Made by a program: the position numbers and the translations under genes. The notes under the pieces are model-generated. The model had not been told where the DNA came from and did not search any database. It was given only the letters and a program-made list of their open reading frames with translations. A stretch of 64,000 nucleotides of DNA from Rebecca billardiae RCC1528 (Eukaryota > Protista > Haptophyta), in the NCBI GenBank assembly GCA_965240325.2, contig OZ251234.1, forward strand, positions 1,550,001 to 1,614,000, in the 5' to 3' direction. Shown here piece after piece: positions 1 to 64,000 of the stretch; position 1 is the first letter of the stretch, and each line of letters opens with the position of its first letter.

Positions 1-128
1 GCGAACGCGAGCCACACGCCCCGCGCGCGCAGCCGCAAACCGCCTTCCATCGCGGCGAGGCGCGCAGATCGGAGCCGCGAGCTGAGCGAACGGCGATTCG
101 GCGATGGCGGACCCGCGGCCGGGTGTTC

Positions 129-1067
129 ATGCGCGGAATCTCGGATCTCGACGTGGGAATGGCGCGCTCCAAGCTGCACACAGCGTACGACCTCCTCGGC
201 GTGCGCGAGGGCGCGAGCGACGACGAGCTCAAGTCGGCGTACCGCTCGCTGGCCAAGCGGCTACACCCGGATGTGTACGTGCACGACGGCCTGGAGGAGG
301 ACCATCCATGGCTCCCCGTCTCACGCGCGTACGCGCTGCTCACGGACGAGCGCCGCCGGTTTGTGTACGACCAGATGGTGCTGGAGGCGCGTGTGATGCG
401 GCTGGCTGACCCCGAGCGCTTCGAGCGCTGGTTCGAGGGGCACGTCAACGTTGACTACGAGCGCGGCATCGTGTACCGCGGCAGCGACGTCCTGCACAGG
501 ATGGGCGAGGGCGAGCGGTTCGTCATCCGTCACCGGCACGCGCTCGGCTGGGCGCTCACAGGCGCGCTCGTCGGCGGCTTCGCCGCGCGCACGGCATGGG
601 GCTGGCGGCCAGCGCCGGCGGTCGATGACGCCGCCGCCACCGAGGCGCGCGAGGACCCCGCGCGTGTGCGCCGCGAGCGCACCGCCTTCATCGGCGGCCT
701 GCTGAGCGGCACAGGCGCGGCCACTGGCTGGGCGCTCTACCTGCCGCCCGCGAGATCGTGGCGGGGCGGGGCGCTGGTGGGCGGCTCGTCGGTGCTCGCC
801 GCGGCGGCGGGGCACCTGAGTCTCCGCCCGCTATTCGTCGCCGCCGCGGGGCACGAGCCTCGCCAAGCGGATGAGCCCCTCGTTGTGAGCGCGCACGCAA
901 ACAGTCGGCGCACGCACCAGGCAGCGGGCGTGGCGCTCGGCGCGCTGCACGGCCTTCTCGGCGCGCGCCCGCTGGCGCTCGGGTACGGGCGCGTGGCGGC
1001 GTGCGCGGCGATGGGCTGGCTATCCGGCTCCCTGGCGGACAGCCTGCTCGCGCGGCTGCCCGTCTAG
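129..1067 (+). CDS. DnaJ (J-domain) protein with C-terminal hydrophobic/TM segments
   Basis: J-domain pattern YDLLGV...ELKSAYRSLAKRLHPD...AYALLTDERRRFVYD with HPD motif. Gly/Ala-rich hydrophobic helices follow. First ATG at 129. Confidence 0.85.
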   Translation: MRGISDLDVGMARSKLHTAYDLLGVREGASDDELKSAYRSLAKRLHPDVYVHDGLEEDHPWLPVSRAYALLTDERRRFVYDQMVLEARVMRLADPERFERWFEGHVNVDYERGIVYRGSDVLHRMGEGERFVIRHRHALGWALTGALVGGFAARTAWGWRPAPAVDDAAATEAREDPARVRRERTAFIGGLLSGTGAATGWALYLPPARSWRGGALVGGSSVLAAAAGHLSLRPLFVAAAGHEPRQADEPLVVSAHANSRRTHQAAGVALGALHGLLGARPLALGYGRVAACAAMGWLSGSLADSLLARLPV

Positions 1068-1074
1068 CGCCAGC

Positions 1075-1128
1075 GGCGATGACTGTTACTCGACACAAGT
1101 AGGCGATGACTGTTACTCGACACAAGTA
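1075..1128. repeat. 27-bp perfect tandem duplication in the DnaJ 3' region
   Basis: ggcgatgactgttactcgacacaagta occurs at 1075-1101 and 1102-1128. Confidence 0.95.
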
Positions 1129-3096
1129 GCCAATGCTGTAGCAGCAGGCGCGTGCGCGACGCCGCGTCGGGGCCGCGTGCCAGTAGTTACTACGTATCTC
1201 GCCTGCCTGGGCTGTCGTGTGGGTCTCTTATTCTGCTTAGCTGAGTTAGCAATAATTTAATAATTATAAGCTGTCTAGGACTAGGAGTGTTGACGACATC
1301 CAGGTGCAGCACCCTCACGTCCGGCTCCCCGTGTGGTGTCAGAGCGCGCTCCCGAGCGCGTGCCTCCGAGCGCGGGGCGGCCGCTTGCTGCAACTTTGGC
1401 CGCCTCGATGAGGTGCGGCAACGCGCCCCTCACCTGCCTGCGCCGGTCTGTTTTGTGGCGGTGTCTTTGTGCAGTGTTGGATGGCGTTAATCACGCCTTA
1501 ACCAAGTGTGCACCGTTAAAACATAGTAAACTGTAATACTGCTACTCCCGACTCCGTCACTTCCGTGAGTAGTACAGCAGTATTCACCGCTCCTAAGAGC
1601 CACCGATCAGTCTGATGAGGCGGCAAGGGCGGGCGCCTATTGTAGTCAAGATTCTGACCGCGTTACACTAAAAATATTATAAAACGTCGTGCTCTTCCTC
1701 AGGGCGGCATGGGGCATGACAACCGCAACCGGGGCAGGTGTCAGAATCAGCAAGCAGTAGATAGCAGCAGATCGGGCAGCAGGGACAAACACCAGGACCA
1801 GCGCTCTTCGCCGTCGTGCCCCCGGCCCCTGGCCCTCGTAGTCGCAGGCTATCACTCCATCGCCGGGCGGATAAGCCCGCGTCGTCACTCGTCAGCACCG
1901 TCTGTCACAGTCAGTGTCAATCGGTCACGACGTGCGCGCGCCACCGCGGTGGTTGCGGTGCCAAGCGTCGTCAGCCATCGCCTCGGAGTAGTCGTCATGC
2001 GCAGCGCCCCCGCGGGCGCGTGCCCCCGGGCGCACGTGCACCATGCGCGCGCGAGCGAGGACCAGTCAGGCTACAGTATATACGGAGTCAAGTGACGTAC
2101 CACTGCACCATGCTCAGACGCCACTCCGACTGGCAGTGTGATGGCACCATTGCTCTGTGCTTACTCCTCACTGTCACCCGGTGCCGTGGGGACATGACTC
2201 CGTCCGATCGCCGCGCACCCGGACGCAGCATACAGGGCCGCAGCGGCAAGCTCAAGGCGCAGCTGCCTCCCACGTGGACGGAATCAGTACCACCACGGAA
2301 GCTACAAACCGGTGTGCTGCAGCTGTCGAGCTCGCGCGTGACCTCACCTGCCCGCCACGGGTGCTGCCTCGCTGCGCCCGGTCCGAGAGCCGCCACGAAC
2401 ACTCCGCGACACGTGCGCGCCGTGCGATCGGGTCGCGTGCCGAGTATGCCGCTGGTTGGACGGCAAGACTCATGCACGCGCAAGTGACAGAGTGCCCATT
2501 GCGCTGCTGACCCGCTGGGCCACCCTGGGGCAGCGCCTTGCGGGCACGGTCCAGCGGACGGTGCGGGCGGAGGAGAGCACGCGGGGCAGAGCCGACAATG
2601 AAGGGGTGCAATGCGGCATGACGCCGGCCCGCGGCGACGGCCTGGCCGGGGTGGTCCGTGGTCGTGGTCGCTGCGACAAGCGAGGGGGTGGTCGCTGCCT
2701 GCACAGACTACCCGTACTTACTTGTCGTTCGAAGCTGATTGGAGTACCAATGACAGCCGGTGTGCTTATGGGAGCACGGGAAGCCTCTTCAGCTGAACGG
2801 CTATCTATCGGCTCCCCTTGCCGCTCAGCGAGGCCGTGTAGCAGCGAGGGCAACCGTCGAATTGCGCTTAGATGTACTCTGGGGAACCGGCGGGAAGGAG
2901 ACGCGAAGGTCGGGAACTGTTCCGAAACCAAGTTTGATAGGAGGCCCCTGTTGGTCCTCCTATTGGCTCCTAACTCGGGCGTTTGCATCTACCCGTGTGT
3001 GACTGGGTGTCCGAAGTGTGCCCATCGCCGTGGCCTGACTTGACTTCGTGGACACCGGCCGCTCCCCCCCCCCCGTCCGAGCTACCGACGAGCGCA

Positions 3097-4026
3097 ATGT
3101 CCGTGCAGCTATGGAGTGTTCCCATCGCGTCCATCTTCGCTCGCGAGTTCATGGAGGCGACTATCATCATCGGCAACTTCCGCACCCTCGTCAAGCGCGC
3201 GGACTGGGATGAGGCTCGCAAAACGGCCGCGCACCGTGAGATTTGGGTGTCGTCGTTCATCGCCTTCTTCGTCGCCTTCCTCGCGATCCTCGGGCTTGGC
3301 ATCGGTCTCAGCCAGGCGGGCCAGGGGCTGTCGAAGTACTGGGTGCACATCATCGAGGGTATCTCCAAGATGGTCGCGGGGATTGCGATCGCGGCGCTGT
3401 CGCTCAAGGTGCCGTTCTGGCTCGGCATCTACCGCAACAAGAAGGAGGAGGAGAAGCACGCGCAGGAGGACGCAAAGGTGGTGGAGAAGTTCAAGATGAG
3501 CGCCTCCGAGCTGCGCTTCAACATCATCTGGAACGTGTGGCGCGAGATGGCCGAGACGGGCGCGTTCCTCATCCCCGCCTTCCTCAACGGCAACGAGCTC
3601 GCCATCCCACTCTCGGGCGTGATCGGCGTCGCGATCGGCGTCGCGCTCGGCCTCTCGATCTACTTCGGCAACAAGCACCTGAAGGAGAAGAAGTACCTGG
3701 CGGCGTTCATGGCGGTGTTCCTCGGCTGCCTCGCCTCCGGGCTCTTCACCGGCGGCATCCAGTACATCGAGCTGGAGACGTGGGGAAGGTCGCGCACGGC
3801 CTTTGTCTTTCCGAACGCGTACGCGCACTGGAAGCTGCCCTTCACGCTGCTCAAGCCGTTCGGGTACTACAGCAACCCGTCCGTGCTCATGATCGGCGTG
3901 TACTGGGCGTACGCCTTCTTGATCGCGTGCGGCCACGCGTTCTTCCTCTTCCAGAAGAGGCAGATCGAGAAGGAGGAGGCGAAGATGGTCGGGGCCGGGA
4001 TCCAGCCGGCGGCGGCGGAGGTCTGA
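3097..4026 (+). CDS. FTR1: FTR1/EfeU-family high-affinity iron permease
   Basis: Two RExxE motifs (REFME, REMAE), about 7 hydrophobic helices, strong coding codon bias, ATG at 3097. Confidence 0.9.
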   Translation: MSVQLWSVPIASIFAREFMEATIIIGNFRTLVKRADWDEARKTAAHREIWVSSFIAFFVAFLAILGLGIGLSQAGQGLSKYWVHIIEGISKMVAGIAIAALSLKVPFWLGIYRNKKEEEKHAQEDAKVVEKFKMSASELRFNIIWNVWREMAETGAFLIPAFLNGNELAIPLSGVIGVAIGVALGLSIYFGNKHLKEKKYLAAFMAVFLGCLASGLFTGGIQYIELETWGRSRTAFVFPNAYAHWKLPFTLLKPFGYYSNPSVLMIGVYWAYAFLIACGHAFFLFQKRQIEKEEAKMVGAGIQPAAAEV

Positions 4027-4551
4027 TCTGGCGGATCAGAACCGCGCCGATGCAGAGGCCGAACGGGCGACGTGACGTCTGTGAGGTCTAGCATGCTGCC
4101 GCGTGCGCACGCGGCAAAGCGCCGCCGCATGTGCGTGCCATAAGGCCGCGCGCAGCAGTCGATTGCGACTCGTGCGACGCCGCAGTCTTTGTGCAGGACG
4201 CTCTCGGCGCGGTGGAGTGGCCGAGCCCGAGTTACACTTGTAACAGAGTCTCATTCGACTCTGAGTCCGACGATGTCTGACTGACTATTCAGACAACGCC
4301 CCTGCCTCAGTGATTGTATAGAGGATACGATGATGATGACGACGACTCAAGACGATCGGAGTGGCCCGAATCGGGCCGGGGCCGTGGGCCGCCCGTGTGG
4401 CATGCCGTCGTCGTCGATCCGCGCTCCGTCGCCAGCGCGGCTGAGAAAAAGTCTGACCGTGCCAGTAGTTCCACACGACCGCACGCGGATTCCCCGCGGA
4501 CCCCCCGGCCCCGCGTACCACCGCCCGTCGGGAGGCTCCGCCCCGACGCGC

Positions 4552-7500
4552 TCAGCCCCCGCGCGCGGCCCCGCCGGACGCCGCGTGCGAGTGCCCGTCC
4601 GAGCCATGCCGCGAGACGTGACTGGCCGGGCTGCCCTCGACCGCGCGGTGCGCGAGCTCGCGCAGCAGCCGGTCGGCCGGGAGCTCTGAGCCGTCCGCGC
4701 AGAGCGGCAGGCCCTCCGCGTGCGAGGCGTGCGCGCGGCTGGCCACGTCGAGCTCGGCGCACGCCTGCAGCAGCCGCGCGCGCAGCTCGGGCTCGCCGCT
4801 GCTCTCGTCCAGCGGCGGGAAATCGTCCGGCCGCGCCAGCCTGTGCTTGTGCCTCACAAGGGCGACGAGCGCGCGCGGCCGCGCAATGAGCAACTCTGCC
4901 GCGTCGTCGCCCGAGCCCGACGCGGCGGCGCGCGGCGGCGCGTGCAGCGCGCCGGTGGGCGCGGCGGCCGCCTCGCCCGCGGCGGCGGTCGCGCCGCCAC
5001 CCACCGCGCCCAGGTGCGGCGGCGGCCAGGCGGGCGTCGCGCGCAGCGCATCGAGCGCGGCCGTGTCGGCCGCGCCTGCGGGCGCGGCGCGCTCGGCGGG
5101 CTCTGCGTCGGCCGCGCCCTCCGCCGCGCCGCCGGCGACGATGGTTGGCCCGCCACCGGCCGAGCGAAGCCGCACGGGAGGCAGCGGCGCCGGGGCGACG
5201 CGCGCGCCCTCCGCGGCCGCGGGGGGCACGGCGGGCAGCGAGGCCGCGAGCGAGAAGCCAGCGGGCGCGGCGGGCGGCGGCTGCGTGCGCGCCGCCGGCA
5301 GCGGCAGGCTTCCGCCGAGCGCCGCGCCCGCCGCGGCCTCGTCGGCTCTGGCGCGCGCGCTCGCACTCACAAGGAGTTCGAGTGTGCGCGCGGCGCCCGC
5401 CGCCGGCTGCGTGGCGGTGAGGACGGCGCGGCCCAGGGCGTGGAGCGAGCCGAGCTCCAGCGCCGCGCGCGCGGCGTGCGCGTGCGAGCCGCGCGCGCCG
5501 CCGCCACCGCCCGCCGCCCCCGCCGCCGGCGCGTGCACCAACGGCGGCAGCTCACAGACGACGGCGCTGTCGCCAGCGGCCGCGCACGCCGCCGCCGCGA
5601 GCGACTCGGAGGCGGCAAGCCAGAAGCGAACGTCCGCGCTCCACTGCGGCGCGCGCGCGCGCGACGGGTCCGCGCCGCGCGCGAGGTGCGCGCCGAGCAG
5701 CGCCTCGCCCGTGCGCGCGAGCAGCAGCAGCACCGCCAGCGCCGCGTCCGCGGGCGCGAGCGCGCGCGCCGCGTCCCGCGCGTGCAGTCGCGTCGCGACC
5801 GCCCACGCGCGCGCGCCGTCAGACACGGCGCCTGGCTTGGGGAAGGGGCGGAAGGAGGCCCAGCCGGCGTGCGTGCGCACGCTCGCGCACGCTGTGAGCG
5901 CGAGCGAGGCCGCCGCCGCGTCGACGAACGCGCCGATCGCCGCGCGCATGCCCGTGCGCAGCGCGCCGAGCGCGCCGTGCACCGGCTCTGCCCATGGGGG
6001 CGGTGCGCCCTCGCGCGCGGCGCCGCCCGCGCCCGCGGCGTGTGCGCGCGCGCTGAGCGCGCCCGCGTCCGCCGGCACGCGCAGCGCGCGCGCCGTGCGC
6101 TCCACCACGTGCGCCAGCGTGCCCGCGACGAGCAGCCCGTCCTGCGGCCGCGCGGGCGCCTCGGCCGCGCGCGCGCGCTGCGCCTGAAGCAGCGCATCGG
6201 CGTGCGCGCCGTAGCCTCTCAGCAGCCCGCCCACTGCGACGCCGACGGCCGGTGCGAGGGCTTCGAGCGCGTCAGTGCGCGCGCCCGCGAGCAGCAGCCA
6301 CTCGAGGTCGGGCAGCGCCTTCGCGCACGACGCGAGCACGCGCTCGGGCGCCCACGCGGGCGCGGCGCCGGCCGAGCCTGCCGCCGCACCGCCGGGCGGC
6401 GCCGGCTGCACGCCGCCGCCCGCCGGCGCTGCCAGCTCCGCGCTCGCGCGCGAGGCGCGCGCCGGGCGGCCGAGCGCGCTCGGGAGCGGCGGGCCCGCGT
6501 CCGCGGCGGCGGAGCGCAGCGCGGGCGGTGGCACGCGGACGCGACCGGCCGGCTCAGGCCCGCCCGCGCCCGCCGCCCGCGCCATCGCCGCCGCCGGGTC
6601 AGCCGCGCTGCCGCCGGCCGCAGGCGCCACCACGAGCACCCGGCGGCCGCGCTCGGCCGGCGGCGTCGCGGCGAGCGTCGCCCGCGGCGCGGCAGAGATG
6701 CGCGGCGGCGAGCGGCGAGGGAGGCAGAGCCAGCGGCGGACGCCGCGCGCGGCCGAGGCGCCGGGGCGCGCGCCGGGCGACGACGCGTGCCCCAGCCGCT
6801 CGGAGAGCCGGAGGCGCGGCACCGCGGCGGCGGCGCCGCCGCTGCCACTGCCGCTGCCACTGCCGCGCCGGCCGCCAGGCGCGGCCGCGCCGGCCGCGGC
6901 ACCGCCCACGCTGGCCGGCGGCTGCGCGCGCTCGGCGGCGGCGTGCGGCGGCGGCTGCGTGTCGCTGTCGCGCCAGCCCGAGCGCAGCGCGACGAGGTGC
7001 TCGTGCAGCGCCTGCTCCAGCGCGCGCAGCACCTCAGGCCCCACCTGCAGCAGGCCAAGCCGGAGCTCGGCCGCCGAGCCCGCGCCGACGGCGCGCGCCA
7101 CGCGCGCCTCCGCGCGCTGTACTCGCTGGCAGAGCGGCACGACGAGGCGCCACAGCGGCACCGCCGTCGCCGAGCCGAAGGCCGCCTCGGGCGTCGTGGC
7201 GGGCGCCACGCGCGCCGCGCTGCCCTCCGCCGGCGCGCCCTCCGCCGGCGCGGGCAGCTCGCCCGACTCTCGGCGCGCGCGCAGTGTCCGCTCCGCAGCG
7301 GCATACGCGCCGCCCGCCTCGGCCGCGGCGGCGGGGAGGATGGCGTCGAGCGCGGCGCCGGCGAGCGCGGTATACCGCGCGAGGCCGAACGCGCCCGCCC
7401 GCTCGCGCGCGCCCAGCGCGCTCGCGAACGGCCCGCCCGCCGCGAGCAGCGGCTCGTCCGCCGCGGCCGTGCGCACGAGCACACGTTCGTAGTCGACCAG

Positions 7501-7989
7501 AGCGCTCACCGCGTTGTTGAGCGCGTCCGTGGGCGCGGGGCTGCCGTGCTGCGCCCAGCGCTGCTTGCGGTGCGCGTCGGCCACTTCGGTCGCCTCGTCG
7601 ATGTGCCGCCGGCGCAGCTGCACGTACGACGGCCACGCGTCGCGCGCGCCCGCGACAATCACGAGCGCGAGCGTGAGCGCATGAACCCGCTCCGTGTCGC
7701 GAGCGGGCGTGGCGAGCAGCCGCTCGACGAGTGCGGTGCGCAGCGCGGAGGCGTGCTGGTCGGAGACGCGCAGCGCCGTCGTCGACGACGCGCTCGGCGC
7801 GGGCGCGTTCGCCGCGCCGAACACGTGCTGCAGCGGCGGCAGAGCCGTCGGCAGCCGCCCATAGCTCGCATGCGGCGTGAGCGCACTATGCCACGTGCGC
7901 AGCCGCTCGAGCGCGGCGTGCACGTCGTCTTCGGCGAGGAGCCGTAAGACCGCCTCTGCCTGCGCGGCGTCGCCCCCGTCAGCCGCCAT
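4552..7989 (-). CDS. Large Ala-rich protein, possible KIAA0825/DUF4495-like
   Basis: Long ORF with MAADGG start at 7989. Segments 'HAGWASFRPF' and 'PSRARAPQWSADV' resemble KIAA0825 motifs from memory. Cryptic in-frame introns are not excluded. Confidence 0.55.
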   Translation of the reverse strand: MAADGGDAAQAEAVLRLLAEDDVHAALERLRTWHSALTPHASYGRLPTALPPLQHVFGAANAPAPSASSTTALRVSDQHASALRTALVERLLATPARDTERVHALTLALVIVAGARDAWPSYVQLRRRHIDEATEVADAHRKQRWAQHGSPAPTDALNNAVSALVDYERVLVRTAAADEPLLAAGGPFASALGARERAGAFGLARYTALAGAALDAILPAAAAEAGGAYAAAERTLRARRESGELPAPAEGAPAEGSAARVAPATTPEAAFGSATAVPLWRLVVPLCQRVQRAEARVARAVGAGSAAELRLGLLQVGPEVLRALEQALHEHLVALRSGWRDSDTQPPPHAAAERAQPPASVGGAAAGAAAPGGRRGSGSGSGSGGAAAAVPRLRLSERLGHASSPGARPGASAARGVRRWLCLPRRSPPRISAAPRATLAATPPAERGRRVLVVAPAAGGSAADPAAAMARAAGAGGPEPAGRVRVPPPALRSAAADAGPPLPSALGRPARASRASAELAAPAGGGVQPAPPGGAAAGSAGAAPAWAPERVLASCAKALPDLEWLLLAGARTDALEALAPAVGVAVGGLLRGYGAHADALLQAQRARAAEAPARPQDGLLVAGTLAHVVERTARALRVPADAGALSARAHAAGAGGAAREGAPPPWAEPVHGALGALRTGMRAAIGAFVDAAAASLALTACASVRTHAGWASFRPFPKPGAVSDGARAWAVATRLHARDAARALAPADAALAVLLLLARTGEALLGAHLARGADPSRARAPQWSADVRFWLAASESLAAAACAAAGDSAVVCELPPLVHAPAAGAAGGGGGARGSHAHAARAALELGSLHALGRAVLTATQPAAGAARTLELLVSASARARADEAAAGAALGGSLPLPAARTQPPPAAPAGFSLAASLPAVPPAAAEGARVAPAPLPPVRLRSAGGGPTIVAGGAAEGAADAEPAERAAPAGAADTAALDALRATPAWPPPHLGAVGGGATAAAGEAAAAPTGALHAPPRAAASGSGDDAAELLIARPRALVALVRHKHRLARPDDFPPLDESSGEPELRARLLQACAELDVASRAHASHAEGLPLCADGSELPADRLLRELAHRAVEGSPASHVSRHGSDGHSHAASGGAARGG

Positions 7990-8359
7990 CTGCGCCCGCG
8001 GTCGCGCCAGGCGCCGGCGGTGCAAACGTCGGCCAGCCGCGGGGGCAGCAAGGAGGAAGGGGCGGCCTCGATGAGCGTGCAAAGGCCGGCCCAGTCCATG
8101 CACTCGCCAGCGGGGGCAAGCGCGAGCGGCACGCGCTTGGGCAGAGCTGATCAAGAACGGTGCCGCTTCTCGTCGCGTCGGTGGCCACGAGATCACACTG
8201 TGTGCACCCTCTGACGTTCCAACTGCCTACACGGCGACTGCGTAACAATGCACACCCTCGGCGGAACGGCGCGTTTGTAGAAACACAAGCGGTGAGCAGG
8301 CTCCCAAGCGTACCGTAGCGCACGCGAGAATTAACGGCCGTGGCTTCGCCCCGCCCGCC

Positions 8360-10086
8360 ATGGCGGGTGCCGCGTCCAAGCAGGCGCGCGTCGGGCGCGC
8401 TGGGCCGCCGTCGGCGACCGCGGCGTCGGCGACGGGCGCACGGCTGGACGCACTGCGCGCGGTCGCGCTGCAGCAGCACCGCTTGCGCGAGCTCGGGCTC
8501 AACGGCCGGCAGCCTGGCGCGCGCACGGCGGGCGCGGCGCGGCGAGCGGCCGCGCACGATGGCGGCGGTGCCGCCGCGGGCGCGGGCGCCGAGGCGGAGG
8601 AAGAGGACGACGACGGATCGCCGGCGGAGCTGACACTCGCGCAGCGCATGGGGCTCGTCGAGGCGCCCGACCCCAAGCTCACCGACTCGGAGTGGGACGT
8701 GGTCGCCGCGCGCGCGCGCGAGCACGAGCGCGGCGCGGCGCCGTGCGCTATTTGCTGCGAGCCGTTCGCGACGCCGGGCGAGCAGGTGCTCCTCTCGTGC
8801 TCGCACGTGTTCCACCGCGTGTGCCTGCGCTCATGGGAGCGCCACTCCAAGCGGCGCACCTGCCCGTGCTGCCGCAAGGACCACTACCAGACGCGCGCGC
8901 TGCCGGACAGCGACGGACCCGCCCACTATCGAGCGCAGTGCGCGCGCGTGCTGCAGGCGTGCTGGCGGGGCTCGCGCGCGCGCGCGCTCGCGCGCGTCGA
9001 GCGCGCGCGCGCCGACCCGGCCGCGCTGCGCGCGTACTGCGCCGACCGCCTCGGCTCGCTCTCCGACGCGCTGCTGCGCCGCGTCTCGTCCGCGCACGGC
9101 GAGACCGCGGCGGCGATTGCAGAGCTCGACGCCGCCGCGGCCGCGCGCGGCGCGCTCTTCGCCGCCGTGCCCGCGGCCAGCGGGGCGCGGGCGGAGGGCG
9201 GCGAGGTGTGCGGCGCGTGCGACGCGGGCGCGTCGGCGCGCACCGGAGGCACCGGCTGGGCGTCGATCGCCGCGCGCGCGCGCGCGCGCGCGGCGAGCGA
9301 GAGTGTGCTGTGTGTCTGCAGCCGTGCGCGCTCGGCGCGGCCGGCGGCGGCGGCGCGGCCGGCGGCCGCGCGCGCGGCGCGGGGCGCGGCGTGAGCCTGC
9401 TGTCGTGCTCGCACGTGCTGCACACGCACTGCGTCGAGGCCTTCGAGGCGTTCGCGCTGCCCGGCGCGGCGGTGCACTGCCCAGAGTGCCGGGAGCTGTA
9501 CGCGCGCGTCCCACTGCCGCCCGCGCGGTCGCAACCGCCACCGCCACCGCCGCGGCCGGAGCCGCCGCCGCAACGCGGCGCCGCGCAAGGCGCCGCGTCG
9601 GCGCACGCCGCGCCCGCCGCCGCGCCGCCGGACACCGATTCGGACGAGCGCATCTCGGCCGCGGAGATCGAGCGGCTGCTCGAGGAGCGGCGGCGGCAGC
9701 AGCAGGGCCGCCCCACGGGCCTCGAGCTGGCGAGGGAACTCGTCGGGCTGGGCGGCGCCGAGGTGGCGGCGCGGCCGCGCGACGCGCGCGCTGCAGAGGC
9801 GGGCGTCGGCGCGCGCCGCGGCAGCTTCGGCGCGGGCGGCGCGAAGCGGGCACCCGCTGCAGCGCACGGCGGTCGCCCGCCGCCGCCGCGCGCCGGTGGC
9901 CGCGGGCGTGGTGGCGGCGGCCGTGCAGCCGGGCCGGTCCCGAGTGCGCCACCATCGTCCTCAGCCCTGGGACGCGGCCCTGGGAGCCAGCAGCCTAGGC
10001 CCCGGCCCACGCCGAGCGGCTCTGGCCGCGGCGCGGGCGCAGCCCGCGCGGGCGCGGCTGCACTGCCGCCGCCAGCCGGGCGGTGA
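8360..10086 (+). CDS. RNF32: RNF32-like protein (RING-H2, IQ, RING-H2) with an apparent frameshift in a (CG)n run at ~9271-9291
   Basis: RING1 CAICCEPF...LLSCSHVFHRVCL...CPCCR and IQ-like LQACWRG lie in the frame of 8360. RING2 CAVCLQP...LLSCSHVLHTHCV...CPECR lies in the frame of 8692. Confidence 0.85.
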
Positions 10087-10605
10087 GTGGATAAGCTATA
10101 GTCATGCGGCGATGACTTCGCGCATTATCGACTATCGGCCATCGACAGACTGTGTCTGTGACGACGACGTACCTTCGATCGATATGACTCAGAATCACAA
10201 GAGACAGTCACTCCGTCACTCGGGAGCCGCCTCCGAGGCGGACACGGGCCCGGTCCGGTCAGCCCGGCGGGACTCGGCTCCGATAGTACCGACTACCGTA
10301 CGGTCTAACTACCGGGGCGTTACGGTCCGTACGCGGTCACTGCTGCTGAGTGCTGTGTAGTCATCAGCTCATTCCGGCTCCGCTGCTCATCATCATCCGA
10401 GTCATCACGTCGACTGTCATCAGATATATCGATCGACGACATCATCACTCGTCTCGTACCATCAGACGCAGGCAGTGCCTCGGTCACCTCCGCCGGATTG
10501 TCAGTGTCACCGTGACACTCACACCGTCACCCGTCACCGACCTGTCCGAAGCTAGTGGCTCTGCTGGCCGCACTGGCTCATTAGGAGCCTGTAGCTTAGT
10601 GATTG

Positions 10606-11529
10606 TATTGGGATTACCGCAAGCTCCGAGCGTCTCGAGCCCTGCTAAAAGCTCACCGCGCACGACAGGACGGACGCCACCGCGAGGATCACATGCCTCG
10701 CGATCTCATCAGCTCTCAAGCCTCTGAACCTGGCCCTTATTTCCGGCGCTCTTGCGCCGGGCCAAAACAGCGATCGAGCTCCGATCGCTCCTGGGCTCGG
10801 GGCGGTAGTATCATCGCCGTGCCGACTTACCCAGATTTTGCCGCGATCAGCCAATCGGCGATCGCACCGTCCGTCCTGTTGCCGCTCAACTTTGTACCAC
10901 TGCTTCTCGTCCATGTCCGGTGCTGCTCACCTGCTTTCCTTGGACAAATCCAGTGTACCAGCATGACGCCCGCGCTGCTCCGCGCTGCTCCGCGCTGCTC
11001 CGCGCTGCTCCGCGCTGCTCCGCGCTGCTCCGCGCTGCTCCGCGCTGCTCCGCGCTGCTCCGCGCTGCTCCGCGCTGCTCCGCGCTGCTCCGCGCTGCTC
11101 CGCGCGCTCCGCGCTGCTCCGCGCTGCTCCGCGCTGCTCCGCGCTGCTCCGCGCGCCCCGCGCTGCTCCGCGCGCCCCGCGCTGCTCCGCGCTCCCGCGC
11201 CGCTGCGCCCGCGCTGCTCCGCGCCCGCGCCGCTGCGCCCGCGCTGCTCCGCGCTCGCGCGTCTGCTGCCGCGCGCGTCCTGGACGCGCGCGCTGCCAGC
11301 CACTGCTCCGCAGCAGCTGCTGCCGCCGGCCCGCCTGATGCGGCGCCAGCCCTGACACCCCAGCGGCAACGCCATCTGCTGAGATGCGTGCCCCAGACTG
11401 TGCCAGTTCATCCGCACTGCTGCTCTGCAGCAGCTGCGCCGCCGGTCTGCCTGCTGCAGCACCGGCCCTGACTCACCGCCGGCGACGCCATCTGCTGAGA
11501 TGCGCGCCCCTGGCCTCGTCAGCTCAACA
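10606..11529 (-). repeat. 3' LTR (924 bp) containing a (CGCGCTGCTC)n minisatellite
   Basis: Direct repeat of 14620-15563, with 13 perfect 10-mers at 10971-11100. Confidence 0.95.
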
Positions 11530-12800
11530 CCCCCCCTCGACAGCCATAGCCGCGAGCGAGTAGCGCCGCTCATCGCGCGCGCGTCGGGTGTCGCACACCA
11601 TGATGGCGTCGACGTGCCACTCAAACGTAGCAGCGTCGTCCGTCGCCTTCGTCATGATGTCGGCGTGGTACATTGACCTCACGCCACGTACTCCGCCTCC
11701 GTCGAGCTCAGCTGGGCCATAACCTGCAGCCCGCTGCTGTGCCACGACACCGGCGATCCATTGTAGAAGACAATGATGCAGCCACCCGTCGACCTCCACC
11801 CGGATTCCCCTGGGTTGTTAGACCAAACAGAGTCACCCAAAGTGAGCAAGTCGTCGAGCTCGTCAATCTCCGCGCGCTGGACCAACGCCTTGTCCGCGTC
11901 GGTCAGCCTCGCGCGCGCCGCTGCCTCTGGCAGCCGTATCCGCGTGCTCGCGTTCGTGCCGAATCGCTCGAGCCCGCCATCGATCGCCTCTGCGACCCGC
12001 GGCAACCCGCCCGCATCTGCGCGGCGGTCCCGCGCCAAAGTTGCGCCGGTGGTATCTCATACCACCAGTGCGACTGCGCCCATGGCGCGCCCGCACCGCC
12101 CCGATCGCCGGCCTGCGGCATCGGCGGCTGTGCGCCCGTGCGCCCGCGCTGCTGCGCCCGCGCTGACCCGCGCCCGCGCTGCTGCGCCCGCGCACCTGTG
12201 CTACGCGGCGGCCCGCCAGCATCTGCTGCGGCCCCGCGCCGGGATTCCGTCGGCGGGATCCGACCCTGCCGACCCAGGCTGTGTCGCTGACGCGCCTGCT
12301 CCGCCACGCCCGCCCTGCGGCGTCGGCGTCGACGGCTGTGCGCACGCGCTGCTGCGTCCGCGCGCTGTTCCGCGCCTGCGCTGCCGCGCCCGTGCGCTGT
12401 TCCGCACCTGCGCTGCCGCGCCTGCGCGCTCCGCGCCCGCGCTGCTGCGCTCGCGCGCTGTTCCGCGCCCGCGCTGCTGCGCCCGCGCGCTGTTCCGCGC
12501 CCGCGCTGCCGCGCCCGCGCGCTGTTCCGCGTCCGCGCTGCCGCGCTCGCGCGCCGACGCCGACGCATCTGCGTCGCCGTCGTTCCTGACGTCGAACTCC
12601 GTCGCGTCGTCGTCACCGGCGTCGGCCGGCGGCTCGCCGCCGTCGCCGTCATCGTCCTGCGCCGCGCGGCGGCCCGCCAGCATCTGCTGCGGCCCCGCGC
12701 CGTGATTCCGCCGGCGGTATCTGACCCTGCCGACCCGGCTGCGTCATCGACGCGCCTGTCCCGCCACGCCCGCCCTGCGGCGTCGGCGTCGACGGCTGTG

Positions 12801-13107
12801 CGCCCGCGCTGCTGCACCCGCGCTGTCCCGCGTCCACGCTGCTGCGCCCGCGCCCCGACGTTGACGCATCTGCGTCGTCGTCGTACCCGACGTCGAACTC
12901 TGTCGCGTCGTCATTCCCGGCGTCGGCTGGCTGCTCGCCGCCGTCGCCGTCATCCGCGCCCGCGCTGCTGCACCCGCGCTGTCCCGCGTCCACGCTGCTG
13001 CGCCCGCGCCCCGACGTTGACGCATCTGCGTCGTCGTCGTACCCGACGTCGAACTCTGTCGCGTCGTCATTCCCGGCGTCGGCTGGCTGCTCGCCGCCGT
13101 CGCCGTC
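12801..13107. repeat. 156-bp tandem duplication inside the LTR element
   Basis: Units start at 12801 and 12957 (cgcccgcgctgctgcacccg...). Related diverged copies lie at ~12200-12660. Confidence 0.9.
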
Positions 13108-14619
13108 CTCGTCCTCACCGTCGGCGTCACCGCCGACCGGACGATGTCCGCCGCTTACCGCGGCGCCGTCACCATCACCCACGTACGCGCCACCGTCAGG
13201 TGCGCCCAGCGACGAGTGCCCCCCCTCGACCAGGTCGGTCTCGTCGATGCGTACGTCACGCAAGTGAAGAGACGTCCGTCGTCTACACGACATACGTACC
13301 AGAGTACGTTGAAGCCACGGAGCTGCTCCGCGCGCGGCGCGCGCTGATCGCCGCCGCCGCTGCCTCCTCCGCCCTCGCAGCCAGTCGGTATCTCTCCGCC
13401 GTCTTGGCCGCCGCCACGATCCCCGCCGTCGCCACCGCCGCCTGAGCCAGGCGATGAGCTTCGTGCGTGGACGTGTGGGTGCCGCCGCCACCACCGGGCG
13501 TACGACCACCTGGTTCGGTGCGCCCAGCGCCGCCGAGCCACTGCCGCGCGCTGCTGCGCGCACACACGCCGCACCGGCGTCCTGCGCCGTGCGTGTGCTT
13601 CCGACGCCTCAGCGTCGGGTCCCCACCTGCCGCCGAATGATCTCGGCCCGCAGCATGGAATCGAGCTGAACCTCCCGGCGTGGGCCGAGTGCCATGCACT
13701 GCCCCGCCGTCACCCCGCACTCGCGCCTTGCGCGCGCGCGGATACCGCGACTCAAAGATCGCGCCAGCGCCGCCGTCTCGGCGGCACTGCCAGCTGCGCC
13801 TCGCGTCAGCTGCAGACGTAGTCTCGGCACCGCTGCGCCGCCCCGTCATGATCCCGCGCTCGCGCCTCGCGCGCGCGCGATTCCCGCGACTCAACAGTCG
13901 CGCCAGCGCCGCCATCTCGGTGGCACTGCCAGCTGCGCCTCGCGTCAGCTGCCGGCGTAGGACCAGTGCCAAGCACTTCGTGTCGCCAGATTCCACCCGG
14001 ACGATTCCGATAGATCCGGGTGTGCCAACCGCCGGACCTGTGTCCAGTCCGGTCGTGCCAGCCGTGCCAGCCGGACCGCAAAACCCAGTCCAGCTGCCAG
14101 CCGCCATCCGGTGCCCTAGACCACCGGACAGGTTGATGAGCCAGCCCCTCCGAGTAGATCGCCGAGCCCGCCGTCGCCGCCGTCAGCTGCCGTGCAGCCA
14201 CCCGGCGCTCGGGGTGCGTGCTCGCGCCGATCGTGCCAGTAGCGCTGCTCAGTCATCCGCCGCTGCACGCAGTAGTTCTCCTGCACCAGCTGCATCCGCT
14301 CAGATCCAATCGTGAGCTTCCGGGAGGCTGTCGTGTCGGGCTCATCACCGACAGGTACTGTTCCTCCCAATCGACGCGAAGTTCCGCGTCCGGGCCATGC
14401 GCGGAGATGATGCCGATGATCCCTGGCATCGTAGCGCCATGCCCCATCGAGAGCGTCGCCAGTTTGCCCGCGCTCTCGGCCAGGAACCTCTGCTGCATTC
14501 CATGCGACGCCAGAGTTCCTCGTTCCGCCCATCCTGCAACCGCGGCCGCTCGTGCCCATCAGCCCAATCGATGAGAAAGGACAGTGCGGACAACTCCCTC
14601 CCTGGGGTTGCTGCGCGCA

Positions 14620-15563
14620 TATTGGGATTACCGCAAGCTCCGAGCGTCTCGAGCCCTGCTAAAAGCTCACCGCGCACGACAGGACGGACGCCACCGCGAG
14701 GATCACATGCCTCGCGATCTCATCAGCTCTCAAGCCTCTGAACCTGGCCCTTATTTCCGGCGCTCTTGCGCCGGGCCAAAACAGCGATCGAGCTCCGATC
14801 GCTCCTGGGCTCGGGGCGGTAGTATCATCGCCGTGCCGACTTACCCAGATTTTGCCGCGATCAGCCAATCGGCGATCGCACCGTCCGTCCTGTTGCCGCT
14901 CAACTTTGTACCACTGCTTCTCGTCCATGTCCGGTGCTGCTCACCTGCTTTCCTTGGACAAATCCAGTGTACCAGCATGACGCCCGCGCTGCTCCGCGCT
15001 GCTCCGCGCTGCTCCGCGCTGCTCCGCGCTGCTCCGCGCTGCTCCGCGCTGCTCCGCGCTGCTCCGCGCTGCTCCGCGCTGCTCCGCGCTGCTCCGCGCT
15101 GCTCCGCGCTGCTCCGCGCTGCTCCGCGCTGCTCCGCGCGCTCCGCGCTGCTCCGCGCTGCTCCGCGCTGCTCCGCGCTGCTCCGCGCGCCCCGCGCTGC
15201 TCCGCGCGCCCCGCGCTGCTCCGCGCTCCCGCGCCGCTGCGCCCGCGCTGCTCCGCGCCCGCGCCGCTGCGCCCGCGCTGCTCCGCGCTCGCGCGTCTGC
15301 TGCCGCGCGCGTCCTGGACGCGCGCGCTGCCAGCCACTGCTCCGCAGCAGCTGCTGCCGCCGGCCCGCCTGATGCGGCGCCAGCCCTGACACCCCAGCGG
15401 CAACGCCATCTGCTGAGATGCGTGCCCCAGACTGTGCCAGTTCATCCGCACTGCTGCTCTGCAGCAGCTGCGCCGCCGGTCTGCCTGCTGCAGCACCGGC
15501 CCTGACTCACCGCCGGCGACGCCATCTGCTGAGATGCGCGCCCCTGGCCTCGTCAGCTCAACA
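14620..15563 (-). repeat. 5' LTR (944 bp), two extra 10-mer units
   Basis: Direct repeat of 10606-11529. The 20-bp length difference equals two minisatellite units. Confidence 0.95.
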
Positions 15564-16105
15564 GATTGTTATTGTGAGTGTGTAGTTATAGCAGACTATA
15601 GAATCAACTTTACGACGAGCGGTCATGATGCAGTACTGAGTATCATCAGTATACTCCGTCTCTAGTCTCTGCCGGCCGCACTCGAGCACTGACTCTGGGC
15701 TGGTTCGCTTGACCATATATTCCCATCGGCACCGCGCCTGCCATGAAGCGGTTACGCCGATCGTAGCACCGCTGGACCGATGGTCCTGCATCCACCGCCA
15801 GTCCGCCATCCCGGGCAGCTTGCGGCGGGGCAGCCGGGCACTCGGGCAGCAGACACAGTCCTGGGCAGCAGCAGCCCAGCCTTTCGTGCTGATGCAATTC
15901 AATTCGGCAATTCGTCGAATCACGATGGCGGCCAAATTTACATCAGCCTGCTCGATTCGCGAAGCGCTTTTGGGGTGATCGGTTTTGGAGATTTGGCGCG
16001 GCTCGAACAGAGCAGCCGAATTTTTGGCGCCACGCTTGTTCATCAGCCCGCCGCCGGCGTACGCTACCTACCGACGAGTGCGCCCGTCCGAGCCGCTTTT
16101 CCAAA

Positions 16106-16747
16106 ATGGAGTCGTGCAACGTCCGCTCGCTGGCCGTCAAGGTGAAGTTCGGCGACCTCTCTGTCGACTGTGGCTCGCCCAACGTCTCGCCCAACGTCTC
16201 ACCACACGTTCGTCGCTCAAAACGCCTACGGACGCGCAAGGGTGGCTTTTCGGCCTGCGCCCCGACGAAGGCTGCCCGTCTGCCGTCGCCGTGTGCCGAG
16301 GCTGCGGGCGATGACGGCGTGCGGGACAGCGATCTCTCCATGGGCACCTTCAGCCTCCAGCTGGGAACGTGCTTCAACGGTGCGAACGACACCGCACTCA
16401 TCATTGACCCCCTCGCATGCGTCGAGGACTCGCTCAAGGAGCTCAGCTTCTGCGCGGCTGACGTCGACATCAACGGCGTCGATGAGAACCTGGCCAACTC
16501 GTCTGGCGAGCCATCGCCGCCTCCGCTTCAGTCGGTGCGCCTGTCACCGCGGCACACGCTCGCGTGTGCCTTCAAGGTGAACCCGTATGCAACGGCAAGG
16601 GAGATGAGTGCGCTTGCTAAGCTGCTGGAGCTCGACACCGAGACCATTCGCGGCTGGTTCGAGCGGCGCCGCGCCCTCGAGAACGAGATGGACGGGCTGC
16701 GCGCCGCAGCGGCGCAGGGGCGGCTGTTTGACGCTCTGCTGGAATAA
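16106..16747 (+). CDS. Homeodomain protein (atypical recognition helix)
   Basis: C-terminal LACAFKVNPYATAREMSALAKLLELDTETIRGWFERRR fits homeodomain helices 1-3. Confidence 0.75.
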   Translation: MESCNVRSLAVKVKFGDLSVDCGSPNVSPNVSPHVRRSKRLRTRKGGFSACAPTKAARLPSPCAEAAGDDGVRDSDLSMGTFSLQLGTCFNGANDTALIIDPLACVEDSLKELSFCAADVDINGVDENLANSSGEPSPPPLQSVRLSPRHTLACAFKVNPYATAREMSALAKLLELDTETIRGWFERRRALENEMDGLRAAAAQGRLFDALLE

Positions 16748-16779
16748 GAGCAGGGTAGTTCGTCTGGCCCTTGTCACGT

Positions 16780-16783
<4 letters not shown>

Positions 16784-16812
<29 letters not shown>
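16784..16812. repeat. (GA)n microsatellite
   Basis: Directly visible downstream of the homeobox stop codon. Confidence 0.95.
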
Positions 16813-16813
<1 letters not shown>

Positions 16814-17248
16814 AGAGAGTTCTATAGATATGCGCTGCTGTCTTGCGTGCTGCATGCGCATGTGACTGACTGTCGATCTGATGATGATGCCGTCGGACGA
16901 TCGATCATAACGATCATCATTATTCATTCGATGCATGTCTGCGATTGCATGCGCGCACGTTGCAGCGCATATGCGGATCTTGCTGCTTGATGCGCATGAG
17001 TTCAGAGTAATCAGAGTTCAGATGCGTGCATGCATACGCGCCATGCTGATTGTCATTGCTGTTGACCTGGTCCTGATGGCGTCAGTGGCAGCCATCATGC
17101 CGGCGCACTGCATCACCATCGTCGCCAGAGGGACTACTCGGAAGTTCGCCCTGCGCGTGCTGTCGTCAGCACTGCACGTCAGCACAGCATGCCGCGCGCG
17201 CGCCGGCATGATCAGCGCTGGCATCCGTAGGCGGCGACGGCTCGCGTC

Positions 17249-20200
17249 TCACGACAGCTCAAAGCCGCAGCCCGCATTGACCGCGTACACGAGCTTGGTG
17301 CGCATCGTGTCCTCGTCCGGGTACGGCGGCAGCTTGAGCAGGTTCATGCAGGTCGCGCTCGTCGGCAGGCGCGCCTCTTCCGCGCTCGCCATCTGTATGC
17401 AGAACGGCGGCTGCAGCCACTGGAAGCCGAGCAGCGGCGGGCGCGCGGAGCTCGTGGCGAAGCGCAGCGTCGCCGCGCGCTGCTCCCCGTCCATCTCCTC
17501 GACCACGCGCCAGAACGCCTCGATCACCGGGTGAGCGTCGTGGTAGCCACTCGCGTACCGGGCGTGCGCGCGCCAGTCGGCCACGTCGATCGGCGCGTCC
17601 GAGCCCGAGAGTACCATTCCGAGCTCGCGCGGCGAGAACATCGAGATCCACGCGCCGGGCACGACGGCGGTGAAGCCGCGCATGAAGGCCGCGCTCGGCC
17701 GGCGCAGCTGCGCGTTCAGCCGGAAGTTGGCCACGAGGTAGATGTACTCTGTCAGCCCGTCCGCGCTCACGGCCGTGTGCCGGCCGTTGGGCTTGAGGTC
17801 GGTCGTGAACTCGCGCCCGCCCACCACGTCCGTCACCTGCGGGGGCGGCGGCGGAGGGGGCGGGGGGCACGCCGTCAGCGCGGTCGCGCGACGCGGCAGC
17901 GCGCCACGCCCCGCGCCGAGCGTGGCACGGCGCGCCGCGCGCCGATGCGTGCCGCGCGGTGCCTTGGTCCGCACCGCGCGGCGTTGCCGATGCATGCCGC
18001 GCGCGCGCGCGCGCGCGCGCGGTGCCTTGGTTCGCACCGCATACACGAGCGCAAGCTCGTCCAGAGGCCCGTCGTAGCTCTTGAGGAAGTGGAGGTTGCG
18101 CGCGAGCTCGGGGTCGAGCGAGGGCAGGTCGTTGACCGTGCTCGTGCGCCCGAGCAGCTTGGCGAGGAAGAAGGGCGCCAGCGGCACGTCGAGCAGGATC
18201 CCCTCGTACAGCGCCTTTGCGAAGAGCGAGCCGACGCACTCGAAGATAGCGTCGGGCTCAGGCAGCAGGTGGCGCGCGGCCGGGTGCGGGTAGAGCTCCC
18301 CCTCGGCGGTGGAGACGAAGAGGCTCGCCTCGGGCGCGCACGCCGCGCGGAGCACCTGCACCAAGTACTCCTTCATCACGCCCTCGCCCACGCCCGCCTC
18401 CTCGAGCCCCTGCGCGCGCCGAGCGCCGCGCCGAGCGGCACGCGCGGCGCGCGTGAAGACGACGACGGCGCGATCGCGCGCACGCGCCCGCTGCGCGCGC
18501 AGCCCGGCTGGGCGCGGCCCGCGGACGCCTCGGGCGTGGTGTGTGGCGCGGGCGGCGGGGTGGCGCGGGCGGCGTGCGCGGCGCGGCGGGCGCACCTGCT
18601 CGTTCACAAACTGCACGCGCAGCGGCAGCTTGAGCGCCGCGCCGTAGCTCCGAAGCGCGTCGAACGAATCCTGCACGATCGAAGGCCGCCTCACAACAAT
18701 GGGCTCTGGCCACAGCGCGCGCTCGATGCCAAGGCTGGCGCGGTCCGCGGCGATCCACGCGCGGAGCGCGGCAAGGCGGCCGTCGAAGGGGAGCGCGAAG
18801 GGCAAGTGCCGGAGCAGCGCGCCCGCGCGCTGCGCCTCCGCCGCGCCGCCGCCCGCGCCGCCGCCCACGCCCGGCGCGCCGCCCGCGCCGCCCAGCTCGG
18901 CCGACCCGTCGACCGCCTCCGGCGGCGCGTGCGACACAAGGGCAAGCGCCGCCGCGCACGTGCCACTTGGCGAGCCGCCTGCGAGCCAGACGGTGGCGTC
19001 GGGCGGCGTGCCGGCCGCGCCGCCGGCGGGCGCTCGCACGAACGGCCGCCGCGCGTCCCGCTCGTGCAGCGCGCGCAGTAGCTTCGTCAGCTCGGCGCGG
19101 AGCAGGCCGCTGAGCGCGCCGCCCGCGCCCGCCGCGGCCGCGCCGGCCGGGCGCGCGGGCGCGGCGCGGCCGAGCGGATCGGCTGCCGCGCGGCTTGCGC
19201 CGCCGGGCGGCGCGGCCGCGCTCGGCGGCGGCGGCGGCGGGTACGGCGAGCCCGCCGCGCCGCCGAGCGCGCCCATCGGCAAGCCCCCGGACTCCCGGAC
19301 CACCACCCCGGACTCCGAGAAGTCCGGGGGCGCCCAGTACATATGCACCGCCACTTCTTTGAGCGCAAGGCACATTTCACGCAGCGCGTCGGCGCGGGGC
19401 AGCACGGACGACGCGCCGGCGGAGGCACGCGCGCCCGGCGCGTGCGCGCCGCCGCCCGGCCCGGACCCGCCCGCACCCGCGCCCGCGCCCGCGCCCGGAC
19501 CCGCGCCCGGACCCGCGCCCGGACCGCCGAGCAGCTCGTCGTCTGACAGCACGACCAGCGCGTGGTTGGCCAGTTGGCAGAACAGGCAAAGCGGAGGCTG
19601 GAGCTCGGGCCGCAGCCACGCGCGGGGCCCGCCGCCCGCGCCGAGTGCCGACGCGCGCGCGAGCTCCCACAGCGCGACGCTCGTCGCGGCGCCGCGCGCG
19701 CGCGCGAGCGGCTGGAACGACAGCCGCGAGAGCGCGAGCACCGAGCTGTGCGCGCCGGACGAGCCGAGTGGCGCGCGCTCGCCGCCCGACGCGCGCGGCG
19801 CGCCGTGTGCAAAGAGCAGAGCGTAGATGGTGCAGAGCTGCCACAGGCCGGAGGTCTCGGCGTCGGCGCCGGGCTGCGCCGCCGCGCCGGGCTCGGGCAC
19901 CAGCGCGCCGAACACGGCGGCCGCGAGCTGGCTGTCCAGCAGCGCGTCCAGCTGCGAGTTAATTAAATCGAGCTGCTGCGCATAATTCGGGCTCGCCTCG
20001 CCGAGCGCGGGGCCGGCGCGCGCGCCCGCATCGACGTGCATCGCCGAGGGCCCGGCGCCGCCGCGCGCGGCGGTGGCGTCCGCCCCGTCGTCGTCGTCGT
20101 CCGAGGACGAGGCGCTCGCCGCGCCGCCGCCGCCCCCCGCGCCGCGCGCCTGGCTCCGAGACCGCGCTCGCTCCGCGTGAGCTTCAATCCACGGCCGCAG

Positions 20201-20587
20201 CGCCGCGTGCAAAGCGCGCACGTACGCGCGCGCCGCGCGCGCGCTCGGCGCGCCGTGCGCGAGGACCCAGCTGGCGAGGGTGACGATGGCGGCGGTGACG
20301 GCCTGCGCGCCGAGCGGCGCGGCCTCGTCGCTCGCGAGCTCGTGCAGCACCCCCTCCGCCTCCTCCGCCAGCCCCTCCAGCACGTGGCACAACAGAGGCA
20401 GGTCCTGGCGGAGTGCAGCGAGAAGTCTCGCGGAAAGACTCGCGGACCAGTCGGGCGCGGCGAGCGCGAAGCGGGCGAACTGGCGCGTCTGCGCACGCGC
20501 CTCCGCGGAGCGCGGGCCGAGCCCGAGCTCGAGCGGCGCGCGCAGCGAGCGCAGCGAGAGCGTGCGCAGTGCGAGCCCGGCGTCGAG

Positions 20588-20634
<47 letters not shown>

Positions 20635-21319
20635 GCCACGCGAGCGCGTGCGAGCCGGCGTCGCCGGCGGCGAGCGCGAGCGCGGGCGCGGCGCGGCGCG
20701 CGCGCTCGGCGTCCTCGGCGCGCAGGCTCCGCCCGGCCCACGCCCATGCCGACGCGTCCGTCAGGTAGCCGAGCAGAGCCACGTCCGAGTCCAGGCCGCG
20801 ACCAGCGCCGAGCGCGCGCACGGCCGCGCACGCGAGGCCGCGGGACTGCGCGAGCCAGCGCGCGGCGGCGGAGGGCGGGGCTGGTGCAGGCGGCGCGCCC
20901 CACGCCGCCGCGCACGCGTTCACGCGCGCGTCCTCGTGCGCCGCGTTCTCGAGCAGCAGCTCGAAGAGCGCGCCGCGCCGCTCGGCGCCCTTCCCGTCGT
21001 CCGGCCGCGCGCCCTCGACGACGAGGAGGGCGCGCGAGAGGCGCTCGAGGGCGGCGGGCGCGGCGGGCGTGCCACTCGCGCCCCGCGCCGCCGCGAGCAG
21101 CGCGTCCCACGCGCCTCGCTCGCGCTCAGCGAGCGCGCGCCGGCACGCCCGCCGGCGCGACGCGCTTTGGATGGCCACGGCCGCGCGCAGCTGCTGCCGC
21201 TGCTGCTGCCGCTGCTCGCGCTCGCGCGCGGCGCGTTCGAGGACGGTGCGCCGATCCTGCTGCTTCGACGAGCCGCGCAGCGTCACTTTGCGCTCGGGCG
21301 CGGCGCCGCCGAAGAACAT
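17249..21319 (-). CDS. HECT E3 ubiquitin ligase, UBE3C/UPL6-like; introns 18410-18595 and 17837-18037
   Basis: N-terminal MFFGG...IQSASR IQ-like motif. HECT motifs [28 protein letters not shown] and [17 protein letters not shown]...GFELS. GT-AG introns restore motif continuity. Confidence 0.93.
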
Positions 21320-21540
21320 GCCTGGCGCGGCGGACGAGGACCCACCCGCGCGCGTCCTCCCTCTCCTCGGCAGGCAATGTCGGCCCTGTCCCGCCCGCTC
21401 CGGCGACCAGCTCTCGAGCCGGACCGGGCCAAGCTGACGAATCGCGAAGCCCAAGCTTTGAGCTTTCCGAGGATCCCGCCCGACTCCCCGAGCGAGCTCA
21501 GGTCGCCCGCCATCGCTCGGCCGGGCGGCGCAAGCGCGCC

Positions 21541-24500
21541 ATGAGCAGCCTCGGGCCGACGAGCCTATGGCTCGAGCGGGCGACGAGGCGAGTGCTCAGC
21601 GAGCCCAGGCACGGCTTCATCGACGAGTACGCCGACGCCGACGACGAGACCGTCATCCCGTGGCGCATGAAGGACCGGATGAAGACTGTGTCGGTCGCGC
21701 TCGTGCTCTGCCTCAACATCGGCGTCGACCCGCCCGACGTGATCCGCACGCAGCCGTGCGCGCGGAATCTGTGCTGGATCGGTGCGCGTGGCGCCCCTCG
21801 GCGCATGCCCCTGCGCGCGCGCGCGCGCGTGGGTGCGTGGGCGTGCGTGGGCTCCGCGCAAGGCTGGGCTCGAGACACAGCGAAGGCGCGCAAATGCCCG
21901 CTCGCCGGGCCTCACACACCCCGCGCATGCTGCGCGCGCGGCGCCGATGGTGCAGACCCGCTCTCCATGCAGCCGCAGAAGGCGCTCGAGGCCATCGGCA
22001 AGAACCTGCAGATGCAGTACGAGCGCTGGCAGTCGAAGGCGCGGTACCGTCAGCTGCTCGACCCGACGCTCGACGACGTCAAGAAGCTGTGCCTCGCGAT
22101 GCGCCGCGGCGCGAAGGACGAGCGCGTGCTGCTGCACTACGCGGGGCACGGCGTGCCGCGCCCCACCGCGAACGGCGAGATCTGGGTCTTCAACAAGAAC
22201 TACACGCAGTACATCCCGCTCGCCGTGTACGACCTGCTGCAGTGGCTCGGCTCACCGCTCATCCTCGTCGTCGACTCGTCCGCGGCCGGGCTGATGATCG
22301 ACGCGTACAGGGGGATCGTCGCGCAGCAGGCGCAGGCCGCGGCGCACCTCGGTGCGCAGCCGCCGCCGCCGCCGGAGTCGCGCGAGGCGGCAGAAGCGGC
22401 CATGGGTGCGGGCGCGGCCGGAGCGGCTGGCAGCCAGCTGCACGGCGGCGGCGGCGCGCAGGCGCACGCGCGCCTTGCGCACGCGCACCTCAACGGCCAG
22501 CGAGCGCCGTCCCCGCTCGTCGGGCAGGCCGCCGCTGCGGGCAGCCCTGCAGGATTCGCGCAGCGGCGGCCGCAGCAGCAGCCGCAGCAGCAGCCGCAGC
22601 AGCAACCGCAGCAGCAGCAGCAGCCGCAGCCGCCGCCGCAGCAGCAGCAGCAGTCCACCGCGCCCGCGGCGCAGCCGCCGACGTCGCAGCAGCAGCCGCC
22701 GCCGACGTCGCAGCAGCCGCCGCAGCCGCCGCAGCCGCAGCCGCACTCGGTGCCGCGCCGGCCTGCGGAGAGCAGCGTGGTCATCCTCGCCGCGTGCGCG
22801 TCGCACGAGTCTCTCCCGTCGAGCCCCGAGCTGCCGGCCGACCTGTTTACCGCGTGCCTCACGACGCCGATCCACATGGCGCTGCGCTTCTGCTGCGCCT
22901 CGCCGCTGTGCTCCGTGAGCCCCGAGCTGATCGAGCGCATCCCGGGCCACCTGAGCGACCGGCGCACGCCGCTGGGCGAGCTCAACTGGATCTTCACCGC
23001 GATCACCGACACGATCGCGTGGAACTCGTTGCCGCGCGCGCTCTTCCAGCGGCTCTTCCGCGACGACCTGCTGCTCGCCTCGCTCTTCCGCAACTTCCTG
23101 CTCGCCGAGCGCATCGGCCGGTACCACCGCTGCACGCCCGTGTCGCTGCCGCGGCTGCCGCCCATGCACCACCACCACATGTGGGACGCGTGGGACCTGG
23201 CGGCCGAGGCGTGCCTCGCTCAGCTGCCGTCGCTGCTGGCGCACCGGCCGCCTGGCGCTGAGAAGCCCGCCTTCCGTCTCTCCTCCTTCTTCGCCGAGCA
23301 GCTCAGCGCGTTCGAGGTGTGGCTCCGCTTCGCGCCGCGCGGCGTGCGCCCGGGGTCGGTGCCGGAGCAGCTGCCGATCGTGCTGCAGGTGCTGCTCTCG
23401 CAGACGCACCGGCTGCGCGCGCTGCTTCTTCTCGGAAGGTTCCTCGCGATCGGCCCGTGGGCGGTCAACCACGCCCTCTCGGTCGGGATCTTCCCGTACA
23501 TCCTCAAGCTGCTGCAGTCGCCCGCGGCCGAGCTGCGCGTCGTGCTCGCGTTCATCTGGTGCAAGATTGTCGCCCTCGACCCGAGCTGCCAGGCGGACCT
23601 GCTCAAGGACTCGGGGCACGTTTATTTCCTCGCGTTTTTGCAGGCGACGACCGCGCTGGGCGGCGGCGGCGGCGGCGGCGGCGCGGCCGCGCAGGGCGCG
23701 GCGGCGCTGGGGCCGCGCGCGGGCGCGGCGGCGGGCGCGGGCGCCGCGCCGCCCGCCGCTGGGTGCGCGGGCGCGCAGCAGCCCGCTCACGCGGCTGGCG
23801 CGGCCGCGGCAAACGGGCACGGCGGAGAGGGCGGCGCGGCTCGGACCCCCCACGCGGCGCCTCCGCACCGGCCGCCCGCGCAGCCGCAGCCGAGCGCGCA
23901 GCAGCCGACGCCCGCGGCGCCGTCCGTGCAGCTCCCGCCGTCCGCGCAGTCACCGCTCGCGCGCACGCTCGCCCTCTTCGTGCTCTCGCACATCTGCGAC
24001 CACTCGCCCGCGGGCCAGCTCGCGTGCCTCCGCCCGCCGGACGGGCGGGCGTCGCTTCTTGCGCTGTGCGTGTCGCAGCTTGAGCTCGCGGCATCGCCGC
24101 CGCTGGTCCGGCAGTGGGCGTGCCTCTGCCTCGGCAAGCTCTCCGAGGGGTGCGGCCAGGCGCAGAGAGAGGCGCGCGCGCAGCACACGGCCGCGCGCGT
24201 CGCCCAGCTCCTCTCGGCCGACCCGTCGCCGGAGGTGCGCGCGTGCGCGCTCTTTGCCATGCAGCGGCTCGTGGGCCTCACGGATGAGCTGGAGGGTGCG
24301 GGCGGCGGCGCGGACGGCCCGGCCGGTGGCGGCGCTGCTGGCAGCGCGGGCGCGGGCGGCGCGCCGAGCGCCGGGGCGAATGCGTGCGCGGCCGCGGCCC
24401 ACGCCGAGAGCGCTGGCGTCGGCGGCGAAGAGCCCTTCGCCTCGGGCGCCGAGCCCTCGGCGAGCGATGCGCGCGTGATGATTGCGTGCACGGCCGCCGA

Positions 24501-27500
24501 CGCGTGCGCGCGCGACGCCTCGCCGCTGGTGCGGCGCCAGCTGGCGATGCTGATCACGAGGCTCGCGCTGAAGCAGCCGTCGGCGTTTCAAACCCCCGCG
24601 GCGGCGGTGGCGACGCCGTCGAGCGGCGGCGGCGCGTCGTCCTCGGCAGCGGGCGCGCGCTCGCGCACGCCGACGCGTGGCAGCAGCGCGTGCGCCGCGC
24701 ACGCGCTCGCGCACGCGCACGCGCAGCCCGCCGGTGCCGGTGCGATCGCGGCGCCGCCGTCGCTGAGCGTGCACGTCGGGCAGCACGGCGGCGCGCCCAT
24801 GTCGCCGCGCTCGCCGCACGAGCGCGCGCTCGCGAACGTGCCAGAGGCGGAGACGGCCTCGCACCCTGACGGCGGGCGCGAGGTGCGGCGTGGCGGCGGC
24901 GGCGCGGACGCGAACGGCGCTTCGCGCGCGGCCGGGTGCGTCGGCAGCCTCGGCAGCAGCAGCGCCGGCAGCGCGCCGCGCGCTCATGGCACGTACGACG
25001 GCGTGGGCGCGCACTCGACCGCGGCGGCGCGGCGGCGCGAGCAGCTGTGCCGCGCCGCGCTCGCGCTCGTCAACGACCCGATGCCCGCCGTCGCCGCACC
25101 GGTGCGCGCCAGCCTGGGCGACACGTGGGTTGCGGAGAGCGCCGCCGCCGCGGGTGTGAGCACGCCAAGCACCCGCCGACGCTCCGGGAGCGTCGCAGGG
25201 TTCTCGACGGAGCGGCGCGGCGCCGACTCGGCGGGCAGCCACGGAACCGCCGCCGCCGCGCCGCCCAACGCCGCGGCGGCTGGGGGCGGCGGCGGCAGCA
25301 GCGCGAGCGGCAGCGTCGGCACGTCGGCGCACGCCGGTTCGGTCGGCCCCGCGCCCGGCGCGCCGACGCCCCTCGGCCTGACGCGCGCAGAGTCGCTGCG
25401 CACGCTGCGGCATGACTCGAGCCTGGCGGGCGGCGCGGCGCTGCCCGCGCCGGGCGGCTCGCGCGGGCTCCGCTCCTCCGCCTCCGCCGCCGCCATCTTC
25501 AGAGGCGGCTCCGGCGAGGCCGGGCAGGGCGCGCTCGGCGCGGACGCTGGCCGTGCGCCGCCGCCGCCAAGCCCGAGCGAGGCGGCCGCTGTCCACGACG
25601 ACCTGTACCTGTGGTGCGTGCGCCGGTTCGCGCGAGTGATGCCCGTGCTCGACGCGAGCGGCAACCTGATCTCGCGGGAGGAGGCGGATGCGATGGACGC
25701 GGCGGAGGGCGGCGGCGGCGGCGCCGACGGCGGCGCGGGCGGCGCGGGCGGCGCGCAGGGGGCGGCGCCGCCACAGCTTGCACCCCACCGGCCAAGTGCC
25801 GACGTCGTCTCCTCGTCGCGCTCCTCGCCCGGCGGCGGCGGCGCGCCGCCTGCCTGCTCGGCCGAGCTCGGCACGCCGCCGTCCGCCGTCGGCACGCAGC
25901 CGGCGAGCTCGCATGCCTCCGCGTCGGCGCGCGCGTTCGGCGCGCGGCAGTCGCAGCCGCCCTCGCCTGCGCCGACCGCCAGCGCGCACAAGCGAGGCAC
26001 GCCCACGCGCACGTCCGCCTCGGCCGGCGCCGAGTGGGACAACCTGGCCTTCGAGCACGAGGTGCGTGCGCGGCGGGAGCGCGGGCGCGCGGAGGCGCGC
26101 GGAGGAGTGCGGACGCGTGAGGGCGCGCGGCGCGAAGGCCGAGAGCGCGGGCGGGCGGGCGGGCGGGCGCCGCCCGCGGCCGCACCCGAGGCCGCGCGGC
26201 CGACGCGAGGCGCTCGGCGCACCTCGCTCACGCGCGCTGCGCCCCGCGTGCCGCGCCGCGCCGCGCCGCGCTCCCTCCGGGCGCGCGCTCGCCTCGTGTC
26301 ACGTCCGCCGCCCCCCGCGTGGACCCGCGTGCGCGCCGCGGCGCCGCGCGTGACTCCGCGCCGCATGCGTGGCCGCGCGCGCGCGCAGCTCGCGGTGCTC
26401 GACAGCAAGTCGTCGGCCAAGGTCGGGCGGTGCCTGTTCCACCCGAGCGCGCCGCTGCTCGCCGTGTGCGACTCGCGCGACACGATCACGGTGTGGGCGT
26501 ACGGGCAAGGCCAGTGCGCGCGGGTCAACCAGTTCAGCTGCGGCGGCGGCGGCGGCGGCGCGCTGGTACGCGTGAGCACGCTCGCGCTGGTGAACGAGGC
26601 TGATGGCGGCTCGGGCGCCGGGCCGCTGCTGCTCGCGTGCACGGATGACGGCGCGGTGCGCGTGTGGCGGCAGTGGTGCGCGCGCGCTCGCGCGCGCGCA
26701 AGCCGTCCGCGCGCGCGCGTGTGCGTGTGCAACCCAGCGCGGCGGCTGACCCGCCGCACGGCGCGCCGCGCGCCCTCTCGTCGCTCGCTCTCGACTCGCA
26801 GGGCCACGCCCTCGCACCAGACGCTCGTGACCGCCTTCTCGGCGATCGAGGACGACGTCGGTCTCGGCGACACGCCGAGCGGTGTGCCGTGCGTGCCGCC
26901 CTCCGCCTCCTCCGCCTCCGCCTCCGCGCCGCCGCCGCGCGGGACCGTGTGCCTCTGGAGCCAGCGGCGCGGGCAGCTGCTCGCGTGCGCGCGCGGCACG
27001 CCCGCGCCCGTCATCTCCGTCTGGGACCTGGAGGCGGAGCGCTGCGTGCAGCGGCTGCTCACCGGGCCAGACGGCGCGGGGCAGCACGTCACCGCGCTCA
27101 GCGAGCTGGGCAGCGGGCTCTCGCCCGCCGTGCTCGCCGCGGGCGTCTCGAGCGGCTCGATCCGGATCTACGACCTGCGCTCCGGCTGCTACTCGTCGCA
27201 CGCGACACTCGGCGGCGCGGGGCGCTCCGCCATCATCTCGCTGCAGGCGCAGGCGGACGACGCGCCCGGCGCGCGGCCGGGCGGCGCGTGCGCGCCGCTC
27301 GTCTCCGGCTGCGCGGGCGGCACGGTGCGGCTGTGGGACCTGCGCACGTGGGCGGCGCACACCACCATCGACGCGCACCGCGGCTCGATGTCGGCGCTCG
27401 CGCTGCACGACAGCGCGCCGGTGCGCCGCCGCGGAGCCGCCGCACGCCGCCGTCCTGCGCGCACGCGCCGCCGCGCGCCACGCGTCGTGGACTGCGCCGA

Positions 27501-27780
27501 TCCCCGTCGCGCCATACCGCCCCGCGCGCGCGCCATCTCCGCCGTGCTGCGCCCCGCCCCGCCCCGCGCGCAGGTGATGGCCTCGGGCTCGCGCAACCAG
27601 TTCATCAAGGTGCTGAGCCTGAGCGGCGAGACGCTCAACCACATCCGGTACCACGACGGCTTCCTGGGCACGCGCATCGGCCCGGTCACGTGCCTCGCCT
27701 TCCACCCGACCGAGCGGCTGCTGGCGGCCGGCGCGACCGACTCGATCGTGAGTATCTACTCGTGCGCGCACCGGAGGTGA
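21541..27780 (+). CDS. RPTOR: RAPTOR/KOG1 (TORC1 subunit); introns 21782-21955, 26062-26388, 26676-26801, 27421-27573
   Basis: RNC motifs [49 protein letters not shown] and [14 protein letters not shown]; HEAT repeats; WD40 end [22 protein letters not shown]. Splicing gives CWIDPLSM. Confidence 0.97.
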
Positions 27781-28145
27781 GCCCGCCCGGCTGCCTCTGT
27801 GCCACAGCGCCTTCATGCGCGCACGGCACCGATGACGCGGATTACGGGCGATACGGCATACACCCAAGGCCGAGTATGAGTAGATCGTATCTATAGGTAG
27901 CTACTACTGCTCGTCGATGATGATAAAGATCGCGGGCGCGGGCGCCGGCGCCCGCGCCGGCGCCCGCGCCAGCGCCCGCGCCGGCGCCGGCGCCGGGCTC
28001 GCGCGGGCGCCCGCGCCGGCGCCGGCTCCCCCGGGTAAATTCGTCATGGTTAATTTACCCGTCAGTAATGGCGGAGACGATAATACGTACGTCGTACTTG
28101 CCGTGGTCCCCTGCGCCCGGCTCCGTCACGCTCCAGACTGCGTCG

Positions 28146-30818
28146 ATGAGCGCGGCCGTTGCACGGCACCGCCGTTCCGCCCATGGCGCGCCGCCCCGCC
28201 TCGTGCGTGCTCTCGCCGCGCTTCTCGCATGCGCGCTCTCGTGCTCGCTCGCACGCGCGCAGCTCGCGCACGGCGAGCCGGTTGCTGCGCCGGCAGCGAG
28301 CGACGGCGGGGCGCGCGGCGGAGGCAGCGCAGCGGGCGACGCGCCCACGGAGGCGGGGCGCGAAGCCCTCGTGATTGGCATTAGCGCCTACGCCAAAGAT
28401 CCCCTCACCAACCCCGGCAACGATGCCACTGACGTTGCCGCTGCCCTCGAGCTTCTGGGCTTCCGCGTGCTCCTGAAGATCAACTGTGCACTTGACGACT
28501 TCGAGGAAGCTCTCGGCACCTTTCAGAGCCGACTCCGCCCGGGCACAGCTGCCCTCTTCTACTTCTCCGGCCACGGCTGCGAGTTTGAAGGCCACAATTA
28601 CCTTCTGCCCGCTGACTGGCGCAGCGGCGGCAGGGACACGACGCTTCGTCGCCGCGCCATCTCTGCGCAGGAGGTGCTCAACAGCATGAAGGTGCGTGAG
28701 AGTGGGATCAACATCATCATCCTCGATGCTTGCCGATCGCAGTACAATGGCGTCGTCCGGTCCACCCGGGATGCCCCCGCTGGTCTCGTGCCCATGCTGC
28801 CCCCTGATATGCGCGATGGGGGCACTGTCATCGCCTATGCCACTGCGCCTGGTGCTGTCAGCTTTGATAGCGATGGACAGTTCGGTCGCAATGGCATGTA
28901 CACCACGCACTTGCTGCGACACATCACCACCCCCGGGCTGCGCGTGGTGGACATGCTGGACGAGGTGGCTTTCTCCCTGCGCGAGGCGGTAGCGAAGCTC
29001 AGCCACCACAGCAAGCGGTTCGAGCAGCAGGTGCCGTGGGTCAACAGCGCATGGAGTGCCAGGCAGGCCAAGAACTTCTGCCTCGCAGGCATTGCTGCAC
29101 CTGATGACACACCTCATCGCCCGACTGGCCAGGGGGCTGTCGACGACCTCGAGATGGCGGGCTCCATCGCTCCTCTGGTGCAGCTGCTACACGGCGCCAC
29201 TGCAGGCGACCGAGAGGCAGCCGCTCGCGCACTCTGGAACTTGGCTGTGATGAACAATAGCAACAAGGTGGCCATCGCGCGGACTGGCGCCATCGCGCCC
29301 CTGGTGAAGCTGCTGGGCGACAGAAGTGCAGGCGTGCGCAGGGCAGCCGCTGGCGCACTGGGGACCGTGGCTGGAAGCGCTGACAACCAGGTGGCCATCG
29401 CGCGGGCTGGTGCCATCGCTCCGCTGGTGAAGCTGCTGGGCGACAGCACTGCAGGCGTGCGAGAGGCAGCCGCTAGCGCGCTGGGGAGCGTGGCTGGGAA
29501 CGCTGACAACCAGGTGGCCATCGCACGGGCTCGCGGCATCGCTCCGCTGGTGAAGCTGCTGGGCGACAGCATTGCAGCCGTGCGCGAGGCAGCCGCTGGC
29601 GCGCTGCGCGACGTGGCTGGGAGCACTGACAACCAGGTGGCCATCGTGCGGGCTCGCGCCATCGCTCCGCTGGTGAAGCTGCTGGGCGACAGCACTGCGG
29701 GCGTGCGCGAGGCAGCCGCTGGCGCGCTGGGGAGCGTGGCTGGGAACGCTGACAACCAGGTGGCCATCGCACGGGCTGGCGCCATCGCTCCGCTGGTGGA
29801 GCTGCTGGGCGACAGAAGTGCAGGCGTGCGCGAGGCAGCCGCGAACGCACTGGGGAATGCGATGCGTGGGAACGCTGACAACAAGGTGGCCGTCGCGCGG
29901 GCTGGCGCCATCGCTCCCCTGGTGAAGCTGCTGGGCGGCAGAAGTGCAGGCGTGCGCGAGGCAGCCGCCAGAGCGCTGGGGAACGTGGCTGGGAGCGCTG
30001 ACAACCAGGTGGCCATCGCACGGGCTGGCGCCATCGCTCCCCTGGTGAAGCTGCTGGGCGACAGCAATGCAGGCGTGCGCAGAAACGCCGCTGCCACGCT
30101 GGGGAATGCGATGGCTGGGAACGTTGGCAACCGTGTGGCCATCGCGCGGGCTGGCGCCATCGCTCCCCTGGTGAAGCTGCTGGGCGACAGCTCGGCAGGC
30201 GTGCGCGAGAAAGCAGCTGCCGCACTGGGGAACCTGATGGCTGGGAACGCTGGCAACAAGGTGGCCATCGCGCGGGCTGGCGCCATCGCTCTGCTGGTGA
30301 AGCTGCTCGGCGACAGCACTGCTGGCGTGCGCAAGGCAGCCGCTAGCGCGCTGGGGAACGTGGCTGGGCACGCTGACAACCAGGTGGCCGTCGCGCGGGC
30401 TGGCGCCATCGATCCCCTGGTACGGCTGCTGGGCGACAGCACTGCAGGCGTGCGCGAGGCAGCCGCCAAAGCGCTGTGGAACGTGGCTGAGAACGCTGAC
30501 AACCAGGTGGCCATCGTACGGGCTGGCGCCATCGCTCCGCTGGTGAAGCTGCGGGGCGACAGCACTGCAGGCGTGCGCGAGGCAGCCGCTGGCGCGCTGG
30601 GGAACTTGGCAGTGAGCAATGTTGAAAATCACGTGGCCATGGTGAGGGCAGGCACCTTCCTTCCAGTGGTGAAGCTGTTGGGCGACAAGAATGCACTCGT
30701 GCGCGAGGCAGCAGCTGGCGTGCTCTGCAGCTTTTTGGTCGCGATCGCTGAGCCAGCTGGTGTGATCGTTCTTATTTCGCTTTACGCCTGGAGGGTCATT
30801 CACTCATTGCAGGAATAG
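28146..30818 (+). CDS. Caspase-family (Peptidase C14) protease with predicted signal peptide, about 13 armadillo repeats and a hydrophobic C-tail
   Basis: Motifs ALVIGISAY, LTNPGNDA, FYFSGHG (His), IILDACR (Cys), IAYATAPG and QQVPW. ARM units GAIAPLVKLL...VREAAAxALxN. No introns seen. Alternative ATG at 28068. Confidence 0.92.
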   Translation: MSAAVARHRRSAHGAPPRLVRALAALLACALSCSLARAQLAHGEPVAAPAASDGGARGGGSAAGDAPTEAGREALVIGISAYAKDPLTNPGNDATDVAAALELLGFRVLLKINCALDDFEEALGTFQSRLRPGTAALFYFSGHGCEFEGHNYLLPADWRSGGRDTTLRRRAISAQEVLNSMKVRESGINIIILDACRSQYNGVVRSTRDAPAGLVPMLPPDMRDGGTVIAYATAPGAVSFDSDGQFGRNGMYTTHLLRHITTPGLRVVDMLDEVAFSLREAVAKLSHHSKRFEQQVPWVNSAWSARQAKNFCLAGIAAPDDTPHRPTGQGAVDDLEMAGSIAPLVQLLHGATAGDREAAARALWNLAVMNNSNKVAIARTGAIAPLVKLLGDRSAGVRRAAAGALGTVAGSADNQVAIARAGAIAPLVKLLGDSTAGVREAAASALGSVAGNADNQVAIARARGIAPLVKLLGDSIAAVREAAAGALRDVAGSTDNQVAIVRARAIAPLVKLLGDSTAGVREAAAGALGSVAGNADNQVAIARAGAIAPLVELLGDRSAGVREAAANALGNAMRGNADNKVAVARAGAIAPLVKLLGGRSAGVREAAARALGNVAGSADNQVAIARAGAIAPLVKLLGDSNAGVRRNAAATLGNAMAGNVGNRVAIARAGAIAPLVKLLGDSSAGVREKAAAALGNLMAGNAGNKVAIARAGAIALLVKLLGDSTAGVRKAAASALGNVAGHADNQVAVARAGAIDPLVRLLGDSTAGVREAAAKALWNVAENADNQVAIVRAGAIAPLVKLRGDSTAGVREAAAGALGNLAVSNVENHVAMVRAGTFLPVVKLLGDKNALVREAAAGVLCSFLVAIAEPAGVIVLISLYAWRVIHSLQE
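29155..30740 (+). repeat. Homogeneous 123/126-bp coding tandem repeat (ARM array)
   Basis: The unit gccatcgc(g/a)cgggctggcgccatcgctcc(g/c)ctggtgaagctgctgggcgacagc recurs with few changes. Confidence 0.95.
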
Positions 30819-31435
30819 GGGGTCCATGACAGCAGCCCACTGATTTGTGAATTTCGACAACCATGCGATTTAGGTGTCTGACGAGCGAGGCGCTTGCGAA
30901 GGCACCCACAAATATGTCCTGGAACCCAGCCCAGCCGTCAGAAGCACTCATGATGCAAAACCGACTCCGCGTGCCGCGTCGGCGTCGCGCCGGTCCGGTG
31001 CGCGCACGGGCAGGCGGCTGCGCTAAATGTCAGTCACTGTGTCACATAACGACTACTACATATTCAGCAGCCAAACGTCAACGACTTGTTATGATGGCGG
31101 CTAAATGACGGTATGTCGTCGGACTTACTAATTACTTATTCATAGTAACCGTTGCAACCCGCCCCAACAAAATTATGGCGCACGGCCCCCCCGAAAGGTC
31201 TGAGCGTGAGCGAAAGCCGGGGGGGGCGGCGCACGTGCTCCGCAAAATCAAAAAAGACGAGGCGCGCAGGATTTGCGGGATTTTGTAGGTGGATTTAGCT
31301 GAGTGAACAACGCATTTGAGTCCATATCGCTGCTCATGATTGCGTTTGTACTGCCCCTTAATTTTACGATAGTAATTAATAGAAGAAATCGAAATCAAAT
31401 AGGACAAAGACATCGATCTAGCTACCTTTCTGATA

Positions 31436-32076
31436 GTCAAGATTCGCCTGTTGAACAGATTGCAAACAAGGTCTGAGATATCGAACATTCTTTTGATAGA
31501 TAGTCGTTCACTCCTCATATTCATCAAGCGACGCGAGATGTTATTGCGCGGGTAGTCCGAACCGACGTTCCCGCGCGCTCTCATATCATACGGCTATCGA
31601 GCTACTGACTTGCTGATATACTCTTGGTCATCTGCTGATACGACGTCAATATGTGTCAAGATTCGCCTGTTGAACAGATTGCAAACAAGGTCTGAGATAT
31701 CGAACATTCTTTTGATAGTCGTTCGCTCCTCATATTCATCAAGCGACGCGAGATGTTATTGCGCGGGTAGTCCGAACCGACGTTCCCGCGCGCTCTCATA
31801 TCATACGGCTATCGAGCTACTGACTTGCTGATATACTCTTGGTCATCTGCTGATACGACGTCAATATGCGTCAAGATTCGCCTGTTGAACAGATTGCAAA
31901 CAAGGTCTGAGATATCGAACATTCTTTTGATAGTCGTTCACTCCTCATATTCATCAAGCGACGCGAGATGTTATTGCGCGGGTAGTCCGAACCGACGTTC
32001 CCGCGCGCTCTCATATCATACGGCTATCGAGCTACTGACTTGCTGATATACTCTTGGTCATCTGCTGATACGACGT
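31436..32076. repeat. Three tandem ~215-bp AT-richer units
   Basis: Units start gtcaagattcgcctg at 31436, 31655 and 31870. Unit 1 carries a 4-bp GATA insertion. Confidence 0.96.
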
Positions 32077-32958
32077 TGACCAATACTAATAGTGCGGGTG
32101 GTAATCCATATATCGGCTTATTGTATTGCGCAGGTGATAGATCTCTTTCAAACCCGATATTTCGTTCTTTGAAGATCGAGCTACGCGCGCCCGCGCTCGC
32201 TCGAAGACTGCCACGGTGACTGTGCGGGTGGGCTCTGCAGGGCCGCACCGCTGCGGACCCGTTGCAAGCGTGAGCGCCGAAAAAACGACACTTCGGCGGC
32301 CTAGAGTGACGATACAGTCTTGCAGGCGGCGGCGGCGGCGGCGGGAGCGTGACAGTGCGTCTACCATCACATTCCGTCTAGCGCGCTACGCCGCGCGTGC
32401 CGGGTAGTGCCCCCGGCCCGCCGCAGCAGCAGCCTCGACAAGTGAAGAGACGATGACCGCGGACGCAGTGCCGCCGAGTACAGCCTGCATCCACTTGCCG
32501 CGCGGCGCGCACTGTAGTTGCACTTGCAGCGCTCGCGCTCGGCGAGCATGGGCGTGCGCTCAGGCGTGTCAAGTGCTGTCTCGTCGGCGCGCTTTCGCCT
32601 GCCACCTCGTGCACCCGTGCACGCAGCTTCATCGTCTTCATGAGGACTGCTGTGCTGCTGTCGCCATCACCCGAGTCCGAGTCGCGCGCGGCGCGCGCGG
32701 TGGCAGCTGTGCACCGCAGAGTGTCACCGCTGCTGCTTCGCAGCAGTCATCAGCAGCTGCGTCGTCATCCTCCTAGTCGTCGGCTTCCACTGCCGCAAGA
32801 GGGAACGCTGCCAAAGCTGCAGTTGGGAGGCAAGCCCTTCTCTCTTCCCACCGCGGCGCGCGCGCTGCGACAGCCCTCCCCGTTTCCTTCTCTTGACCAC
32901 CTGCTGAGGGTTTTGCAGCTCGATCTCGGCAACGGCAGCACCTGGCGACGAACGGATT

Positions 32959-32999
32959 GGATTGGTGCACGGGGAATTGGATTCCCCGTGCACCAATCC
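32959..32999. repeat. Perfect 19-bp inverted repeat with 3-nt loop
   Basis: ggattggtgcacggggaat-tgg-attccccgtgcaccaatcc. Confidence 0.97.
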
Positions 33000-33373
33000 G
33001 CTCGGCTCGTCGCGCCCGGCAGCCATCGCCCAGCGCTAGTTGCAAAACCGTATTTTCACCGGTACGTCGCATTTTCACCGCCCTACGGTCACTCACCCGT
33101 GCAACGGGTCTGCGGCTGCTCATGCCGCCAGGCTCGAACAGTGCCGCAGCACGGGCCCGGACGGGCCTGATCATGATGCGGGCGGCGGGCTACGTGCCGA
33201 GGCACACTAGCAAGACCACCTCTGAGCATGCCACCATCCCAACACTCGCAGGAGAGCCCTTTGCCGTCGAGGCTTGCGTGCGCAGACTGGCAGTCGATTG
33301 CCGCCGCCCGAAGCTAAGTTGAAGCTTGCCGCGGTCCGTTCTTCCGAGCCCGTACTCTGTGTCACCGGCATCG

Positions 33374-34373
33374 TCACCGTTCGTCGTACCCCGGCCCACG
33401 CGAGGCTGCCACCGGTCCACCACTACTGCGGCGGACTGCGCGCGCTTCGCCACGCGCTCGCCCCGGAGCTCCGCCGCTCTCCTCGCGCTTGAGCTCGGCG
33501 CCGTCGGCAGCCATGGCCGCCCGCTCGGCCGCAGCACGATCTGTGCCCCAGCACGCGCTGCGCTCGGCTTCGTGGGCGCGCAAGCTGGCGCGCGCAGCGT
33601 CGGCGACGGCGCGCGCGGTCGCCTTGCGCGACGAGTCCAGCTCCACCTGCTGCTCCGAGATGATCGCGTGCTCAGCAGGAGTCACGCGCTGCTCGTGCAG
33701 CGGCACCGGCACGCGGCCTGATGCGGAAATGCGCTGCACGTCAGCGTCGGGGTGCGAGTCGAGGTCGCGGAAGGGGCAGCTGACGTGGGCGGCGCCCAGC
33801 AACTTGTCGTCGGTGTCCAGCTCCGCCAACCTCTCCGCCGCCGACGCGCCCAGCTTCCGGCTCAGGATGCGCTCCACGTCCTGGCGCTTGCCCTTCGACC
33901 ACCTGTGCACGCACGCGGACGTTGATGTCTGGCGGCAGCTCGAGCCTTGACTGCTGCACGCCATCGTGGCCGTCCGCGGAGGAGGTGAGCCCCTCTGCGG
34001 TGCTGGCGGGGACCTCGGGCGGGTCGCACATGTCCATGGACACGCGCACATCATCATCCGCCACGCCCTGGACCTCGTCATGCCCGGCACGGCGGTCAGC
34101 AAGTTGATCGACGTCGAGCGGCCCTTGCGGCAGAGGCCCGCGGGGAGCGTCAGAGCGCGAGAGCGACGCGTCGGGTGGGCAAGGAGGCTGCGTCGAGTCA
34201 CTGTCGATGTCCATCCCACCGCGTAGGTCATGTTCGTCTCCGCGTAGGTCGCCAGCACGTGCTGCTAGGACTCGCTCCTTGGTCGCGAGCAGCACACGTT
34301 GAGCACGCAGATGCAAATTATGAAGCACGAGCTTCGGTTGGACCACGACTCCCAGCGAGAGCCCGGTCCGCAC
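33374..34373 (-). pseudogene. Frameshifted coding-like fragment, unidentified
   Basis: Two overlapping minus-strand ORFs with protein-like composition (..DVERILSRKLGASAAERLAELDTDDKLL..). No family recognised. Confidence 0.3.
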
Positions 34374-35309
34374 GAGTCATGGCTGCCCGTCCGCAGCCGC
34401 CCAGCCGCTTGACGAGACGCCTGCACCGAGGTGGGCGCGCCCAATGGCGAGCGGACGGCCGTCGATGAGGGCCATCAGCCTCGCCGACCCCGTTCAGAGC
34501 TGGAGAGCTCCGCTCCCGCGCCGCCGCCGGGGACTACCCTTCTTGGCTCGGGCGCTTCCCCCCTTTATTTCTTTGCTTTCAGCGCCCGAGCCTTTCGATC
34601 GGCGTCCGAAACATTGCAGGATCCGAATTCAATAACGTCACACAACCGTGCAGTTTCCGGTTTCGTCAGGTTGGCGCGCGCTGGCTGGGGCGGCACCTCG
34701 CTCTCACCTACCGCCGCCATGGGCGAGGCCGCGCGAAGTCCAGTAGATCTTCCGATGGGACGCAGCGGGGCGGTAGCGAAGCGGTGAACTACTATAGCTT
34801 GCGCGTGGCGCAGCGCTTCGCGCCCGCGCACCTCGACGGTCAGCTGCAGGCCCGCGCGAGCGCGAGCGTGCGCCGCCGCCACCGATTCAGCCAGAGACAT
34901 GCCGCGCCTTGCCTGCCGAGGCAGCGAAGAGGCACGCACGTGAAGCCGCTGGGCACCATGGCGCGCACCCACGACCGTACTGTCACATGGCTCACGCCGT
35001 CCTGGGATGCGCGCCTCGGGTTGCGCTCAGCGCGCGCATACTTTGCGGGGACGACAGCACTCGGCTGAAGCCGAGAGGCGGCGCACACGCCCGTGCGGGC
35101 TCAAGGCGCCGAGAAGATGGTCAGACGCGAGTTGCCCGGCGCAGGGCGGCGCAGAAAGGCCCTATGCCTCTGCCCGACCGCGTGCGCCATCGCCGCGTGC
35201 ACGTTTACGACCGCGGCGGCGCGGCAGCTGGCGGCGCCTCGCGGCGGATGGCTGTGGCGGGCGCGCACGCGGCGGGTTTTGAATTTCTCTCATTTTCCGA
35301 GTTTCCCAA

Positions 35310-36719
35310 ATCCTGAGGACTGGTCTGGCTGGACCAGCGCGCGGCGACCGAGCCGTCCACGCCGGCGGAGGAGGATGGGCCCTCCTCCGCCGGCGGGGGC
35401 GACGCCAAGCCGGCCAAGCAGACTCGCACCGCGCCGGCCCCCGGCGACCCCCCCTGTGATCCGGCTGCCGCCGTGCCGCCGTCGCTGGCGTAGAGCCGCG
35501 CGCGGCGCTGGCGCGCCAGACGCGCCCGGTTGGGCAGCGCAGGCACCCTCAGCGGCCAGGGCGACGACTTCATCAACGGCCAGGGCGACGATTTCCTCAA
35601 CGGCAAGGGCGACTACTTCCGCAACTCGGCAAGACCAAGGCCGCACACACCGGCCAGAGCGACCCCATCCACTATCTGCACCACTGCATCCGGCGCATCC
35701 GCAACTCGAACACGGCCTCCGAACGTCGACGCGTACAACTACATGATGACCGGCTCCGGCTTCGGTTGACCCCTGCCAGTCCGGTCATAGAAACCGGGCG
35801 TACCGAAAATGAAAACGACCTTCGCGAGGTCGCACGGAGGCGGTCGAAGGCTTGCTGGACTCGGGTTGGCGAGCTGAGCGCGAATCCGCACCGTTTGCCG
35901 CGATCGCTTGTTTTTACACGGCGCCAGAGCCCGATTTTCACCATTTCTACTGGGAGTCCGGGTACTTTTATTGGCCTTTTGCCCACTATGGTGGTGCGGG
36001 CGCGGGTCGCGTTGGACGTGCCCATCGTGTTCGACACCGACGTCTCGGACGAACAGCTGGGAGGTAATCTTGGCGACCGCGATGCCGAGCACCTCTTTGC
36101 GGTCGCGCGTGACCTGGAGATCGTGCACACGGTGTCTGACACGACCTCGTCAGTGCACCACGGTCGGTGCAAGCCTCTCTGCACGTTGCGCCGTCTCCGG
36201 ACCTCTGCAATCAGATCAAGGTGAACATGTCGAGGACGCACAACACGATGGAGCGGATGCTTTTCCATCTCGTCGTCGATATGCTCAGGCCTCTCTGTCT
36301 GGACGAGTACTTTGTGATCCTTACGCGCTCGACACTGCAAGTCGCGACGAGGGCGACTCACGAGCCCGAGACAAGCAGCAAGCGGCAGAAGGAGGCGGAC
36401 GGGCAGTGGTGGACGATGGGGGGGCGAGTCTGATTTCAAGCGATACGCGCGCATGGATCTTGACCGGCGCTCGCGCGAGCTGGGCACCGGCGAGATCGAG
36501 AGCGACACGATCGTCCGCGGCGTTGTCGTGCTCACGCCCGTGCAACCGATCACGCCTGACTTTCAGCGGCGCCCCAGCACGCGGCACGAGGCGGAGGCAC
36601 GCGGCAGCGGCGGCGGAGCGGCCGCGTCTGGCGGTGTACCAGCTGAGAGAAGAGCGCGGCACAATGCTATGCGCGCGCAGCTGACCAACCAGAGCGCGCT
36701 CGCAAGTGCGGGGCGGTGA
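35310..36719 (+). pseudogene. Fragmented coding-like region with a 24-bp repeat (NGQGDDFI-type)
   Basis: Successive short protein-like ORFs in different frames, with a 3x24-bp tandem at ~35550-35625. Confidence 0.3.
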
Positions 36720-37205
36720 GCTGCCGTGAGGCGTGACATGGTCATGGCGTGCGTATCACGTCGATGCATGAATGGAATACAAGTTCCGTCAGAAATACCC
36801 GCGTCAATATGCATTTACCCATGTTTCGGATTTCGGTCAGATTTCTGTATGTGTCACTTATAAAAATTGAGCCTGAAACATATTGGGAGGTGGGTGTATG
36901 CTCAATGTCGCTTTGAAGTCATCAATCCGGGGTCGGGAGGGACCCGGCTATATGGTCCGCTCGAGTGACTTCGACTCGGTTCTCAGAATGCCCGCCACTG
37001 GCAGGGGTCAACCGAATCCGGAGCCTCGTCAGTGAGTCAGGTAGCTCACCATCATCTGTGTGTCGCATTGTTATTCGTCATCCTGCCCGTCAAACCGCTA
37101 AATAAAAGGCGCGAACCCGCTGGGGAAATATTGCGACAGCACTGGCACGGCCCGCCGACCCCCCCGCCCGCCAGGGCAGAGTTTATTTGTTTTAACGTGC
37201 GTAAG

Positions 37206-38010
37206 CAGGGTTCGAGGCAAAGATTTGGTACAAACCGTTTGGGGTACAAACTTTGTATACAAACCCAAAGATTTCCCGTGGGCTTTGGGGTGCCGATCTT
37301 TGGGTCCGGGACCGTCCGGGAGCCATATCCGCAATCCGGTCCGGCAACCGGACTCCGTCAGCGCGACGTGACGCGATCAGCGGAGTCAGTTATCACCATC
37401 GTCGACATCCTACTCCTCAGCCGGCGCCTCGTCTGAGCTGCTCTACAGTGCCCACTGCTGCACAGCCGGCCCAATGCCGTCCAATGAACACGGCCGGCGT
37501 GGCCGCGGCCGGCCGTGCGGACAAGTCTACCGCGGCACTAGTCCGGTCACTCGTCAACTCACGTCCCGCGGAGAGGATGGCACGAGGCGATGTGGCTGGC
37601 CCATTCAGTCATGCTGTACGTACGCGTCGGCTCCGCCGCACCACGTGCAGCAAGCCCGCTTGTGCGTCTTCGGGCTTCACTCATCACTGTGGCTCCGCGT
37701 TAACGGGCGCCGCTCGAATGCCCAGCAGCTGGACGAGCTTGTCGTGTGCAGCCTTGGCAGTCGACCAGTCCTCGGACATGAGTTTGTCGACGCCAACCTG
37801 CTCCACGATCGAGGCAACCACGCTGTCCTCCACGCACCGGTCACAGATGCTGGTAGATCGTCGCCATCGATCCGCCCAGTCCGGAAGCCACCCGCCCTGC
37901 CCGCCCAAAGTTTCTTTGGGTCCGGACGAATCTTTGAACCCAAAGTGTCCTACAAATATTTGTACTACAAACCAAACGCCGGAGCATTTGGTACAAATTC
38001 TCGAACCCTG
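37206..38010. mobile_element. Non-autonomous hAT-type element (805 bp)
   Basis: 11-bp TIR CAGGGTTCGAG/CTCGAACCCTG. 8-bp TSD TGCGTAAG at 37198-37205 and 38011-38018. Subterminal tacaaa/tttgg motifs. Confidence 0.92.
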
Positions 38011-38861
38011 TGCGTAAGGCTCACGGTGGCAGGTTGCCGCGCCATCCTTCATCGCACGCTCTCCGAAGAGAGACCTGGAAACTGGGGGTAACAGGGGCGT
38101 TGCGCCAGCTGGACAAACGCCTTCCGGTCTTTTCAGATCGGCGCTTTTCAAAAAGAAATGTTCCGCGCTGTCCAACGGCAAAGCGCGGCGGATGGCGGCT
38201 TCGCCGCCGCATGGGCGGGCGATGGCCGTTGCCCGCAGAAGACGTGCGTCACAGGCAAGGAAGCGGGCAGATGGCGCGTCGCACGCGTCGTGGAAGTCGG
38301 TCGCGACGCTCGCCGGCCTCAGCGCGCGCGGCGAAGCCACGTCCATGGGCGCCCAGCGTGCAGGCGGCACGGCCACGCCGCTCGGCCGCGGCGACCGGCC
38401 TCGCACGCGTTCTTGCGGCGCGAAAGAGCATCCCAGCTGCGGTCATTTGCCTTGTGCGTCGGGAGACGTGTGCCAGCTAGCCAATGCGCACGCGCCGCGA
38501 GCTGCACGGCGTGCGCACACGCCGCCCGCCGCGCGGCCGGGCGTGCGCCGAAAGCGGCACAGCGAGAGAGGGCCCCGATCCGAGTGCAGGTCTCGCCAGG
38601 GCCCTCCACAAGTCCAAGGATCCTGGGTCTTGGGTCCTTCGCGTTTGTCCAGCCCACCGGTTGGAGGCGTGCCGCGAACGACTTTGGCCGCTCGGTGAGG
38701 CCGTACAGTTTACTAAGAATAAGAGACGCACACAGTACAGTTTATTTGTTTTACTGTAACGTGCGTATAAAGGCTCACGGTGGCAGGTTGCCGCGCCATC
38801 CTTCATCGCACGCTCTCCGAAGAGAGACCTGGAAACTGGGGGTTTGAACAAGGGTAGTAAG

Positions 38862-40039
38862 CAGGGGCTGGTGCTCGCAGCGAGGCACTCGCGGTGCGAG
38901 TGCGAGCAGGGCGCGAGCGCGAGTGCGAGCAGGGCACTCGCACTCGCGCTCGCAAGGCGCCGATCCGGCCCAGCGGGCTTGCGAGTCAACTCGCAAAGGT
39001 ACTCGCAAGGTGCGGTCTAGCGCGAGCATGCGAGTTGGCGCGAGCAGAAGTGCGAGTCCCTGGGCGGCCTCGTGACCGCCTGCACGGCAGGCGAGTCACA
39101 AAGCGTCAAAGCCTCGCTGCCCCCCGCCCAGGGCGGCAAATGGCGAGCTCATCGGCGGCGCCGGTCGCTTCGGCGCCTGCGTCGGCGCCGGCTGCCGAGA
39201 TCACCGTCTGGTCGCTGTCGAACCAGCGCGGGGTGATCGACCCGGCCTGGCTCGATCTGCCCCCCAACGGCAAAGGTGTCTCGCTCTTGTGGACGCACGT
39301 CCACCCCATCTCGCAAGCGGCGCCGACCGACTTCTCGTACGTTCAGGTGGGCAGTCAGTCGAGCAACCCGAAGCTGTACACGCACGTGTGCGTCATGCCG
39401 GGATGCGGCCAGCGCTTCACGCTCCCCCTCGACAAGGTGCGCTCGAAGGGGGGCAAGTCGGTCTTCACGATCACAAACGCGGGCAACCACCTGAAGACGA
39501 TGCACCCGCTGACCGAGTACAGCAAGAAGGCCTCCATCAAGGCGGACGAGGCAGCGCTGGGGGCGAAGCGGACCATGCAGCAGGTGGGCATGTCGGTGAG
39601 TATGCCCGTCGAGAAGCAGCTCAAGCAATCGGGCCTCCTCGCTGCGGGCTTCAAGAAGGTGTCGCGCGCCGACAAACAGCTGGCGACGCAGGCGCGGTGG
39701 CAGGGTGGTCAGGGCGGCGGGTCGGGTGTAAGGCATGCTCTAATAGGGCCAAATAGGGCCAAAAATTTTCTTCGCCTCAGGCCGGCGGGGCCCCGGGGGA
39801 GGCCCCCCGGACCCCCCGCTGGGCGTGTCCGGGGGCTGCGCCCCCGGACACGTTGCGAGTTGGGACTCGCACTTTGCGAGTTGGGACTCGCACTTTACTC
39901 GCACTCGCACTCGCAGCCACCCATTCCGCCCAGTGGGGGCTGCGAGTTCAACTCGCAGTGCACTCGCAAAGTCCCCTCAAAAGTGCGAGTGCGAGTTCAC
40001 TCTACTCGCAGCCGCGGAAAGTGCGAGCGACGGTCCCTG
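38862..40039 (+). mobile_element. Internally deleted hAT element (1178 bp) retaining a BED-finger transposase 5' fragment
   Basis: Imperfect TIR CAGGG.C.G..GCTCGCA. 8-bp TSD GTAGTAAG at 38854-38861 and 40040-40047. Dense TGCGAG/CTCGCA subterminal repeats at both ends. Confidence 0.9.
39140..39700 (+). pseudogene. Truncated transposase N-terminus with BED zinc finger
   Basis: LWTHV...CVMPGC...TNAGNHLKTMHP. Coding bias ends abruptly at ~39700. Confidence 0.75.
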
Positions 40040-40045
40040 GTAGTA

Positions 40046-43000
40046 AGGGTGAGCAACTCCGCTGGCGACAGCCGCGGAGGTCGGTCGGGCTCTGTTTGCC
40101 TCGGCGCCCGGTGCGAGCGGAGCGGAGCGAGTACTACTACTCGGGCCGGGGGTTTGGTGGTAAGGATTTTCCGAAAAATCGGCGGCCGCTTTTTCGGAAA
40201 ATCGCGGGACTGTGGCGGACGCGATCCATGCCGCACGACGGTGATGGCCGCGCCGGGGGAGGACGCGGGACCGGAGGTGCAAGCAGGCCGCAGCTGCGAT
40301 TGTTGCGTTGATGGGACGGGCGGCGCGGCGGCCAATGCGCCGGCCCATGATCCGGGCGATACCCGGATGTCGAGACCGGGGCACAACTTCCCGAGCGGGT
40401 GCCGTAGGAGAATCAGCACTGCTCACACGTAGCGAGCATTGCCCTTGGTCTTGTTCGCGCGGGGATCAATCTGGCCCACAGCTTCGCGATGCTGCGCACT
40501 GTGGGCCAGGTGATGCAGGCTTTCCAGTTCGCCGAACTCAAGAGGACTGCTCGCACTGCCAAGGCTTGGGCCTGTACCGCGGTGGTGCTCGGCGGACCTG
40601 ATCCAAAGCCACAGCTGTGGTTTGACCTCGCGGGCGTACATGGCAAGACTGTATGGTCGCAAGGCCATCGATGTGAACGTGTGCACGGCACCACTCTGCC
40701 ATGCTTCAACTCGTCTGGGTCGAGCTGAGGGCAATCATTCGTGCCCGGAGCATCTGTCAGGCGCGCGTGCATGCATGCGCGCTGCGCGCCGCGCTGCGGC
40801 CCGCGGCTACAGCTCCTGTCACCTTAGCAGATATCTAATGCTGACCACCCCTTTGCGCATCCTGCAGTAGGCTGTGACAGGTGGGCCTTTCGCGACTGCG
40901 CCCATCGTCATCATGTCGCCGTGATCATCTGTCAGCAGCTGATCGTCGAGTCGTCTGCAGCTGGTCAGACTGTCCGCCCGTCCGCCGGGCCCGGCCTCAG
41001 GCTCAGGCTGCTCTCGATCGGGCTGGCGCCCAGCTCAAGTGCTAATAATCTTCGGCTCACACGTAGTCACATATCCGGCGGCAGATGGCAGCAGTGGGAG
41101 AAACAAGTCTCACGCGCAGGCTCAGCTGATGGCCGCCGAGGCCAGCAGTGCGTCAAAATCGTCAGTATAGTAGTACGCGTAGCATCATCGTCAACGGTCA
41201 GCGACTACTCATAGTCATACTGCATCCCGTCGACTCGTCCTCAGCCGCCGGTTGCGCCTAGGAGCGGGCGCAGCGTCGCCCTGGCGACCTCAACTGCAGG
41301 CCAATCGCGTCGGGCGGCAGCGGGGGCAGCATGATGAACGCCAAGTCGACGAGTGCGAGATTTGCCGCTGGCGCCTCGCCCGCCGCTGGCCGCGCAGCAC
41401 TCTCAGGGATGACTGCCGGCAGCGCGCGCAGCTCTGAGCTCACCGGCGATCAGCGCGCGCAGCTCATGCGCGCGCGCTGACCGGTGAGCGTGCCCGCGCC
41501 CATCGCGCGGACGAGCGCGGCGTAGGCCGAGAGCAGTGCGGCTCTCCGCACGTGCGTGTGCTTCGCCAAGCCCCGCGCGAGCTCGAGCTACACGCCGTGC
41601 GCAAGCCGAGCTCCGAACCGCATCGCACGCTTGAGATCACTACGCGACAGAACGCAGAGGTCGGTGAGGCTTTCAGAGCGGCGCTCACTGAGGCGGCTTG
41701 CGCAGGGCGTAGCTCGGCGAAGCGCTACTGGAGATGAATGCCTGTCCCCGAGACGCAAGCCACGACATGTCTGTCAACTGGGACAGCACACTGAGGGAAG
41801 CATCAGCTGCGAGGTCAGGGTGTCTACTGCCAGACATCTGCCAGTAGAACGCCTCGCGCCCCACCTTCGTGCCAGCTGGGCCGAGCAGGTAGCAGCAAGA
41901 GTTCGCGCAGTACGGTATGGCAGCGTCCACGAACGGCGAGAGGGTCGCCCACCCGCCATGTACTTGGATCGACAGCTCGGCGCACGCGCTGAACGATTGG
42001 AATTGTCCTCCTGCGTGGACGGCAGCTTGCGCGCCTGCTTGCCCGCGGCGGGAGCAAGCACGACGGTGGCGCACGCAACAAGGATCGACACCACGCTCAT
42101 GGCGAATGTTTGCCGTCCTCCGCCTCGCCGCTCGCATCCGATTTGCGGCCGATTCGGCGACGTGCAGATGGGCGGCATGGCGCAGCCTCGCGGCCTGGTG
42201 AGCCATATGAGCGCCCGCTCCCAAGTACCCGTAAGGTATTGACACATAGGAGCCGGCTTCATAGGCGACTCGCCTTTGAATAGCAGCTGCCTTCATAGGC
42301 GCGCGCTCAAAATAGCGCACGCCGACGAAGCTGAAACAGTTTGTTAAAGTTACAAATTTCGCTACCGCCAAACCCCCGGCCCGAGTAGAGCGGCGGAGGG
42401 CGCTGAGGCCGCGCACGGCGTGAGGCGCGGCGTCGGCCGAGTCGGTCTGCAGAGGATGCGCGGCGCTCGGCCCGCTGCGCAGCAGCAGTGTGCCTCACTT
42501 TGCCCCGAGCGCCGTCCTCCGCGTCGCCTCCTTCCCGCCTTGGAGCAGCACGCATGTGCGCGCCGCCACCTCGAAGGCGGCACGGGCTTGCTCAGACGAC
42601 CGCGCGCGCGTGGCGCGCGACTCGGTCGACTGCGCGCGCGCGCTGCCGCGGTGCAAGGTAGCGCCACCCCATACGCGCGCCGTGCCCGCGCGTGCCTTTG
42701 CTTACGGCCATCTCATGAGCGTAGTGCTCGTTTGTCTGCTTGCTCTCACGAATGGTTCGCTGTGCCTCACGCCAGCGCTCGTCGGTCGATCAGCGAGGTG
42801 TTGAGTGACATTGGATACCCATGACGAAGGCCTAGCCGTGTGTACCATTCTCAGCACGAATGCAAGCGGACGCTATGGCTCCGCATCGATGGTACCAACA
42901 CTCACGCCGCTGTCTTTTCCAGCTTCACGTCACTCAACACTAGTCGGATGCGCAAGCAGCATTAGACATGTGTGTGAGCTCGCACTCACGTCCGCGCACA

Positions 43001-43403
43001 CGCTCTCGCAAGGCCACGGCGCGCGTATGAGGTGGCGCTACCTTGCACCGCGGCAGCGCGCGCGCGCAGTCGACCGAGTCGCGCGCCACGCGCGCGCGGT
43101 CGTCTGAGCAAGCCCGTGCCGCCTTCGAGGTGGCGGCGCGCACATGCGTGCTGCTCCAAGGCGGGAAGGAGGCGACGCGGAGGACGGCGCTCGGGGCAAA
43201 GTGAGGCACACTGCTGCTGCGCAGCGGGCCGAGCGCCGCGCATCCTCTGCAGACCGACTCGGCCGACGCCGCGCCTCACGCCGTGCGCGGCCTCAGCGCC
43301 CTCCGCCGCTGATAGTACTCGCTCCGCTCCGCTCGCACCGGGCGCCGGGGCAAACAGAGCCCGACCGACCTCCGCGGCTGTCGCCAGCGGAGTTGCTCAC
43401 CCT
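40046..43403. mobile_element. Foldback-type element (~390-bp arms, 330-bp spacer), left arm interrupted
   Basis: 40046-40136 plus 42389-42684 is the reverse complement of 43015-43403. Both ends are flanked by TA (40044-45, 43404-05). Confidence 0.85.
40140..42385. mobile_element. TA-flanked TIR element (2246 bp), Tc1/mariner-like ends, nested in the foldback arm
   Basis: TIR CTCGGGCCGGGGGTTTGG(T/C)GGTA at both ends. TA at 40138-39 and 42386-87. Absent from the opposite arm. No transposase recognised. Confidence 0.85.
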
Positions 43404-43620
43404 TATTACAGTAGTCCTTCGGCCCCCGACCAACCCAAGGGGAGTCCCCTTGACCAACCTACGTACCCGTGCCGGCCGTGCGCGTACGGGAGGGCAAAGG
43501 AAAGGACGGAAACGAGCCTCCCGGACTCCCCCCGCCGCTGGCCAGACCGAGCGGGGGCCGGGCCGGGGGGGGCCGAAGGTGCTGTGCCACCTGGGCGGGG
43601 AAGTTGGAGCACGTATCCCG

Positions 43621-44763
43621 ATGGACAGCATCGACGATCTGAGCATCAACGAACTCATGCACGTCGCACGCTTCGTGGGCGTCGACATGAGCGCCCCGGG
43701 CGGCCACCGTAACCACAAGGTTACCTGGTCAAACGCCATCAAGGCAAAGTCGCTCGACGATCTCAAGAGGAAAGCTTACGAGCTGGGCCGTCACGAGCCC
43801 GCGGGCCGCGCCGCCCACTCGAGCCACAAGAAGTCGTGGATCATGGCCATCCACTACGGCCTCACCGAGCGGCCGTCGCGGCACGCCTCAGACGCGTCCA
43901 CTGCCCGTCAAAACGAGAACCAAAACTCGAACGAGAATGTGGCGGATCTGCAGTGGCGGCTAGAGCGCGCGCGCGAGAAAACGGTTACCTACAGAGCACA
44001 GGCTGAGGCGGCCGAGGCGCGTGGCGCTGCCGCGGCGAGGGCGGCGTCGGATGCGGAGATAGAGCGGCTGCGCGTGCAGCTGCGCGAAACCACCGCCTCC
44101 GCGCGCGCCGCCTCCGCCTCCACGCGCGCCGCCGCCGATGCGGCCCAGGCGCGCGCTGCTGCCGAACTGGAGGCCGCGCTCGAGCGCGCGAGGTCGGAGG
44201 CGAGCGCCGCTGCCGAACTGCGCGCCCGGCTCGAGCGCGCGACGTCGGAGGCACGCGAAGCGCAGCGTGAGGCGATCAACGCGCGCGCGATCGCTGCCGA
44301 CGCGGTGTCGGACGCGAGAGAGGCGGAGGCAGAGCGGGACGGCTTGAGGGTGGACGTGGAGGCCCAGAGGGCACAGGCTGACGCGCTCCGCGAGCAGCTC
44401 GCCGCAGCACTCGATGCGGCGCGCCTCGCGGAGGAGGAGGCGACGCGGCGCGCGGAGGAGGAGGCGACGCGGCGCGCGGAGGCGCACGCGGGCGATTTCG
44501 GCGCGCGTGTGCGCTCCATGGGCCTCCGCAGTGCCGCCGTTGCTGGCGCCGCTGCCACCGTCGCCGCGCGCACCCTCGCCAACCAAGGCGCGCGCCTGGC
44601 GGCGGATCTCGAGAGGCGCGCGAGCTTGGCGCAGGACGAGGTGGAGGCAAGGATCGCCGCTCGGCGTGGCGCGGCGCGCGCCGAGGCACCCGCCGGGGAG
44701 GCACCCGCCGCCGACTCCGAGCCCGTCGCCGAGGCGGGGCCTGGCGCAGTCGTCCACTACTAG
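43621..44763 (+). CDS. Orphan protein: two SAP/Rho-N-like HEH repeats plus a long coiled coil
   Basis: ATG at 43621. Repeats LSINELMHVARFVG...HKVTWSNAI and KSLDDLKRKAYELG...HKKSWIMAI, followed by Ala/Glu/Arg heptads. Confidence 0.6.
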   Translation: MDSIDDLSINELMHVARFVGVDMSAPGGHRNHKVTWSNAIKAKSLDDLKRKAYELGRHEPAGRAAHSSHKKSWIMAIHYGLTERPSRHASDASTARQNENQNSNENVADLQWRLERAREKTVTYRAQAEAAEARGAAAARAASDAEIERLRVQLRETTASARAASASTRAAADAAQARAAAELEAALERARSEASAAAELRARLERATSEAREAQREAINARAIAADAVSDAREAEAERDGLRVDVEAQRAQADALREQLAAALDAARLAEEEATRRAEEEATRRAEAHAGDFGARVRSMGLRSAAVAGAAATVAARTLANQGARLAADLERRASLAQDEVEARIAARRGAARAEAPAGEAPAADSEPVAEAGPGAVVHY

Positions 44764-45595
44764 GTGGCGAGGCAGCGCGCGGCGATCGGAGCGCGCACGT
44801 CCGAGCCCATGGCATAGACGGCCGAAGCGCGCGAGGCGTGGGCGGCAGAGCACGCGGTGCTGAGCGTGCGGCAGGAGGAGGCGCTGCTCCCGACTGCCGA
44901 GCTGGAGGCGGCGCTCCCGGATGCGCACTAGCCCGCCGCGCCCGGCGCTGGACCCTCGACGAGCGCGCCGCCGCGCTGGGCGCCGAGCGGCACCGGCGGC
45001 GCACTGCAGACGCCACCAACAAGGCGGCGGCCGACGCGGCAGTGACCGGGGCGATCGCGGACACGTCGCGGCGCAAGTCGTCGCCGCCGCCCAAACCATC
45101 GCGCGCCGCCGCCGCCGCTGGTACCGTGCCGCGCGCCGTCACGTGGAGCGCGCGATTGCCACCGAGCAGCTCGCCGGCCGCGCGCGCGGGCGTGCGCGCC
45201 GCGCACGCCGCGGCGCGCCGCGCGTCGGCGCCGTCGGCCGACAGCCCGCTCCGCCGACCGCGCGCGGCGCGCGTGACGCTTCTTCGAGGCCGAGCGGCCG
45301 TCGCCGCCGATCTGCCTCGCGCACCGCTGCCTCGCGGGCTAGGGTCGTATCGTCCGGCCGACGTGCCCGCATCACACTGCACACACAACATCCGTGAACT
45401 ATGTCCGATTGAGCGGGCTTCTGAGCCAACAGGGCAACACGCGAGTCACGCGCGCGCCGTGACGCGAGTGCGCTGTCATTGACAGTGTCATCGGAAATGA
45501 TCGATGCCACAGTGCTGCACTACTGAGTCTACTCATATGAGGCCCAGAAGGCAGAATAAACTGAAGACGATACGGTTCATGCAGAACTATTATAT

Positions 45596-50063
<4,468 letters not shown>

Positions 50064-53009
50064 TTTCATGTTATAATAATTATTATTATAATTATATATA
50101 TATAATATACGGCTACTCAGAACTAGCCGCTGCCGGATCCGATCTTTATAGTTTATGCCCCCCCCCCCCCCCCCGAAACGCGAAAGCGAAAGGTCCGCGA
50201 TAAAGGCGATCTGCGACGAAACTCAGGCGGCTCATCAATTGGAAGAATTGGGGCGGCCGCCCAATGCGGCCTCGCCGAAGTGGTCGTAAATTTGGTCGTA
50301 ACACACACATTGCTATCGTAACACACACATTGCTATGGGCCTTGAGGCGCGGACCAATCGGCTTCGAGGCCAAGATTTCGTCAATCGTCGCAGATCGATT
50401 TATGAGCGTGAGCGAAAGGCCGGGGCGGGGGGTGGGGGGGGCACGTGCTCCGCAAAATCAAAAAGAGGATGCGCGCAGGATTTTGGGGATTTTGATTTTG
50501 TAGGCGGTGGATTTAGGACATTTAGGTGTGAAAAGCGCATTTGAGATGACCATATCACTGCCCTTGATTACGCGGTTTGATTGCGTTTCTACTAGCTATC
50601 CGATTCCCCTGCTCGTCGTATTAGTTTCTGTTACTGTTAGTACCATGGGTACTCATAGGACAATTCCCTCGTTGAATAGCAACAAATAATAGCCTTGGCC
50701 TTTACTTGGCCCAATGCGGGTGGCATTCGACACCTGGCTATCTGCGATGATTCACAGCTCTCTGAAAACGAGTGTGTCCTGGACAATTTGAATTGAAAGG
50801 GAAAGTCATGATTGCGTTTGTGACCCAAGATTCCCATGCCCATATTATTAAGCATAAATAGTCATATATATATATATATAGAGTTAGGACAATTCATCGG
50901 TGAACAGAAACAAGAAGCTTGCGGCTTCTTGATATCGAGATCCGATTCAAAGCCGATCAGCAGGCGTGGTCTCCAAGATAATCTTGTATCTTTGAAATCA
51001 CCTGTATGTAAATTACCAATCACTGCCCGCCTGACGGCGACGTTCACCGATGACTCACGAGGCAGCATCTGCAAGCATGGCGAAAGTACCAACTCTACCC
51101 GACGCCGAGTAGCCGAACACCTGCAGCTATGGGCAGTGGTTGAGGGCTCGCAGTCGTGGGGTGAGACTGAGAGTGGCCGCGCGGCGCGCGCGACTGGCTG
51201 GCCGTGCGGTGGGTGCTGCGAGCATTCAGGTGGGGGCGGCAGAGCTTCGCACGATGCTGACCCGCAGCTGCCGGAGCGTGCGCACCGTGTCTACCCGGCA
51301 ACTTGGCGGCCGCTCGCGCCTGAGCGCACAGCGCGCTCCAGCCGCGGAGCACCGTGTCGTCCGTGACTGCCACCGGGTCAGCACGGTTGAACGCGTGGTC
51401 GGCCCACAGGCTACTGGTGGGCGCGCAAGCGGTGCCTAGCTGTCATACTGCCTCGGTGACGTCGCGCACCACGCCTCCCGGCCCGCACCATCATTCGGTG
51501 CTCGCACCAGACTGGCTCGACAGGGGCCCCCGGGTGCGCACATGGGCCCCGGCGAGCCCGCGGCCGCGGCGAGGATCCGCGTTCGCGGGCGCTTGCGAGG
51601 GAATTTCGTGGGTCTGAACCGCTCGGGCGGGACAGTGCCACCTGTCCCGCGAGGCGCGCACCCGCAAATCGCGACACGACACCCCGACTGGCCGCCGCGC
51701 GGCGGCGGCGGGCTGGGCCGTACGGTTTTGCCTCCGCGCCAAAGCAGGCAGGCGGATCGGCGCGAGCAGGGCGGTCGGCCGGAGGAGCCGGGCCACCTGC
51801 GAGCTGAACGACGAGTTGGCTCCACCTCGGCTTCAGGCCGGTGGCCAGCTCGCGCTCGTGCGCCCAGCAGCCCGCCCCCGGGCGGCGGGGGTCGGCTCGG
51901 CGAGGGGAGCCCGCGTTTCCGCCTCCTACGGCGACCTAAGGCTAACTCCTACCCTGAGTACCCCCCCGCTGGCCGCTTGGTCCAGTCTAGATATCACTAC
52001 AGTCTCTAGAGACGGCCGTCTGACATCCGGACCTGCACCCTCGCCCTCGGTCGCTCGGGGCACAGCAGGTCCATGCGAGCCGCGCAGCGCAGATGGATCG
52101 CGCTCCAGCAGCTCAAGGCCGCGCTCAAGCCATTCGATCGCGGTTCAGATCAGGCTACAGGTCGATGAGGGCAGAATGAGACAGAGGGCACTTTGAGACA
52201 AGGCGGCGGCCCAGTGGCGGCCCAGTGGCGCCCACTGGGCGTGGTGCATGGCGCCCGCCTCGCACGCGCTACAGCGCCCGGTGAGGTGGACGCAAGTCTG
52301 TCGAGGCGCGTCACATGTGTGCCCAAGGTGCATGAGATCTAGGTGCATGCCTGGCACCTCCGCTCGTTTGCCGGCCGCTCCGCTGCCCATGCCTGGCCTG
52401 CACGCACCAAACGTAGCCGTGGAACGTGCCCCGCCACTGTGAGACGCTCGCGAACCGCGATGCACGGTGCCCTTCAGTGACGAGAGCAAGGTAGTCTACT
52501 ACTGCAAGGGGACGCCAACCTGACGGCTGGCCATGCCATGGGAGGTAGTAGGGACGTCAGACACGCGCCAAGAGCCCATGGGAAGCCTGCTCTCCCCAGT
52601 TGGTGAGCTCGTCGGGCGTGCGCACGCGGTTTGTCTCAAAGTGCCCTCCCCCCCCCCAAAGTGAGACAAACTTGATGGTGCTCGTGCTCCTCAACGGCAT
52701 GGAGTTAGCCCACGAGACTCGCAGCTTGAACTCTTCGTCTGATGCCCTCCACGACGACGTGCGCGAAGGGCGTGAGCGCCATCGTGGCGGAGCGCAAAAC
52801 ACGATCCGGGATCTTGTCTCATTCTGCCCTCACCCACCTGTATGCTTGCTGACCACCAGCGCCGACTTCGTGTCGAATCATAGAATGAGTCTGCAACTAG
52901 AGAGTGAGTTGCAGCCGCCGCTGCACGCCGGCAGCGGCAGCTTCACGACCACCTTCAGACGTTCGCTTGGTTCGTATACGGGTAGCGGTGCGGACAGCGC
53001 TGCAGCCTG

Positions 53010-53750
53010 CGTTGACAACTGCGCAGGGCACGCATCAAGCGCGCGCCCCTACTGTCTACTGAGCCTCGGACCGTGTAAGGCTGGTGGACGGGGCCCGTAA
53101 ATAAACAGCTGCAGGCGAGGCCCGGGGCGCAGATCCAGTAGAGCAGCACTGATCTGCGCACCGCCGTCGAGAGTTGCAGCAGCAGGGGCAGGCAGCCAGG
53201 TGACAACCGCGCAGGGCACGGCACGCATCAAGCGCGTGCTCCCACTGGCCTCGGGCTGTAGGGCTGGTGGACGGCCGTAAACACTTGCAGGCGACGCCCG
53301 GTGCGCAGATCCAGTCGAGCAACACTGATCTGCGCGCCGCCGCCGAGAGTTGCAGCAGCAGGGGCAGGCAGCCAGGTGCCAGCCGCGCAGGGCACGGCAC
53401 GCATCAAAACAATTACAGGCGAGGCCCGGTGCGCAGATCCAGTCGAGCAACGCCGTCGCAACACGGACCGGCGCGCCACTCCGTCCGGAGGAGAGATGTA
53501 GAGAGTTGCAACCGCCGGGGCAGGTGACAACCGCGCAGGACACGCGTCAAGCGTGCGCCTCCTGAGCACCGGGCATGAGAGCGGCCGTTATCAGTTGCAG
53601 GCGACGCCCGTCGTGCGGATCACTCGATCACTCGTCGAGCCGTCGGATCAATCGTCGAGCGTTACAGATTGGTCATCGGCCGCACGGTCGCGAGGTGCAG
53701 GCGAGGTGCAGGTGGAGGGCGGCGGCCGTCGACAGTTGCAGGCGACAGGG
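53010..53750. repeat. Degenerate ~180-190-bp tandem array
   Basis: Recurrent gcgcagatccagt.gagca.cactgatctgcgc and gagagttgcagcagcaggggcaggcagccaggtg blocks, 3-4 copies, decaying rightwards. Confidence 0.85.
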
Positions 53751-54124
53751 CGTGAGCATCCTGCTCACACATCACCCCGACGGTCCACACCCTCGGTCGC
53801 AGCCCCGCGGCGCCCGCGGTGGCATCTCGACCTCCCGTCACGGCGGTCAGCCTGGCCCGAGCGGGCCCCTCTTGACGAGCGAGTATCATCGCGGTTGCTG
53901 TTCAAATGAGCCGCCTATCTAACTTGAGTCGCGTCGACTGTAATCGATCGACGGACCCTGATTGGCCCTCCATGTTTCGTCGAGAAGAATTTTCCTTCGG
54001 ACGAACGGCAACTCGAGCGGAAAACATAATACATCGCGCAGCCATCACTCGACAAAAGCGTACTCCGAATCTTTTCTTTCGAGGCCACTACGTGCGAGGA
54101 CTGTCCCAACTGCAGGCACAGTGG

Positions 54125-54260
54125 GTAAAACTCGTCGAAACGATTGTTTGGCAAGTAAAACCCGGCGAACCGATGGTTTTTCGGAGTAACATCCGTCGAA
54201 CCGTTGGTTTAGCGAGTAAAACCAGCCGAACCGATGGTTTTTCATAGAGAAAACTCCGAA
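54125..54260. repeat. 30/31-bp degenerate tandem repeat (61-bp higher order)
   Basis: Units gtaa.a.....cgaa.cg.t.gttt start at 54125, 54155, 54186 and 54216. Confidence 0.8.
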
Positions 54261-54442
54261 TTGTGGGCATTTTCGTAACTAACGGGACATCTGTGCCGCG
54301 GATCCACTTTACACGATTAAGTAGAGTAGATAACCAAGCCGTTACACGGCACACTCCGCCTCCGCCACACTCCTTCGGCTGGTCCGGTCGACCGGTCCGG
54401 ACTTTGGTCGTCACTCACCGTGCGCACGATGGCACCACAGGA

Positions 54443-56008
54443 ATGAAAGGTGGGAGGCACCGCGGGCTGCTCGCAGCGCTCACCCTGGGCCTCGCCGCAG
54501 CAACATCCGTGGCACCACCGCCCGTGCGCGTGTTCGTGTATGCGCTGCCGCGCTCGTTCAACCTCGGCCTTCTCGCCGACGACATCCGCTCGGGCTGCAA
54601 CTTGCTGTGCGACAACGACTGCTCGTACTCGCAGTGGGCGGCCGAGGTGATGGTGCACGCGTGGTTGCTGCAGCACCCCGCACGCACGCTCGACCCCGAG
54701 GAGGCCGATCTGTTCTTTGTGCCGTACTACCCTGTGATAGACAAGCGCGTGTCGAGGCCTGGCTCGGCCATCTTGCGCCTCAATTCGATGGCGCACGAAA
54801 CGGTATTTGCAGCCGTCGCGTATCGGAGCTACGGTCTGTGGAAAAGCGTCACCAACCAGACAGATCGCTGGTGGCGCCGGCACGAAGGGCGAGATCACGT
54901 GCTCGTGCTCGCCAAGGCGCCGGCCCCCCAGTACCCGCTGGGCATGGTGACCGTGTTCCCGACTGCTGCCGGCACGAACAAGAGCCTCGGGATTGACACT
55001 TTCGATCGTCCGCCGCCGAGGCCGCGGTGGCTGCGGAAGCAGGGGCCGGTGGTGGCGCAGATGCTCGCCACCGAGCTGCCGCCCGACGCGGATACCAGCC
55101 GGCACATGGTGATCCCCTACCCTCAGCTCGGCGCGCACTGGGCAACGCTCGCTCGCCAGCCGCGGGCGCGGCCGCCGACGGGTGAGCCCAAGGAGTTTCT
55201 CGCGTTCTTCTACGGCTCAGAGCACGGCAGCTTTGGCAGGCATTACCGCCACGCGCTCCTTCGCAACCTGCAGGGGCACTGCGGCACCGCGTGCGTCGCC
55301 ATCGTGTTCCCGAAGCGGGCGGGTGTACCAAACGGCACCGTGCACGCGAGCACACCGTGGCGAGAGCTGATGGGTCGAAGCACTTTCTGTCCGGTCCCCG
55401 GCGGCGACTCTCGCAACTCGCGCCGGCTGTACGCGGCCGTGCTCGCAGGCTGCGTCCCCGTGCTCATCGGCGAGCCGCACGAGCACATCCTCCCGTTCGA
55501 ATGGGCGCTGGCACGGGACAGGTGGACACTCACTGTCTCGCTGGCGCGGCTGAAGCGCAATGGGTTGATCCCAGACCTGCGCGCCGTGACGCCGAGACGG
55601 CTGCGACTGCTGCGCGCGGGCGTGGAGCGCGCGCGCGCGCTCACGTGGTGGGAGTGGCCCTACGCTCTCGGCGCGAGCAGCGAGCGCTTCCCGCGCGAGC
55701 TGGAGCGCCTCTCGACCCAAATGGAGCAACTCGCACACGCGCTCCCCGCGCGCCGTGCCGGACAAGCGCATGCTGGCCCGGAGGCGGCAGCAGGGCGGCG
55801 AGTGGGTCCGAGCAGCGCAGCGCACGAGAACGCCGAGGCTGCGACCGGGGCTGAGGGCCGGCTGCAGACGGCCAAAGCATCGGGGCGCAGCCGCTTCATA
55901 AGCGAGCATCCACCATCACGCGCATCGCTGGCTGGTGGCCGCTTCGGCGGTGCGTTCGACGCGCTCTGGAAGGAGCTCGAGCGGCGAGCGCTCGCCGCCC
56001 GCAACTGA
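54443..56008 (+). CDS. Exostosin-family glycosyltransferase (GT47)
   Basis: Signal/anchor sequence, VFVYALP, RTLDPEEADLFFVPYY, GRDHVLV, STFCPVPGGDS...RRLYAAVLAGCVPV, LPF. Confidence 0.92.
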   Translation: MKGGRHRGLLAALTLGLAAATSVAPPPVRVFVYALPRSFNLGLLADDIRSGCNLLCDNDCSYSQWAAEVMVHAWLLQHPARTLDPEEADLFFVPYYPVIDKRVSRPGSAILRLNSMAHETVFAAVAYRSYGLWKSVTNQTDRWWRRHEGRDHVLVLAKAPAPQYPLGMVTVFPTAAGTNKSLGIDTFDRPPPRPRWLRKQGPVVAQMLATELPPDADTSRHMVIPYPQLGAHWATLARQPRARPPTGEPKEFLAFFYGSEHGSFGRHYRHALLRNLQGHCGTACVAIVFPKRAGVPNGTVHASTPWRELMGRSTFCPVPGGDSRNSRRLYAAVLAGCVPVLIGEPHEHILPFEWALARDRWTLTVSLARLKRNGLIPDLRAVTPRRLRLLRAGVERARALTWWEWPYALGASSERFPRELERLSTQMEQLAHALPARRAGQAHAGPEAAAGRRVGPSSAAHENAEAATGAEGRLQTAKASGRSRFISEHPPSRASLAGGRFGGAFDALWKELERRALAARN

Positions 56009-56237
56009 GCTTATTCTCATCGCGTTGGAGTCGGACTGAGTTGCCGAGGAGGAACAGACTGAAATCATCACATGTATAGCTACGTACTTATGTGATATGA
56101 GCAGAGTAGTGAGACTCAACGGTGAGAGGACGCCCAATCAGGCCTCACGCAGTGATATGCCAAGGACTATATATGCTTTTTGCATCAGAGAGTATTCATC
56201 GTGAGCGTGGTCAACCTCTCAATTCAAACGACGACTG

Positions 56238-57851
56238 TCAAAGCTGGCTGATGTCCGCCATGAACTGGCGCAGCACAGCCTCCTTGCTCTGCTGCTGCTG
56301 CTGCGGCGGCGGCGGCGGCGGCTGCTGCTGCGACGCGGAAGGTGCCACGCCCACGTCCGCGGACCGAGCCAAGCCCGCGCTGGCTGCATTCCGAGGCTGC
56401 GCATCGGACTGCGGTGGGTGCGGCTCTGGCCCGGGCTGTGCCCTCACTGCCCCGGCCCCGTGGGGGGGCGCAGCGCCTGCGCCGCCTGCAGCCAAATCCC
56501 CCATCGCTGGAGGCGTCGCCAAGCGCTGGCGCCGCTCGAAATCGACGCCTGGCTCGCAGCCGGATCCGTCCGAGCCGTCCCAGAAGGCCGCGCGCAGCTG
56601 CCGCTCCGCAAAGAAGCGCCCATCCATCAGATCAATGCACTCGGCAGCACCGAGCAGCTCAGCGAAACGCACGGTCACGCTGCCAAACGCCGGCGCGCGC
56701 TCGGCACCCTCGCGCGCGGCGTGCACGGTCACGCGCTCGACCTCGCCGCAGCGGCTGCACTCGCCCCACACGTCGTCCGCCATGGTGCCCGCCAGCACCT
56801 CGGCGCCGCCCGCCGCCTCCACGTCATCCTCCCCGAACATGTTGCTGATCACGACGGTGCGTGCGACGAGGGAGCCCAGGTCCTCAGCCGCAGCGCACCC
56901 TCCGCTACTCGCGGGCGGCGGCCCGGGCGGCGGCCCGGGCGGCGGTCCGGGCGGCGGTCCGGGCGGTGGTCCGGGGGGAATGCGGCCGCCGAGGGCACCA
57001 GCGCCATCCGCCGTGCCGCGCGCCGCCGCCGTGTCGGCGCCCCCGCCCTTGTGCTCGAAGGAAGCCATGCTGATCGCAAGCGGGGCGGCGGGCGCGCTCG
57101 GGCGCTGCAGGGGCCGGCCATCGAGCAGGCGGACGGCGGCGGCGGCGCCCGCGGCCTTGAGGTACGTGATGAGCGCGTCCCCCTTGGGCTCCCCGCGCTC
57201 ATCCCGGTACAGCCTGGCGCGCAGCAGCGGCGCCACGCGCGAAAAGTGAGACTCGAGCTCCGACTCCGAAGCGTCCGCGGGCAGTCCGGCGACGTACACG
57301 CTCGCGTCGGCCGCCGGGTCGCACAGTGCCTGTGGCTGCGGCGCGACGTGCCGACGCTTTGCACGGTGGAGCATCGAAGCCCCGAGCCGATGCTGATCCG
57401 CGCCTGCGGCCGTCGCCTCGCGCGGCGTCTCAGCCGCAGTCGCCGCAGCTACGCCAGCGCACGGTGACGCGTACTTGCACGCGACGTACTCGGCGTTGCG
57501 TGCGTCGGCTGCGCGCTTCCGCGCTGCGTCTGCAGCGAGTACACGGTCCAGCACCGAGGGAGCGGGTGCCGCGGGCCAGGGTGCCACAGGTGCCGCGGCA
57601 AAGACGAACGGCGGCGGTGCCGCTGGATGCAAGGCGAACGGTGGCGGTGCCGGTGGATGCAGCGACTGGTGCGGCGGCGGTGGCACCGGTGGCGGCGGGG
57701 GAGCCAACGGCGGTGGTGGCGCGCTCGGGGGCGCAGGTACCGGCGGTGGCGGCTGAGCTGGGACGCCAGCGTCGAGCACGCCGGCAGTCAGCTGAGACCA
57801 CAGCGCGTGGGCCCCGCTGAACGTGGGGCGATAGTCGTCCCCGGCCTCCAT
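56238..57851 (-). CDS. Tat-SF1/HTATSF1/Cus2-like splicing factor (RRM + UHM)
   Basis: RRM SVYVAGLP...LYRDERGEPKGDALITY and UHM TVVISNMF...ECSRCGEV...MDGRFFAERQLRAAFWDG. Alternative ATG at 57881. Confidence 0.85.
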   Translation of the reverse strand: MEAGDDYRPTFSGAHALWSQLTAGVLDAGVPAQPPPPVPAPPSAPPPPLAPPPPPVPPPPHQSLHPPAPPPFALHPAAPPPFVFAAAPVAPWPAAPAPSVLDRVLAADAARKRAADARNAEYVACKYASPCAGVAAATAAETPREATAAGADQHRLGASMLHRAKRRHVAPQPQALCDPAADASVYVAGLPADASESELESHFSRVAPLLRARLYRDERGEPKGDALITYLKAAGAAAAVRLLDGRPLQRPSAPAAPLAISMASFEHKGGGADTAAARGTADGAGALGGRIPPGPPPGPPPGPPPGPPPGPPPASSGGCAAAEDLGSLVARTVVISNMFGEDDVEAAGGAEVLAGTMADDVWGECSRCGEVERVTVHAAREGAERAPAFGSVTVRFAELLGAAECIDLMDGRFFAERQLRAAFWDGSDGSGCEPGVDFERRQRLATPPAMGDLAAGGAGAAPPHGAGAVRAQPGPEPHPPQSDAQPRNAASAGLARSADVGVAPSASQQQPPPPPPQQQQQSKEAVLRQFMADISQL

Positions 57852-57994
57852 GCTGAGCTGCACGCCTTGCTCGGTGTCCATTCCAGCACCCCCTCACGGT
57901 TGGTTCCCGTGCGCGCCCGCCCGCCATTCATTCCCCTGGTCTACCGGTCCGCCAGCTCCACCTGCCTGCCCTCCATCGGGCGGCCCGTGGCGAC

Positions 57995-59849
57995 ATGGAT
58001 CCGCCGGGCGATGATGAGAACGGCCCGCCGGCCAACCGGCGTCGCTCGCTTCTCACCATGTACTCCACGACCGTGATCGATCCGACACAGTCAGATGCCG
58101 AGGCCATCCGCCGCCGCCTGTCGAGGGCGCACGAGGCGGGCCGGCAGTTCAAGCAGCGCGTGAGGATGCCGATGTTTCTCATCGGTGGCGGGCTGCTCGT
58201 GCTGAGCCTTGCGCTGGCCATCTCCCTCTACGCCAGCGTCAGGTACCTCCGCTACTTCCCCGCGTGCATGCTCGGCGTCGGCCCGGGCCTCGTGATGCTG
58301 CTCACGAGCCTGCTGCCCACCGACAGACGGCTGGTCCGGTTCGCCCTCTACCAGGCCGTCTTCATCTGCGTGCTGCTCGTGGCGTTCATCGGCTCGATCG
58401 TCGCCATCGACATCATCTACCTCCTCGAGCGTCGGATCGACAGGTACACGTGCCGGCTCCCCGGCCTCGGCCCAATCCCGTGCTGGTTTGCGTATGTGAA
58501 CCTGGTGGGCAAGCTGCTGCTGGTGCTCATCAGCGTCACCGGCGGTGTGGTGAGCGCCGTGATGCTCTCGCGCCGCATGCCCACGCGCAAGAGGCTCGAC
58601 CGGCTGTGGAGCGTCTCCGGCGTGATGGTCGCCTCCATCGGCGTGACTCTGCTCGCGATGAGCGCGTGTGGCCTCGCAGCGGGCGTGTTCGCAGCCCTGC
58701 TCAACAGGGGGCGTGGCGGACGAGGCGCGTGGGGCGAGGCGACGGTGATCTGGGTGACTGTGGCGGCGATGGGCGTGGAGTGCACGCTGCTCGGCCTCTG
58801 GGTCTCGCACGGCGAGGCGCGCATGCGCGCACAGGCGTGGCTCGCGTCGCGTGGCGAGGAAGTGGCGGCCGCGGCGGGCATTGCGGCGATGCTGGGCTCG
58901 CAGCCGCCGTCCGAGGTGCACCGCATCGCGCAGCAGCGCTTCCGAGCGGTCAGCCTCGAGCTCGTGCGCTTCGAGCACCTCGAGTCGCCCGAGCCCAACC
59001 CTGGGCTGTACAAGCTCGCGCGCCCCGCCGACTTCTCGCACGTCGATGCGTTCATCTCACACTCGGTGCTCGGCCGCGCGCGCGCCGCTCGCGAGCGAGC
59101 AGCGGTCGTGGCGCCGACCGGCCGCGCACGCGACTCATGCCCCCGCCCCGCGCGATGGCCCGCGCGACGGCGTCCCCGCGCGCCGTGCGCCGCAGTGGTC
59201 GGACCCCCCCGCGCTCAAGTGGGCCGAGCTGCAGCGCTGGCGCCGGCAGTTCAAGTATGAGCACGCGCGCGAGCCGACCGTCTGGATCGACCGGATTTGC
59301 CTCGACCAGCTCAACATCGAGGAGAACCTGCTCTGTCTCCCCGTGTACCTTGCGGCGTGCAACGAGCTGCTGGTGCTGTGCGGCAAGACGTACCTGTCCC
59401 GGCTGTGGTGTGTGGTCGAGGTGTTCACCTTCATCGAGATGACCGGCGGCGAGTCGCGGCCGATCACGCTGCGCCCCTTCGGGAGCGGACCGAACGATGA
59501 CCGCGCCCACGACGAGACGCGCTGGCGGGAGCAGTGCGCCAGCTTTGACGCGCGCAACGCCACCTGCCTCCTGCCGCGCGACCGGGAGAAGCTGCTCGCA
59601 ACGATCGAGCTCGGCTTTGGCGGCTTCGACCGCTTCAACAGCGAGATGCGCCGGCTGCTGCTCAGCGTCACGGACGGGTTCCAGGCGTCGGGGCCAGGCT
59701 CGTTCAAGCAGCTGCCAGCGTCGCAGCGTGAGGGTGGCGTTACCATCAATGGCGACTCGACGCGTCGAAGAGGGAGCCTGAGCATCGGCCTCGGCCTCGG
59801 GTGGCCGTGGGCAGCTGCCATCAGTGACAACAGCAGCAGCCGAGTGTAA
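57995..59849 (+). CDS. About 6-TM membrane protein with a C-terminal TIR-like domain; intron 59066-59195
   Basis: Six hydrophobic helices. The spliced product reads DAFISHS|WSD...VWIDRICLDQ...LLVLCGKTYLSRLWCVVEVF. Confidence 0.85.
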
Positions 59850-60023
59850 CTACATCAGTTCAGTCAGCATCGATGCGCCATAGTAGCAGGCAGAAAAACT
59901 GCGCGCTGGCGCCGTAGTTCCAGCACTAAATACTAAAATAGGGGTCCGCCGTTCCACACTCGGGTAGTACCTGTACATTCACAGTACAGTGCTGTGACCT
60001 GTGTCTGATGCATAAAGCATATG

Positions 60024-60051
60024 ATATATATATATATATATATATATATAT
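60024..60051. repeat. (TA)n microsatellite
   Basis: Directly visible in the convergent spacer. Confidence 0.95.
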
Positions 60052-60148
60052 GACTGACTCAATCGTCTCATCTGTCATCAGACTCAGTCATCACGGCCAC
60101 GGGCACGGCCGGACGGGCCGGACGCTGCGCTGACCGAGTGTATATTCT

Positions 60149-62418
60149 TCAGCGACCGACGAGCAGGATGAGCTGGTTGCAGAACTCGTCCGTGCCCGCT
60201 GGGAGGAGTGCATCGACAAAGACGGCCGTGCCGAGCGCGAAGGCGCCCTCGATCAGCGCCGCGCCCCAGTTGAGGTCCCGCTCGATCTCGATGTCGAGCG
60301 ACTGCATCGGCAGCAGCGCCTTGTCGACAAAGAGCCGCAGCAGCAGCAGCAGCAGCATGGACACGCCCGCCTGGATGGCAAACACCGCGAGGCTGTTCGT
60401 CTTGTAGATCGGGCTCGAGAGCATGTAGCCGAGCGCGATCTGGGAGAGGCAGTGCCCAAGCGCCGCGGCCACGTTCTTCTGCCGGAAGAGCTCAATGTCG
60501 TTGTACTTGGTCACCGCCTGGTAGCACAGCGAGAAGAGAAGGAAGAGCAGCTGAGAAGCCAAGTAGAAGATCAGGAAGCCCACCACGCCGCCGGCGAGCG
60601 ACGGCGCGTCGCCCGAGACGGTCGATTTGATGATGAGCCCGGCGCCGATCGAGTGGCCGAAGTCGACGAGCGCGACCGCCATGTTGTCCTTGCGCAGCTC
60701 CTCGGCGTTGGGCAGCGTGCGCAGCAGCAGCTTGTTCGCCGAGAGCTGCGAGAAGACGAGCGCGGCGCTGCCGAGCGCGCCCCAGATCAGCACGTTGAGG
60801 AGCTGCAGCCCGATCTCCGTCGAGACGCAGTCGAGCAGCCCGGCGAAGATGAGCGAGTGCGCGATGCAGTACCCCGCGTAGCTCACCGCGACCGCCGGCG
60901 TCTCGATCGGCTCGAGCCCGACGGGCCTGCCCGCACGCCAGTCGAGCAGCATGTACTCGACAGAGAAGGTGACGCGCGCGCTGAAGATGAAGCCGACGAG
61001 CAGGCAGCTGAAGAGGATGAGCTGCACGAAGCCCGCCGCGGTGAGCGAGACGGAGAATACGGCGTCGGCCATCTCGGCGAACCCGGTCGAGACGCTCGTG
61101 GCCACCGGCGCGTACACCTCGCGGAACTGCGCGGCGACAAACTGCGCGGACGCGAGCACGCACGCCACCTCGAGCACGACCGCGCCGAGGATGCGCGTCG
61201 AGCGCGCGAAGTTGAGCCGCGCGGTGCGGTACACCGCCGTGTCGATCGCCACCACGACCAGCCCGTGCGCGAGCGACGCGTACGCCGCCCACGTCACGAT
61301 GGCGCTGAGCGCGGCCGTGAACGTGGACGGCGCGGAGACGACGAAGGCCGACGAGATCACGTCAGCCGAGAGCACGAGCCCGGCGTGCATGTCGTTGGTC
61401 TCCACCGCCGCCTTGGTGGTCATCTGCCGGCGGACGTTCGTGAACGTGTACGTGAGCGTCGGCATCGCGCGCGCGACCGCCAGCTGCGACGTGTCCGCCG
61501 GCACGCCCTCGTAGAGCCGCGACACGACCGACGCGGACGCGGCGATTGGCTGGCCGTCGGCGCGCGCCATCTTCGCCTCGCGCTTCTCGATGGCGTCGCC
61601 GATCACGTTGCAGCCGAGCTGGCGCACCAGCGTGAGCAGCATGAGCACCACGCGCAGCACCAGCCACAGCACCAGCACCTTGGCCACCTCCACGCCCAGA
61701 CCATCCGAGATCGGCCCGAGCAGCACCGAGCGGATCATGATGGCCGAGCCAATGAACGAGGACGCGTCCAGACTCGCGCTCGCCATGTTGCCCTGCGGGG
61801 ACGGGCACGGCGTGGGAGGCGCGAGCGTGAGCGGCGCGCGCCGCGGCTCGCCGGCTGCGCGCGCGCGCACCCGCCGTCGCACGGCCGGCCGGCCGGCCGG
61901 CCGGCCGGCCGTGCGGGCCAGCGGACGCGCGCGTGTGCTGCGGTGCGCACCTGGTAGATCATCATGTCATTCGCACTGCGGAAGGAGGACGAGAGCGTCG
62001 ACGCGTTGATCAGCTTGGCGAGGAGGACGACGGCCACGCCAAGGCCGACGAAGGTCAGCCCTGAGCCCACCGCCTGCCCGAGTGTGAGCACGTTCAGCTG
62101 GTCGAACGCGCCGCTCATCACGACGCACACACCGAACGCAAAGCTTGCAAACGAGACCGCGACTGCCTTGTTGTCCTCCTCGACCAGGAGCGCGTCGAGG
62201 CTCTTGAGCGGCTTGCCGGCGAAGTCGGGAGTGCGCAGCTGGTAAAGGATCACCAGATGGAGCGAGTACAGGTACTTGCACAGCACGAGCACAATGATGA
62301 AGATGCCAAGGAAGATGAGATTGTTCAGACGGAAGACCGTCTGCTCCAACGGCGGCACGCCCCGAAGCTCCTCCAGCCACGCCTGCCAGTCGTGGGCCTC
62401 GCCCGCGATGTTACTCAT
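60149..62418 (-). CDS. Polytopic membrane protein with tandem DUF350 (UPF0719/YjfL-like) units; intron 61793-61950
   Basis: Repeated motif EEDNKAVAV, QGNMASAS, KDNMAVAL, QKNVAAAL, RDLNWGAAL between TM pairs. A GT-AG intron joins the two ORFs. Confidence 0.8.
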
Positions 62419-62862
62419 CTCCCGATCCGCGCTGGCCTCGGGCACCACCTGGCGTCGCCCTCGCTGAGCTCCCAGATGGGCCCCTGCACGCAAACAGGCG
62501 GGTGGGGTTTGCTCCCAAGAGCAGGCAGCGCACTCGTCATCAGCCGTGAGCCGGCTGCTTGCCGGACGGCTGCAGCTCAATCTTGAGCTGCTGCAGCTGA
62601 TGACGAATGAACACCGCCCTTGAATGAACGAACGAGTGATTTGAGATTGTTCGTCAGCTCCCCTGATTGTACACTTTGTATGCACAGTATCGTCATTCGT
62701 CAAGCGAATGACCACCGGACGTGAGGACGTCGTCACTCGTAACTCTGAGTCTCACTGCCCACGGAATCAATAGTCTCTGTGTCCGTCGTCTCAGAGCGGG
62801 CTGACTCGCGTGAAGCGACTCCAGAATAAGACGCCCATGGCGCGGTATCGCGCTGATCCCCG

Positions 62863-63708
62863 TCAAGCGCCGCCAGCTCGTGCGTCGTCGCTCAGCACGC
62901 GGACGACGAGCTCCGCCCACGACTTGAGGCCGGGCTTGGGCGGGCAGTGGACCTCTCGCACGCCGAGCTCACGCGCGCGCCTGGCGGACGTCTCCCCGAT
63001 GCAGATGGCCGTCACGTCGGTGCCGGCGCAGTCGACCCACGCGTCGACCGCAGAAGGCGAGGCGAACGTGACGAAGTGCGCCGCCGCGGCGAGCTCGCGC
63101 ATCTGCGCCGTCCACTCGGGCGGCTCGGTCGTGTAGACGTCGAGACGCTGCACGTCAAAGCCGCGCGCGCGCAGCCCGCCCGGCACCGTCTCCTCGGCGC
63201 GCGCCGAGGCGGGGTACAGCACCCGCGCATCGGACGGCGGTGCCTGGGGCAGCTCCTCCGCCAGCTTACGCCCCGTCGCCTTGGACGGCTCAAATTCCAC
63301 GGTGAGGCCACCAGCCGTGAGCACCTTGCTCGTGCCGGCGCCGACTGAGGCGATCCGCAGCGCGGGCTGGTCCGCTCGCTGCCAGGCGTCGATGAGCATC
63401 GAGCCCGCCTCGGGCGAAGTGACCAGAACCCACTGCCACGTGCCCCCGGCGAGCACGGAAGGCAGCTCCTCGGCTGCCGGGAGCACACGGTGCTCGATGC
63501 AAGGCAGCTCGATGCATTCGATGCCTTGCTGCGAAAGCTCGGCTCGAAGCGCGCCGTTCTTCTCCTTCTCGCGCGTGAGGTACACCGAGCGCGCGCTCAC
63601 TGGGGCACGCGCGCTCGCGAGCGCGTCAACGACCCTGAGCGAGGAGGATGCCACCCACAGCGCCACGGCCGCGCGCGCGACACGCGTCCGCCAAGCACGC
63701 GATGCCAT
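62863..63708 (-). CDS. hemD: Uroporphyrinogen-III synthase with bipartite (plastid-type) presequence
   Basis: VYLTREKEKNGAL, ELPCIEH, VLVTSPEAG, VGAGT, LYPASARA, FASPSAV, CIGETSA. Confidence 0.92.
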   Translation of the reverse strand: MASRAWRTRVARAAVALWVASSSLRVVDALASARAPVSARSVYLTREKEKNGALRAELSQQGIECIELPCIEHRVLPAAEELPSVLAGGTWQWVLVTSPEAGSMLIDAWQRADQPALRIASVGAGTSKVLTAGGLTVEFEPSKATGRKLAEELPQAPPSDARVLYPASARAEETVPGGLRARGFDVQRLDVYTTEPPEWTAQMRELAAAAHFVTFASPSAVDAWVDCAGTDVTAICIGETSARRARELGVREVHCPPKPGLKSWAELVVRVLSDDARAGGA

Positions 63709-63778
63709 CGGAATGACGATGATCAGCACGTGAGGCCACCCGGGCACTCTGCAGCCGGCCGGGCGTGCAGCACTGCCG

Positions 63779-63910
63779 AGCTCAGCATGGCGGCCGGGGA
63801 CGACTATCGCCCCACGTTCAGCGGAGCCCACGCGCTGTGGTCTCAGCTGACTGCCGGCGTGCTCGACGCTGGCGTCCCAGCTCAGCCGCCACCGCCGGTA
63901 TCTGCGCCCC
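63779..63910 (+). repeat. 132-bp inverted copy of 57728-57859 (5' end of the RRM gene); ORF open from ATG 63787 to the window end
   Basis: Near-identical reverse complement, encoding MAAGDDYRPTFSGAHALWSQLTAGVLDAGVPAQPPPPV. Confidence 0.93.
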
Positions 63911-64000
63911 CGACGCGAGTGCTCTTCCTGCACGCCATTGCCTGTCGATCGACAGGCCGCGTCCGCGCGGCACCAGTGCCGCCACTCGGCGTCCGCCCGG

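Follow-up and report, generated by a model that had tools for sequence, protein, structure and literature searches.

A MALT1-like caspase-type protease fused to thirteen armadillo repeats in a haptophyte

The window analysed here, a continuous stretch of 64,000 nucleotides (64 kb) of DNA from the haptophyte alga Rebecca billardiae, carries genes for Raptor, an exostosin (GT47), an RRM protein and HemD, the last of which has its best named relative in Pavlovales sp. CCMP2436. Among the housekeeping genes (Raptor, exostosin and HemD), which make this a eukaryotic nuclear context, lies a gene that we call C14-ARM. Its coding sequence (28146..30818, + strand) is a single exon of 890 amino acids plus stop, assigned from the list of open reading frames and from Pfam C14 and Arm matches in frame. 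All 890 codons are free of stops and frameshifts, in keeping with the intronless gene of the original prediction. The enclosing open frame is slightly longer (28068..30818, + strand; 916 aa). The start at 28146 is Met27 of this frame, and use of the in-frame ATG at 28068 would give the protein 26 extra residues. Upstream, Raptor extends to 27780, and C14-ARM therefore has no space for an additional 5' exon; positions 28040-28140 read as AT-richer and UTR-like. Downstream, a stretch of 23 kb is without recognisable genes. The gene had been placed at the edge of a transposable-element island. This is unconfirmed: a Pfam scan of 20 ORFs between 31 and 54 kb of the window gave no match, neither transposase nor reverse transcriptase, and only repeats are found there. 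No gasdermin or other recognisable effector or partner gene adjoins C14-ARM, judged from Raptor upstream and from the 20 downstream ORFs by Pfam, a scan that divergent effectors would escape. GC3 of the gene is 0.76 versus 0.81-0.94 in neighbouring genes, and its codon bias is weaker; the genome as a whole has a GC content of about 70%.

The protein has six parts, all encoded on the + strand. An N-terminal targeting-like segment (aa 1-38; 28146..28259), evident from sequence, hydropathy and the AF2 model, is followed by a disordered linker rich in Ala, Gly and Pro, and acidic (aa 39-68; 28260..28349; pLDDT <50 over residues 35-68). Next comes a caspase-fold protease domain, Peptidase_C14, with a six-stranded sheet (aa 70-310; 28353..29075), identified by Pfam (PF00656), AF2, Foldseek and phmmer. 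A second linker of about 28 residues (aa 311-338; 29076..29159; pLDDT <50 over residues 315-335) leads to armadillo (ARM) units 1-12, of 41-42 aa each (29160..30650), delimited with the help of TRF, Pfam Arm matches, AF2 and identity matrices. The last part is a degenerate ARM unit 13 that merges into a hydrophobic tail (aa 836-890; 30651..30815), recognised by hydropathy, unit delimitation and AF2. The architecture foreseen from the sequence, a caspase domain and an ARM array between hydrophobic ends, is thus borne out by Pfam, hydropathy and AF2. The fusion of 13 near-consensus ARM repeats to a MALT1-like protease of the caspase type is a new architecture for family C14 (clan CD).

Pfam matches PF00656 to aa 74-301 with an E-value of 1.3e-28 and a score of 100.7 bits, where the curated threshold of the family is 21.4. 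The catalytic dyad is intact, as had been claimed. His143 (28572..28574, + strand) lies in the SGHG motif at aa 141-144 (FYFSGHGCE), and Cys196 (28731..28733, + strand) in the DACR motif at aa 194-197 (ILDACRS); they correspond to MALT1 His415 and Cys464. In an alignment of 41 sequences (this protein and 40 relatives), the column of the histidine is invariant and that of the cysteine nearly so. By HMMER alignment, three acidic residues, Asp93 (28422..28424), Asp194 (28725..28727) and Asp241 (28866..28868; all + strand), correspond to MALT1 Asp365, Asp462 and Glu500, the acidic residues of its Arg-specific S1 pocket. Asp93 and Asp194 are invariant among the 41 sequences and Asp241 is nearly invariant. 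The three are candidate S1-pocket residues, and the protease probably cuts after Arg or Lys.

AF2 models the domain with confidence (pLDDT 88, pTM 0.89; six-stranded sheet). Foldseek matches the model at probability 1.00 to MALT1, caspase-9, caspase-7, GSU0716 and metacaspases; MALT1 is the best (E 1e-16 to 1e-17, TM about 0.72, about 22-24% identity), against TM 0.57-0.58 for metacaspases. In a phmmer search of the PDB, MALT1 is the sole solved structure matched by sequence (E 1e-14), and no metacaspase chain appears at E<=1. Cyanobacterial and other orthocaspase-type C14 proteins are 38-49% identical to the domain. In sequence and predicted fold, then, the protease is closest to the MALT1 paracaspase and bacterial orthocaspases, as first suggested, rather than to metacaspases. 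A metacaspase of type I, II or III is rejected on the PDB search, on the weaker fold match, and because the N-terminal 71 residues, where type I would have a Pro-rich or zinc-finger prodomain, contain no Pfam domain. A full MALT1-type paracaspase is rejected too, since death and Ig domains are absent; Pfam finds C14 and ARM/HEAT-type families only, with no P-loop NTPase, death-fold or MLKL_N domain. 'Orthocaspase' in the prokaryotic sense would fit the relatives, but the window encodes Raptor, exostosin, the RRM protein and HemD; 'metacaspase-like protease' is the eukaryotic term by the usage of a 2017 review (PMC5756287).

MALT1, human or mouse, aligns with C14-ARM at its His/Cys dyad and at its three acidic S1 residues, and shares with it a single-chain caspase fold without a separate p10 region of the metacaspase kind. 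It differs in having a death domain and Ig domains and in being activated on BCL10 filaments; C14-ARM has an ARM array instead. Bacterial orthocaspases (e.g. the MaOC type of Microcystis aeruginosa) are likewise p20-type C14 proteases, many with C-terminal accessory domains. Among orthocaspase-type relatives these domains include FGE-sulfatase, Sel1, WD40, TPR, ANK and GUN4; none of the searches showed ARM as such a domain. Orthocaspases are prokaryotic, whereas C14-ARM lies in a nuclear genome and its clade occupies a separate long branch. The phytoplankton 'metacaspase-like proteases' reportedly treated by Choi and Berges in 2013 have p20-type C14 domains as well, and we group them with the orthocaspases as a close known system. 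Algal proteases of this name are described as consisting of the p20 domain only (PMC5756287), a description from which C14-ARM departs.

The nearest relatives of the protease form a clade of 11 C14 domains, C14-ARM and ten metagenomic proteins (SH-aLRT 100), that was picked after the alignment had been viewed. The closest is 64% identical. In the C14 tree, the clade is nested among orthocaspase-type sequences with bacterial-type accessory domains, on a long, well-supported branch, and it has motifs of its own (GHGCE, DACRS) and an insertion before the fifth strand. One member, P0298, is eukaryotic because its contig carries SMC, SHPRH and SAC9 genes; the label 'eukaryotic' for the clade rests on this one contig together with the architectures. 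The repeats carried by the relatives are LRR, ANK, MORN and DUF285, against ARM in the window protein, and most members have a match to MLKL_N, a four-helix bundle, at the N-terminus, weak and in every case under the Pfam gathering score. Searches of three very large protein or contig collections found no ortholog of C14-ARM and no other protein that combines a caspase domain with ARM. The fusion is thus found nowhere else in the collections searched and, judged from its sequence, belongs to an algal protease-plus-repeat group whose members look like cell-death or sensor proteins.

In the ARM array, Pfam Arm (PF00514) matches 11 stretches (E 1.5e-93), and TRF reports 12.6 copies of a 123-bp period at 29156-30724 with 84% matches. 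We delimit 13 units of 41-42 aa (123-126 bp), in agreement with the predicted number of about 13, and AF2 gives each unit three helices at a pLDDT of 95-98, stacked into a confidently modelled superhelix. Units 2-12 form a highly similar core. The description of the repeats as nearly identical at the DNA level was overstated, as these units share 75-96% of their nucleotides; their protein identity is 61-95%, with a mean of 76%, and 6 of the 55 pairs reach at least 85%. The units most alike are non-adjacent (unit 3 and unit 5, 96% DNA identity), a likeness that suggests exchange between units, or reshuffling by unequal crossover. The best solved matches of the array include importin-alpha and designed ARM proteins (4rv1, 5mfd, 5aei and others), Vac8, ODAD2 and beta-catenin.

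Between units, sixteen of the 41 columns never change, although synonymous sites do. The helix-3 variation reported in the motif AAxALxx is real: column 23, the x following AA, is the column of highest entropy, with six different residues among units 2-12. The groove columns, a set fixed before the test, hold 19 of the 46 distinct-residue events (P about 0.001), and nonsynonymous events are in excess at these helix-3 positions (binomial P = 0.002), which upholds them as preferred sites of variation. Change is unevenly spread over the unit, but its concentration is modest in this gene taken alone: the spread of events per column lies near Poisson (variance/mean 1.21, P = 0.16) and is not significantly over-dispersed, and groove columns make up only 3-4 of the 8-9 most variable. 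Omega across units is 1.43 in the groove, 0.57 elsewhere and 0.75 overall. The groove value does not significantly exceed 1 (P = 0.08), which falls short of diversifying selection. Solenoids that bind a fixed, non-repetitive ligand also vary most on the binding face, and for that reason a groove-focused pattern does not by itself mark out an immune receptor.

The unit can be aligned residue by residue with those of importin-alpha and of designed armadillo proteins; columns 20, 23 and 27 correspond to Glu30, Trp33 and Asn37 of the latter. The Asn of column 27 is largely kept (9 of the 13 units); in importin-alpha and beta-catenin, a ladder of such helix-3 Asn residues binds the peptide backbone. 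The Trp position of C14-ARM varies among Gly, Ser, Asn, Arg, Ala and Lys and is mostly small, and the Glu position is mostly Ala; with these two positions changed, a classical Lys/Arg-rich NLS peptide is an unlikely ligand. Helix 3 forms the peptide pockets of ARM proteins (PMC11228518). In C14-ARM, Gly, Ala and Ser dominate the groove consensus; few ARM proteins that bind peptides look like this, and it counts against the sensor reading given below.

The same variable face recurs in other algal ARM arrays. The cassette had been expected on other effector domains, and this holds in a wider sense: 16 related algal arrays, fused to kinase, MLKL_N, PARP or HET domains, likewise combine a conserved scaffold with a variable groove. 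Examples are CTAYLR_004470 of Chrysophaeum taylorii (MLKL_N + kinase + ARM), HET+ARM proteins of Pleodorina starrii, PARP+ARM metagenomic proteins and an Aureococcus kinase+ARM protein. Eight of the nine most variable columns across these 16 arrays are groove columns (hypergeometric P 7e-7). Their units are consensus-like and of 41-42 residues, as in C14-ARM, and the groove columns that vary are the same; they differ in the domain at the N-terminus, and all lack a caspase domain. Identity between units within a protein is high (0.68-0.81) in 13 of the 16 and 0.50-0.52 in the other three, against 0.44-0.56 between these units and those of the window. Each array is more similar internally than to that of C14-ARM, and so each expanded independently.

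Two kinds of known system combine comparable elements. Fungal HET-Q2-like proteins and their bacterial counterparts join an S8 or CHAT protease to TPR, ANK or WD40 repeats and activate gasdermins; on the current view, the repeats detect a signal and then license cleavage of a cell-death effector (PMC8851545). They share with C14-ARM a protease (caspase clan or subtilase) and a solenoid array in one chain, and differ in the protease, which is CHAT or S8 rather than C14 proper, in the repeats, and in that no recognisable effector gene adjoins C14-ARM. A possible effector in the same chain, the weak MLKL_N match, occurs in some members of the C14 clade and is absent from C14-ARM itself. Dyrka et al. 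2014 describe fungal NLRs with WD40, ANK and TPR repeats of high internal conservation, which they define as >85% identity along 100 aa or more (PMC4986451), a level above the 76% mean unit identity of C14-ARM. The two have in common similar tandem units, a conserved scaffold, a variable predicted binding face, and non-adjacent units that are most alike. NLRs possess a central NOD/NTPase domain, however, and ARM is not among the repeat types reported for them (PMC4986451). Such receptors are also marked by positive selection at binding-surface positions and by repeat numbers that differ between individuals. C14-ARM is not an NLR: Pfam finds no NTPase domain (NACHT, NB-ARC), and the linker between protease and repeats has room for only some 28 residues.

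The reading that we prefer, with a probability of roughly 0.45, is that C14-ARM is a protease of the MALT1/orthocaspase type, flexibly tethered to a 13-unit ARM solenoid, in which a peptide bound in the groove controls the protease in a setting of cell death or biotic stress. Such a sensor-protease is plausible from the sequence and the models. The concave helix-3 groove, with its backbone-binding Asn kept in most units and the neighbouring side chains varied, would bind an extended peptide. Binding might recruit a substrate to the protease, or might release or oligomerise the protease, which would then become active by proximity, as do MALT1 and the initiator caspases. From what the relatives look like, regulated cell death of the alga, or its perception of biotic stress, would be the most likely setting. 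Duplication and exchange between units may have enlarged the array and kept it similar. Against this reading stand the groove omega that does not significantly exceed 1, the few groove columns among the most variable of this gene, the binding-face variation expected with any fixed non-repetitive partner, and the lack of an NTPase, death-fold or MLKL_N domain and of a recognisable partner gene nearby.

A somewhat unlikely alternative, and the one that fits the data next best, is that C14-ARM is a housekeeping or developmental protease without any role in surveillance. The ARM array would be an ordinary scaffold or exosite for one endogenous partner; recent expansion and gene conversion would account for the likeness of the units, and their differences would match the residues of a single ligand. 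The overall omega of 0.75, a groove omega not significantly above 1 and the near-Poisson spread of events all agree with this, as do the housekeeping functions of Vac8, ODAD2, importin-alpha and beta-catenin and of the genes on either side. Against it, the C14 relatives have freely swapped one repeat type for another, and the domain most of them match weakly, MLKL_N, is of the executioner type in cell death; similar ARM arrays elsewhere are joined to HET, PARP and MLKL_N. A conserved housekeeping gene, moreover, should have orthologs in three collections of such size, where the closest C14 domain is 64% identical. The lower GC3 of C14-ARM relative to the neighbouring genes also tells against this reading.

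The hydrophobic ends of the protein raise another alternative. The first 38 residues run from an Arg-rich start through a hydrophobic segment without charges (ALAALLACALSCSLA) to ARA|Q; around this site the sequence is ...RLVRALAALLACALSCSLARA|QLAHG, and no acidic residue occurs up to position 43. The h-region and AxA site noted at the outset are therefore present, and this segment may be a signal peptide or signal anchor. The predicted hydrophobic tail is present as well: the most hydrophobic 19-residue window of the whole protein begins at aa 859 (Kyte-Doolittle 2.43), with a core at about aa 859-877. In DNA, the tail has no significant similarity to a repeat unit. On composition alone, the protein may be secreted or anchored in a membrane. 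It could then be an extracellular or vacuolar protease, with a cleaved signal peptide and a C-terminal membrane anchor, that works at the cell surface or along the secretory pathway; its tasks might include attack on attached bacteria or the turnover of wall or scales. We consider this quite unlikely. Basic residues, a 15-residue hydrophobic run without charge and, ahead of Gln39, an A-x-A motif speak for it, and both ends are predicted helices without confident packing: AF2 leaves helix 17-40 at low pLDDT, unpacked against other domains, and gives the tail helices (850-871 and 874-889) a pLDDT that drops from 84 to 56. In algae with complex plastids, import into the plastid calls for an aromatic residue at +1 of the cleavage site; here, the residue is Gln. 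But the cytosol is the usual place of ARM solenoids and of C14 proteases of this kind, and N-termini rich in Ala, Leu and Arg arise easily in a genome of such high GC content. AF2 treats the tail as the final helices of the solenoid, with falling confidence; the solenoid runs on through aa 850-871 at a pLDDT of about 80, and the tail ends in eight polar residues. Furthermore, several close relatives have the weak MLKL_N match ahead of the protease, and the closest begins directly at the C14 domain. A true signal peptide would make C14-ARM lumenal or extracellular, at odds with cytosolic sensing.

That C14-ARM is a young, lineage-specific, drifting or non-functional fusion of an orthocaspase-type domain with an expanding, satellite-like ARM array, under little selection and with no defined role, is highly improbable: near-neutral overall omega, the missing orthologs, weak codon bias and the adjoining 23 kb without genes are compatible with it, but 890 uninterrupted codons, an intact dyad and pocket, sixteen scaffold columns that stay invariant although synonymous sites vary, and very confident AF2 models of both domains speak against it.

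The sensor-protease reading can be extended to a wider proposal, which we think unlikely as it stands. C14-ARM may be the protease/ARM member of a family, in marine and freshwater algae, of single-chain sensors without an NTPase domain that act in immunity or cell death. In these, an internally homogenised solenoid with a variable groove (ARM, LRR, ANK or MORN) would be wired to a death-type effector (MALT1-like protease, MLKL_N, HET, PARP or kinase). In C14-ARM, exchange among repeats would re-programme specificity, and the binding of a peptide from a pathogen, a virus or bacterium, would set off Arg-specific proteolysis.

Caspase homologues of phytoplankton have repeatedly been invoked in the collapse of blooms induced by viruses and stress. 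C14-ARM and its clade indicate that some algae couple p20-type proteases to large repeat arrays and possibly, from the weak matches, to executioner domains of the MLKL type. Proteases that trigger cell death in fungi and bacteria are built along the same lines. ARM arrays, too, become candidates for a receptor-type repeat class beside LRR, WD40, TPR and ANK, one of which we found no description in the literature searched. Should the array prove to be an ordinary scaffold, C14-ARM would still be a new architecture for its family. If instead its groove serves for recognition, C14-ARM would offer a concrete protein in which the path of an alga from the sensing of a trigger to proteolysis could be tested.

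The C14-ARM gene, in which a caspase-like protease domain (Peptidase_C14) is followed by an array of ARM repeats, occupies an uninterrupted forward-strand frame of 916 codons in the ORF list (28068–30818). The original prediction began at 28146, the second in-frame methionine of this frame, which yields a protein of 890 residues; as read from the sequence, the DNA separating the two ATGs is relatively rich in AT and leader-like. Pfam places Peptidase_C14 at aa 74–301 (E = 1.3e-28) and Arm in 11 stretches (E = 1.5e-93), where many HEAT/ARM-type families overlap. Tandem Repeats Finder reports a 123-bp period in 12.6 copies (29156–30724, 84% matches), and 13 ARM units of 41–42 residues each can be delimited, the last of them degenerate. 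The original observation is real, and in frame, domains and number of units largely accurate. Exact look-up in protein collections found no protein identical to the 890- or the 916-aa version, and tblastn found no second C14 or ARM cassette in the window. Antisense ORFs of 501 and 538 aa span the array; these are by-products of its GC-rich repeats. The third-position GC of the gene (28146–30815) is 0.76, against 0.81–0.94 in HemD, exostosin, the RRM protein, DUF350, FTR1 and the Raptor C-terminus, a difference that fits weak expression or a different history and proves neither.

Upstream, also on the forward strand, a Raptor-like gene terminates at 27780 in the C-terminal WD40 sequence typical of Raptor, so the 5' end of the C14-ARM gene must lie within the gap of ~300 bp, which has no space for a further upstream coding exon. 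The Raptor-like gene itself (20413–27780, +) carries the RNC-domain sequence YAGHGVPRP, repeats and C-terminal WD40 repeats, and ends ~290–365 bp ahead of the C14-ARM start. Its frame stays open for 2455 codons through low-complexity inserts of 78–82% GC (poly-Q/P, poly-Ala/Gly/Arg), which are possibly introns that keep the frame, possibly genuine insertions. The RNC domain of Raptor is itself caspase-like; its position beside a C14 gene is a curiosity, and probably a coincidence.

The window as a whole has a GC content of 56–82% and encodes, besides Raptor, an FTR1 iron permease, a GT47 exostosin, an RRM protein, a DUF350 protein and a uroporphyrinogen-III synthase (HemD). Among named sequences, the HemD ORF is closest to one from Pavlovales sp. 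CCMP2436 (60% identity), followed by those of cryptophytes, Prymnesium and red algae. The pavlovophyte Diacronema lutheri has 73% GC and 45% single-exon genes (PMC8379373). These points suggest that the window comes from a haptophyte, probably one of the Pavlovophyceae. Promoter-like sites of sigma-70 type and terminator-like sites were disregarded as irrelevant for a eukaryote. The C14-ARM gene had been placed at the edge of a TE island, and this is unconfirmed. None of the 20 ORFs of at least 150 aa at 31000–54000 has a Pfam match, to a transposase, a reverse transcriptase or any other family, leaving ~23 kb without a recognisable gene, and Rfam matches nothing in the window. Yet non-autonomous elements and repeats, including several long inverted repeats, do lie downstream of the gene, and the evidence therefore speaks neither for nor against a ‘TE island’. 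Directly downstream, in a stretch of 47% GC (31436–32143), is a 215-bp tandem repeat in three copies, two of them 99–100% identical. Farther on are a 74-nt direct repeat (38016 and 38770), a 97-nt inverted repeat (40040 and 43313), a 304-nt inverted repeat of 99% identity (42389–42692 and 43007–43310) and an (AT)n tract of ~140 bp (47378–47517). Elsewhere in the window, two direct copies ~4.0 kb apart (10606–11560 and 14620–15560; families D1, D9 and D11) are 100% identical and surround GC-rich, satellite-like sequence with a 16-bp period; an LTR pair, a segmental duplication and an assembly artefact are all conceivable. The arms of a 135-nt inverted repeat (98%; 57725–57859 and 63779–63913) lie at the 5' ends of the minus-strand RRM and HemD ORFs, and could represent a mobile or regulatory element common to both.

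The protease domain is of the paracaspase/orthocaspase kind. MALT1 paracaspase chains are the only solved structures matched by sequence (E = 1e-14), and the AlphaFold model of the domain, confident at pLDDT 88 and pTM 0.89 and built on 41 sequences, has its best fold matches in MALT1 as well (E = 1e-16 to 1e-17, TM ~0.72); caspase-9, caspase-7, GSU0716 and the metacaspases trail at TM 0.57–0.61. Cyanobacterial orthocaspases (e.g. Microcystis) are among the best C14 matches, others of which carry bacterial-type accessory domains: FGE-sulfatase, Sel1, PEGA, peptidoglycan-binding, WD40, TPR and ankyrin. The original prediction was therefore right to set the domain closer to orthocaspases and paracaspases than to metacaspases. 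The catalytic residues His143 and Cys196 occupy alignment columns that are invariant or nearly so. Asp93, Asp194 and Asp241, counted from the printed alignment, fall opposite MALT1 Asp365, Asp462 and Glu500, which in that enzyme form the acidic S1 pocket that selects Arg; from this alignment, it is reasonable to predict a preference for basic residues at P1. When 1.84 billion representatives were searched exhaustively, 35,736 sequences matched the C14 domain. The closest, recovered by this search alone, is the metagenomic protein P0121 (227 residues, 64% identity); the rest are at most 49% identical. A metagenome scan with the domain returned 65 loci, mostly from soil samples and all at most 46% identical over the domain, with no closer relative and no ARM fusion among them. 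Viral contigs, scanned with the C14 alignment, gave matches of at most 39%, and viral carriage or capture is therefore not suggested.

In a maximum-likelihood tree of 60 C14 domains, the window's domain and its relatives form a group of 11 (SH-aLRT 100; as the group was defined after the alignment was seen, this is not an independent test of clustering) on a long branch nested among orthocaspase-type sequences. In the printed alignment, the window's domain, P0121, P0133 and P0155 share features specific to this clade: the motifs DACRS and, following the catalytic His, GHGCE, extra residues inserted ahead of strand five, and a PWVNS...AK..L ending. Several members of this clade have weak matches to MLKL_N, a domain of the cell-death executioner type, ahead of the protease, every one of them below the Pfam gathering score. 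Most join C14 to repeats: LRRs in P0001, P0003 and P0298, and ankyrin in P0159, all with MLKL_N; ankyrin in P0155; MORN in P0133 (MLKL_N weak); and DUF285 in P0153, again with MLKL_N, which in P0145 accompanies C14 by itself. P0298 is clearly eukaryotic, its 36-kb contig placing it between SMC, SHPRH, SAC9 and PNK3P genes; others lie on short contigs with essentially one gene. P0121 starts directly at its C14 domain. On its contig (L001, 577–1706), the C14 ORF ends at 1260 and an ORF with a coiled coil and RI-type LRRs starts at 1242. The two share 19 bases but differ in frame. This could reflect a frameshift or an intron, a sequencing error, or simply two genes, and we did not accept this locus as proof of a C14–LRR fusion in the closest relative; such fusions are documented by P0001, P0003, P0298 and one A3 member. 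No Arm domain accompanies C14 in 120 word-indexed matches with precomputed Pfam domains or in 65 scanned matches from the exhaustive search, nor does C14 accompany Arm in 120 ARM-array matches.

The full-length AlphaFold model (pLDDT 87.5) comprises a low-confidence N-terminal helix (aa 17–40), a disordered linker (aa 35–68), the protease (aa 70–310), a second disordered linker (aa 315–335) and a very confident superhelix with three helices per unit (aa 340 to ~860). At the DNA level units 2–12 are 75–96% identical, and the most similar pairs are not adjacent: units 3 and 5 share 96%, and units 3, 5, 7 and 10 are mutually 89–92% identical. At the protein level these units average 76%, with 6 of 55 pairs at 85% or more, which is high but under the 85% criterion applied to the ‘highly internally conserved’ repeats of fungal NLRs (PMC4986451). 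Sixteen of the 41 columns are invariant. Variability is highest in column 23 (the x of AAxAL), where six residue types occur, and next highest in columns 14, 36 and 27. Aligned to the designed-armadillo consensus, columns 20, 23 and 27 correspond to what we take to be Glu30, Trp33 and Asn37. The Asn of column 27 is kept in 9 of 13 units, and the Trp position holds mostly small residues, otherwise Arg, Lys or Asn. In armadillo repeats, helix 3 forms the peptide pockets (PMC11228518).

Variation among the units is modestly concentrated in the helix-3 groove. Counted as distinct-residue events per column, over-dispersion as such is not significant (variance/mean 1.21, P = 0.16), and a set of eight groove columns, fixed before looking, holds 19 of the 46 events (P ~0.001 against random column sets). 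When codon changes are counted by per-column minimum spanning trees, the ratio of nonsynonymous to synonymous changes, omega, is 0.75 overall, 1.43 in the groove and 0.57 in the remaining columns. The groove's excess share of nonsynonymous events (binomial P = 0.002) thus speaks against uniform variation, in line with the hypervariable helix-3 positions of the original prediction. Diversifying selection is not demonstrated: the groove omega does not significantly exceed 1 (P = 0.08), column 23 by itself giving P = 0.03, uncorrected.

The best database relatives of the array are ARM arrays of other algae, joined to other domains: MLKL_N and a kinase in Chrysophaeum taylorii, PARP in metagenomic proteins, HET in Pleodorina starrii and a kinase in Aureococcus; Chrysochromulina proteins are also among them. 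With a profile built on the window's units, we took units from 16 such proteins. Within proteins, their identity is 0.68–0.81 in 13 of the 16 and 0.50–0.52 in three, whereas to the window's units it is 0.44–0.56; the arrays have therefore expanded, or been homogenised, independently. Their most variable columns are 31, 20, 26, 23, 36, 27, 11, 16 and 30. Eight of these nine belong to a set of nine designed-armadillo binding columns (hypergeometric P = 7e-7), a set refined after the data were seen; the earlier set of eight columns gives an overlap of 6 of 8 (P = 1e-4). The entropy profiles of the window and the 16 arrays are correlated (Spearman 0.51, P = 5e-4), the window's own groove enrichment being the weaker, at 3–4 of the top 8–9 columns (Mann–Whitney P = 0.002–0.006). 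Seven proteins (P0300, P0306, P0307, P0310, P0323, P0355 and P0391), from pelagophytes, chlorophytes and unplaced metagenomic sources, combine internally similar ARM arrays with MLKL_N plus kinase, PARP, HET or kinase, and vary at the same helix-3 groove columns. These comparisons put the C14-ARM gene into a broader class of algal ARM arrays, of conserved scaffold and variable groove, attached to enzymes or death-type domains; the class is apparently new to the literature, our searches of which found no description of it.

The two hydrophobic ends are harder to read. The first 43 positions contain six Arg and no acidic residue, with an uncharged stretch of 15 residues and ARA before Gln39. Such a segment would fit a signal peptide or signal anchor, as originally proposed; similar sequences also arise easily in so GC-rich a genome. 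Plastid and mitochondrial transit peptides seem unlikely, since the hydrophobic stretch lacks amphipathicity and leads into a linker of net acidic charge. Nor is residue +1 aromatic, which in complex-plastid targeting counts, with the acidic linker, against a plastid transit signal. Whether the protein is secretory is a separate question, and we think it improbable that it is. At the other end, aa 859–877 form the protein's most hydrophobic window. In the AlphaFold model the final helix 3 runs on to aa 871 and is followed by one further helix, with pLDDT falling from 84 to 56; on this model the tail may be either a solenoid cap or a membrane anchor. The tail, VAIAEPAGVIVLISL, faintly resembles VAIARAGAIAPLVKL, in the helix 1–helix 2 segment of the unit, at the protein level (score 26), and its DNA similarity to the unit does not significantly exceed that of shuffled sequence (20 versus 16.7 ± 2.4). 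A decayed 14th repeat would thus have a faint protein likeness without DNA support.

Sequence and models show a MALT1/orthocaspase-type protease, complete and apparently catalytically competent, flexibly tethered to a long ARM superhelix. The groove would bind an extended peptide, and so either bring substrate to the protease or control its activation, by relieving inhibition or clustering the protease domains; MALT1 and initiator caspases are activated by proximity. Cleavage would occur after Arg or Lys. Our best guess, at a probability of about 45%, is that the protein serves in regulated cell death or in biotic sensing, as suggested by sister architectures with weak matches to MLKL_N, HET and PARP and by the fungal and bacterial protease–repeat proteins that trigger pore-forming effectors (PMC8851545). 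The main rival, an ordinary protease with a fixed endogenous partner, seems to us somewhat unlikely. Any solenoid with a single non-repetitive partner would likewise vary most where it binds; the unusual element here is groove variation combined with recent homogenisation at the DNA level. The interpretation first proposed is partly supported: the protease class and the non-uniform variation stand, and the TE-island setting does not as yet.

Whether it acts in cell death, in biotic sensing or otherwise, the C14-ARM protein is not categorically new. The protease-plus-solenoid design is already known; this example differs in having ARM in place of TPR, WD40, ANK or LRR, and C14 proper in a eukaryotic alga, and it is that combination that is new. 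According to a 2017 review by Klemencic and Funk, algal metacaspase-like proteases consist of the p20 domain only, extra domains being confined to prokaryotic orthocaspases (PMC5756287); the clade of C14–repeat fusions is an exception to this rule. On an ENA metagenome scaffold of 36 kb (L070), an MLKL_N–C14–LRR gene (10001–12163) lies amid SMC, SHPRH, PNK3P and SAC9, and this compact eukaryotic contig is a good start for studying the clade in a second organism.
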